From Macrostomum lignano (Eukaryota): 64,000 bases of DNA. Below, one piece after another: positions 1 to 64,000 of the stretch. The translations under genes were made by a program, and so were the position numbers. The stretch lies in NCBI GenBank assembly GCA_002269645.1, contig NIVC01002307.1:1-64000 (forward strand). The letters are read 5' to 3'. The notes below the pieces were generated by a model, which had not been told where the DNA came from, did not search any database, and was given only the letters and a program-made list of their open reading frames with translations. Positions within the stretch are counted from its first letter, which is position 1, and each line of letters opens with the position of its first letter.

Positions 1-3000
1 CAGTGGTAACGACAGTCCAGGAAGAACGTACAGCTTGGTGTTGGCTCCTGAATTCGTTTTATGTTCAATGGTGACTTGAACCTTGGCCTTGCTGATTTCC
101 CAAAAGTCCGAAACCTGATAAGTCAACTTGATGGTGTTGGGAGTATCGCAAGAGCCATACTGCACATCCACCTGTTGTCCCTGCCTGGTGTAGGATACGC
201 AGCTTGATTTTTCGCCAATGGAGAAGCGAATTTGCAGGTTTCTCAGCACGTTTCCGTCTTTGCTACTAGTCCATGTAATCGTATTTGTGCCACCTTCAGA
301 TGCGACCGTCACTTGAATGGAGCCTTCAGCTGGGCTGGAAAACGTGACCGACTTGCCAAATATTTCTCCAGAGCCAGCCGTTACCCTACCATCGGCAAGA
401 GTGACTGATGTCTCAGCCTTTGCACTTTCAGACATGGCGAACTTCATTTTCCACTCTCCATTCGTGTTGTCTCCGGTTCTCAGCAAGTAGAACCTTGAGT
501 TCGTGCTTAGAGACAAGTCAAAGCCCAAGTTTGCGCCCGGTACTCCCAGCCTACTAAGCTGCGGGTATGTGCTTCCGGATGTGATGTAAACCAAGTCGAA
601 TGCTGCGTACTTTAAGCCACCCTTGCGGAATTCCATTCCCAGAAGGTAGTCAGATCCGATCACTGCATCCATGTTGATAGCCATAATTTGAGATTGATCA
701 AATGGATTAACTGAAAAGGAAGTGTTAATCAATCTCGCTCCAGTGTCGCTGACTCGCACATTGCGCTGGAAGTCGAAAATCTTGTAGTCAACGTCGTTTC
801 TTTTATACGAAAACACCAAGGTCTGTCGATCATTGTTGTATGTAGAGTCAGTCTGCATCCGCTGTGCAGAAGGGAACGGAGTTGTCACATTCATGGAGTA
901 TGTATAGTCGAACATGCTGCTACCCGTGACTTTAAGCGTCGACTTGATTCCATCAGAAGAAGCTGGCAGTAGGTGATCACTTGTTAGTTCGGCCTCGCTG
1001 TTCACTTCAAAAGTTTGTCCTTGTGTGTAGGTGTGCCAATACTTCAGAGCACTCTGCTTGGCTGGAGAGGCAACCCAGGCCTTGAATCGGAAACCATTTT
1101 CTGGCTCTTTTGGCCCGGCAGAGATATTGAAACCATACTGACCCACATTCCAAAGTGGTGTTTTAAACTGACTCGAGATCTCGAATGGCCAGTAGCTTAG
1201 CTTTGCTGAGACCAAACCGAGATTTTCGGTCGTTGTGCCTTGAACCTTGATAAGCTCCATGTTGGTATCGAATTCACCTGTGGATTTCGCTTCGAGCTTT
1301 CCGTTGTAGTCTAGTCGATCAATGGTGAAATCAGTGCCAATGAGCGCTTCGAGTCCTTCAAACTCCATGTTGCCTGAGTAAACCGTTGCAAACAACACGT
1401 CGTCGTTTCGTCCGGTGACCTTAAACCTTCCATTGTCCTTAAGACCAATGTCCCACCGAAGGACCCAGAATCTGATTTTAGACACGTAAGTTATGAATCC
1501 GTCAGTGTCCTCATTGTAAGTCGCATTGTAAGATACCTCTCTGAGCGGCAGTCGGTCAGATTTTACTCCGATGTACAGCTGTTGAGAATTGAGTCTTGTC
1601 TGTATGTTGATTAGATCGTTTCCGTCGAGAGTCTTCTGCACCACCAAGTTGAATGGCTGATTTCTGTCGGACGAAAATGAGTTTATGCCCTTGTAGGAAA
1701 GAAACGGGATAAATTCGAACGTGTTTTGAATTGTCAGATTGCTCAAAAAGATTGCTCCTGGGCTTTGACCAGCCCCAGACTTTTGCAATCCTAGGTTGTA
1801 AATTGTCTTGAAAGCACCACTTCCAGGCATTGCAATATTAAATGACACGTTTAGTGCAGGGTTCGGGACTCCCATTGGGTCTGTATCGACTGTGACACCG
1901 AGACTGGACTTGAAATATATTTCATCCTGATTTAGTTGCGTGATGTTAAGCTGAACAGCGACCTGACCCCAGCGCTCAACTTGTGGGATAAAGCGTCCAA
2001 CGCTAGTAATATTGTAGTCTTTCCGCTGAGATCCGAGCAGAGACACCCTTGCAAATGAGATGCTCAACTCTGGGTTCGAAGATCTCTTAAATTTGGTTTC
2101 GAATGTAAAAAGCTTTTCCCAGTCGTTATTCTTCACGTTTACTTTGTAGACTCGACGATAAAGCCTGTCGGACAAATCGAGTTCTTTGAATAAAAGGAGG
2201 GATTTGTTGAAAGAAACTCCGTCGCTTCTAATGATCCGAGAGATGTTCAGCATAACTCCTTTAGTTACTGTCATGTCAACGTAGTTTGTCACTTGAATGC
2301 TCGTGGATGGCGTGTCGAATTTAAACCCATTCTCTACCTTGATCTGATAGATGAAATTCTTCACTAGAACCAGGAGCCTCTCAATTTTAAAGTCTCGTCT
2401 TGCACTGCGAAGGTAGGACGCAATCTCCATAGCGCTTCGTCGTCGATCATCCATACTGTAGTCTTGAGCGTACATAGTCATGGAAAAAGAAGTATACTCA
2501 TTAAACTTGTAGTCAAGTTTGTATTCAGCTCTGCGTGTTTCCGGACGAACTGAAACGCTTTGATTTATCTGAAGCATTTTCTGTTGGTTCACCGCTACGG
2601 CTGTAGAAACCCGAATAACCTGGTTCATATCGGCATCCGGCATCTCCACAGAGTACTCATTCTTAATCAAGAATGACTGGTCATTGAATGCGGTTGCGTT
2701 CAAGTGGTGACCGAAAACTGTTTTACTGGGAGATGACGTCGGAATGGAGTAGAGTTTGTGCTCCAAGTCCAGCAACACGTTGTTGGAGTAAACCATTTTT
2801 GCGACTTGCACAAGCGCATATGAGGAGGAAGAGCCAGCTCTGCTATAACCTGAAGAGTGCCTTAGCTCAAAAGCGTGCCTCTGCGACTCCGAGCCAGTCA
2901 TCTGCGATGCATTGAACTTCAAATAGATGCACTGATTGTCCGTCCTCCAGTTGTCCCACGGCAGAACCTGTAGGGCCACAAAAGCCGCAGACTGGGACCC

Positions 3001-6000
3001 CTGAAAGCAAAAAAATAGATTATTAGATTTCTAATTTAAGTGATGCCTACAAATAGAACGCATTATAGGAATGAAATATCAAAAATATGTATCGACTTAC
3101 ATCTAAATCAGCTGCGTACTCCACAAGGAAAGTTTTGGTGTTGTAATGTTCATCAATCACGTCATCTTCGCCAAACACAAATCTCAGCTTGGTCAGCGTG
3201 GCTGTCTTCCGGTTGCTACTAGGACCGTATTGAATGCTTCCGCTACCAATGGCTTTGTACAGTTGAGACGGTCTGATTGTCTCCTCGAGGCTTAGGTTGG
3301 CTTCTACATCCAGCGCCGATCTCTGCTTAGTGACGCCGTAGTTGAACTTGTGGATTACAGACACCGTTGACTGAAACTGGTCTGACGCGGCCTTTGGTAG
3401 ACGGTCAACTCTGATAGTAAAAGTGTGAAGGAAGTTCTTGCCATTCTTATTCACCACTTCGGTGTTATAGGCAAAGGTCCGCGTGTTTCGCTCTCCACTG
3501 ACGCTCGTGCACTCGAGCCGAGAATTGATTGAAGTCAAGACGCTGTTTTCCTTCTCGTGACTGGCTAGGAAGGTCAGCTGGAAATTTCCTGGCTCGTACT
3601 TGGAGAGGTGGCTGAACGTGAGCTTGTTGTTGTCGGTTGTCGTGACTGCAAAGTCGAACTGGAACAGCGGCAGGATTCCAAATGATTGGAACTTGGTGAC
3701 GATGTTCAGCTTTTGTCTCTCCTTATCCTTTCGATAAAAGTCACCTTCGAGTCTGCAAGATTTTAAATATTTTTATAAACATTTACCTTGGTATTTATAA
3801 GAATAACTTTTAGTACCCTACTAATACAGAATGCGGTAATTGATCTATTAGGTTACATTTTTATTATACTTGAGAAAACAAGCATTAATTACTACTCACT
3901 TCGAGCTTCCATCTTCGTCTCTGGATCTGGTGCCTCGGAACTCGTAATCGGTTTGGCCAAACTTCAAGGCTACGCTCACATCAGATTTTTCACCATTGGC
4001 TCTGTTTTCAGATTCCCATTTGATCGGAAGAACAGGATTGGCCAGCTCCAGAACGATTTTTCGCAGGCCTTCAGATCTTGTAAGAATGAACTGGAACTTT
4101 GCGTGTCGATCAGGACTGACTTGGTCGCCGAGCAGTGCGGTAAAGTTGGCGTTTCTGCCTTCAATTTTGAGCCGCAGAGTCGCCTCGTAGACTCCCAGAG
4201 TGTCATTCTTATCGATGTAGAGTCGGAAGCTTCCAGGATTCTGGCGCACATACTCCATCGGATTGTACGTACGCTCAAAGTTCGTCTCCAGGCACATTTT
4301 CCTACCGAAGAGCTTCACAGAAGCGGGTGTGAAACACTTAACTGTAACAGGTGTCAATTCGGAAAGCACTGGATTCTCAATTACATTGCTTGGCCCTCGG
4401 TGTTGAAGGAACTGAACGTCAGTCTTTAGCTCCAAGATCTTCTGTCGCTTCTTCAACGGATCCACTTTGTACGAAAACTTGATGTCGTTCAAATCACTAA
4501 AGTCTGCGTCGAGGTTTAGCTTAACGCCCAGGCTTGTCACACCGGAAGTACGAGACCTGAGCCCAGCTCTTTCGAACCCGGCATCGACTGTTACAGTTCT
4601 CGCCATGTAGACAGACCCCGATGGTTGAGCTTCGAACCCCATGTTCATCTCTAGCATCGAGGGCATCCTGAACTCTTGCTTTAGAACCATATTGAGCAAG
4701 TAATGCACTTCCTTCTTGAGTAAAATAGGAAAACCAGAGATTGTAGGAATCGATATTGTGCTCTCCATTTGAGTACCGGCCAACTGAGTATTCTGATCAA
4801 AATTGAAGTTGCTCAGCTTCTCCTGGAGGAGTCCTTGCAAGTTTTGAAGGTCGACACTCTTCATGATCGCTGGCACTGCTGATAGAATGGCTTCGTCAAA
4901 GTTAATGTGCGTCAACTCCATTCCGTTTTGACGAGTGAAAAAGTCGAACCGCTGTTTCAGCGCCTTCATCTGGTACTGCTTCTGTTCGTCAGTGAGCTCA
5001 GGTCCATCTGCTTGTCTGCGTTTGCGAACCCTCATCCTATCTCTTCCTGACAAAGAGTTATACAGCTGCTGCATTGTGCTCTCCATACCTTCCGTTCTAA
5101 CGCCGAGCTCAAACATGTTGATAGCCTCAGCACTGAGCGGAGACTCCACTGTGAAGTTTAAATTCACGAATCTAGGCATAAACGATGTGCTGGAATAGAT
5201 TAAATTAGACTCAAGCTCGATCTTGGACTTCATGGACGGGTTCTTGAACTTCTTGACCCAATTGCCGGACACTAGCAGACCTTGAACATTCGAAGTTCGA
5301 ACAACCTTTCGCTCGAAATCGCGCAAAATCGCCGATACTGTGTAAGAATCGGTAAGTCTTGACTGCTTTTTCATCCACCGACTCAGATGAGAATAGATGT
5401 ATCGCTGCACATTGATGTCCTCCATATCGTCCCGCATGAGTTCGGAGAGCTTAGTGATCGCTCGCTCGTCGCTCCAAAATGCCGCGTCGGTGTACCGTAC
5501 CATGGCTTGGTAAGCGGTGATTCTCAGCTCGGAGTCCAAATCCTTTGAGCCGATAAGCCTTCCCAGTCGCATGAGCTCGTCGTTGCTCAGGCTTGGAAAC
5601 CGTCTGAGCGAGCGAAGTGCAAAAGCGCGGTTGACAAGACTGAGGTTGGAGTTCTCTCCGCAGCCGATCAAGACCGAGGCGCCACCCTTAGCCCGACCGA
5701 TATTGCCAATCGACAGGAGGGCGGTGAAGGCATTTTCGACGCCAGAATTGAAGGGATCATCGCTAGCAGAAGCCAATTTGGAGCAGTTTGTTCCTAGCGC
5801 ATCCGAATAGAAGGTCAAGACGCTGGACACGGCTTCGTTTGACTCACAGTCGGTGTTGATTGCGCAGTACCGACCTGTAACTGCTGCCAGAGCCAGCGGA
5901 GCGTCCTTAGTTGGCATCATAGCCTCTGCTTGCACTTTTCTAGTGTAATTCTGAAAAATGACCACGTTGCAGGATTCGTAACATTCAGCAAGTAGATGTA

Positions 6001-9000
6001 GGCTCATTTTCTCTGATATGAATATTTAATAGGAATAGAATCGATCATTTTTGGTTTAGATTGTTGGATGCTATATTATATGCTCATAGATTTTTGGATG
6101 GTTATACTCGTACATGAAAATAAGCACGATGTTAATACCGTAGAGGCGTAGAATGAATGCACTCTCTGTGTGCCTGTTGAGACAAGAACTAATTTTTTTT
6201 GCGAGTGGTTTTGAGAAGCTGTTTCTTAAAATCCTCGAGGAATTGGGCAGTGAAATATAAAATAAACTGGCCTGTAAAACTGATAAAATGTAAGCAAGAT
6301 GTTAAAATCAGCGTGAACAGTAAAGACTGCTTTGGAATTGCAAAAAGCTGGCTTCCCAGTTACAGAATTCCCAGTTACAGAGCTGGCTTCCCAGTTTCAA
6401 GTTGCAGGATTAATTCGCATGAGTCTACATTCACTGAACTTACCAGAACGTCGCTGATGATTTCCGGTGTTGGATGCGGCATCATTGCGATTCCCTTGAC
6501 GAGCCAGTTGCTAGTGGCTGGTTCAGGACTCATTGCGTCACTCTCCTTCAGCTGGTTGAGCATGACCTTGACGGAGATCCGAGTTCCCACGGTCGGTAGG
6601 GCAGAATACAGCAGGACTCTGTTGGAAACGAAAGTGTTATCCAGCCATTAATCCTGGCTCATTCGACGGAGCTAAACTGTCTGTGACTCACACACGCTAA
6701 TAGCGATGGAAAGCAATGATACAATAATATATTTCTAGATTAATTACACTGACTAATTGGTGTAAAAATCAACTCACTTGAACATGGAGTTGTCTGTGCA
6801 GTATCCAGTCTTCCCCCAGTTGAAGAGGGCGTCAAAGTCGCTCTGGCTGGTGATGCCTCGCATGTACTTGATCGCATCGACGTATTTGGCGGCCGTGCTG
6901 TTGAGCATCTCGTTGCCGCGGGTCTCCTGGCAGAGTTCCTCAAATGTCTGCTTGGCCAGCTCCTTGAAGTCTGTTGAAGCAACTCCGCTGGTGGGCAGCT
7001 TCTTCTCGAGACACTCGTTTCCGCTGTGGAAGACGTCCTCCTCGAACCAGGCCTTGGAGTCGTGGCAGCTGTCGCCAGTTTTGTGCTGGTGCTTCAAGTC
7101 GCTCCGGTCGCTGATTTCAAACAGCGCACTGGCGAGGCTGTCGAGCTTCTGCTTGAAGCGCAGGCTCGTCTCGACCTTGACTCTCTCGCCCTGACGTCTC
7201 TCGCCAAGACTGTTGTCAAGGATGCGATTCTCTTCGCAGATGTTCTCCTTGATCACCATGGACTCGCCGTCCAGCTCGATGATGCACTTCAGGGTTCCAT
7301 CCACGACTGTGGGCCACTGAGTGCTGCTCTGAAATAGGCACGTGTGTGTGTGTGTGTGTGATTTGAAGTGTCACGTAACGATATGGAAACTTATAGAAAC
7401 ACAATAACTAAACAGTATCCATGGTACATTGACTTACATCAGGCGCTTCGTACTTGACGCCCATTCGGGGAAACACCTCGAAGTTGTTGGTGCAGCTCGA
7501 CAGATCCTTAGTCTTCTCCACCTTGTTCGACGAGAGCTGCTTGTAGACGGTCCAGCAGTTTCCGAGGACGTCGTTCTAAAATAAAACAATCAGACATCAT
7601 TTCAATCTCTATTTATCAGTTTCCGTTTTAACAATAATTGGGCGGCGCATCTTAAGGCTTCATACGGCTGTTCAGTCCAAGGACTGGGGGTTCAGTCCAA
7701 GGACACCCTCAATTGCCCCAGCTAATGCTGGCACCCATTTTACAGCTGGGTGAACTGAACTGAAGCAATGCAAAGTTAATAATCTTGCTCAAGGTCACAA
7801 ATTGTTCCAAGTGGGATCGGGAATCGAACCCCCGGCCTTTCAGTCGCGAGTTTACTAGGCTAAAATCTCTCCATTAGGGACTAGGCTACAACCCCTCCAC
7901 TAGGGACTAGGCTACAACCCTCCTCTAGGGACTCGGCTACAACCCTCCACTAGGGACTAGGCTACAACCCTCCACTAGGGACTAGGCTACAACCCTCCAC
8001 TAGGGACTAGGCTACAACCCTCCATTAGGGACTAGGCTACAACCCTCCACTAGGGACTAGGCTAAAACCCCTCCTTCCGTTTTAGGAGACCAATCGTGAC
8101 CAACTTTGAAACATTTTGTAAACAATCTAAGGAACCACTTTCCGATTGCCCTCTTAACACTGATACAGCTTAATTGTGGCGCATTGTGAAAGGCTTAAAG
8201 GCCAATAAGAACTTTTAATCCGATCAAATATATTGCTAAATCTAAAGTACTGCGACGGTTGAACGCTTGTAGCGTATGTATGTTTTGCTCTAATGCAGCC
8301 TCATTAAAAATAACTACATCATCATTACCGAACCTTTTGCAGAACCAATCTGACAATAGTAGAAAGATACTACTATAAAAACTCACCTCGCGAACTTTGG
8401 CCTCCTGATTAGGCTGATCGATCGACATATGCAGTTGAGACAGCAGGCCGCGCTTGAAGTTGAGGCTGGCGCGGGTCTCGGCGCTGCCTGGGCACATGCC
8501 GCCGACTCGACCGTCCTCGAATGCGAAGCGCAACGGCGCCTTCAGCGCATCGACCAGCGCCTTCGGCAGCGACTTCGTCTCCATGGTGGTCGCTTCGGCT
8601 GGTGCTTTCGAGGACTTTGTGTTCTGGATGTCGACAGTCAGCACCATCTCGCAGTCGCTGTGGACCTCAAAGTTGGCCCGGCCTTTCACCTGCATCAGGA
8701 CCGACTTGTCCTGGCTGAGGCCGGACTTGAGCTCCACCTTCTGCTCGAATTCGTACTGCAGAGTGGTGCCGGCAGTGTAGCCGGTCCAGAAATTTCTGCC
8801 TGAGCATCTCAGGGAGCAGCTAGTTGATGAGGCTACTGCGGCTGGCCCTGCAAAGCGGACCAAATGGAAACAATAACTTTTGGATCCTCCTAACAATAGT
8901 GACTCGGGACAGAAGTAATCAGTATTGTGCTAGTCTGATGCAACACTGTGGCTTTGCTAATGAAACAATTAGCAGGTTGTGACAACAGTTTAATCCCTTG

Positions 9001-9327
9001 GTTTTATCTTTAAGAAAGTACAGTGCTTGTCTACTACTAGAAAAATTTATTTGAAACAATATGAAACTACGCTCGTATTCCTACCGCTACAAATCGCGAT
9101 TTCGGCCTAAAAAACGAGTTATGAATGCCTAAATTCCCTCGCTAAATCCATCGAAGACGCATGCAGAGACACAGATCCGTTTCTTTCCAATTCCAAGTCT
9201 ACAGACTACAGCACCTGAATGTAACACTAACTGAATAACTTAAGCACAAAATGCAGCATGTTAGTGACTTACGGGCCTGAGCCGCGGCCAGAATGCAGCT
9301 GAGCACGAGAAGAGTTTTGATATCCAT
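1..9327 (-). CDS. Large lipid transfer protein (apolipophorin/apoB-like, vitellogenin-N domain), 3' end beyond window start
   Basis: Phase-consistent GT-AG exons: 9327-9273 (signal peptide MDIKTLLVLSCILAAAQA), 8847-8387, 7575-7438, 7328-6778, 6618-6444, 5950-3900, 3752-3101, 3000-<1 (about 2360 codons in window). LLT motifs: Y..GTTLQYEF, RASLNFKRGLLSQL, E-NDVLGNC, ALPTVGT, LLSIGNIG, ELRITAY, ESNLIYSSTSFMPR, MFELGVRTEGME, IPTISGFP. Later exons are beta-strand-rich and apoB-like. Confidence 0.93.
7642..7852 (-). mobile_element. tRNA-derived SINE copy 1 (in lipoprotein intron 2), 5' head disrupted
   Basis: Closely similar to 59366-59598. The - strand has a B box GGTTCGATTCC followed by a CORE/Nin-like central segment (ccttgagcaag...ttcacccagctgtaaaatgggtg). 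Confidence 0.8.
7853..8072. repeat. 25-bp minisatellite (actaggctacaaccctccactaggg) x~9
   Basis: Direct tandem units abutting the SINE; the core equals the SINE 5' end. Confidence 0.92.
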
Positions 9328-9394
9328 GAAACTTGGGCAGTGCCACAAAGTTTCCAGGTAGGAGAAAGCCAGCAAAGAGCTGAGAGCCGGCTGC

Positions 9395-9401
9395 ATTTAT
9401 A
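9395..9401 (-). promoter_or_regulatory. TATA box of the lipoprotein gene
   Basis: TATAAAT on the - strand 68 nt upstream of the ATG at 9327. Confidence 0.55.
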
Positions 9402-9889
9402 GTGTGGTCGGTCCTGGCAGCCGCTGCTGATACCAGCGGGTCATAGGTTAGCGATTAAACTCACAGCAAAACCAAAGCACTCGACTTTAGCCCCCCACCC
9501 CCAACCTGCCCCTCTGGACTCCGCATCCAGGCCACCCTAATCTCATCTGGCCGCAAGTCGGCCTTAGATAAACCGAGTCAAAGGGGAGGCGTTCAGCGTT
9601 TCCCCCGGGCGTAAGCAACCGCTTCGCAGCTCTCTGGTGGGGCGTTGCCGCACCTGCGTTTGGCTTTTTCCGGAAATTCAATCAGTTTCTGCCTATCGTT
9701 TCCTGTTTTCTTATTTTAGATCCTAAAAATAGTCATGATTAGTTAATTAGTTTTGCACCTGTTTGCTCCCTTGATTATTGCTGTTTCCTGTAGATTTTGG
9801 ACCTTCGGTTTAGATTAAATCCGTGCGTGGGATGGTTTTGACGACTTTTTAGCGTTTGAACTCGGCCTGGCCCGTCTGTTTACATGCAG

Positions 9890-12800
9890 ATGTTTATGAG
9901 CTTCAAGCTCGATTCTATTTACGCCACTTCATAGCATGTCAGCGAGAAAGATTTCCAGTTCGACTGGTACGTTCGACCAAAAAACACTTTTGAAAAATTC
10001 TAATTGCTATAAAGTTTTCAATAATTTCCAAACCAGTGCTAGCAGATCAAAGGAGTGGGGAGCGTTAACTTGCATATGCCAAATTTTCAATTTCGAATTT
10101 CTCATAAGCAGCAAGTTGCCCGGCTGATTGTGGAGATAAAAGCTCACTGTCCCTGGGTTGCTTTTAAAATTTTCTTTTCTCAGATTTCGGGACCAAAGTT
10201 CCAATTCTTATCAGTTTCTCATTTTATGCTCAAGAAATCTTTCAAGTGTCCACACTGTGAGACATTTGGAGACAGTCTCGAATATGGTCTCACCAATGTC
10301 TCGCAGGAACCCAAACGCAGTGCTGCGATTCAGTCGGTGTGTAGGAAATCCAAGACACTCAAAATATTCTTTAAGAACACAAACTGACAGCTTGAGTCTG
10401 TCTCAATGACGAATAAAATTTTATTGGTTTTCGTTTCAAACGTGAAAGCACCAGTTTCCAAGAAAAATAAATGTCCCAGCATCGTCAGTTCTTCGCTATC
10501 TTCTCTTGCTGGAGCATCTGCTAGCGAAGCCCCTGCGTACAACGTTGGTTGGTGTAGAGCTCCTATTGCTGGAAAACTTCGACTCGAGCAGAGGATCCCC
10601 GGAGTAGCACGGGAACAAGTTTGGCAGCGGCGTCGGGCAGTTGAAGTTGGCCACATTCGAGTAACCCATTGTCATGTCCTCGCGCCACCTGTCCCAGGGC
10701 ACCACAATGTCCGCCGGTTTGGCCTTCAGCAATAGCACGTCGTTTTTATCTTGCGGGTAGAAGATCAGCGATTGGCACGAGTTGCAGTTGGGCGGCACCA
10801 GAGCCGATGTCGGTATCGGGTCCACAGTCTGCAGCACCCTCGGCTGCTCGCTTTGCGCATCGTTGATGCTTTTGCAACGCCGGCCAAGAGGCATGTGGCA
10901 GTCAAACTTCAGCCCGATATGGTACTTCCACTCCATCGCCTGTAGCACGTACAGTTCGTCCAGTTCAGGCCGAAACTGTGAATATGAGCAGACTGGGAAA
11001 CCATCTTTTGGATGGTTTTTACCTCGTTTGATAGCCACCAGCCAGACCTTGAAGTGCTGCACTCTTTCCACGTCTGTGAGCCAGCTGGTCTGCTTGTTCC
11101 TCCGCATGCCCCATTGCATGGTCGGATAGAAGAAGTCAGAAAAGTGCAGCTCAAAGCTACTATAAAATAGAGGCCGGCCGGCTACGATCTCCAGTAAGCA
11201 GGTCTCGTGAGAGTAGAAGGGCCATTGTAGACCGTTGCTATCGTTTACCATCTTGTGAAGTCCACTTTTGGTGGGATGAAACTCCCACTGGTAGCGCCCA
11301 GCCGCCTCAAACTGGTTAGAGAGCTCGAGATAGTCGCACGCCTGGGCCAAGCCGATCGTCCAGTCAGAGTCGGGAGTAGAATTTTCCAGAGTGATGCCGA
11401 TCCGACACTTGAACTTCTGGCCCTGCCATTGCATCAGATGGGACTTCTCTATCACTTTGGTTAGCGGCTGACTCCTGACTGGCTGGCTGTAGTAAACTCG
11501 CGAGTAATTGATCGTGATGTGCTCATCGGGCCTGAATCGAGAGCTTAGGACGCTGGTCCGGTCGGCCTTTGAGCTGACTGACTCAATGTGGCTGTCCAAG
11601 GTGTCCTTAGTAATGACATGACTGGCCGATGTCTCTTCCGATTTTGGTGTCCTTCGACTGCTGTTATTCGGCCTCTGTGCCATGTAATGATTGAGCCGTA
11701 GATGCCGTTGTATTGTGTCAGTGCCCGCTTATGATGAGTTCTCCCGCATGGGCTTAAGGACTTAGCGGGATTTTCCTCACTAACGCCTTGCATCAGTGGC
11801 TGTTTTGTCTATGGTTTAGCTTGACTGGACTCGCGATCTTTTTCTTCAGATCCTCTCCCAACATCCCAACGGTTTTTATCACCATTAGATACACACAAGG
11901 AAATAATTTACTACAATGTACACCATTTTACCCTCGATTTTGAACAAGGAGAACTTCGAAACTGACAAACTCCTCTTCAATATTGACACTCTATGGTCGG
12001 GCACTCAAAATCTACAATCAATATTGACAGATCAAGCTTCATTTTTGACAAACTATGGTTCAATTTTGACAATGCACGTTTAGTCAGCTTCTCCTGGGAG
12101 AATTCGGTAACAAATTAATCCAATTAAAGCCTGAACGGGGCTGAAGTGAGCTGTGCAAAATCAGCTTATTCTGACTTTGCTTTTTGGATCTACAAGTATT
12201 GATAAAATTTATTTTTCTCTATCCTTTACACACACAGACTAAAATAGCCTGACTGGTTGGGCTGTAAAGTCTGATTCTATTTTGACAGAGTTGCTTCAAA
12301 ACTGACACTCTATGGTTTGTGTACCCAAAAAGTCCGCTTCATTTTTGACAACTCCGAATCAATATTGAACAGTTAACAATCGATTTTGACTAAGACATTT
12401 TTTGAAATAGATTTTGACAATTTTTACTAAGATTTCTCTCTTGAAGGGGGGTGGGTACTTGCTATTTGGGAGAAGAGGTACTGGCTGCATGGATCTACGA
12501 GTACATGTATGGGAATCTTTCTATCCAGGGATGCTTGCTAGAGTCCCTGCTCTCTCAAGGGACTCTAACAAAAGGCCGGTCATTTATAACATCCCAAGAC
12601 AGCAAGCATCCCCCAGATAGCAAGTATCCCCCACACAGCAAGCATCCCCTAGATAGCAAGCATCCATGCACCCAGATAGCAAGCATCCCCCAGATAGCAA
12701 GCATCCCCCAGATAGCAAGCATCCCCCAGATAGCAAGCATCCCCCAGATAGCAAGCATCCCCCAGATAGCATGCATACCCTAGATAGCAAGCATCCATGC

Positions 12801-14475
12801 ACCCAGATAGCAAGCATACCCTAGATAGCAAGCATCCATGCACCCAGATAGCAAGCATCCACCCAGATAGCAAGCATACACCCAGATAGCAAGCATCCTG
12901 CAGATAGCAAGCATTCCCCAGATAGCAAGCATCCCTGGATAGAAAGATTCCCATACATGTACTCGTAGATCCATGCAGCCAGTACCTCTTCTCCCAAATA
13001 GCAAGTATCCAGCCTCCTTCAAGAGAGAAATCTTAGTAAAAGTTGTCAAAATCTATTTCAAAAAATGTCTTAGTCAAAATCGATTGTTAACTGTTCAATA
13101 TTGATTCGGAGTTGTCAAAAATGAAGCGGACTTTTTGGGTACACAAACCATAGAGTGTCAGTTTTGAAGCAACTCTGTCAAAATAGAATCAGACTTTGCA
13201 GCCCAACCAGTCAGGCTATTTTAGTCTGTGTGTCTAAAGGATGGAGAAAAATAAATTTTATCAATACTTGTAGATCCAAAAAGCAAAGTCAGAATAAGCT
13301 GATTTTGCACAGCTCACTTCAGCCCTGTTCAGGCTTTAATTGGATTAATTTGTTACCGAATTCTCCCAGGAGAAGCTGACTAAACGTGCATTGTCAAAAT
13401 TGAACCAGAGTTTGTCAAAAATGAAGCTTGATCTGTCAATATTGATTGTAGATTTTGAGTGCCCGACCATAGAGTGTCAATATTGAAGAGGAGTTTGTCA
13501 GTTTCGAAGTTCTCCTTGTTCAAAATCGAGGGTAAAATGGTGTAGTAGTCTGCTAGGCATTGATATAGTCGTTTTTACATGCAAATTGTTCATCATCAAT
13601 ATTTTTTATCTTTGTGAAAGCGTACATGTATTTCGTTTTTATTTTCTTTGTTGCAACATAACGTCTTATGCTTTCCAGGTTAAATTTAAAGATGTAACTC
13701 TTGCTAAGATTATGGAAATTGCGAAGTTTTGTGAAGCAAAATTGGGAAGACAGTTTAGTAAGCAATCGCTTCTTCACATAAGCCTTATCTCCGGTCTGAA
13801 ATTTACCGAAATTCAACTTTTGGAAATTTTGCAAACGTCTTTGGTTGCATTTAACCCCCAACCTCTCCTCGGTACGGTCTCTAGACATTGGCGCAAGGTG
13901 GCACAAGCTTGATTAGATAATGACTGGCTTCAACACTTCACTTTCACCTTCTCTGCTGCCAGTTCTTGATAACTAACTTGTTTACTCTGCATTGTCGAGC
14001 AGAGATTCTTGCAAATTCTGAGTCGGTGTTGACTGCGTTATCAATTCATAGGAGTTGACCTTTCGATCTGTTATACACTTGACAAGGTGGGGGTATACCA
14101 GCGGACTAGCTGTGAGCTGGACTCCGAGTGACCTTAAGGGCTGAGCCGCATTAGATAGCGGGCCCAGTAACGAAATGGAGAAGAAATGATAGACAAATCA
14201 GCGCTACAGATATCGAGCAGGCCGTTTAAGCAACAAGTTTATTTTGAAAAAGTTTCGTAAATAGACGTTTAGATAGATTAACTAGAGCTATTAAAAGGCT
14301 GCTGCAAGGGCTGCAGCATACTTTGACTTGCTTGGTCTGCAACCGTTTTAAACTTAGAGAATTGCGTCTTCTGCTGACGCCATGCGTGCATGCTATCGGG
14401 GTGGCAGGCATAACGCGAAATGGGAAAGGTTTAAACGAATGGCACACGGCTACTTCAAGGTTAAAAGCTTGCTAA
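9890..14475 (+). CDS. Candidate cryptic multi-exon gene, F-box-like segment in 3' half (5' end unresolved)
   Basis: Phase-compatible GT-AG exons 9890-9966, 10112-10340, 11850-11917, 13679-13897, 14052-14086, 14265-14475 give about 279 open codons. EIQLLEILQTSL...LLGTVSRHWRKEL resembles an F-box, and LRELRL resembles an LRR. AATAAA at about 14546 and 14575. No start codon was identified. Confidence 0.38.
10496..11683 (-). CDS. FAM78: FAM78-family protein, single coding exon, 395 aa
   Basis: Matches FAM78A/B motifs: W.IG..QAC..LE..N, WE......G....V.DS.G..WPFY, DFFYPT..W, V.R.Q.F..WLVA, LQ...W, EQPRVL...DPIP..ALV.PN.N..Q. A - strand AATAAA lies at 10419-10424. Confidence 0.9.
   Translation of the reverse strand: MAQRPNNSSRRTPKSEETSASHVITKDTLDSHIESVSSKADRTSVLSSRFRPDEHITINYSRVYYSQPVRSQPLTKVIEKSHLMQWQGQKFKCRIGITLENSTPDSDWTIGLAQACDYLELSNQFEAAGRYQWEFHPTKSGLHKMVNDSNGLQWPFYSHETCLLEIVAGRPLFYSSFELHFSDFFYPTMQWGMRRNKQTSWLTDVERVQHFKVWLVAIKRGKNHPKDGFPVCSYSQFRPELDELYVLQAMEWKYHIGLKFDCHMPLGRRCKSINDAQSEQPRVLQTVDPIPTSALVPPNCNSCQSLIFYPQDKNDVLLLKAKPADIVVPWDRWREDMTMGYSNVANFNCPTPLPNLFPCYSGDPLLESKFSSNRSSTPTNVVRRGFASRCSSKRR
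11921..13542. mobile_element. Non-autonomous foldback/TIR DNA element, ~620-bp inverted arms, TA flanks
   Basis: 11921-12540 is the near-perfect reverse complement of about 12923-13542. Ends are CACCATTTTACCCTCG...CGAGGGTAAAATGGTG, with TA on both sides. No transposase ORF. Confidence 0.92.
12598..12930. repeat. 18-bp minisatellite (agatagcaagcatccccc) in the foldback loop
   Basis: Tandem units that equal the inner end of the right arm. Confidence 0.9.
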
Positions 14476-14867
14476 TAGAAAATTAAATAGATTGCTATAA
14501 CAGTAAAACAGATACGCTCGTAGTAAAGGATTCTTGACAAATATTTAAATAAACAAAAGATCCTACTACTCATAAATAAAACTTAAATATTTTGTAGACA
14601 GAACCAGTTTTAGTAACTCGAAAAATTTTTCAAACTCAAGTAATAAGATACGAACAGCTGCAATTTAAACAGTGTTGATTTGTTTAGGAGGAAATGGTTA
14701 ATAATTTTTACTTCAATTTCATACATTATTGAGATGTTGAATAAGAGCGAGTTACTAAAACCTTTCTATTAGTCAAGTATGAGTATACCATTGTCACCTT
14801 GATTCGTTCTATTATTTTGGTTCGAGAGTCCGGCTATTAGAGTAATCAGGCCAAAAGCTTGCTGATT

Positions 14868-16521
14868 CTATCGAGCTTCTGGAGGCTTCGTGATCACTGG
14901 CCCGAACAGAGCCCTGAACTTGCTCTGCGGATCTTCGCCAAGAAAGTAGTCGCACCAGGCGTTCAGATATTCGTCGGATGATAGACGACCGTCCTAGAAG
15001 CAAAGATGCCAGGGGTTGGCTGAAGCCTATTAAATCTATTTAGCAAGCGCTAAAGCTCAGAGTCTCGTTTTTTTAACACTAACCTCATGGGATATTGGAT
15101 GAATTCGGTATTTTCCAACTGCTTATTTTCCCCAACAGTTTTTTACTTTCTGCGTAGCTTCTTGACAACATCCCAATCCCCGCTGTTACTGCTTACCTTG
15201 TCAACGTCCAAGACCTTGTAGAACCCGTCTGCTTCCTCCCTCGAGACGCCCCAGGCTTCTTGAATGTTTCGGTACTCTTGCAGCTGGATGTAGCCGTCGC
15301 CAGACGTCTCGACAGCTTTGAAGAAAGTCCAACCGAACTGGTCGATTTCGTGCCTGAATTCGCCATTGATGAGCGCTCGCATGTTCTTGATGAAGTCCTT
15401 CTCGTTGATGGAGGCAAAGTGCTTGCCTGCAGATTAAGGAACAATCATTTTTATTATTATGCTTAATAAATGTGCAATATTATATGTACACTCACCATCC
15501 TTGTCGAGCGCGATGTACTTCACCCAGATGGTGAGAATGGCCCGCATAACGGCGTTGCTCTTCTTCCTGTCCAGGTGGCCTCGCTGGCAAAGCGATCTGG
15601 CAATTTGGATGAAATCCTGACAGCTAATCCTTCCTTCGCCACTGATGTCTAACCTGCGGAACATGCAGCGCATCTTGCCCTCCCAGAAGGGACCGCAGCC
15701 GACCTCTCCAAAGTCTTCCGGACGCTTGTAGTTGACTAGGGGGCCAAACACCTTCAGACCTGGTGAGTTGATGCGAATTCAGACAGTAAAAGTTTATAAT
15801 ACACCTTGACTGAGCCTCAGACTTGAACTGTGATGTAGCATTTTGAATCTCGAGTGGAGATATTATAACTACATGTACAATTCTAAGAGCCTATCCCCAA
15901 CAGAATAGCGAAGTAAACACCACATCACAAAGTAAAATCACATCCTTAGCTCGTACCAGTTTTCTGGTCCTCAGAGAAGAAGTAGTTAGCCCAGGTCGCT
16001 CTAAACGTCGCTAAGCTCATCTTGCCTTTGCGATCGGTGTCCTGGATCTTGAAGATGGTGTCCGAGTCCCTGTCAATCACCTTGAAAGCTTGCATCAGCG
16101 TCTTAAACTCCAGATTAGAGATTAGGCCGTCCTCGTCGCAGTCTGCCGCCTTAAAGATCGGCGTCACAATGGACTCAAAGAACTTCTCTTTGAAAGTGGT
16201 ATTCACGACTCGCTTCATGTTCTCAATGAAGTCGTTCTCAAGCAGTTGGTGATTGCAACGATGATGCTCGTCAACCGATGTGCACATGAAGCCAAACCAA
16301 AAGTCTATCATGGCCTTTACTAGCGAGTCTCCATTGAAGGAGTTCATTTTGGGAAATGAGTCCAGAATTGTTGTCGAGATCTCAATCATGTCGTCCAGAC
16401 ACAGGTAACCGTTTCCCACCGCGTCCGTTTGGCGGTAAAATGTGCGCATTTTGCGCACCCAGAAGTCGCTGAATTTGCATTCCGGAAACTCCTGCTCAGT
16501 TTTGCTAGTTGCCAGCGACAT
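14868..16521 (-). CDS. Tandem double sarcoplasmic calcium-binding protein (SCP/calexcitin-like EF-hand), 394 aa
   Basis: Exons 16521-15957, 15759-15496, 15426-15197, 14993-14868 total 1185 nt in frame. Two modules each start W.RK(M)R..F...D and end ED......FGP(L/V). Canonical loops DCDEDGLISNLE and DVDKDGRLSSDE. Confidence 0.92.
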
Positions 16522-18435
16522 TGCTTGTCTCTATAGTGATGATTTCTATTACCTCGTATTGACTATCTCTAACTATAGTTGTTTTCCTCAGACTTTATCG
16601 GGAAGTGATGGATCTGGGCAGCTCCGTTGTTGTGATGCCTTTTCCGTTCAGGCAGGGGGTGGTGGCGCATAGGTTTGGGAAGGCTATTGGGGAAAACCTC
16701 GTCTTCCACGTCTTCCCTCGACTACCCATTGGCTGTTCATGGGAGCGAAACCACGAAATGGATCGATAAAAAACGAGCGGCTGATATTCAACATCTGCAC
16801 ACCTTCCCCATGGGCCGCAGCAACACTGGCAGCCAGAAGCTGGACGTTGCAAAGCCTCCAAGGGGTCCCTCATATATCGCAGCTGAGCTTTACGGGAAGA
16901 ATTCGCCAAATGCCTGGCCTGATCCACAAGCCCTCTGCAATCCAGATCGGGCTGGGTGGTTTCTATACACCAAGCAGCGAATGGAGTTAACATCAGCGAT
17001 TGGCTGGACAAAACTTTGGTCTGCTCTGAACTGCGTGGAGGAAAGGTTTCGAACGGGGAAGGTCTTCTTGCGCTCCTGCATGCTTTCAGCCGTCACCTGG
17101 CTATGTCTATCATTCCTATCGGGGCCAAGGGTTATGAGGGGCTAAAATTTTAGGAATGAAAAGGTGGAGAGACGAAAGCCAAAGCTGTTATTCACAGTAG
17201 TTTGGGGGTGGGGCAGTCAAAGATAGAGACTTGGACTGTGGCACATATCTCGTCATTCGAAAACCTTTTGCACAAGCTTTAACCATAAAGGTTTTGGGGT
17301 GGTGGCTAAATGCATGTGCATGTGTGCGTGCATGAATACGGTCAGTACATATCGGCTTAACTTGTGTCTAGATGTCCTATAAACCTATGGGTATCTTGCC
17401 CAGAACGCTTTCTGATTTCAGCGGAGATAGCGCAGCCGATAGGAAACCAGAAGAAGACAGAAGTTTTATCGCGTTCTTAACTATGAAATTGCCAGCTAAG
17501 CGTATCTAGAACACTGCAGAGGACGCATTATTTCTAGCACAGAAATTTATATTTTAGCGCAAAAATAGTAGAGCATAAATTTCGTTTTATATCCATGCTC
17601 GACGAACTGACCTGACTGCTTTTACAACATGATGCTTGCATAAAATAAGTGCGTTGCACAATTCCAAAACCCATTAGTAAAGCAATCCCATCTCAATGGG
17701 CCCTCACTCCGTTTCACTGTGATAATGACCTGGCATCGTGGCATGTACTGTACATCACTTTCCCAGCCTGCCAATTGTCCATCTCTCTATGGTAGCTGTC
17801 AGCTGGGCGCTCGTTTGCGTAACAAAGTAGCTTTCAATTACATACACCTCCCTGTCACCTCAAGACCAGTACCATTGTCTAAGACTCTAAGAGCATCAAG
17901 TTAAATTATAAGCTGGTTCCCATGCACTGCATAATTAAACAAAAATTTTTCTTTGGTGAAGGTTTTCTAAAAATCACTGGCTATATCTACGAGCGTATAT
18001 CTTCTGCATATACTAGGTCATCTGGGAAAGTTCCTGCGCTTTTTAACGAATTTGAATTAGCCAGAAAAAAGTATACATAATTTTATGCAATATCTATTCA
18101 ACGAAATATATAGTCACCCTCATCCTGCCCTCAGCTGCAATGACAGACAGGCCTCTACAAGCCACATCTGTAAAATTGGCCTTTTTTGGACAAAAATCCC
18201 ATATATGATCTCCCCTTTTCTACTCTTCTTCATTGGAGTACTGTTTGTAGAGGAAAAAAGCAGCCAAAGTTTTAAGCAACCAAATCCAAAAAAGTAAGTG
18301 GATGACCGGATATGAACCAAAGGGCATTGGCTTCATCCGAATGTACTTATACGGTAGTTTTTATTAGCCTGGGGCTATGTGCAGCGCGGCGCACTAAAGC
18401 AACATTGTCGCACAACCGGCGAGAGGCATTGCTGC

Positions 18436-18575
18436 CCATTCCGTCGACTCCTCTGAGCAGGCACACAAGCGCGCGGATACGTACGCAGTCATACGCACAG
18501 GCACACACACAGGGGTGTACAGCGGCCCTAACTTTATTTATCATTAGGCATGTACACTTCACTGTGCCTTGGGGG
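18436..18575 (+). repeat. Dispersed repeat, diverged copy also at 56094-56220
   Basis: Shared blocks in the same order: ccattccg, ctgagca, cacacagg.tgtacagcgg, aggcatgtacact, tgtgccttgggg. Confidence 0.65.
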
Positions 18576-20629
18576 TTGGCGGCCTCAAGGGCGTTAATTG
18601 AACGAGAAGATTCAAAGAGAGATTTCAATATTAGTCCCAAATTAATGTGACTGCACTTGCAATCGAGCCTGGGCAGCAGCTGGCACATCAGAGCGCCGCG
18701 CTGGACCACTGGGGTACGGCTGCAACCGATAACTTGTTGACAGATTAGTCAACTAAAGACGTCGACACATCCCATGCAACCAGGCCCCCTCTTTTGGGGT
18801 TTCCTGTTACCAGCAGATATTAAAAAGAAAAAAAAGGATTTCCCGTCGACTTTGAAGTCTCAAAGCAAGCACAATTCGTGAAACTACGCGTTTTAATACA
18901 TGTACATGTACAAGAAATGTAAAGCATTCAATTATCACGTTGTGACTTTTAAACTTTCGAATCAAATCAATAACGGCCTAATTAAATTCTCGTAAAGACA
19001 AAACTCAGAGAGATCCTTGCGATTCTCCGCGAAATTTAAGTTTCATTTGGAAGCTGACGAGAAATCCCCATTTCATATTCACTTTATCCACATGAGAAGC
19101 CCGAGGGAAGAATTGAACTACATGTAAATCTAGGATAGAATTCTCGGTGTTTCTAGTCAACTGGTCCGGAAAGTTACTGCAGTCGATTTAGTCCAAAGCT
19201 TAATTTTTAAGGGCTCCATTTCAGCTACGTTGATATCTCGCTTTACATGTAATTTGCCTATTGCCAAATGCAATAAGTGTGATTTTTAGTCATACGCTCG
19301 TAACCGTGATCGTTAAGAATAGGAAGGTTAATCTGATTATGTTCATCATACTTGTACGTGTATACCCACCGATTAAAGAAAATATTCGTATTGTGCGATT
19401 TTAAGCTCCTTTTAGACAACAGATACATGTATAAGCCGACTCTCCAAAAAACTTGTGGTCCGTGTATCATCCAAATTTCAAAACGCTGTACGTGCTTGAA
19501 AGTTCAAATAAAACAGGTGGCTAGTGACGTGGGTTGTGAGCAGACTCGGGAATTATTTTACTTCAGATTTATTCGGTCAAGTGTCCCTATACGAGCTAAA
19601 TTATTAAGAAAATTTTTATTTTTTGGTTATCGATTATAAATTGAGTCAAATTCCTACACCTGTCTAGATCACAAAAAGACGAATATTAGACAAAATTATT
19701 CTTTATGAGTCTCGAAAAATTTATCAAACGGGATTATGACTGCATGATAAAAATAAACAATGCGTAATTTTGTTATTTCTGTATTTCCGAAAATTTAACA
19801 TTATTATTTTCTATGAAATCAAAATGGAAAATGGTCCGATCCAACTACTAGTAATACATGTATAAACTTATGAACTCTGTATCACGATATTTTGCTTAAG
19901 TTTACAAAAGGAGAGGAGAAGAGATGAGATGAGACTTAAGAGGAGCAGAGAGGAGAGAGACCCTATAATAATAAAGCTAAATTTATATTTTAAGAACTCC
20001 GTGTCTGTTTTTTGGTACCAGTTATAATTATAATGTTATTATTACAGCGTTACAATTTACAGCATTATCATATGAGCTTGTGTAAGCTTCAGGCACTCCA
20101 GAGTCCAGCTGATGGTCTAGAGTAGGTCTTGAAGTGTATATGCTTCATTAATTATCACTGTGCCTTAAACTTATGTCATTATGATGCCTCAAATTTAAAT
20201 TACAACTAGCATATCAAAATAAAATTAAAAATCAATTTATTGCAATTGCCAATAGTTAAAAAAATTAACAAAGTGAAACTGTTTGTTTTTCAAAATACTG
20301 ATACTAATATATCTAATACTTTAATAGGCCATAAATAGCTTAGTCTATGCCTACTATACAAATTGGTACCATGGTATTATATTTAATATCTATTCTTTTT
20401 TCTACCATGTATATGAATATGCGTAACTATATAACATATATAGCATTTGCCATTGCATTGCATTGTATCATTTTTATATGATTTAATATTTTTTAAGTTG
20501 ATCAAAGATATGTAAGTATGACTATTTAGTCTTAGATATAAATAGCTAATTTATAAATTTTTCTATATTAGGCACCAATCTATTAATAAGTATTAATAAG
20601 CATTAAGATTTTTATTATATTATAATTAA

Positions 20630-21226
20630 TTTAAAAGAGACTGTCATTAAGATTTTTCGCACTTATTTATTGATTAAAAATTTGAATCAATAATTTTGTA
20701 AGTTATTGACAAATTTATTATTAATATTAATGACAATGCCAATAAGACCAAAGATATAAAGAAAGAACAAAAATATAAGTCTAGCAAGAAATTTTAACAC
20801 TACAAATGTATTCTAATTTCCCTAGGTGCCTAATTAATCTAATAGCCTATAGTCTAAAGCAATAGCCTAATGATTCTATGATTTTGATCATATATTATAG
20901 TAACTTTTTACTTATCAACTTAATGAATATCGTATATATGTCTTTATTTAATTTTGGTTGATTTTTTCTATCATAAATTATTTTGATAACTATTCTATAT
21001 TAGCTGAAAAGATGGAAAAGCAAAGATTGCATTATAATTGCATTATAAAGTCAAATTTTTTAATGTGGTAGTAAGCTTTAATTTTGAAAAACTGTAGCTT
21101 TTGTTCAATTTATTTCTCAATAAGAATGTTATAGATTAGCTTATTATATTCATATTTAGGCCTAAATGGATATTTTGGCATTTTAAAAAAAATAATACAT
21201 ATCGCAGTTATTTTAAAGAGGGTTAA
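20630..21226 (+). pseudogene. Heavily decayed piggyBac transposase relic with right end GGG-TTAA
   Basis: Ordered remnants: SLKQ*PN (20851), YHKLF/DNY-SI-LAEKMEKQRLHYNCIIKSN (20969-21056, cf. HKLFFDNYFTS..LAE.L...G.H..GT.R.N), then AAGAGGGTTAA at 21216-21226. The left end was not found. Confidence 0.5.
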
Positions 21227-21317
21227 GTCTTTGGTAGCTGATCAAAATTACCAAAGCCAATTTCACAATCAAATTATTTTGCTAAATTATGGATAGATCT
21301 TAGATAGATCTTAGGGA

Positions 21318-21360
21318 TTTTAACTTTAACTTTAACTTTAACTTTAACTTTAATTTTAAC
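21318..21360. repeat. (AACTTT)n hexamer run
   Basis: About 7 units directly readable. Confidence 0.85.
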
Positions 21361-21542
21361 AGGGTCTTGGCAGACCTATACTTCCTAACTCATTACCATT
21401 TGGAGCTGCTGATTGCTGTAGATAACTCTTAACCATTAGTTGCCATGCTGCCTTCTGGTCTTGTAATTGCTTATTAGCTTTGAACCGCTGCTAATTTCAG
21501 ACTGACAACAGCAATGATCTCAGCAGAGCGGCCGGCCCCGCT

Positions 21543-23002
21543 ATGGACCCGGCTGGCAGTGTGAAGAGCAGCCTGTTGGCCCAGCTGCACTCCGCTGTGA
21601 AAGCCTGCCAGCGGCGTTTTGGCGGCCGTCGAGAACTCGCTTCCAACAACTCAGAGGCCTGGTGAGGGAGGGCACTGAGATCTATCGGATGCAGTCACTG
21701 ATATCTATCGGATGCAGTCACTGAGATCTATCGGATTCAGTCACTGAGATCTATCGGATTCAGTCACTTAGATCTATCGGATTCAGTCACTGATATCTAT
21801 CGGATTCAGTCACTTAGATCTATCGGATGCATTCACTGATATCTATCGGATTCTGTCACTCAGATCTATCGGATCCAGTCACTGATATCTATCGGATTCA
21901 GTCACTGATATCTATCGGATTCAGTCACTGATATCTATCGGATTCAGTCACTGATATCTATCGGATGCAGTCACTGATATCTATCGGATACAGTCACTAA
22001 GATCTATCGGATTCAGTCACTCAGATCTATCGGATTCAGTCACTGAGATCTATCGGATCCAGTCACTGATATCTATCGGATGCATTCACTGATATCTATC
22101 GGATGCAGTCACTGAGATCTATCGGATTCAGTCACTGATATCTATCGGATTCAGTCACTGATATCTATCGGATTCAGTCACTAAGATCTATCGGATTCAG
22201 TCACTGATATCTATCGGATGCAGTCACTGAGATCTATCGGATTCAGTCACTCAGATCTATCGGATTCAGTCACTGAGATCTATCGGATGCAGTCACTGAT
22301 ATCTATCGGATGCAGTCACTGATATCTATCGGATTCAGTCACTGAGATCTATCGGATTCAGTCACTCAGATCTATCGGATTCAGTTACTCAGATCTATCG
22401 GATGCAGTCACTGAGCTCTATCGGATGCAGTCACTGATATCTATCGGATTCAGTCACTCAGATCTATCGGATTCAGTTACTCAGATCTATCGGATTCAGT
22501 CACTCAGATCTATCGGATTCAGTCACTCAGATCTATCGGATTCAGTCACTCAGATCTATCGGATTCAGTTACTCAGATCTATCGGATTCAGTCACTCAGA
22601 TCTATCGGATTCAGTCACTGAGCTCTATCGGATGCAGTCACTGAGCTCTATCGGATTCAGTCACTGAGCTCTATCGGATTCAGTCACTCAGATCTATCGG
22701 ATTCAGTCACTGATATCTATCGGATGCAGTCACTGATATCTATCGGATGCAGTCACTGAGATCTATCGGATGCAGTCACTGAGATCTATCGGATTCAGTC
22801 ACTGAGCTCTATCGGATTCAGTCGCTAAGAGTTTCATTCAGATTCCAGCCTCTAGTTTGTGTAAAAACTATTTGCTCATAATTTCACTCCCCTTTTACCC
22901 CATTTGCAGCGTCAGCAATCTTCTAACCGCCTGGGAGAATGTCCTCAACCATGGCCTACTTCAGCAGCCGCAGCAGCAGCATTATCCCCATCATCAGCAA
23001 CA

Positions 23003-23038
<36 letters not shown>

Positions 23039-26000
23039 TTTCCAATTCGCGCTGCACAATCCCCAGCAGCTGCTGCCGATGCTCCCAGCCAGTCTGTCGC
23101 AGCTGACCTCCACAATCAGCGCCACATTCAGAGGCGGCCAAGCGCCAGGCGCCACTCAGCCAACTTTTTGGCAGGCGCTGCGCGAGCTGCTCAGCCCAGA
23201 TGAAGCGGCCAGATTCTCGGCGGCCAGCGACAGCGACAGGGCCCGCTGCCGGGCCTGGCTGCGGGAGCGGATTAACGAGGCCAGTCTGGAGAGATTTGTG
23301 CACACCTACCTGGCCGATCCCGACCTGCTGGCCAGGCACTACGGGCCAGACGCCTTCGTACGCGACCCGGATCTGTGCGCCTCCCTGCCGAACCTGGCCG
23401 CCGGAGTCAACAGCATTCTGTTCGCCGTGTCGCCGCCTGTGGCCTCAGCTGATTTTGGCGGCGGCTGTTTTAGCGACGATCCCAGCGAGGACGATTGCGC
23501 CATTGAGGTGGCCGCAATGGCCATTGATGAGGCGGCTGCGAGGTAGCTATGATTCGACAGGATTTGATCCCAGTGCTATTGGTTTGGGATTTGATCCCAG
23601 TGCTATTGGCTTGGGATTTGATCCCAGTGTTATTGGCTTGGGATTTTATCCCAGTGCTATTGGCTTGGAATTTGATCCCAGTGTTATTGGCATGGGATTT
23701 GATCCCAGTGTTATTGGTTTGGGATTTGATCCCAGTGTTATTGGCTTGGGATTTTATCCCAGTGTTATTGGCTTGGGATTTGATCCCAATGTTATTGGCT
23801 TGGGATTTGATCCCAGTGTTATTGGTTTGGGATTTGATCCCAGTGTTATTGGCTTAGGATTTGATCCCAGTGTTATTGGCTTGGGATTTGATCCCAGTGT
23901 TATTGGCTTGGGATTTGATCCCAGTGCTATTGGCTTGGGATTTGATCCCAATGTTATTGGCTTGGGATTTGATCCCAGTGTTATTGGCTTGGGATTTGAT
24001 CCCAGTGCTATTGGCTTGGAATTTGATCCCAGTGTTATTGGCTTGGGATTTGATCCCAGTGCTATTGGCTTGGGATTTGATCCCAGTGCTATTGGCTTGG
24101 AATTTGATCCCAGTGCTATTGGCTTGGATTGAGGATTTGATCCCAGTGTTATTGGCTTGGGATTTGATCCCAGTGCTATTGGCTTGGGATTTGATCCCAG
24201 TGCTATTGGCTTGGAATTTGATCCCAGTGCTATTGGCTTGGATTGAGGATTTGATCCCAGTGCTATTGGCTTGGGATTTGATCCCAGTGCTATTGGCTTG
24301 GGATTTGATCCCAGTGTTATTGGCTTGGATTGAGGATTTGATCCCAGTGTTATTGGCTTGGATTGAGGATTTGATCCCAGTGTTATTGGCTTGGATTGAG
24401 GATTTGATCCCAGTGTTATTGGCTTGGATTGAGGATTTGATCCCAGTGTTATTGGCTTGGATTGAGGATTTGATCCCAGTGTTATTGGCTTGGATTGAGG
24501 ATTTGATCCCAGTGTTATTGGCTTGGATTGAGAATTGGATCCCATTTTTGATGGTTTGGATTGAGGATTTGATCCCATTTTTGATGGTTTGGATTGAGGA
24601 TTTGATCCCATTTTTGATGGTTTGGATTGAGGATTTGATCCATTTTTGATGGTTTGGATTGAGGATTTGATCCCATTGTTGGTGGTTTGGATTGAGGGAT
24701 TCCTTAACTAATGAAATTCTCCCTACCACAGGCTGGCCGTCGACCCAACCAGCCGAAGCCGGCGCCGCCAGCCGCCCCGGCCAGTCGTTGTCTCCTTCGA
24801 CGACGACGACGCAGTGAGCAGCGCCGGCAGCGAGCTGTCAATCAACCGACCCGACTTCCCCGCGGCAGCTGCCGTTTCCGCCTCCGCCGCTGCTGCCCGC
24901 TCACAGCCGCTGCAGCAGCCGCAGGCGTCGCAACAGCAGCAACAGGCGCCGGCGCCGCCGCTGCCGCCGGCCAGCGAGTCAGGCTACAACACGTCCGCCT
25001 GCTCAGAGGCTGAGGCTTCTCTGGCATCCGGCTCTGCGCCCTGGTTTAGCGTTACTGAGCTGCGACAGGTCCGATGGTTGAAATGCATCATTTAATGTGG
25101 GATCTGGATTCTGTGTGGGATTTTGGCTGGTTGCAGCTATAGGCTCAATTAATGGATCTATAGACCCAAGTGTAGGTCCATAGACTCAAATATCGAATCT
25201 AAAGACTTAAATAAAGGTTCTATAGACTAAATATTAGATCTACAGACCAAGTATAGGATCCACGGACTCAGGGATGGGATCTTTAGACTCGAATATCGGA
25301 TCTATAGGCTCGAATATGGGATCTTTAGACTCGAATATCGGATCTTTAGACTCGAATATAGGATCTTTAGACTCGAATATGGGATCTTTAGACTCGAATA
25401 TGGGATCTTTAGACTCAATTGTAGGATCTATAAACTCCTCAACCTGAGCCTCCCGCCCCCCCCCGCAGGCCCTGCTTGACGTCAGCCGGGCTCGCGAGCG
25501 CGAAGCGGCTGAGCGCCGCCGCGCCGAGGACCAGTGCCGCGCCCTGGAGTCGCAGATCGGCCAGCTGCGCAGGGAGAACGGCCTGCTGTGCCAGGAGGTC
25601 GGCCGCGAGGAGCGCCTTGCCCGACTGGCCGAGATGCACGCCGACCTGTCCGAGCTGTCCGCCCAACTGCAACAGTCGCTGGCTCAGGCCCAGCGGGAGC
25701 TCGAATCTCTGCGCGGCCCCAGCCCGCGCTGTCCGCAGTACCCGCTGTACGTGTGGATTGTCGGCGCCTTCAAGCGGGGCGCCGGACCGACCCGGCATCA
25801 CGTGTACCAGGTGCGCCTGTGTGCTTTATTCAGTGTGATAATAACCGCTCTACCCTGCTGCTTCAATCTACCGCTACAATCTACAGCTCCAAACTACCGC
25901 TCTAAACTACCCCTCCAACCTACCGCTCTAAACTACCCCTCCAACCTACCGCTCTAAACTACCCCTCCAACCTACCGCTCTAACTACTACTTCAATCTAC

Positions 26001-26592
26001 CGCTACAACCTACCGCTCGAACCTACCGCTCCAACCTACCGCTACAATCTACCGCTCAAAACTACCGCTCCAACCTACTGCTCCAACCTACCGCTTCAAT
26101 CTACCGCTCAAAACTACCGCTTCAATCTACCGCTCCAAACTACCGCTTCACTCTATTGCTATAACTACCGCTTCAATCTACGCTCCAACCTACCGCTTCA
26201 ATCTACCGCTACAACCTACCGCTTCACTCAATTGCTATAACTACCGCTTCACTCTACCGCTCTTCCCTACCACTCCAACCTACCACCAGATCTACTGCCA
26301 GACGCCCGCCTACGATTGGTCGGCCTTCCGCCGCTACCGGCAATTCCACGAGTCGCACGAATCGCTGTGCCAGCTCTACCCGGACATTGCCGACTTCTAT
26401 TTCCCGCCGAAGGTGGCCAACAGTCTTCGGGAAGAGGTGGCCAAGCAGAGAATGCGAGCGCTGCAGACTTACCTTCGCGATGTTGTTAACTACCTGTGCG
26501 CCAAGGTGCCGGGCGTCACACAGGAGCACCAGCTGCGGCAGCACCTGCCCCTGCTGCTTGACAGAGAGAGCCTGGTGTCCCGGACGGATTGA
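21543..26592 (+). CDS. SNX29: Sorting nexin-29 (RUN, coiled coil, PX), 577 aa
   Basis: Exons 21543-21661, 22910-23542, 24732-25068, 25469-25810, 26290-26592 total 1734 nt in frame. Motifs: AVKACQRRFGGRRELAS, RAWLRERINEASLERF, AAGVNSILFA, VVSFDDDD, LAEMHADL, VWIVGAFKRG...HHVYQ, RRYRQFH....YP......FPPK. Confidence 0.95.
21673..22826. repeat. 23-bp minisatellite (gagatctatcggattcagtcact) x~50, SNX29 intron 1
   Basis: Direct reading; it fills almost the whole intron. Confidence 0.95.
23560..24700. repeat. 27/33-bp minisatellite (gggatttgatcccagtgttattggctt), SNX29 intron 2
   Basis: Direct reading; the 33-bp variant dominates the 3' half. Confidence 0.95.
25160..25435. repeat. 21-bp minisatellite (gggatctttagactcgaatat), SNX29 intron 3
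   Basis: Degenerate at the 5' end, homogeneous at the 3' end. Confidence 0.85.
25845..26285. repeat. ~13-bp minisatellite (ctaccgctccaac), SNX29 intron 4
   Basis: Runs up to the acceptor at 26289. Confidence 0.9.
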
Positions 26593-26699
26593 CTGAGCAA
26601 TAACCAGGCTGCTCATCTTCTGTCCCGCTTTTTATTCTGTTTGAGGCATGGGCGTTGCCAGGGGGTGAACGAGGGGGCACTGACCCTTCTTAGTTTGCT

Positions 26700-27660
26700 G
26701 GCATCCCTCCAATCAAGTCAAACGGCACTTCCATCAAATCAAATGGCACTTCCATCAAATCAAATGGCACTCCTATCAAATCAAGTGGCACTCCCATCAA
26801 ATCAAATGACACTCCGATCAAATCAAGTGACACTCCCATCAAATCAAATGGCACTTCCATCAAATCAAATGGCACTTCCATAAAATCAAATGGCACTTCC
26901 ATAAAATCAAATGGCACTTCCATCAAATCAAATGGCACTCCTATCATATCAAATGGCACTCCCGTCAAATCAAATGGCACTCCCGTCAAATGAAATGGCA
27001 CTCCCGTCAAATCAAGTGACACTACTATCAAATCAAATAGCACCCAATCAAATCAAATGGCACCCAATCAAATCAAATGGCACTCCCATCAAATCAAACG
27101 GCACTCCAATCAAATCAAATGGCACTCCAATCAAATCAAATGGCACTTCCATCAAATCAAATGGCACTTCCATCAAATCAAATGGCACTCCTATCAAATC
27201 AAGTGGCACTCCCATCAAATCAAATGGCACTCCGATCAAATCAAGTGGCACTCCCATCAAATCAAATGGCACTTCCATCAAATCAAATGGCACTTCCATC
27301 AAATCAAATGGCACTTCCATAAAATCAAATGGCACTTCCATAAAATCAAATGGCACTTCCATCAAATCAAATGGCACTCCTATCATATCAAATGGCACTC
27401 CCGTCAAATCAAATGGCACTCCCGTCAAATCAAGTGACACTACTATCAAATCAAATAGCACCCAATCAAATCAAATGGCACCCAATCAAATCAAATGGCA
27501 CTCCCATCAAATCAAACGGCACTCCAATCAAATCAAATGGCACTCCAATCAAATCAAATGGCACTTCCATCAAATCAAATGGCACTCCTATCATATCAAA
27601 TGGCACTCCCGTCAAATCAAGTGGCACTCCCATCAAATCAAATCAAATGGCACTCCCGTC
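26700..27660. repeat. 21-bp minisatellite (aatcaaatggcactcccatca)
   Basis: About 45 units, with an internal ~420-bp higher-order duplication (marker gtgacactactatc near 27015 and 27433). Confidence 0.95.
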
Positions 27661-28094
27661 AATAGAAACGGAGGCAGTGTCAGTATTTTGCTGCAGGTTC
27701 CAGCTCAGGATTCGGCTCATTTAGAGCAGGATTTATTTTTTTGTAAAATTCTGCCACCCCTAATTGTTGCAGATTATCGCAGCTCTATAGGATTATAGTG
27801 TGTAATCTTGTTAATTTCCTTTTCGTTAGTCAACTATTGATTAAATTTTACTTTTATTTGTCTTTCCATGCGCTTGTATTGATCATGGCTTCGGGCTGAT
27901 TGAGTTTGAAATTGTATTGCAGACTATAATAATCGGTATTATCTATTGCATGTGTGCCACCCTGCCTGTACTCCACGCCTCACGAGTCACACCAATTTTA
28001 GCTAACTCTGTGCTCTACCTCTGGCTCGAAACTGCTCCTGTCGCTTCTTTCCCATCTGACTGACGCACCTCTGCCTTCTGCCTTGCTCACGTCC

Positions 28095-28700
28095 CACCCT
28101 CTCCTCTCCCTTGCTTCCCCTCTCCTCTCCTCTCCTCTCCTCTCTTCTCCTCTCCTCCCTTCTCCTCTCCTCTCCTCTCTTCTTTTCTCCTCTCCTCTCT
28201 TCTCCTCTCTTCTCTCTCCTCTCCTCTCCCCACCTCTCCTCTCTTCTCCTCTCTTCTCTCTCCTATCCTCTCCCCACCTCTCCTCTCTTCTCCTCTCTTC
28301 TCTCTCCTATCCTCTCCCCACCTCTCCTCTCTTCTCCTCTCTTCTCTCTCCTATCCTCTCCCCACCTCTCCTCTCTTCTCCTCTCTTCTCTCTCCTCTCC
28401 TCTCCCCTCCCCTCCTCTCTTCTCCTCTCTTCTCTCTCCTCTCCTCTCCCCTCCTCTCCTCTCTTCTCCTCTCCTCTCTTCTACTCTCTTCTCTTCTCTC
28501 CTCTCCTCTCTTCTCTTCTCTCCTCTCCTCTCCTCTCCTCTCTTCTCCTCTCCTTTCCTCTCCTCTCCTCTCTTCTCCTCTCTTCTCTTCTCTCCTCTCC
28601 TCTCCTCTCTTCTCTCCTCTCCTCTCTTCTCTCCTCTCCTCTCCTCTTCATCTCTCCCCTCTCTAGCTACTCCCTCCATCTCCTCTCCCCTCATTCGGAC
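28095..28700. repeat. Polypyrimidine (CTCTC/CCTCT) low-complexity tract
   Basis: Almost exclusively C/T for about 600 bp. Confidence 0.92.
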
Positions 28701-30298
28701 ATTCCCCTCTCTCCTGAGTCTCCATCCGTTCTATGCCCTCCTTTCCTCCCCCTCTTTCTTTTGCTTCTTCCTTCCGTTGATCAACAGTTATTTTAAAATA
28801 TTCCCATCTTGACTGGCCAATTTAAAATTTGCAGCATACGAAATCCTCATTGACTGTTCCCTAATGTTTTAATCTTTAGTAGCAACGCGCGCATGCACTA
28901 CTATTATCCACAAACCCGTGTCTCTGTTTTTGATATTTTAAATCATTTGTTCTGCACACACCGCACTGGAACTCTGCAATCTCTATGCTGTTTTAGAGGT
29001 AGTAATAATTGCCCTTCTCTTACCTTGACAATTTCACTGTTAATCGGGTGAAATAATTGCCAACCCAGCGTTTCAAATGAATTTGTACAGTCAACACACA
29101 GCCTATAGAAGTTGTGCGCCAGTGCGCCAATATTGAACGCTGCTAGATATTTGTTGTGCATGCAAATTTGTGTTTAATCTCTATTTTTCCTAGCTTGTTT
29201 TGTCTGTTTTTGTTTTCAAATCCTATGCCAGAGTTCGTATTTGACAAGGCAATATCAAATATTCCTAATTTCTATTGTGCTCCTACATTCAAATATAGCA
29301 TAAGCTTCATTTATTCTTAATAAATTCTGATTTGATTATGAAAAAAGTTCTGGTGATCTGATTAATTAATATTCATTTGCTAATGTGTTTATAAATTTCG
29401 GCCATTTTTTATTCTAGTTTTGTAAAAAAACCTTAAAAATCAATTTATGCTACTCACTTCGAGACGTCAGTAGTAAGAAATAAATTTTTTTTTAAACTAT
29501 ACAGTGAAACTGGAAACTACGTATTGTCATATTGTGCAATCGTATGCATTTTATAAGTTAGATCTTTTTACAGAAAATTCAAAAAATATATTAACACTAC
29601 AGAGTACATTGTGTCATTTATTAGCAATGGTGTTACTGTTTGTGCGGCTGGTAAGAACTGAAGTTGAAAAATTTTAATAGTAAGGGACTTAGGGCGTGAG
29701 GAATTAAGTGTAGGCGTTTAAACAAAAAATCCTTTCTTGCGAATTGTGTAGACAATGAGATTATGAATCAATCTGTTTCATAATTGCACATCCGCGTTTT
29801 AAGAGTATTGTTTAACTCAAAGACTTCTCTAGTAGAGTCAAGGGAAGCTAAGTTTCAAGGGAATCAGCAAAGGAAGGCAGATTTGACCAAAAAAATACAT
29901 TATGGAGATAGAAGTGTCAATTTTTTCTAAACCAATTTTTTTTGCTTTTGATAGGAGGCAGGCCAAAGTTTATCTTTTGATATATGTATTTTCTCATCCT
30001 ACTTAAGTAGTCCTTGGTTTAACTTTGTCCAGTTTTGGCGCGAATTTAAATTAGATTCAATAATTAACTTCAAGGTCCAGGTTCCCACTTGCTAGTACAA
30101 GCGGACAATGTGTTCTCATTTTTATTAACCCCAAGACTACGGATGGCCTGCTCTGCATCATGTCATCATGGACTACTATAGTACGAGGTAGAAGGCCCGC
30201 GCTACACTCGATTTTCTTAGAAAGGAGCTTGTCGTACCGCCCGTGCATTTAATGTGCTCTCGGGAAATCGGATTTTCCTCGACCGAATTCGTCTATGG

Positions 30299-30701
30299 CC
30301 GGGGTCGGCAAATTGTTTTACCTCAAGGGCCAGATAGAGAACCCAGAGCATCACTGCGGCCCGGAACAGGTGAGAGAGCAAAGGGAATGGAGATGAGAAT
30401 GATATAGGGGAAAGGAGATACGAGGGAATACAGGAGAAGAGAGGAGACGAGACGAGAGGAGGGGAGATGAGATGAAAGGAGATGAGAGCAGAGAAGAGGA
30501 GAGGAGATAAGAAGAGAGGAGAGAAGAGGAGATAGCAGCAGCAGAGGAGAAGAGAGGTGAGGGTGAGGTGAGGGTGGAGAGGAGAGGAGAGGGGAGATTA
30601 GAGAGAACAGCGCTGAGAAGAGATGTTAACGTTTAGCTGATCGGATTGCTTTTGCGAAGTTTCAAAGGACCCGAGGGTCGGATAGAGAGGCATGACCCCT
30701 G
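30299..30701 (+). mobile_element. hAT/Charlie-type MITE (MER58-like ends) with internal GA-rich tract
   Basis: Left end CCGGGGTCGGCAAA...AAGGGCCAGATAG...TGCGG(G)CC and right end GACCCCTG. 8-bp flanks are GTCTATGG (30291-30298) and GTCCATGG (30702-30709), 7/8 identical, as expected for a hAT TSD. Confidence 0.8.
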
Positions 30702-30909
30702 GTCCATGGCAAAACCCTTGACTTAGCTGCAGGGCGGTCCGAAGAATGGCAAAACCCTGTTCAGCGCTACGTTCTGGACCTCCTTACCTTCTCATTTCTA
30801 AGAAAACCAAGCGTATCGAATTTCTTACTTCAGTTTTGAATGCTTGCCATTTGTAATTTTAGTCTACTACTTCAGTCGCTGATAATCAGTCAATCGTCGA
30901 TATTCGAAT

Positions 30910-32904
30910 TCAACCAAGCAGCTCTGGCTTGACGGTACCAGCTATGTCGCTGGTTGAACCGCCGGCTACAGCAGCCGATGCGGCCGCAGCCGCCGCCACG
31001 ATGTCCCGCGGCCAGCGAAGCCCCGGATGCGACTGCTGCTGCTGCTGTTGCTGGTGTTGCGGCTGCTGCTGCTGCTGTTGTTGTTGTTGTTGATGCCGGC
31101 CCCGCTGGGTCACCTGGTCAATGGGCCTACGGGAACGGTCTGACTGCAACATGGCACAGCCAGCCGTCAATGCCCCGCTCACCATAGGACAGGGGCCTTG
31201 CACCACCGCGTCGCCGCGTGAGTGTGCAGAGGGCATGTCGGTGAGCCTGCCACCAGGTCCACCAGGGTCAACCCCAGCAGAGGGGCCGGAATTCCAGCTT
31301 TCGTGTCCGTGGCCAACGGACCTTCCACCCCACGCCTGACAGTCCAGCACTGGCGGCCAGCCCCGATGGGGTCTAGCCAGTGTCTGGAGCTGCTCGGAGG
31401 CCTGCTGGATGTGAGGCTGCTGCTGCTGCTGCGACATCTGCTGCGACTGCGCTGACTGCTGGGCCGCCGCTGAGTATGAGCGATGATGATAAGTCGGAGC
31501 TGCCGCGGCCGAAGCTGGCATTGGCTGAGCAATGCCGCCGTACTGCTGGTTGTACCAGTGCGCCATCGTGGTGTACGCGGCCGCCTGCTGCTGGCTGCTG
31601 TGCGCGGCGAGCAGCCAGTCGGTGTAGGCGGCGGCCGACTGCTGCTGGTGGTAGCGGGCCAGATCGCCCTCCAGGCCGCTGGCCATCTGCAGATTCTGCA
31701 ACAGGCCGGCGAAGTCGAATCTGTAAGCGTAGCGCTTGCCGTGCACTTTAGTGAGGATGTTCTTGTCGTAATAGTAGCGCAGCGCCCTGCTCAGCTTGTC
31801 GTAGTTCATGTTGGGCTTGGACTTCCTGGCGCCCCATTTGCGGGCCACCTCCTCGGGGTCGACGATTTTGAACTCGCCGTTGGGGCTCTCCCAGGCGATG
31901 ATCTTGCTCTGGCCGCTGTCGGACAGCAGCTCAAGGAGGAATTGCCACAGTTGCACCTGCCCCGAGCCTGCGGATGCAAGTAGGATTATGGGAACTGAGC
32001 CATGACAACTAATACAGAAGGTTGCTACACTCGCAACTTGGTTCAAATTGCTGAGCGTCAGACAACGTCACAGGGTGCGTTTCAGGGCCTGCTGGTGCGA
32101 ACGTAGGCCGCACCACCGGCAGAGTCCGGGGCGCCAGCATCAGCCAGCAAGAAGTCGACGAAACACCGAGTGCGCGCCTGCTCCGGCTGCGGGCAGTTGC
32201 GACTTGGCTCGGATGATGTGGCCTGGCAGCTGGAGTCTCCGCCGAGGCCCTGACGGGCAGGTGACGAAGCTTCCGCGCTGTCAGCAGTTCGTCTACCTCG
32301 GCGGTCTGGGGCCTGACGTTCTCGAGGATCTGCGACATCGCCGAGGACTTGCCTGGGCTGCCTTTCGCTCCGTGACGGCTGTCCTGCAGTCTGAGGCCCT
32401 GTCTGACCGCCAGAGGGCGGCGTTGTTTCAGGCGGTGATCGAGACCGTCCTGTTGTACAACGCCGAGACCTGGACTCTTGGGAGCCTCGCTCGAACAGCA
32501 GGTCGATGCGACACACGCTGGCCTGCTGCGCGCCGCCTTCAAGATCGGCTATGAGCGAGTCACCAATGCGGCGCTCTATCGCCGCAGTGGCCTGTCCCGT
32601 CCCAGCAAAATTTCGCCTTCCGAACTTCCGAAATTCCAAATCGAGCAATTTCATGCACTTTCAAACATGAACTTGATACTATCGACTGGATAGACTTTCT
32701 AAAGCCCTCACTTTTATATTTTAGTCCGGAATTAATTTTTTCTTTGAATAAAGTTTACTTCTTTCTTAAAAAACTAAAGGTCCCGAACAGGTCTTCAATT
32801 ATGAATTGAACTTCAAGGAAATTCCTTCTACAGATAGGCAAAAGTCTCACCTGCAGTAGCCAGCTTCTTAGCCAACGGTCCCAGAATGTGGTAGGGATCA
32901 ACCA
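30910..32904 (-). CDS. ERG-class ETS transcription factor unit B (Ets21C/FEV-like divergent paralog); 5' exons uncertain
   Basis: Exon 32904-32851 ([18 protein letters not shown]) splices in phase 1 to terminal exon 31967-30910 ([16 protein letters not shown]...[36 protein letters not shown]), followed by a Q/A-rich tail. Confidence 0.92.
32050..32606. mobile_element. Truncated RTE-like non-LTR retrotransposon with internal inversion, in ETS-B intron
   Basis: + strand 32246-32606 encodes the RT C-terminus (FVYLGG...AWAAFRSV...[19 protein letters not shown]...LLRAAF...[16 protein letters not shown], one frameshift near 32478). - strand 32244-32068 encodes the continuation [13 protein letters not shown]...[15 protein letters not shown]...ALKRTL*. 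Confidence 0.85.
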
Positions 32905-33874
32905 CTGAAATTGAAACAGAAGTTCAAGAAACAGAAGAAGCCTTAAAATGCACTGGGCGTGTGTCTGTCTATGCATTACAACCGGAAACGGGTCTCACTG
33001 TGCGTGTCGCGCCAATAATAGTTGAACTCCATGCCGAGCTTGCGGTAAATTCCTTTTGTCCTGAGCCGAAGCACAACGAGATAGGAAAGTTGAGCTTTGG
33101 AGCCTTGATGATCTCTTTGAGAAGGGAGAGGATGAGGCGTTAAAGAAGTAGGAAGGAGTCTGGGGTGGCTGCTGCCGCTGGGGGGAAGGAAGCTCGGCCG
33201 GCAGGCCCTGAGTAGCGCCATTTTATACAGGTAGTGAGGCATTTGATGTGATTTGCGCCGAAAATTTACATGCCGACACAGTTGAGTTGGCATTGAAATT
33301 CGCCTCTCGTATCTGCCCAGCCCCCCTCCCCCCGGCCCCAGCCTGTTTATGTAAATCGCATTAGAGACACCCCGCAATTAACGGCCAGGCTGTCGGGTCA
33401 ACAAGATTTCCCTAACCTGGCTTGGCCCGCCAAGCGGCATAATTCAATACCCAGAGCGCGCAGTCGGGTGTTGATTAGGCCCCCGCCCGCGAGGCTGGCT
33501 GCGGCGGGCAGAATCTGGGAGCCGCCAGCTTGATTTCTGAGCCCATTGATGCGGCTAATGATCGCGTCATTGTGGCTCGAGTCCCGCCTGTCCTAACCGA
33601 ATCACCGGCTCAGGGGCCGGGGCTCGGTGCGGAGACTGCGCAGTGATGATGAGCGGAGTTGAGCAGGGGGTGCTGGCGCCGCTCACTCTGGCATACCAAG
33701 TAGGAAGTTCTGGGAAATATGCAGGGAAACCCGTGCCTTCCTCTCCTGCTGGCTTCCCCAGCCTGCAGAAACTGGAGCTGGAAAACTTGGAGCCCGAGAC
33801 AGCTTTTTCTGCCATTTTGTGTCAGAAATAAACCATAGAATACAGCTAGGCGTTGGCATGCTCCCGTTGGCGCC

Positions 33875-34730
33875 TAACTATAAGTGCCTTTCCTCAGTTG
33901 GCGCCAAACGCCGAGTGTACTTATTCAGTTGGCGCCAAACAACGCTCGTATAAGTGTCCATCCTCAGTTGTCGCCAAATTATAAGTGTCCATCCTCAGTT
34001 GTCGCCAAATTATAAGTGTCCACCCTCAGTTGTCGCCAAATTATAAGTGTCCATCCTCAGTTGGCGCCAAATTATAAGTGTCCATCCTCCGATGGCGCCA
34101 AATTATAAGTGTCCATCCTCCGTTGTCGCCAAACTATAAGTGTCCATCCTCCGATGGCGCCAAATTATAAGTGTCCATCCTCAGTTGTCGCCAAATTATG
34201 TGTCCATCCTCAGTTGGCGCCAAATTATAAGTGTCCATCCTCCGATGGCGCCAAATTATAAGTGTCCATCCTCAGTTGTCGCCAAATTATAAGTGTCCAT
34301 CCTCCGTTGTCGCCAAATTATAAGTGTCCATCCTCAGATGGCGCCAAATTATAAGTGTCCATCCTCAGTTGGCGCCAAATTATGTGTCCATCCTCAGTTG
34401 GCGCCAAATTATAAGTGTCCATCCTCCGATGGCGGTCAAACTATAAGTGTCCTTCCTCCGTTGTCGCCAAACTATAAGTGTCCTTCCTCAGATGGCGCCA
34501 AACTATAAGAGTGTCCTTCCTCTATTAGCACACCAAACTATAAGTGTCCTTACTCCATTAGCGCTAACCTATAAGAGTTTTTCCTCCATTAGCGCCAAAC
34601 TATAAGAGTTTTTCCTCCATTAGCGCCAAACTATAGGTGTCTTTCCTCAGTTGGTGCCGACCTATAAGAGTCCTTCCTCCATCAGCGCCAAACTATAGGT
34701 GTCTTTCCTCCGTTGACGCCAAACGTGTTG
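33875..34730. repeat. 31-bp minisatellite (ttggcgccaaattataagtgtccatcctcag) x~27
   Basis: Direct reading; the unit carries the palindromes TTGGCGCCAA and TTATAA. Confidence 0.93.
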
Positions 34731-36711
34731 CGTAGCGCCAAGCTTCATCAAGATGTCAGTGGGCGCTAAACGGGTTGTCAGGAGTGTGCTAAACTGGATT
34801 TCAGTCGTGTTCTGAATCGTCAGATGCGTCTTTTTGGTTTTTTTAAATAAAATTTTCTGTCCATTTTCGCATTCGATACTACTCTAGCACTCATTTCGAA
34901 GTAGTCGTGCGAGGATTTTAACTTTATTTTTTGTTTTCTCCGTAGCTGAGAAGGATTAAAAGAAGTTCGGCATGCATTCAGTTGCCTACTGAGCTGTATT
35001 TTAGATCTGAATTAAGTAGTCTGTGGATTTGTCGTTAGACCTCCAAAAAAGCAGCAAAACGGTAGCTATAGAAGCAGAGCAGAGAGGAGGCCATAGTGGC
35101 AAGTGATTGATGAAAGAGAGGGCTGGTGCGTGACCCCCTGTCCCTTTTCTTATTTGCTGCTGCCCCCCCTCACTCACTCACTCACTCTCGCTCTGTCTCT
35201 GTCCCATGGCGAGCGGGCGGGTCACGCTACATTTTCATGCGACCGTCACGGTGAATTAATGTCAACCAAAACTGCCGCATGCCGCCGGCCGTGTCAGCCA
35301 TTGGGAGGCCAATGCTCCCCGGTCCCTCAGGCTGCAGCAGCGCACGGCCGAGCTGACAGAGCCAACAGACTCCTCTGATGAAGCTTGCATTGTGAGCTCT
35401 GACTATCACTGAGTCACGAACTTATGTTGGCCTGGCTTCTGCCCGGCTGACACCTCATGGTGAGAATAAGGACGGCCTATCTATTGTTCGCCAAGTTATT
35501 CAGAGACTATCTGCCGGCCGTATGGAGATCTATATTTTAGTTTTGAGTTTAGAGCAGCCCCCCCCCCAGCAGAGCCCAGTGCGCATCAATCACAGCCGCC
35601 ATCCAGCCCGAGTCGAATGGCGATTTCAACACATTTTTTGCGCGGACTGGGCCCACATTAGCTGGGGATTGAGAAATAAAAGAGAGACAGACAGCCAGAT
35701 TGGGGGTTCGGATCTGGGCCTGCGGGAAGGGAAACTATGGCGGTGGCTGATTGACTGGTGCCGCCGGCGCAGCGGCCTCCCAGGCTCACCCTAAGCTCGA
35801 CATCGTCGGTGAATGAGGGTCGATGAGGCTGGGGGCTCGGGAGGCTAGGGGCGCACGGAATGACATTTTTGTGGGGCACTCTCTCCCCAGAGTGAGTTTT
35901 TGCATTGATTGAATCGCTGGGCTAGCTTTTATATAATATTATAATACTGTGTGCGCGGCCGGCCAATTTCGATCACCTGGCCGCCAAGCCTCTAATGGAC
36001 ACTTGACTGGATTATGGCCGCTGCCTGTCCCGCTCCCCCCACAGCTTTTATAAGTTTATATTGGGAGTCTGCTGCTGGCTTTGCTTTTGCTATAAGCCTT
36101 ATATATCTATATATATATATAGATCTGCTCCTGTGAGCAATATTTCACCAATATGCTGAGGGACGGGAATGGCTTCGGGCAGGGATTTCAGATGCCGGCA
36201 CCCTAACCTGGCCCCCCCCCTCCCACCTCGACCTCCGCGGTGGAGAGACCAGCAGTTACCGGCAGTTAGGGGACGAGATTGAGAGCCCGGGCTAAAGCAG
36301 CCGCTCCCCATCAAGTCCGAACGATAAAATATATACATAGTTGCGGCAGCAGAGAGCGGAGTGCCGGGCAACCGTTCATTGTCAAATCCTGCCGCTTCTA
36401 GCACACTTGTTCAGCTCTCAGCGTCATCTTCTGCATTCTTTCCAGCTTAGAGGGGAGGCCCAGGACTTTGCTCAATTCTCCCATCATCCCCTCTTCCCCG
36501 GTCACTCCACGGCTTCAGAGATCGGAGGGGAGGCTGCGACACACCGGATGGGGAAGCCGCCGATCGCAGGAAGTTCCCAAAATCTGCCGCATCCTGCGGT
36601 ATTTCCTGCTTCCGCTTGGGCAACAGCCGCAGCAGGGCGGCTCAGGCTGTCATGGTGCTCATCCTGCTCAAATTAGGAGGGCGGATCATTCGTGCTGAAC
36701 AGTTTTTTTAC

Positions 36712-36763
36712 CTGGGCTGTGTGGATTGTGTGAAAGCATGTCACCGGGGCGCTTCATCATTTC
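36712..36763 (-). CDS. Candidate first coding exon of ETS unit B (MMKRPGDMLSHNPHSP)
   Basis: CAG acceptor, ATG at 36760, phase-1 donor CAG|gtaaaa compatible with exon 32904. No homology support. Confidence 0.35.
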
Positions 36764-36884
36764 CTGCGATCAGTTTGCTTCAAGCTCAAGCCGCAAGAAA
36801 TTGATGCTGATATGGGCTTCCGACCCTGTCGGAATGGCGTTGAGTTGAAACACAATGAGTGTCAGGAATGAGACAGATTCACCT

Positions 36885-37369
<485 letters not shown>

Positions 37370-40300
37370 CATTTAACACACAGGTTACACTACATACCTT
37401 ATTGCTCGAAAATTTACCCAAAAGTGTTGACACCCACCCCCGGGGTCCCAACAATGGGTACTGACAATGAACTGCAGCGGAAGTTTGCATGCTATTCCGT
37501 TGTGTTAAAGTTTTTTTCTATACTAAAGAAATTTCTGCAACTGCGGAAGTTTCATTGTGTGTCAGTTTCAAAAGGAGGAGCTGTGGATGCAGTGGGAAGA
37601 CCAGAAAAAGCTCAGCTTCCGCGAGGATCAGTGGAGAAGGGCTAGGCTCATTGGGATTATGCTACAGTTTTTCATTGAATTCTCGGGGTCGCTTCTTTCA
37701 ACCGGCGCAGCAATAAAATGCGATCAATGCTGTCTGGCTGTCAGCAGCCCAGGTACGCATTCAATGGCTTGTACGTGTGCTGGAAATTAATTTTTTTGCA
37801 CAGACACTCAGAGCTAGACCAGCTCAGTTCTCAGTCAACTGAAGCGGGGGGAAGATGCCCCACCTCCAGTGCTGATGACCCTCGCACCTCTCATCCCCTC
37901 TCAGCCTCTCCCGCCACCTCTTGAGTCCCATTAGGGTTTGAAGGAGGCCACTTCTGAAAGTCACTCGGAGGTGTGGGTCGAGCAGGCTCCAACTAACCGG
38001 TATAGGAATACTTTTGAGCAGCAGATAAAAGGTTGGCCGGGTTTGATGGTGAACGGGACAGTCGGACATTGCCTACTCTGTATATACTGCTCACAGACTG
38101 GGGCAGCGGTTTTAGAGAAGTTTTTCAATTGCCGAGTTCTCGGAGAGTAGTGGACCGCCGGACCCACTCCAGCTCGGCGGGCACGTGTCAGTGTGACGCC
38201 TCCCCCTGCGACTGTTTCTAAAATCCACCAATTCACCCCTCTCCCGGAATCCAGCATCCTTATACTGCGTCATCATTTTGAGTCTCGTTGAGGAGAACTA
38301 TTCTCCGTTTACCCCCTGAGGCGATTTCCCCTAATTCTTGCCTCATCATCGATAATATCCTTCATCTCGGGCGTCGGGCATGCGGAAAATTCTATTAAAC
38401 TTGGACAACTCCAAGCTCGCGCCCCTATTATCCATCTGTGATCAAGGCGTACAGGTGTCTGAGCTCAACCATTCTGCCTTGGAGATCTCAATCCTGACAG
38501 TAACTCTCTTAAGCTTTAGCGGGCCATCTGCAATTTGAGGAGCTGGGGTGGTTGGGGCGGGGTGGGTAATTCCTCCCCCCACTGCCAATTTGCTGAATTC
38601 TTTGCAAAAGAAATTTTCTCTTTCACGGATTCAGAAGCAGCTCTTGTCAAGCAAAAGAATTTGTCCGCGCAATTAGCTGCCTCGGGAGCGCCGTCTCCAG
38701 GCCTAATTACAGCGATAAGTCACCTGGGCGGAGGGGAGGGGATTCCGAGGCTAATCAGCTTTTGAAAATTGCGCCAAAGCTCAAGGATGAAGGGTAATAA
38801 ACATCCTCTTCAGGGGAAATGAGGCACCGTTTCGACTGGGCGAGTCTCTTTGTCCTCCCATCGGCTTTGATTTGCAGATTGGGACGGGGGGAAGTCCGCC
38901 AGGCGGCGGCTCCTTGAAGCCGAAGCTCTCGGTCGAGTAGCCGCGCAGCTCTCCGAGTTGTCCGCAGAAAAACAGGATGAGAAATATTTCCTGAAAACTC
39001 TCCCCTCTCTCTCTCTGTGAGTTAATTAGATCTTCCTGGTGAGCTGTTCAAAGGGAACTTCCTGACCGGTATTTTTCCAGCAGACAAAGGTGGCGAGACA
39101 GGCTGCTGTTCTTAAAAATTCAGTAGAGAGAAGAAATGTTGCCCTGAGAATCAATCAAGCAGTTGCTGACGTCCAGGTTACTGCGGAGACAATTGTGCGT
39201 TCTTTTTGAATAAATTAAAACTTCAGTTTGCGAGCCTCTTAATCCCAGGCTGGTGTCTGGCAGTCACGCGGCGGGCACTTTAGCTCAGCTGACTGAGTGA
39301 GACGCTGAGCTTTGCAGGCTGCCCCATCTGTTGCTGTTACCTGAATTCAGCCTTATAGCTGGGACGATAAACCCAATGAAAACTTGACCGGCCCCTCCTT
39401 ATCTCTCCAGAATTTCTATGCCAACTAGTGGAGGGGATTAAAACAAACACTCGACAGTCTGGCGGCCTCGGCTCGATCTGCGAGTCGTATATGGCTCTCT
39501 CAGTTTCTTTCTTAACCTTTTGCTCGATCGCTCGTTCGGCGGTCAGGCTGGCTGGCAACTGTTTTTAATAATAAAAACTGACTAGAAACCCCCCCCCCCC
39601 CCCAGTCCTGTAGCCGGCTTCCGCCCGCTTCTCAAATGTCGTCCATTGTCCATTATTGCCTCTCGCCCCATCATTTATCTGTCCAGTTGCTGTTCCCCCC
39701 ATTCCATTCCTCCGAGCCCTACTTGACCCCGAATAGCGTGTCCGGTTGCCGTGGCGATTTGCATAAATTATGCATATTCGTCGCTTTGACGTCGCGAAGG
39801 CGAGCGACGAAGAAGGGGAAATATTTTCGCTTCAACCGCCAGTCCTTGGCCTCTCATTTCCTCTGTTTCTTTCTCTCTCGCTACCCGCCACCCTCTCCGT
39901 CTCTGCCTTCTCTAATGCGCCCGCCGCCGGCAACTCGCTCGCTGATGGACAGGACCTGGTCTACAGGATTCCATGATCCCCATGCCTCGCAGACAATGGC
40001 CGAGCGAACCTACAAACAGGAAGTCGTCCAACTCTCTCCCTCCCATTGTCTGCGGCTGTGAGGCCTTGCCTGCCTGTTGTGTCATTGTTATTGTTTGAAA
40101 AAAAACCTGGGTATGGTTGGGAAGGGGGGTGTTTTGTGAGGAGTTTTCTCCCCACCATCCCGCCAACCCCAGGCTGAGGGATGAAGAAAAACTGTCAGCA
40201 TCGGAAGCGCTTCGGCAACCCCTTCTTCATCCTGCGGTGGCTCAGAGTCTGCTTTTTGTCTTCTAAGCTGGAATGCTGAGCTGGGTGAGTTTTTCTCCAG

Positions 40301-40719
40301 CTACTGACGCCGAGGGTCAACTAGCAGCCTCTTCTACCCGTTAAAACCATTCGGAGTCCTTCTTAGCCTACTCAAGCCTCGGAGCCGAGTCCACTTCATC
40401 GCCACTTGAAACAACTCAAGAGGCTGGGATGCCACGAGGCCGGTCTAAGGAAGGAAGGAAATGGGGGATGCAGTGAAAAAACTGCAGACCGATCTGTTGC
40501 TTCTGCAGACTCTGTGGCCATTGTGCGAGTCGGCTGGGTCTTGTGCCGATCAAGATGGCGGGCTGCCTGTCTGTTTTGTTGGCTGCAATTTTTTTCGATG
40601 AAACACATGCAAGTTTTTTTAATAGTGCGAGTATCATAAGTTTCGTGCTTAGGAATATGGAAATATCAATTAATTGGTGGGAGAATATTGTGTACAGAAA
40701 ATGAAGGATTCTGAGAGAT

Positions 40720-41705
40720 AGGGAGAGACGCAGAGATGCGGAGAGACGGGGAGAGACGGGGAGAGACGGGGAGAGGCGGGGAGAGATGGGGAGAGACGGG
40801 GAGAGACGGGGAGCCGGTGAGAGACGGGGGAGATGCGGAGAGACAGTGAGAGATGGGGAGAAACGGAGAGACGGGGAGAGACTGGGAGAGACTGAAAGAG
40901 ACGGGGAGAGACGGGGAGAGACGGGGAGAGACGGATAGAGACGGAGAGAGACGGATAGAGACGGATAGAGACGGATAGAGACGGATAGAGACGGGGAGAG
41001 ACGGATAGAGACGGGCAGAGATGGGGAGGGACGAGAAGAGACGGATAGAGACGGATAGAGACGGATAGAGACGGGGAGAGACGGATAGAGACGGGGAGAG
41101 ACGGATAGAGACGGGGAGAGACGGATAGAGACGGGGAGAGACGGATAGAGACGGAGAGAGACGGATAGAGACGGATAGAGACGGATAGAGACGGATAGAG
41201 ACGGGGAGAGACGGATAGAGACGGTGAGAGACGGGGAGAGATGGATAGAGACGGGCAGAGATGGGGAGGGACGAGAAGAGACGGATAGAGACGGATAGAG
41301 ATGGGGAGAGACGGGGAGAGACGGATAGAGACGGGGAGAGACGGATAGAGACGGGGAGAGACGGATAGAGACGGAGAGAGACGGATAGAGACGGATAGAG
41401 ACGGGCAGAGATGGGGAGGGACAAGAAGAGACGGATAGAGACGGATAGAGATGGGGAGAGACGGGGAGAGACGGATAGAGACGGGGAGAGACGGGGAGAG
41501 ACGGGGAGAGATGGGGAGGGACGAGAAGAGACGGATAGAGACGGATAGAGATGGGGAGAGACGGGGAGAGACGGATAGAGACGGGGAGAGACGGGGAGAG
41601 ACGGATAGAGACGGGGAGAGACGGGGAGAGACGGGGAGAGACGGAGAGAGACGGGGACAGACGGGGAGAGACGGGGAGAGACGTGGAGAGACGGGGAGAG
41701 ACGGG
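40720..41705. repeat. Purine-rich 10-bp satellite (gacggggaga/gacggataga) with higher-order blocks
   Basis: 10-bp period; the marker gacgggcagagatggggagggacgagaaga recurs. Confidence 0.93.
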
Positions 41706-42464
41706 GAGAATGCAGTAGGATAGAGATGAGACACGCTCCGAACAGCCGTGCAACAAAGACTCAAACAGGCATGAAACGGAGACCGAGCTTCAGAGCCCAA
41801 AGCCAGTGACGCAGCCGCCGCAGCCGCCGCCACTTCTGCCGCCATCAATTTCTCGCTTAGCCCCGCTTGCCGGCTTTCGCAGCCATTGTTTCCAGCCACA
41901 CTCGAAGGCTGGATTTGAAATTGTTCGCCGAGACGCTCTCTGAAGCGCAAGGGATTCGACACGCGTGTCGTATCCGGCCGAGACCGATTAAAGAGGGGGG
42001 GGGGCTTGGCTGTTTCGGGGATATTTTGCCTCTTCATGTTTTAAAAACGTTGCGATCCTCACTGACTGACTGACTGATCCCATTGAATGGAGCGTATACA
42101 GCCTGGGAGCTCTTGGGATTCAAGCGAACTGAGGATAATTCGATGGGATTGGAGTGTTGTTTAGAGTAATTAGCCTGCTAGCCTGGGTGCGAGGCCTCGA
42201 TCCCCCCTGAGCCCAGTTCTCGCCAGCCAAGCCCATGGCACAGCTTCGCGACACGGCAGAGTGGCATTGCCAGACACTTGGCTGGCAACAGGTGCAGCCT
42301 CTGATGGAGATTGGGGTGAGTCTGCGCGTCTGTCTGAGCAACAGCGAGTCTCTTGTTGTTTCAATGGAGCGAGGGAGTCAAGCAGCTCAAGAACTGATGC
42401 AGAGGGGAGACAGCAGAAGTCACCTGCTTTCTCTTGACGCCACCGCGCACGGAGATCTTGAACC

Positions 42465-42862
42465 AGAATATGGAGTGACAAGTAGACTCTGAGTATATGG
42501 AATGACAAGTAGACTGAGAATATATGGAGTGACAAGCAGACTCAGAATATATGGAGTGACAAGCAGACTCAGAATATATGGAGTGACAAGCAGACTCAGA
42601 ATATATGGAGTGACAAGCAGACTCGGAATATGGAGTGACGAGTAGATTCGGAATATATGGAGTGACGAGTAGACTGAGAATATATGGAGTGACAAGTAGA
42701 CTGAGAATATATGGAGTGACAAGCAGACTCAGAATATATGGAGTGACAAGCAGACTCGGAATATGGAGTGACGAGTAGATTCGGAATATATGGAGTGACG
42801 AGTAGACTGAGAATATATGGAGTGACGAGTAGACTCGGAATATATGGAGTGACAAGCAGACT
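42465..42862. repeat. 27-bp minisatellite (gaatatatggagtgacaagcagactca)
   Basis: About 15 units. Confidence 0.92.
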
Positions 42863-43551
42863 TAGTAAACTAACAAGTCTGAATAAAAATTGAAGCGAAT
42901 TTTGCCAAAAAACGAAAAGCATTGACAAATTGGCCAGTGTGTGGCGTTGCATTAGTTATTGATTTATATTGCCAATCACAAATACCGTACTGATGCTCGC
43001 GCACATTTAATTACAGCTATATATTCATTGATCAGGCAGGTAGGTTACTCCTACCAGCCCATCTGTATTTACACGAGAGTCGCAATGGGAGACACTGGGC
43101 GAGGGTTCATTGGTTTCCACGAGACGGTCACAACAGGTCCGCAAGCTCAGTGGTGGGCAAAGCAAGCAGAAATTGAACTCCTATTGAAAAAAAACAATTA
43201 AATATGATAATTCCACGATGGTCAGTGAGGGGTCACAAAACTAAAGCACAGACACTGGACCTTCTTGTGATTGTCGAATTTCAGAACTCCCGACCCGACT
43301 CATTCTGTATATCAGTAAGCACTGTTGGGGACAAGAAGTGTCAGCTACTGATCCAGACAGGAGCTCAAGAGACCAGGACAAGACAGATGGAAAAGGACAA
43401 AAAGCATTCACTTGACTACAGGTAAGCAAAGTACTGCACACAATTTAGTAAATAAGATAAGGTAAGCAGCGAATTTTCAAGGTTGAAAACGATTAATTTG
43501 TCTCTCTCTGTCTGTCTGTGTGTCAATCCAATTGTGGGGCCAGCCGCTGCC

Positions 43552-46500
43552 TCAGTTGTAATAGTGCGCGCTGGGCAGGTGTGAGCTGGCTGTATGGCTC
43601 GGCATGTTTGAGTACAGGGAGCCGGCGGCTGGCGGCGGAGGCGGCGGCGGAATGTTGGGATAGATTGAGCCGCCGCTAGGCTGCGGACTCCAATAGTGAT
43701 GATGCGGAGCGGAGGCTGGAAACAGTCCGTTGCCAGGCGGCGGTCCGGCCATAGCAACGGCGCTGTGCATCTGGGCGTTCATCAGGTTGAACTTTGAGTT
43801 GGCGGCCGTGAAGTAGCCGGAGCTGAGCAGGTCCTGCTGGTACTGGTACTTGTAAGCGGCCGGGTCAGCTGTTGCCGGCTGCATGGCCTGAGCCAGGCCG
43901 GCAAAGTCGAACTTGTAGGCGTAGCGCTTGCCGTGCACCTTGGACATGATGTTCTTGTCGTAATAGTAGCGCAGCGCCCTGCTCAGCTTGTCGTAGTTCA
44001 TGTTGGGCTTGGACTTGCGCTCGCCCCAGCGTCTGGCCACCTCGTCCGGGTCGGACAGCTTGAACTCGCCGTTGGTGCCCTCCCAGATGATGCAGCTGGA
44101 GTTGCGGCTGTCCGACAGCAGCTCCAGCAGGAACTGCCACAGCTGGATCTGACCGGATCCTGGCGGAGGTTCAGTGAAGACAATAAATTTTTATGATGCT
44201 TAATTAATCCAATTGAAATCATTAGTGAACAATGCCGGACCCGCATGCCAATTCTGATGCAGCTGATCTTTCAAACTGATTCGGCCAATTAGACCAGCTT
44301 CACTGTTGGTCCCTCCTTGTGACGGCAAAGCGGAGCCCGAGGAAATGAGGGCTGGGGGCAGCAGCCCGAGAGAAAACAATGGGGCCTCGCGGAAGATCAA
44401 CAGAAAAAAGAAGCGGAACTCTCCAAAGCCAACAATGCGAGGAGGCTGAAGTGAGCAACAGGATGAAGCGGGGGAATTGCCAGAAAACTTCATGGAAAGA
44501 AGCGGAAGCCGTCTGGAAGCAGAGGCTGGGCGCAACGCGTTGAGGAAGCAAATTTTGAATCCTCCGCCTTGAGTTTCTGGCGCCCCCACCACCCCTGGGA
44601 TCAAGTGAGCAGCAGACAGCGAGAGGCTCAGGATGGGAAAGAGATTGAGGGTTGCAGGAGAGGCGAAAAGAAGCGAGAGGGAAATCGGGATTTACTCTGG
44701 CTAACAAACTCCCAACGATCTTGCGCGCTGGGTCAACACTCGGCCTACCAGAGTCCTCTGCTGCCCCCCCCTGTTTGCCCAGTTTGCCGATTCGGGGCCT
44801 GAAAGACTGCAGGACTCAGCAAGAGATAGAAGAGATGAACTGGGTGGGGGGACAGAAAATCAGGGTAGTCGCGCTTTTGGTCCGCACGCTGCTGCTGCTG
44901 CTGCTGCTGGAGTCTCTCTTCTAGAGGACACTATGCAGTCCCGCTGGCCTGTCTATATATCACTGGCGCTGGTACCAGCTAATCCTGTACAGGTCAGTGA
45001 GTGGATTATGGCAAGTGCTCCTGAGAGTAAAACTCTTCTGATTTTGTCTCCCTCTCCTCCCGCGATGGGACAGTAAAACCTGAATCAAGCCATGAGCCAT
45101 CGCGGCCATGAAAATGAAATTATTGTCCAAATCTGTCCGTCCAAAGGCACTAATTACAAGGTGGAAGATGATGCTTGGAACGCGAGGGGGCCATCGAATG
45201 TCTTGTTTATGACCGACCGATTGCCCAGCCGAGCACAACTGCGGACTCCTCGCTTTCCGCTTTCGCAATATTGCTGAGCATGCTGCTCCTGCTGGCTTTC
45301 ATAATATATTGCATAGGCCCTATTGAAATTACCCTGTGATATTTACGAGGCTGACAGATCTGAAATCGTGGCAGGGGGACTCCGACAGCAAGTCGAATTA
45401 GCTGCAGAGGATAGCCGAGCTGGAGAAGAAAGGGAAAGTAAGGCGTAGAGGTCACGAACTCGAGCCTCACGCACCAGCCTCACACCAACCCCCCCCCTCC
45501 CCTGTTGCGCGCGCGCGGGCGCCCTCCAGGTGGCGCGGTAGGCGGCTTGAAGGCACGAGGCTCAGGGCCTTGGCGCGGGTTTCGGCACGCCCACCAGCAA
45601 AAATGAAGCGACGAGGAGGCTCCTCCCTAGTCAGTCTCCCACTTAAGTCCGGGTCATCCGCTCCGCCTTGTCCCGTTTCTTGTGCGCCCTTCTCGTAAGG
45701 GTGACGCCAACTAAAACTCTCACAATCGAGCTGTTTGACACTCTGAAACCCTGTCCTGAGTTCTTGTTGTTGCTGTAGGAGTCAGTGAGTCCTCTTTGTT
45801 TAAACCCCTCAGCCATTGCTGGCTTCCATAACCCGAAACGGGGCACCATGCGGCACAGATCGGCTCCATCGTGCCGCTGAGCTCAGCAAGAGCCTGGATT
45901 TCGCCCCGCGATCACGCAACAGCGAGGTCGATAAGTGCTTGGGGTCTTCCCTGCCAGTGTGTTTTTGTGTTCGCCTTCTTGAGGCTTTGTTTTAAAGAAA
46001 CAAACACAAGCTGATGGTGAAACATCTGAATTATCTATACAGATATAGATAGGGGATGTCAATTAGGGGATCGGGCAATAGGCCTTGGTTACTCCAGCAG
46101 CCACTTTGTCTTCCCTAACCCCACCGATGCCTTGGAAACACTTGTCACCCGCTGTTAATGCTCGCCCAGCGGGAGGGGCCATTAAATTTCTGTATAGCCA
46201 TGAAAAAAAAAGAAATAAAAAGATATATCCGGGCGGGGATGGAGAAATGCCATCATTTTGAGCTTTCTCGCCGTCACAGCACACAAAAAGGACCAAACGG
46301 AGCCGATGTTATTTATTCGGCTCATTTAAAATCTCCAAGAATAAAGAAACGGAGACTAAAGATATGAATAAGGCAGCACAATTGAATTTCTAGACCAACT
46401 GAAAGTTGAATGATGATGGCTCGGCAGGCATTGCTGTGTAGTAAGTAAATGGCCAGAGCAATAAGTCAAATGAGATTTTTTCTAACCCCGTGCCAGGCGT

Positions 46501-49500
46501 TTGTTAATGAATTTTTCATGTTTTTGTCGCAAGATTCTCGGCCTCGATTAGAAGGGGGAGGGGGTTGTCAGAGGCCGATCGGGAGGGAAAGAGTTCGGGA
46601 CCGTCCCTGAGTCAGTCACTGAGTTGCTTTTTCATGGCCAGGCTCAAGCCGAGCTGTCAGCCGAGGTCTCTGCTTGCAGATATATGAGAATTGTTTAATG
46701 ACAGAATCTTCTTTTAGCCACGGCTATAATACGGATCTCAAGGCAAAGAAACACTGGGCAGGAAAAGCAGCAATTTATCTTGATCGGCTCGTCTGCTCGT
46801 CATTAAGTCTCCCCCCTCCTCCCTCTTCTCCGATCCCCGCTACCGATGTTTGGGAGAAAAACAAAGTTGACCACAGCAGGACGTCCAACTCAGGGCGGCC
46901 CTGAGCTGCTCTGATTAAGTGAATTGCGTGTCAGCAGAGGACCTGAAATTCTCTGCCGTTCTATACTAACGTATGTCTCGATTGATGCGCCTGTCTGTCT
47001 GCCTGCCCCGGGATCAGAGGTAATCTAGGTTTATAGAATGGGGATGGGGCAGATCGGGATGATTGAAAAAATCTGCCACAATTTCAGCTCTTCACTCAGA
47101 AAAAAGATTGCCCCTCATTGAGGAACCTGGCTGGGACCCCCCGCGGAGGATTATGAAGAGCCTCATCCAGCAAGAGTTTCACCTGCAGTCTCGGGACTCA
47201 AGGCTGAATCGCTCTTCATCGAGTGGGAGTGGAGAAGTGGCTGCTTTTGAGGCTCCCCGCCGGCCTGTGAGGGCAAACTTGCTGCGCACAAATCTGGGCG
47301 GGCCTGGCGGGTCCTTCAACATATGCCAGCATTCGCCCAGTCTGCTCCGAATATCAACTCTGCACCTTGTCGTGTTTTGCTTTCATGCTCAGAGATGACT
47401 GTGTCTCCAAGTCTTCCAGATCCTGAATCTCTCCAGATCCACAATCTCCCTAGATCCCGAATCTCCCGAGATCCAAAATCTCGCTATATCCCGAATCTCC
47501 CAGATCCCAAATCTCCCCAGATCCTGAATCTCTCCAGATCCACAATCTCCCTAGATCACAAATCTCCCCAGATCCAAAATCTCCCCAGATCCTGAATCTC
47601 CCTAGATCCCGAATCTCCCAGATCCCAAATCTCCCCAGATCCCAAACCTCACAGATCCCAAATCTTCCCAGATCCCAAATCTCTCCAGATCCAAAATCTC
47701 CCCAGATCCTGAATCTCCCCAGGTCCTGAATCTCTCTAGATCCCGAATCTCCCCAGATCCCGAATCTCCCAGATACCAAATCTCTCCAGATCCCAAAATC
47801 TCTCCAGATCCAAAATCTCCCCAGATCCTGAATCTCCCCAGGTCCTGAATCTCTCTAGATCCCGAATCTCCCCAGATCCCGAATCTCCCAGATCCCAAAT
47901 CTCTCCAGATCCCAAAATCTCTCCAGATCCCAAATCTCCCCAGATCCAAAATCTCCCTAGATCCCAAAATCTTATCAGAGCCCAAATCTCCCAGATCCTG
48001 AATCTCCCTAGATCCTGAATCTCTCTAGATCCCGAATCTCCCCAGATCCCAAACCTCACAGATCCCAAATCTTTCCAGATCCCGAATTTCCCCAGATTCC
48101 AAATCTCCCCAGATCCCGAATCTAACCAGATCCCAAAATCTCCCCAAATCCCATGCGAATTCCGTATAAGCATTCAGCAGCGAGTTGTAAATCTCACCTT
48201 GCGGTCTCCAGTGGGCCGGCTGGTTGCCGGCTCCTCCGCCGCCGCCGCCGCCGCCGCCACCGCCGCTACCGCCACCTCCGCCGCAGCCGCCGCTGATGCT
48301 GCCGCCGCCCTGCTCCTTCTGCTGAGTCGAGTAGGGAGTCAGCGATGAGGCCAGCGGGCTGCTGCCGTAGCCTGCAAGAGAAAGTCGAGCAGAGGTAGCC
48401 AGTTGCAGAGAACAGGAAATGGGAGCGCTGGGGCTATTTTGGAAATTTTCGAGCTAAAAGACGTGACTTTTTTGCTAGCCATTTTCACGCCTATAGAAAA
48501 CTTCTGTATTCAAATTTTGCAACTTTTTCCAACAGCTTCAGTTGCTATGAGGGCTCGAGAATGAAGTTTTTCCGCTTCAATAGCTGCTGATTTGGTTGTA
48601 TCTATGTACAATTGTATAATAGATGAGGCCAATTTAGCTCTTACCTGGAGTCGGGGTGCTCTGTCGGCCCCAGCCGGTTTTTGAGTAGGCGTTGTCTGGA
48701 ACAGTGCGGCATATTTAATAAAATTCGCATGAATCAAAGGGCTCCGTACTGAAAAAAAACTATTATATTTTCAGACCTATCGCTCTAATGCAGTCAATGT
48801 TAGCCTGCCCGAAATCTTGGCCACTGCAGTCAGCTCAGCGATAATTGCGCGCCTCCCAGATCCCTGCCACGCACAACCCCCATACCTGTCTTTTTTCTCC
48901 CAATATGCCTTTCTGACTCTCAACTCTCCCCCCCACCTACAGTCACTTCTCAAATCCCCTTCATCATCATCAGCACAGAAATTTTGAATGCGGGACGGCC
49001 AGCCAGGGAGAGAGATCGGGGCAGAGATGCGGGACCCGCCCGCTGCAGGCACTTGGCTGAGATTTCAGATTTCAGGACACACACAGCACACACACACAAG
49101 ATATTGAAGTTGAATAGGAAAGCTTTTTTTGCGAACCATTCTGCTGGCTGGCCAGTATTCAATAGAGGGAACAAGTTTGAGTTCTGTGCTCAGCTTTAGA
49201 AACTTTCATGCGGTTTTCCGCGTGCCGCGTTGAGTTGCCGCCACTCCCCCCAACCTCCGTCCCAGAATCTCTCCTCCATCTGCAGCCTCCTGGCCTCGCT
49301 TCATCCCACGCGCAGCTTCGCATTGTTGTGCCGACCGGTGTGGGGGGCCCCAGGCTTTGTATCGCACCTTCAACCAGGCCGCTCGGGCCAGTCCCGCCCC
49401 GGGGCAAAATGAGACCCGCTGCTGCTGCCGGAATGCTGAGGAACTGCTGTTTGGTCGAACGGAACGGTGCGGGCTGCTCCGCCACGACAGGAGTGGGAGA

Positions 49501-49876
49501 GTTGAAAACTGTTGGGAAAAATGAATTCGAGTTGCTAAGGCCCGCGCACCCCAATTCCCCATAAAAAATTCTGTTCAGAAAATTGTCAATAGCCAGAAAG
49601 CCACACACGCGCCAAGCAGTCACGCGATGCTGAATGAAGTTTTTTATCAATGGTTAATCGTGCAAAGCTGTTTAGAAAATGCTCGAAACTAAACTGCACT
49701 AAACTCTGCTGCTTAAACCCCTTTTTCATAGAAACAAAAAGGTTTGAAACATAAACAACCAACAGAAAAAAGCAAAAAAGCTCACCAGGAAACATGACCG
49801 GAGCCAGTGGCGCCCCAGCGGCCAGAGAGCATGCTCTGTAGTATTCTTCCTGCTTGATGTTTTGCATTGTCTGCAT
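43552..49876 (-). CDS. FLI1: FLI1/ERG (Ets65A-type) transcription factor, PNT-less model, 290 aa
   Basis: Exons 49876-49786 ([12 protein letters not shown]...), 48371-48198 (Gly-rich, ends HWRPQ) and 44159-43552 total 873 nt, all phase 1. The ETS domain is near-identical to ERG/FLI; the tail [13 protein letters not shown]...[14 protein letters not shown]...SHLPSAHYY is of ERG/FLI type. The ETS exon is near certain; the 5' exons are less so. Confidence 0.88.
47400..48150. repeat. 17-19-bp minisatellite (cccagatcccgaatctc)
   Basis: Direct reading; it ends about 45 bp from the donor at 48197. Confidence 0.92.
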
Positions 49877-50649
49877 TGTGCACTCCGATGGCTAAGAATT
49901 CACCTGTCTGTGAGGGTTTCGAGTTTGCTAAATTATCTGCTAAACAGGGCCGCTGCTGAGATTTATGGAACTGTTGCTGGGAGGCGAGAATCTCAATAAT
50001 CCAGACTTGAGGAGATGGCGGAGGTGGCAGCTTCCTTCCTAACGGGAGATTTCCTCGAGAATGTTTTTGAGTCGCTCCGGCCGCGCCAACCCCATCCGAC
50101 TTCTCCTGGCGGCAGCCCCTACCTCCCCGCCTTCTCACCCCACCCCTCTGCCCCCTTGCAATGCATTGGGCGACCTGTGACCAGCCTCCTGATGAAGAGC
50201 CTCCGGGGCGGCGCCGGACTCAAAGTCTCCAACCCTGCTCAGCCAATGGGAAGGAAGGAAGCTCGGATGACATTGGTCCGGAATAACCCCACCTTCCCGG
50301 GAAATGGGGAAGGAGATTTTCAGTCGCCAACACTACTCACTTCCCCCAGAAATCTCTCCTGTTTTCCCCTGCCCCCGAGAATTGCTGGGGATCTTTTGGC
50401 CTCTCTTGGCGTCTCTTGGATTGGAGGGAGCGCAGGCCGGGCTGCTGGTGCGGGTAGGAAAATAATGATGGGGCGAATTTGAGTCTGGACTTTGGGCGGA
50501 CTTCCTGGGGATGGATAATCCATGGCCTGAGTATTCCATGGATGACTTCTTGGCTTCTTGATCTTGATTTAGTCAGGTGTTCGAGTCTAATCATTTTTTA
50601 TTTGATGCAGCAATTTTGCATTGGTTCTAATTGGCTCCAGCCTTTGATT

Positions 50650-51670
50650 CCACAGGATGTCATTTTGGTTCCACAGGATGCCATTTTGGTTCCACATGAT
50701 GCCATTTCGGTTCCACTGGATGTCATTTTGGTTCATAGGGTGCCATTTTGGTTCATAGGGTGCCATTTTGGTTCATGGAGTGCCATTTTGGTTCATAGGG
50801 TGCCATTTAGGTTCATAGGGTGCCATTTTGGTTCATGGGGTGCCATTTTGGTTCCACAGGATGTCATTTTGGTTCCACAGGATGCTATTTTGGTTCCACT
50901 AGATGTCATTTTGGTTCCACAGGATGCTATTTTGGTTCCACAGGATGTCATTTTAGTTCCACAGGATGTCATTTTGGTTCCACAGGATGTAATTTTGGTT
51001 CCACAGGATGTAATTTTGGTTCCACAGGATGTCATTTTGGTTCCACAGGATGTAATTTTGGTTCCACAGGATGTCATTTTGGTTCCACAGGATGTCATTT
51101 TGGTTCCACAGGATGCCATTTTGGTTCCACAGGATGTCATTTTGGTTCCACAGGATGTCATTTTGGTTCCACAGGATGCCATTTTGGTTCCACAGGATGT
51201 CATTTTGGTTCCACAGGATGTCATTTTGGTTCCACAGGATGCCATTTTGGTTCCACAGGATGCCATTTTGGTTCCATTTTGGTTCATAGGGTGCCATTTT
51301 GGTTGATGGGGTGCCATTTTGATTCATAAAGTGCCATTTTATTCCACGGGGTGCCATTTTGGTTCATAAAGGCCATTTTGGTTCCATAAGGTGCCATTTT
51401 GGTTCCATAAGGTACATTTTTTCCATAAGGTACATTTAAGGTACATGAGGTGCATTTTGGTTCCAGAGGATGCCATTTGCATTTTGGTTCCAGAGGATGC
51501 CATTTGCATTTTGGTTCCAGAGGATGCCATTTGCATTTTGGTTCCAGAGGATGCCATGCTGGTTCTGCAGACTGCCATTTTGGTTTAGAGTGCCATTTTG
51601 GTTTAGAGTGCCATTTTGGTTTCAATAGGGCCATGTTGGTTCCAGAGGGTGCCATGTTGGTTCTATGGAA
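50650..51670. repeat. 21-bp minisatellite (ggttccacaggatgtcatttt / gggtgccattttggttcata)
   Basis: Direct reading; degenerate toward the 3' end. Confidence 0.93.
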
Positions 51671-53027
51671 TGCAATTACAGTTGCCATTTTTGCTTTTGA
51701 AAATTATCAGCTTGATTTCTATAGGCTTTGCTCATTTCAAGATAAGCCTCGTATTTTCATGGATCTGAAAAAATCGATAGCAGCGCCAAGGAACCAGCCT
51801 GGACTGTGTTAATGAATTGGAGCTTAGCTTCAATAATTAGCCACTTACTGACTGGGCTGGGTGGCCGCTTGAGCCAACACAGACTCCCGGGCAAATGACA
51901 ACAAGAGTAAAATCCTCTGCCTGAGCAGCTGCCAGTTGCACAGGCAGATCAGGTAATTCAAGCCAACTCAAGCGGCTGGGGCTTGTCTCCAAGCTGTGTT
52001 TTAAATGGGAATAGGAAGGCGAAAATTGAGTCTGCAGCTTGCGGCACTTGAGACCGGGTCTCGCGATGCATCCCTTATACAGGGCCAAGCAAACTGTTGG
52101 AAGACCTGACCAAACAAATCCGGCTGGACCTCTGGTTGCGGTGCGGCCGCCTCCATATCTGTCTGCAGTTGTGAAACTGTAAAACGAGACGAATTGACTT
52201 TTTCCCCAGCAAATGGGAGAGTCAGAAAAAAAACTGCTGGGATGCAGGGCAGCCCTCGGCCTTGGCGGTGGCCTGCGCGTGCCGGGGGCTCCGAGGCCGG
52301 GGCACCTGGAGTCTGCGGAGTCTTACTATATTATTGTTGTTATCCTGAGCACTGATTCCGGCCTCGGACTCTGTGTAAAAGTTGGAGCAGGGGGACGGAG
52401 CGCCGCGTGTCCCAACAATCCCAGCTATGCACCGCCAAGGTGATCAAACACGAGGGCTCACCTTACTATTTATATATTTATACTGTCTGTTTATATTTTC
52501 ATACACAGATTATGAGTTTGTCACCCCAAGGTCCAAGCGGGGCGTTCCCTTCTACACTCCAGAGATCATCATATATCTTGCAGACTGTCATCGTGGAAGG
52601 TGGTCGACCGGAATCTCTCTGGCTGAGGAGGGGGGAGGGTCACGTGCCCTCCTTAGTGCCACGGTCGCCTTTCATCCTTGATTCTCATGCGCAGCGCAGC
52701 TAATGACTGTCATGGCCTGTTATATATAAGGATAAGACTTGCTCAAAAAAGATTTCACTGCGCTGGGCTGCATAGGGAACTAGAAGGGGGGTCATAAAAA
52801 AGCAATGCAAGCAATCCTTGCTTCTTCCGGCGGCGTTTGGGGTCCAGGTTCAGAGGAATAGATATGCTCGCATGCATATAGTTTATAGGTAAGAGGCTGA
52901 GCCTTGGGGATGATGCAGTGGGAAGACGGAGATCTTTATTAATTTTTCTTCTTTTTGCGCGCGTGCGTAGCTTGATTTATCTGGTCTGAACTGCCCTGCC
53001 AAACTGGCTGAGATGAGCGCGAATCCG

Positions 53028-53844
<817 letters not shown>

Positions 53845-56800
53845 GGTCTAAGTCACTGATCAGCAGTTATTTATGCTGTATGCATCTCCGCCCATGGCAA
53901 CAATAGTGCACCGCAGGCAGCGGCCCTGCCAGTCGCTGTTTCCCTTCCTGCACGCCACCCTCAAGTCTGCAATCGGGTTGAACGGTCCTTCTTCATTCTT
54001 GCCGCTGCGCTCAGCTCAACTCTGATCCTGAAAAAATAGCCAGTCCCACATTTTTACCTGACCTGCGCCAGAGCTGACTGAAAAGAGTGGCTTGTGAGGG
54101 GTCTGGGGGGCTCCGAGGGGGACTGCAGAAAAGGAAGTGAGCTCCGGGCATGCGAGCGGCACAAGAGTGGGGAAGTTTTGGGCGCCCGCTAGATCGGCCC
54201 TCCGCAGGAAAAGAAAGCGACGAAGAAGGGGAGTCAGCAGAAGAATGGAGGGGGGGGGGCAGGCTGCTGAAAGAAAACTGTTTTCGTGGCCCGGCCCTAC
54301 CTTGGCCCCCGGCTCTCCTTTGTCCCGGAGCGGAAGGGCAAAGACTTGGCTAAGGAAGCTGCAATCTCCTCTTTATTGGGGGCATTTCCTGCGCTGAGAC
54401 CAAGGAGAGAGAGAGGGGGGGAGAGATGGAGAGATGGAGAGAGACTGAGGGTGAGAGAGCAGCTAGCCGAAGACATTGTCAGGTGAGGCAGGCCCCAAGA
54501 ATGCAGTGCCCCCTCATCCAGCAGCAGAGTCTGGGTGGGGGGGGGGGCTGCTTCCGCTCAGCGAATAATGCCACCCAGGCCGGAGCAGCCGAGCGCCCAT
54601 TATCCCCTGGGCTGGAGATAAAAGCCAATCATTCTTCCCAATTAGCTCGGTGGGACTCGCAGGACTTGCATAGAGAAAAGGAAGCTCAGGGAGAGCGCGC
54701 GCACACAAACGCACTCGGTCGCTTCTGCAGTTCGCAAGGAATGCGGCCGACTCATGATGGAGACGGAGAGGATGGGGGGACACAGCAGCTTTTAAAAGTG
54801 GGGAAATGAGAATTCGCTTTCTCACATTTCTCTCCCCCTTTTCCCGTTGAGTCTTTTCCGCAATTACGGATCGGGAGAGTCTCCGTATTATGTTCGGAGC
54901 TGATGGTTTTGCTTCTCAACCAGCCAAATCAAATCAAGGAGGTCCATTTGAATATCCTGCCTGATTCGATATCGACACCTGGAGCTTCCTGGCTTGAGTG
55001 TTCATTGAATTGACTAAAAAATTGAATTAATTTCAGCTGGGAAACTGTGACCTGACTCATGCCACTGCAGTTGCACCTGAGTCAGTTGGCCGCCATCAGA
55101 TTAGCGCAGAATCTGGTTTTGAAGTCGGCGAACAAGTAGACAACTGTCTAAAACATGTATGCTAGATTAATCCCCGAATTTTCTATCTTTCTGGTTTAAA
55201 ATCCCCTTGAAATTGGTAGTTCCCACGCCTGTTAATCCCCTTAGGGCGCGGGGAGGAGCTTGACTACGAAGACTTGAGCTCGGCTTTCCCACAGCGGGGT
55301 GCCGTAGCTGTAGGGAGAGAACTGGGGCATGGGAAGGCTCTGACCCCGCCTGGCAACTGCGACGATTCAGAGGGGTAGGGGCTAATGAGCCTCTCCGCGT
55401 GGGGATAGGGAAGTGCCTTGCAGCATCCCGGCCTGAGCTCAGTTTTTTGTAAGTTTGGTCGGGTTTGGTGGGCGGCCTCTGTGATCAGGGCGCGGTTCCC
55501 AGAAAACTGCTCAAAGGGTTTTGCCTCGGCCTACCCCCCCCCCCCCCCGGCACCCCATGGTTTCTCAGCCGCTCTCGGGTGCCCTCTGGCGCAGCTGCTG
55601 CAGGTCGGGCTGATTGAGGCACCAGGGAGGGGTCGGGAGTCGGCAAGGAAGAGCCAGACGACTCGAGAAATTTTCTCCGTGAAAGTTGAACAATTTTTAT
55701 CCAGATCTTTGAGACAGGCAGAGCTGACGAACTGCGAATATAACAACTCCTATTGAGCTTATCGTTGATTTTATTAGTCATTGTTGTTAATCTCAACATT
55801 TAGTTGAACTCTATGATTATTCAATGCTAAAGTCCTTGAAGTTCGCGTGTTTCCGAAGATCACACTATATCATGGGACTGTCTGAGCCCTCGTGACAAGT
55901 CCAAAATGCGAGCACATAGCAAGTCTTAGACCTTAGACCTAAACATAAACATAGACTTACTAGTAATAAAGTTCACATGCACTAAGTAGAAGATATAGCA
56001 TAGAGTTAAGGAATGTGATTTACGAGTACGAGCTATTTAAATCCCGAGGGCCGGCGACGCCGTCCCACACACCAGCACTGACGGCAGTTCAGTCCATTCC
56101 GCTGACCCTGAGCACACGCTGTCCGCAGGCACACGCTCACACGTACGCTCACACAGGATGTACAGCGGCTCTTTGACTTTCTAATCTTGTCAGGCATGTA
56201 CACTCAATGTGCCTTGGGGTGGCTATGAAGACCGATTTTCCTGCACACAAGGCGTCGCATACAAAGCAAACCAGGAGTCGCGGCGCGAGAGTCAGACGCG
56301 TCTACCGATGAGCTGCTCCGCAACTTTGCTCATAAGCCTAGTCTTGATACAAAATACGGTGTTGTAGTGGAAGGATTCATTGCACAGTCTATCCCCGCCT
56401 TTCTTTCAGACCGAACTCGAATCGAGCTGCGAACCGAACTACGACTTGCTACCTGTCGCTAAATAGAAGAGAGCCACCCAGAAGCGGAATAATGCGAACG
56501 CCGAATATTAGCCATCGTCGGTGTATCGCCGGAAATTGGTGAACAGCTAGGGAGCTGAGCTGATAAGCAAAATCGGCTACACTTGCCCCAGATCTATCAA
56601 GAATGAGCAGACCGAGAAGGGTCTCTCAATGTGCTTTGGATCCTCAATAAGTACGAGCGTATCATCTGACGTGTGAATTCTCTCTTTATTAGATAAGAAA
56701 AAATGCGTGATAATTGCGATGAGAATTGTGCACAAGTTCCCAATCTGCTCTACTATGAGTAGTCTGCTGCAATATAATGCCTCCGACAAATCACTTTTCA

Positions 56801-56914
56801 GAACGCATCAATGACCACAAATAAGTTAATACCTCATTTGAATTAGTAGCGTTATCTCACAGTGATCACTAGATTAATCAATGCAGTTTAATGCGCCACA
56901 GGCACTTATTTTTG

Positions 56915-57420
56915 GCGCCCACTGACACTCATTTTACCGCCCACTGACGCTCATTTTACCACCCACGACACTTATTTTACCTCCCACTGACACTCATTTT
57001 AGCGCTCACTGACACTCATTTTAGCGCCCACTGACACTCATTTTAGCGCCCACTGACACTCATTTCTAGTGCTCACTGACACTCATTTTAGCGCCCACTG
57101 ACACTCATTTCTGCGCCCACTGACACTCATTTCTAGTGCTCACTGACACTCATTTTAGCGCCCACTGACACTCATTTCTGCGCCCACTGACACTCATTTT
57201 AGCGCCTACTGACACTCATTTTAGCGCCTACTGACACTCATTTCTGCGCCCACTGACACTCATTTTAGCGCCCACTGACACTCATTTCTGCGCCCACTGA
57301 CACTCATTTTAGCGCCTACTGACACTCATTTTAGCGCCTACTGACACTCATTTCTGCGCCCACTGACACTCATTTTACCACCCACGACACTCATTTTAGC
57401 GCCCACTGACACTCTTTTGG
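56915..57420. repeat. 22-bp minisatellite (gcgcccactgacactcatttta)
   Basis: About 23 units. Confidence 0.92.
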
Positions 57421-57519
57421 CGCCGCAGTCACTAATTTTGGTGTCCTGAAGCAAAATCCTTGATTTCCATTACGGGGTCACAAGTTGCAGGGGGCTGGGG
57501 AAAAATCAATGATTAAAGC

Positions 57520-57572
57520 TTTTACTAGGGGGGGCACATGTCCCCCCTGCCCCCCCGGTGGCGACGCCTCTG
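57520..57572 (-). mobile_element. Probable hAT-type terminal sequence (single end)
   Basis: The reverse complement reads CAGAGGCGTCGCCACCGGGGGGGCAGGGGGGACATGTGCCCCCC, the CAG-start GC-rich hairpin style of many hAT MITE ends. No partner TIR or TSD was found. Confidence 0.4.
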
Positions 57573-58603
57573 ATTTTAAGCATCCCATTTCATATCGCCT
57601 AAACTTCACCAGTGTTGGGCATCGATAATGCAAATCTTAACTTCAGCGAACGGCAAAAGCGTTGGAATGAAAAAAATGAAAAATACATAACTTAGCCAAT
57701 GGTGTTAAATTTAGGTTTTGTGAAGGCGCCCACATGGCATCCGTGAATCTGAATTTTTACAAACAGTTTTGCTATGCTATGCAAATTACCTGTTACACAG
57801 GCTAGTGTGCACCTCACGTGACATTTGGTCTGGTTTAGCCCTTAGTTTGAAACCAAATACATTTGCGGTTAGAAAGTCTAATTCGAAGGGCCATTTAACC
57901 CACTATTTACCTTCAGACACTGCGCGTGTGCTTCAGAGCAACTGCTCAGGCCAGACCAAAGGACGCCTTAAAGGTAAAACTTGACCGCAGGCCCAGTTTT
58001 GAGGAGCAGGAGCAGGAGAGGAGAGGGAGCGACATGTCGAGTTGTCAGTCAAAAAAGCTGCTCAGGTCAGTTGGCGCCAATGATTATGCGGTGAGCACCA
58101 GTCCCCCCGTTATCTCGCCTCGCCTCCGCTGGTCAGTCATCAGTAAATCATGCTGCTATCAACTAGTTTTATCTTCGGCAAACAAGATCAGACTGCGCTA
58201 GGGCATATCTGACAGACGCGTCCGATAGTCGCACATGAGCTGCTCAAGGCTGATTTGGATTTCAAGAAAAAAAACGAGAGCTCTGAAACTTTTTATTCTC
58301 TTATCCTAAAGTTCATTTTTATCATTTGAATTCGGACTGCCAGCAACATGAAATCCAGTTTGATTGCAGCCTACCGCGTCGTGAAACATTTGTAACAAAA
58401 AAGCATTTTTGAATAGCAGAATCGGCAGAATTTGGCAATTCAAAGAGGCTGGCTCGCGGTTGATTCAAAAATGCACTGGGGGAGGAAGGGGCGTTCTGTG
58501 GCCACGAGCGCACGAAGGTCATCTGAAGGTCGTCTGCCAAACAGACTTGCGGTAATCTTATCATAAGCTGTAAGACATCATGAAATCTACTTTTATTCAG
58601 TAA

Positions 58604-59034
58604 CTAGATATGGCACATGCCACCGCTGAACTCCCCTTTGACGCCGATGCTGCCTAGAAAATTTTGCAACCTCCCCAACGACGGTGTCTGCTGCGCCACT
58701 GACTGCTGAACATCCCGATTGATGTCGCCGCCGCCGCCGCCGCCGCTGTCATTGCTGTCGTGGCAAAAGAACTTCACGGCGTCCAGATTGCCAAGGAAGC
58801 TGGCGAACATGTTCGCGTCGAAACAGTCGAAGTCGTCTTCGATTCGAGGCTCCTGACTGCGGTGGCAGCGGTGCTGCTGCGCCTGCTGCCAGTAGCAGCA
58901 GCAGCTGCAGCTGCAATGGTAGGAGTAGCCGCCGGTGCTGTTCCAACCAGTTGGTGCCCAGTTAGACTGCTGCTCAGGCTCGGACTGAGGCTGCTCAAAT
59001 CTGCGCTCTTTCAGCTCGGTTAGATGCTGTTGTT

Positions 59035-59078
<44 letters not shown>

Positions 59079-59922
59079 GACTTCTTCTTGCGCCTCGGCT
59101 GGTACTTGTAGCCGGGATGGTCAGTCAGATGTTGACGCTTCAGCCGTTCCGCCTCAAGCACAAAAGGGCGCTTCTCGGCGTCGCTCATTGACTTCCACTT
59201 GTCGCCTGGTAGTAGAATGTGGCGTGTGATTTTACACGTTTGACTTGGTTGTAGCTGCGGTACAAAATAACCGGTAGCTCGCTTAGGCTGCTTCAATATA
59301 ATAAGAATTGATTTCACCTGCCCCCTGGGCAGATGTGCAACCGACAGCTCAGCCGCAGCTATTACGCGGCGCCTCTGAAGGCTGCGTACGGCTGTTCAGT
59401 CCAAGGACTGGGGGGTCACCACACACCCTCAATTAACCCAGCTAATGCTGGCACCCATTAATTACAGCTGGGTGAACTGAATCAATGCAGAGTTAAGTGT
59501 CTTGCTCAAGGACGCAAATTGTTCCGAGTGGGTCGAGAATCGAACCCCCGACCTTTCAGTCGCGAGTCTGACGCTCTAACCACTAGGCTACAACCCCCTA
59601 ATCCACTATGAAGGTCTCACAGTTCTGGAGAGTCCGGAGAATGTATCTCGCATCAATATCTACCCGTTAAGACCTGTTTATGCATAAGGGACTCACCCAA
59701 CAGCCGGCTGAGCTCCACATTGTGCACATCTGGATTGGCCTTGGACAGCTGCTTTCGCTCGGCTCTGGCCCACACCATGAACGGATTCATGGGCCTGGGA
59801 ATGTGATTCCTTCTGCGCCTCCTGCCGGCGGTGGCAACTACTGCCGGTGTGCTGCCGTCAACGCTACTGGCTGAAGTGCTGGGCCGGTCCCACAGGTATT
59901 CGCTGAAGTCTAAGCTGGCCAT
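58604..59922 (-). CDS. SoxF: Sox HMG-box transcription factor, SoxF-like, 275 aa
   Basis: Exons 59922-59697 and 59205-58604 (828 nt). HMG box [37 protein letters not shown]|[40 protein letters not shown]. The phase-1 intron after LG is the SoxF position. [10 protein letters not shown] resembles the D..EF..YL motif. Confidence 0.9.
59366..59598 (-). mobile_element. tRNA-derived SINE copy 2, intact head (in Sox intron)
   Basis: - strand GGGGTTGTAGCCTAGTGGTTAGAGCG...GGTTCGATTCTC has A and B boxes; stems are imperfect, so this is not a functional tRNA; same body as 7642-7852. Confidence 0.85.
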
Positions 59923-60429
59923 GTTAAAAGTACACCAGTCGGTTAGCTTGTAGACTGTTTTGGATAGATACACTTCAAATTATAATTGATTGTTGATAAA
60001 TGTTTCTTTTTTAATAGAAAAAATATTCCAGCTTAGTTTTAATCGTCCTCCCAAACTCGTGTTTTAAATAGATTTAGACAAGAAGACGGCTGGGAGTGTG
60101 TGAAGTGAAGGGTGTGAAAACTGGGGGTGGGCGGTGATCTCAGTGAGATTAGATAACGCAAGAGAGACCCAGGCTTTAAGTCAGACAGGTGTGCACAGTC
60201 TAGAATGTTACTTTGGACACAGGATAACTTGGTGTCTGAGGAACTAGAATGCTCTTTGGTATTAATAAATAAGGTTTGCATGCAGCTTCTCTAACAAATA
60301 TTCTCAAGAGAGCTGCGCGGGTACCCCTGAGTCATGCGCGGGTAACCCCATGACTCCAGAGCGCATCCTGGATACTGTATACACAGGAACGCGCTCGTTC
60401 ACACGTTCACTGAAGATTCCTCTGCGATT

Positions 60430-61738
60430 ATGAGCACAGATTCGAAGAAGATTCCCTGAGATTATGAGCACAGATTCGAGGAAGATTTCCTTGAGATTAT
60501 GAGCACATATTTGAGTAAGATTCTCCTGAGATTATGAGCACCGATTCGAGGAAGATTTCCCTGAGATTATGAGCACAGATTTGAGGAAGATTTCCCTGAG
60601 ATTATGAGCACAGATTTGAGTAAGATTCTCCTGAGATTATGAGCACCGATTCGAGGAAGATTTCCCTGAGATTATGAGCACAGATTTGAGGAAGATTTCC
60701 CTGAGATTATGAGCACAGATTTGAGGAAGATTTCCCTGAGATTATGAGCCTAAGATTCGAGGAAGATTCCTTGAGATTATGAACCTAAGATTTGAGGAAG
60801 ATTTCCCTGAGATTATGAGCACAGATTTGAGGAAGATTCCCTCTGAGATTATGAGCACAGATTTGAGGAAGATTTCCTCTGAGATTATGAGCCTAAGATT
60901 TGAGGAAGATTCCCTGAGATTATGAGCACAGATTCGAGGAAGATTTCCCTGAGATTATGAGCACAGATTTGAGTAAGAGTCTCCTGAGATTATGAGCACA
61001 GATTTGATGAAGGTTTCCCTTAAATTATGAGCCTAAGATTTGAGGAAGATTCCCTCTGAGATTATGCACCTAAGAGTTGAGAAAGATTCCCAGAGATGAT
61101 GAACCTAAGAGTTGAGGAAGATTCCCTGAGATTATGAGCCTAAGAGTTTAGGAAGATTCCCTGAGATTATGAGCCTAAGAGTTGAGGAAGATTCCCTGAG
61201 ATTATGAGCCTAAGAGTTTAGGAAGATTCCCTTAGATTATGAGCCTAAGAGTTGAGGAAGATTCCCTTAGATTATGAACCTAAGAGTTGAGGAAGATTCC
61301 CTGAGATTATGAGCCTAAGAGTTGAGGAAGATTCCCTGAGATTATGAGCCTAAGAGTTTAGGAAGATTCCCTGAGATTATGAGCCTAAGAGTTGAGGAAG
61401 ATTCCCTTAGATTATGAACCTAAGAGTTGAGGAAGATTCCCTGAGATTATGAGCCTAAGAGTTGAGGAAGATTCCCTGAGATTATGAGCCTAAGAGTTGA
61501 GGAAGATTCCCTTAGATTATGAGCCTAAGAGTTGAGGAAGATTCCCTGAGATTATGAACCTAAGAGTTGAGGAAGATTCCCTTAGATTATGAACCTAAGA
61601 GTTGAGGAAGATTCCCTGAGATTATGAGCCTAAGAGTTGAGGAAGATTCCCTGAGATTATGAGCCTAAGAGTTGAGGAAGATTCCCTGAGATTATGAGCC
61701 TAAGAGTTTAGGAAGATTCCCTGAGATTATGAGCCTAG
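60430..61738. repeat. 35-bp minisatellite (gagattatgagcctaagagttgaggaagattccct) x~37
   Basis: Direct reading; variant gradient from cacagatt to cctaagagtt. Confidence 0.95.
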
Positions 61739-62849
61739 ATTCTGAAATACCGTTACACCATTAAACTCAGGATAAAGTTTTGTTCTGACTGCGGTACATA
61801 AAAAACCAACACTACTGAGCCAGAATCAACAGTAGTGCAAGTGTCATGTAGTTATAGAGTGCAGCGGGCGGCGGCTCTTTTGATCTCGTCCACTCTGTCT
61901 AGGCGTGGCTCGAGTGTGTTTGGCTGCGAGTATTTACAAGCAGAAATTGTGCTGACATCAGACTATAGGCTAGTCTCACTTTGTTCCGATCAGCTCCCGA
62001 GTCCATGCGAACGCAGCAGTAAAGGCTTTCTCAATGATTATCACGTGTTAAAAAAAAACTTGCGGCGCCTTTTCATGCCTGCAGTTTTCACCTGGCGTAG
62101 CCACTTGAGAGGTGTCTGGCCTGCTTCAAACACTGCCGCTGGCGGTGGCTAATGTCAGCACTAACACAAGTTTTGTTTAAGTGTGATTTTATTACGCTTG
62201 CTCGAAGTTTTAAAGCTACCGGTTCGGTCATGATTTTGCATGTCGAGCACGATGAAACCATAAAATTTGGAAAATTTCTGAATGTGTCACGATAAAACAA
62301 AATATTAATTATTTTTTACGCGCGAATTCTTCACGGTCTGGATGGGCTAAGGATTCTGGACAGTTTAAGGAATTTCTTGATTTTTTGTCGTCTTCACTGT
62401 ATCACCAATTGTTAAATCTTACGAGTGTGGAAATTCTTAGAAAATTTTGTCCTTTTTTAACAAAGTTCAAAGGGTTTCTTTTGTTCCTGAGATTTCATTT
62501 GCAAGAGACAGCATCTTTATTAACGATTTCTCTGCTTTAGACAGATGTGGGTCTAATATAAACTACTATATTTAAGTAGTGTGCACGAGACTACAAAGAT
62601 TTTAAAACGAAGAACGAAACGACGAACGGACTACAAAAATCTGGTGTTCTAGGAAATCGGACTTTTTAAGCTGTTAGTGCGACATACTACTGACAATAGG
62701 CTTGGAAGATAGTCAAAACCGAAAAAATATTCAAAACGGACATTTAATCGAAATAGAGTCATAAGTTAGAACTGCATTGTCGTGCAGTTGCTACGACGGA
62801 CGCTGTCTTTGGTGGCTGACTTTTGGGACTCTTTGGGGGACTGACATTG

Positions 62850-63275
62850 GTGTGCTGTATTTAGAGTGCTTTGGGACTGTCTTTGGGGCGCTGTCTTTGT
62901 GAGACTGCCTTTGAGGGGCTGTCTTTGTGGGACTATCTATGGGGAACTATCATTGGGGGACTGACATTGGCGGGCTGTCTTTGGAGGGATGGCTGTGGGG
63001 ACTGTCCTTGGTGGACTGTCTTTGGGGACTGTCTTTGTGAGACTGTCTTTGGGGGACTGTCTTTGGGGACAGTCTTTGTGTGACTGTCTTTTGGTACGTT
63101 CTTGGGGGGGGCGCTGTATTGTGGGGGGGGCGCTGTATTGTGGGGGGGGCGCTGTATTGTGGGGGGGGCGCTGTATTGTGGGGGGGGCGCTGTATTGTGG
63201 GGGGGGCGCTGTATTGTGGGGGGCGCTGTATTGTGGGGGGGGCGCTGTATTGTGGGGGGGGGCGCTGTATTGGGA
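62850..63275. repeat. Compound G-rich repeat: (gggactgtcttt)n then (G6-8 cgctgtattgt)n
   Basis: Direct reading. Confidence 0.9.
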
Positions 63276-64000
63276 CGCATCTTTGACAGTGTTAATTAAT
63301 TGAATCGAGTTTGTGACTTCCAATCTTCCTCATTTGGGCTGAAATTTTTCATTGAGTTTTTAGTTCAACACCCATTTTCCATTCATGGTCGGAGCTGTTT
63401 CTGTAGCAGTTCCGATATTATGCTCGTGCAAGTAACTACTTGATCTGTATCAATAATGCTAGCGTATACACATATTGTGAGCTTTATCTCATAAAAATGG
63501 CAGCTATACTGCATAATGCTAGCAACAAAATAACACTGGGTTATCTTGTCGAGTCTTCATTCAAAACGACCATTTTAGCTGAACAGTTTGAAAATGTAGC
63601 TAGCGTTACAGCAAAGCTACATTCACTACATTTTGTATGTAACATTGTTTAAGTGGCTAATAGTAGACTTCTTAGTTATAGTCCTTGGTAACCCTCGATT
63701 GCATTTTCTGTTCGATGTAGAGACACCACCGTTTCAAAAAGTTACTTTCAATGAGTTGATTCAGTCTACAAATGCTTTAATCCAAAAATGCTTTTTTCGT
63801 TACTTGATTTCTCGTGTAAAACCATTGTAAAACTTGATTTCTTGTGTAAAACCATTGACCATTAACCCGATCGCAGCCAGGTTTCCCATGGAAAAAACGG
63901 GGTACAGAGTCCTTGAATCTTCGACTGACGCGGCTAATACATATTAACTTTGCCTTTAATTGAGTTTATTTTATCCATTATTTATCCTGACCTAAATCTT

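Follow-up and report, generated by a model that had tools for sequence, protein, structure and literature searches.

Does a single promoter in Macrostomum lignano choose between two DNA-binding ends of one ERG-class gene, or do two ERG-class genes lie one behind the other? The question arises from a 64-kb stretch of DNA (contig NIVC01002307.1, bases 1-64000, hereafter the window) that encodes two complete ETS domains, both on the minus strand. A sequence-only reading of the window had proposed the single promoter, with two genes and reciprocal exon loss as the alternative; every feature that it named was recovered in place. We consider the probable answer to be two separate paralogues of the ERG/FLI/FEV class in tandem on the same strand, one canonical and annotated (gene A), the other divergent and unannotated (gene B). 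The features concerned are the following.

49876-49786, minus strand: A1, coding exon 1 of gene A (91 nt, phase-1 donor)
48695-48645, minus strand: A2, coding exon 2 of gene A (51 nt, phase 1 at both ends)
48371-48198, minus strand: A3, the RPQ exon of gene A (YGSSPL...poly-G...HWRPQ; 174 nt, phase 1 at both ends, donor CAAG/GTGAGA)
47416-48153, strand not given: 17-bp minisatellite within A intron 3
44159-43552, minus strand: A4, terminal exon of gene A, with a canonical ERG-class ETS domain, a conserved C-terminal tail and TGA
36884-42862, strand not given: repeat-rich interval between A and B
42468-42862: 27/133-bp tandem array between A and B
40713-41709: 20-bp tandem array between A and B
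36884-37369: (TCTA)121 array between A and B
36760-36712, minus strand: B1, candidate first coding exon of gene B (49 nt), MMKRPGDMLSHNPHSP
32904-32851, minus strand: DPY exon of gene B (54 nt, phase 1 at both ends)
31967-30910, minus strand: terminal exon of gene B, encoding an intact but divergent ETS domain of the ERG class and a novel Q/A-rich tail that ends in TGA

Canonical AG and GT dinucleotides are found at every exon boundary (A1-A4, candidate B1, the DPY exon and the B ETS exon), and Rfam and tRNA scans of the 64-kb window found nothing. Both ETS domains span profile positions 1-80 of the 81 of Pfam PF00178 (cut-off 26.9 bits), A scoring 121.3 bits and B 119.7 bits, in agreement with the two ETS domains read from the sequence alone. 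In A4 as well as in the B ETS exon, a phase-1 intron stands directly before GSGQ(I/V), and the same intron boundary is present at the Lingula and Tubulanus loci.

Gene A (49876-43552, minus strand) corresponds to the annotated BOX15_Mlig011985g1/g2, a product of 307 aa from four coding exons that the translation matches exactly. A1 is an exact match to P0237/P0001, A4 is 100% identical to BOX15_Mlig011985, with a GC3 of 0.85-0.97, and the 48198/44159 junction is exactly that of the annotated M. lignano protein. The M. lignano annotation is transcriptome-derived, built from RNA-seq transcripts (PMC5730564), and A1-A4 is the annotated product at all three genomic copies, NIVC01000364.1 and NIVC01001207.1 being the two sister contigs. 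Between two copies of the A coding sequence, all nucleotide substitutions (5/5) are silent, the only further difference being a 3-nt indel in the poly-G run. A literature search for Mlig011985 found no papers.

The best matches of the A ETS domain are all ERG homologues. With the short, PNT-less ERG homologs (Tubulanus polymorphus P0016/P0033, Ostrea edulis P0048, Haliotis P0037) gene A shares the MQ.(M/I)KQ.(D/E)YYRAC first exon, A1 being homologous to exon 1 of the spiralian proteins, and the PD..Y.K exon, the counterpart of A2 in orthologues being the 'PDPSYGK..W.PQ' exon; also shared are the direct passage from WRPQ to GSGQIQLW, the tail ...SH(L)..YY, the four coding exons and the lack of a PNT domain. 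The ETS domains are identical at 83-88 of 92 residues. It differs from these homologs in the poly-Gly insertion in exon 3 and in its 4-kb third intron with the minisatellite. As the first exon, the PD..Y.K exon, the WRPQ-GSGQIQLW transition and the tail that mark the short group are all found here, gene A is, by these sequence comparisons, a complete gene and the flatworm member of the conserved spiralian orthologue group named 'transcriptional regulator ERG homolog', with four coding exons and without PNT, and as such an ordinary orthologue of a conserved ERG-class gene. The short ERG homologs have functional analogues in Drosophila Ets65A/D-ETS-3 and vertebrate FEV/Pet-1; Ets65A and Ets21C of Drosophila are both FLI orthologues (PMC9802468).

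The argument for alternative ends had started from the missing DPY exon between the RPQ exon and ETS exon A, an absence on which tblastn, a motif scan and blastn agree. Across A intron 3 (48197-44160), neither a DPY exon nor a remnant of one was found by PAM30 tblastn with seven DPY peptides, by a regular-expression scan or by word-7 blastn, and the sole 'DPY' in this intron has stop codons on both flanks. Judging from the related proteins and loci, splicing of RPQ straight to GSGQIQLW is the normal structure of A's orthologue group, and the absence of DPY is no anomaly. WRPQ/GSGQIQLW is joined directly, without the DPY segment, in 19 of the 20 retrieved spiralian proteins with an 'MQ..YYRAC' N-terminus, so that the segment is not a defining feature of this group; among the retrieved PNT-type proteins it is present in 87 of 87. 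The two nemertean orthologues at the Tubulanus loci L005 and L007 have the same four exons, with an RPQ-to-ETS intron that lacks a DPY exon. On the flatworm-like contig L009, which also carries an A3 homologue, ...QKEQQNNQWRPQ is followed by a 3.8-kb intron without DPY and then by the ETS exon. Since DPY is absent from most spiralian orthologues, its absence from A is not a loss tied to the duplication of A and B. From the alternative of two genes with reciprocal exon loss, the two tandem genes are thus retained and the reciprocal loss is not, A's lack of DPY being common to most of its group.

The only DPY exon lies, as had been reported, before ETS exon B, and none is present in A intron 3. 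A distance of 0.88 kb separates it from the B ETS exon downstream, and one of 15.3 kb from A3; Lingula and Tubulanus genes of the PNT type have their DPY exon about 0.1-0.6 kb upstream of the ETS exon. In an alignment with human ERG chain 4irh_A, the exon falls on the stretch that precedes the ETS domain on its N-terminal side, and scored by DPYQILGP...RLA N-terminal of ETS, B has the segment and A lacks it. Taken together with the orthologue layouts, this position suggests that the DPY exon belongs with B and not with A.

Among solved structures, the B ETS domain matches ERG best (193.7 bits, 4irh), followed by FLI1 (192 bits) and FEV (165 bits), with ETS2 (128 bits) and ETS1 (125 bits) below. 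With PNT-containing ERG/FLI genes (human ERG and FLI1, the Lingula 'Fli-1 homolog' P0123, Tubulanus P0127 and Drosophila Ets21C), gene B shares the DPY(Q/H)(I/L)(L/F)GP micro-exon near the ETS exon and the phase-1 junctions, and ERG (4irh, 194 bits) and FLI1 are its best solved-structure matches; unlike these genes it has no PNT domain, an unrelated tail and about 10 lineage-specific ETS substitutions. A tblastn search of the 64-kb window with seven PNT-containing queries found no PNT domain, and an HMM built from 86 PNT domains gave a best E-value of 4.3 against the six-frame translation. In Helobdella robusta P0160 and the nematode AST-1-like P0138/P0151, a tiny N-terminus is followed by DPY..(L/F)GP....L...GSGQ.QLW and ETS, as in the B model, but the ETS domain of these short proteins is canonical and, in Helobdella, so is the C-terminal end. 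The variant residues and the poly-Q/Q-rich tail of B are as the sequence-only reading described them. Residues 47-70 of B are identical to those of A, as is the recognition helix, so that little change in DNA specificity is expected. Since the B ETS domain is so conserved and equidistant from all ERG-class domains (70-75 of 92 residues), a PNT-type ancestry and an origin as a duplicate of short-type A look alike in it.

DNA similarity between A and B is limited to 276 bp of the ETS exon, with none elsewhere, and the two tails gave no alignment, which argues for an old duplication. Adjacent yet clearly separate ERG-class paralogues occur in other spiralians: Tubulanus has a same-strand tandem pair of short genes, separated by about 34 kb and each with its own first exon, and in Lingula a short and a PNT-type gene are convergent and 19 kb apart. 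Gene B (about 36760-30910) would be a fast-evolving paralogue that has kept the ancestral DPY micro-exon next to its own ETS exon, its conserved N-terminal exons and C-terminal tail having presumably been replaced by novel sequence. A and B may both bind GGA(A/T) core sites through the identical recognition helix, and differences between them would lie in the flanking regions that serve regulation and activation, with the expression and function of B being predicted from its sequence features. Together with the linked Lingula and Tubulanus pairs, the locus suggests that the ERG class repeatedly forms linked paralogues in Spiralia, with the DPY micro-exon, which encodes a segment N-terminal of ETS in solved human ERG constructs, retained by one class of paralogues but lost from the other. 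As a divergent, unannotated ERG-class paralogue in a regeneration model, gene B is missing from the Mlig_3_7 annotation and is a candidate addition to it.

We think it unlikely that B is instead a silent or recently inactivated duplicate, a DPY-plus-ETS relic, no longer expressed, whose 5′ exons and promoter are gone. Such a relic would fit the lack of B from the transcriptome-based annotation and from all protein sources: in a collection of 5.8 billion proteins none is >77% identical to it, and exact look-ups of the B model and of an ORF-style B fragment found neither there. It would also fit that the conserved N-terminal exons and the C-terminal tail have no homologous counterparts in B. Codon periodicity is strong down to about 31400-31500 and weak beyond, a decay that would suit a relic as well; the tail may thus be coding only in part towards its distal end. 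Furthermore, B has the most divergent ERG-class ETS domain among those compared, with about 10 changes, mostly conservative, at positions that are invariant from nematodes to mammals. Against a relic, however, B has a full-length ETS domain with as good a score as A's, 351 codons are free of stops and frameshifts, and the GC3 of the B ETS exon (0.85-0.97) is undecayed. The splice sites of the DPY exon (acceptor tttcaatttcag, donor GCAG/GTGAGA) and of the ETS exon are strong. Amino-acid changes are strongly under-represented in the divergence from A, as 67 nucleotide differences over 300 nt cause only 25 amino-acid changes where random substitution would lead to 43±3, and none of 20,000 simulations gave 25 or fewer. 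With a dN of 0.21 and a dS of 0.49 between the two domains, the B ETS domain has diverged under purifying selection, and B looks like a maintained gene. As for the missing annotation, it is sparse here: none of the three copies has another gene listed within 10 kb of A, the neighboring Sox and RUN/PX models are also without annotated counterparts, an exact look-up of the Sox model in the protein collection returned nothing, and a homology search with the downstream RUN/PX neighbor gave only an old UniProt fragment.

If A and B are two tandem paralogues, B can start on its own, with the ATG of the predicted exon B1, 3.8 kb upstream of the DPY exon. In the 10.65 kb searched between the A stop and the DPY exon, B1 is the only exon that starts with ATG and ends in a phase-1 donor scoring at least 3.5; chance alone would give about 1-2 such exons in an interval of this length, so that B1 is without statistical support. 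Its ATG is at 36760, a correction to the sequence-only reading, with an in-frame TGA four codons upstream, and its donor is CCAG/GTAAAA. The second copy of the locus has the identical B1 coding sequence, but divergence between copies outside repeats (about 0.2-1.5%) is too low to inform on B1. Of the other copies, L001 reaches window position 33583 and L003 runs into a contig end. No homologue of the A-type N-terminal exons was found by tblastn in 43.5-32.9 kb, and no 'PDP.Y.K' or 'WR.Q' exon for B in the window. A GC3-periodicity scan for hidden coding exons in 43.5-32 kb found nothing convincing and had low power, since A's own small exons are only moderate in GC3. Both a first exon and a promoter of B's own are putative.

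In Drosophila lola and mod(mdg4), a common 5′ part is joined to alternative 3′ exons with different DNA-binding domains. A similar unit at this locus would have one promoter, that of A, with A3 spliced either to A4 or, after transcription past the A poly(A) site, to DPY followed by the B ETS exon, resulting in products with a shared N-terminus. Compared with lola and mod(mdg4), there are only two ends here, both ordinary duplicated terminal exons, in a family that commonly forms tandem paralogues; to our knowledge, a lola-like arrangement has not been described for ETS genes. If splicing from A to B did take place, this would be a rare single gene that swaps whole DNA-binding domains. We regard one unit with alternative 3′ ends as very unlikely, and we would hardly expect B to lack a promoter of its own and to be made mainly as A1-A3 joined to DPY and the B ETS exon, which would yield two factors with differing DNA-binding domains and tails, with or without the DPY segment. 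For the claim that a single promoter chooses between two ETS ends we found no positive evidence, and because orthologues of A are normally without DPY, the premise of the argument fails. The claims that every junction is phase 1 and that the 48198->32904 join is in frame did hold, the exon lengths agreeing with the former and the join reading through given the phase-1 exon ends. Phase-1 compatibility is, however, inherited by any ERG-class duplicate and therefore no evidence of joint use. Neither the DPY nor the ETS exon of B has an in-frame ATG upstream of the ETS domain, so that without the candidate exon B1 the A exons are the only identified phase-compatible source of an ATG; a stand-alone ATG exon does exist for B, and its DPY exon adjoins the ETS exon, as in independent genes elsewhere. 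B is not annotated as an independent gene, M. lignano does make long multi-gene precursor transcripts, and a minor chimeric isoform could have been missed by the annotation filters, which removed isoforms at less than 75% of the major one as well as novel transcripts under 0.5 RPKM (PMC5730564). Yet the exact chimeric protein is absent from the protein collection, the three annotated copies all read A1-A4, and the chimera would need read-through of the A terminal exon plus a 15.3-kb intron in a species with a mean intron length of 1.1-1.4 kb (PMC5730564).

An operon-like locus, in which A and B are co-transcribed and A polyadenylation and spliced-leader trans-splicing just upstream of B1 separate the products, would suit a species in which multi-gene precursors make up about 7% of transcripts and operons contain about 15% of genes (PMC5730564, PMC8629364), as well as the shared strand, the lack of a recognized gene between A and B and an AG 3 nt upstream of the B1 ATG, but is very unlikely here: operons are defined in M. 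lignano as same-strand neighbors with a repeat-adjusted intergenic distance of at most 1 kb and a spliced-leader acceptor on the downstream gene (PMC8629364), the 6.8 kb from the A stop to B1 still measure about 4.9 kb minus tandem repeats, far above that threshold, and the acceptor gatcgcag is off the YTNCAG trans-splice motif.

Poly(A) hexamers are found behind both reading frames, with ATTAAA 540 nt past the A stop and ATTAAA and AATAAA 660-790 nt past the B stop, positions that are compatible with two genes as well as with a single unit.

Two complete ETS domains are encoded in the window, both on the minus strand and with near-equal Pfam scores: 121.3 bits for gene A, the canonical ERG-class gene annotated as BOX15_Mlig011985, and 119.7 bits for the downstream unit B. 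The sequence-only reading had proposed either one promoter choosing between two ETS 3′ ends or two genes with reciprocal exon loss; the domains, exons and phase-1 junctions on which it was based are all present, as checked by boundaries and lengths. We favour its two-gene alternative. The locus probably holds a tandem pair of ERG-class paralogues, of which A is canonical and annotated and B divergent and missing from the annotation, because A is complete and orthologue-like, the DPY exon (a micro-exon for the DPYQILGP-type segment N-terminal of the ETS domain) is placed with B, the duplication is old with independent divergence, and linked independent paralogues occur elsewhere. No Pointed (PNT) domain was found within the 64-kb window.

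Exons of the two ERG-class units. All have canonical boundaries and phase-1 junctions, the phase being confirmed by exon lengths.
49876-49786, minus strand, A1
48695-48645, minus strand, A2
48371-48198, minus strand, A3, ending in HWRPQ
44159-43552, minus strand, A4, terminal exon of A
36760-36712, minus strand, candidate B1, MMKRPGDMLSHNPHSP
32904-32851, minus strand, DPY exon
31967-30910, minus strand, B ETS exon

The 307-aa product of A matches BOX15_Mlig011985g1/g2 exactly (gene at 43552-49876 of NIVC01002307.1, assembly GCA_002269645.1, whose coordinates coincide with those of the window, bases 1-64000 of this contig), and A4 is 100% identical to the Macrostomum lignano 'hypothetical protein BOX15_Mlig011985g3', which differs from g1/g2 solely by one glycine in a poly-G run. 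The Mlig_3_7 assembly contains three near-identical copies of the A locus (NIVC01000364.1, NIVC01002307.1 and NIVC01001207.1; ~99% identity outside repeats) that differ mostly in minisatellites, with unique sequence divergent by ~0.2-1.5%. This copy number is consistent with the hidden polyploidy reported for M. lignano. In the coding sequence of two copies compared, 5/5 nucleotide substitutions are silent. The M. lignano annotation, including A, was built from RNA-seq transcripts (PMC5730564), which lends the 48198/44159 junction indirect transcript support. Given this annotation, the silent-only substitutions and the structures of its orthologues, A is a complete, canonical and constrained gene.

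A relaxed search of A intron 3 bore out the earlier remark that no DPY exon lies between the RPQ exon and A4, revealing neither exon nor remnant. Judged from comparative sequence, this is a trait of the entire orthologue group of A and no anomaly. The nearest relatives of A are short, PNT-less 'ERG homolog' proteins from nemerteans, molluscs, annelids and brachiopods, which share with it a first exon of the type MQ..KQ.(D/E)YYRAC...MFP, a second exon with PD..Y.K..W and the ...WRPQ exon. GSGQIQLW directly follows WRPQ in 19 of the 20 retrieved short-type proteins, the sole carrier of a DPY segment being Lingula, so that of the supposed reciprocal exon loss only the part concerning B, which lost or replaced its N-terminal exons, holds. 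In genomic DNA, two genes of Tubulanus show four coding exons as in A and a last intron without a DPY exon, and a genomic contig of 6.2 kb from a flatworm-like source reads ...QKEQQNNQWRPQ, followed by a 3.8-kb intron without a DPY exon and an A-type ETS exon.

By its position, the DPY exon is part of B. It has two strong splice sites and lies 0.88 kb upstream of the B ETS exon and 15.3 kb downstream of A3; in PNT-type genes the corresponding distance to the ETS exon is ~0.6 kb (Lingula) or ~0.1 kb (Tubulanus), and the segment is present in 87/87 retrieved PNT-containing ERG/FLI proteins. In the human ERG chains 4irh/4iri, constructs reportedly made for the study of ERG autoinhibition, it aligns with the stretch N-terminal to the ETS domain, and B thus keeps an ERG-type flanking element that is absent from A and its orthologues. 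In the Lingula short gene, only ~100 bp separate the RPQ exon from the DPY exon.

Similarity between A and B is confined to 276 bp (83%), with none in introns or flanks, which indicates an old duplication and independent evolution of the two. Linked yet clearly independent ERG-class paralogues exist in other animals: Tubulanus (OZ123228.1) has two short genes in tandem, separated by ~34 kb and each starting from a first exon of its own, and in Lingula (LFEI02000090.1) a short and a PNT-type gene are convergent, 19 kb apart. Drosophila carries Ets65A and Ets21C, both FLI orthologues (PMC9802468). Two ancestries fit B: a PNT-type ERG/Fli gene stripped of its N-terminal exons, or a copy of some ancestral short gene in which, as in the Lingula short gene, the DPY exon had been retained. 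Conservation of the ETS domain is too strong to favour either. An FDFAGL motif following the B ETS domain also occurs in spiralian sequences and the crinoid Antedon within the sample compared.

That B is a silent relic seems rather unlikely. Its ETS domain is full-length, the GC3 of its ETS exon is 0.85-0.97, like A, and residues 47-70, including the recognition helix, are identical in A and B. The two differ at 67/300 nucleotides, yet only 25/100 codons are changed in amino acid (random expectation 43±3; ≤25 in 0/20,000 simulations; dN 0.21, dS 0.49), and changes at otherwise invariant positions are mainly conservative, e.g. I>V, D>E, M>L and K>R. Against a real gene count the divergence of the domain, the most divergent of its class in our sample (70-75/92 residues identical to any other sequence; 83-88/92 are common to flatworm A, molluscs and mammals), and a tail unrelated to the conserved C-terminal tail, with codon periodicity fading beyond ~31400. 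The B model is also absent from a 5.8-billion-protein collection, in which no protein is >77% identical to B. This absence is weak evidence, since annotation around the locus is sparse: none of the three copies lists another gene closer than 10 kb to A, and no annotated counterparts of the neighbouring Sox and RUN/PX models were found.

A shared promoter, with A exons spliced to either ETS end, is quite improbable. The annotation pipeline discarded minor isoforms and could have filtered out such transcripts, but phase compatibility, being inherited from ancestry, does not count in its favour, and the arrangement demands read-through of the A terminal exon and a 15.3-kb intron, against a genome mean of 1.1-1.4 kb. 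An operon-type co-transcript of A and B resolved by spliced leader is highly unlikely: the repeat-adjusted A-to-B1 distance, ~4.9 kb, exceeds the 1-kb threshold, and the B1 acceptor does not match the trans-splice motif.

Neither the DPY exon nor the ETS exon of B has an in-frame ATG ahead of the ETS domain; as a gene of its own, B therefore requires a further 5′ exon whose donor is in phase 1. Filtering the interval from the A stop to the DPY exon for ATG, open frame, phase 1 and a donor score of at least 3.5 left exactly one locus, with its ATG at 36760, the exon B1 already proposed from the sequence alone. Against a background of about 1-2 such exons per 10.65 kb in the window, B1 is a plausible candidate first exon. 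A second locus copy has the identical exon, the single difference being a base 3 nt before the ATG. An AG also lies 3 nt upstream of this ATG (window 36761-36766; NIVC01000364.1 23110-23115). The M. lignano spliced leader has an ATG at its end; speculatively, if trans-spliced at B1, this ATG would be in frame in the window copy (GAA ATG ATG) and not in the sister copy (TAA ATG ATG).

Other features of the window.
58607-59922, minus strand, Sox-type HMG-box gene, two coding exons (Pfam HMG_box 75 bits)
~22800-26600, plus strand, SNX29-like RUN + PX domain gene, convergent with B
16530-15150, minus strand, EF-hand-containing ORFs
11728-10499, minus strand, 410-aa open reading frame, no Pfam match
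1-~9000, minus strand, large lipid-transfer protein gene (Vitellogenin_N and vitellinogen open beta-sheet domains)
26707-27643, 28098-28663, 33866-34724, 36884-37369, 40713-41709, 42468-42862, 47416-48153, 50643-51276, dense minisatellite/microsatellite arrays

In the Sox-type gene, a phase-1 intron interrupts the HMG box (...SRLLG|DKWKS...) and there is a long poly-Q tract; the model is absent from the protein collection, and the gene from the called genes near A. For the RUN/PX gene, the databases contain a single relative, a UniProt fragment with 79% identity that stems from an older M. lignano annotation; weak 'ETS-like' tblastn matches at 23145-23345 fall inside the RUN domain of this gene and are due to chance. 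The lipid-transfer gene has very long open exons (1010 and 709 aa) and extends past the window start. Minisatellites pack the RUN/PX introns and a (TCTA)121 array lies immediately upstream of B1; the repeat arrays generate long spurious ORFs and are the source of most sequence difference among the locus copies.
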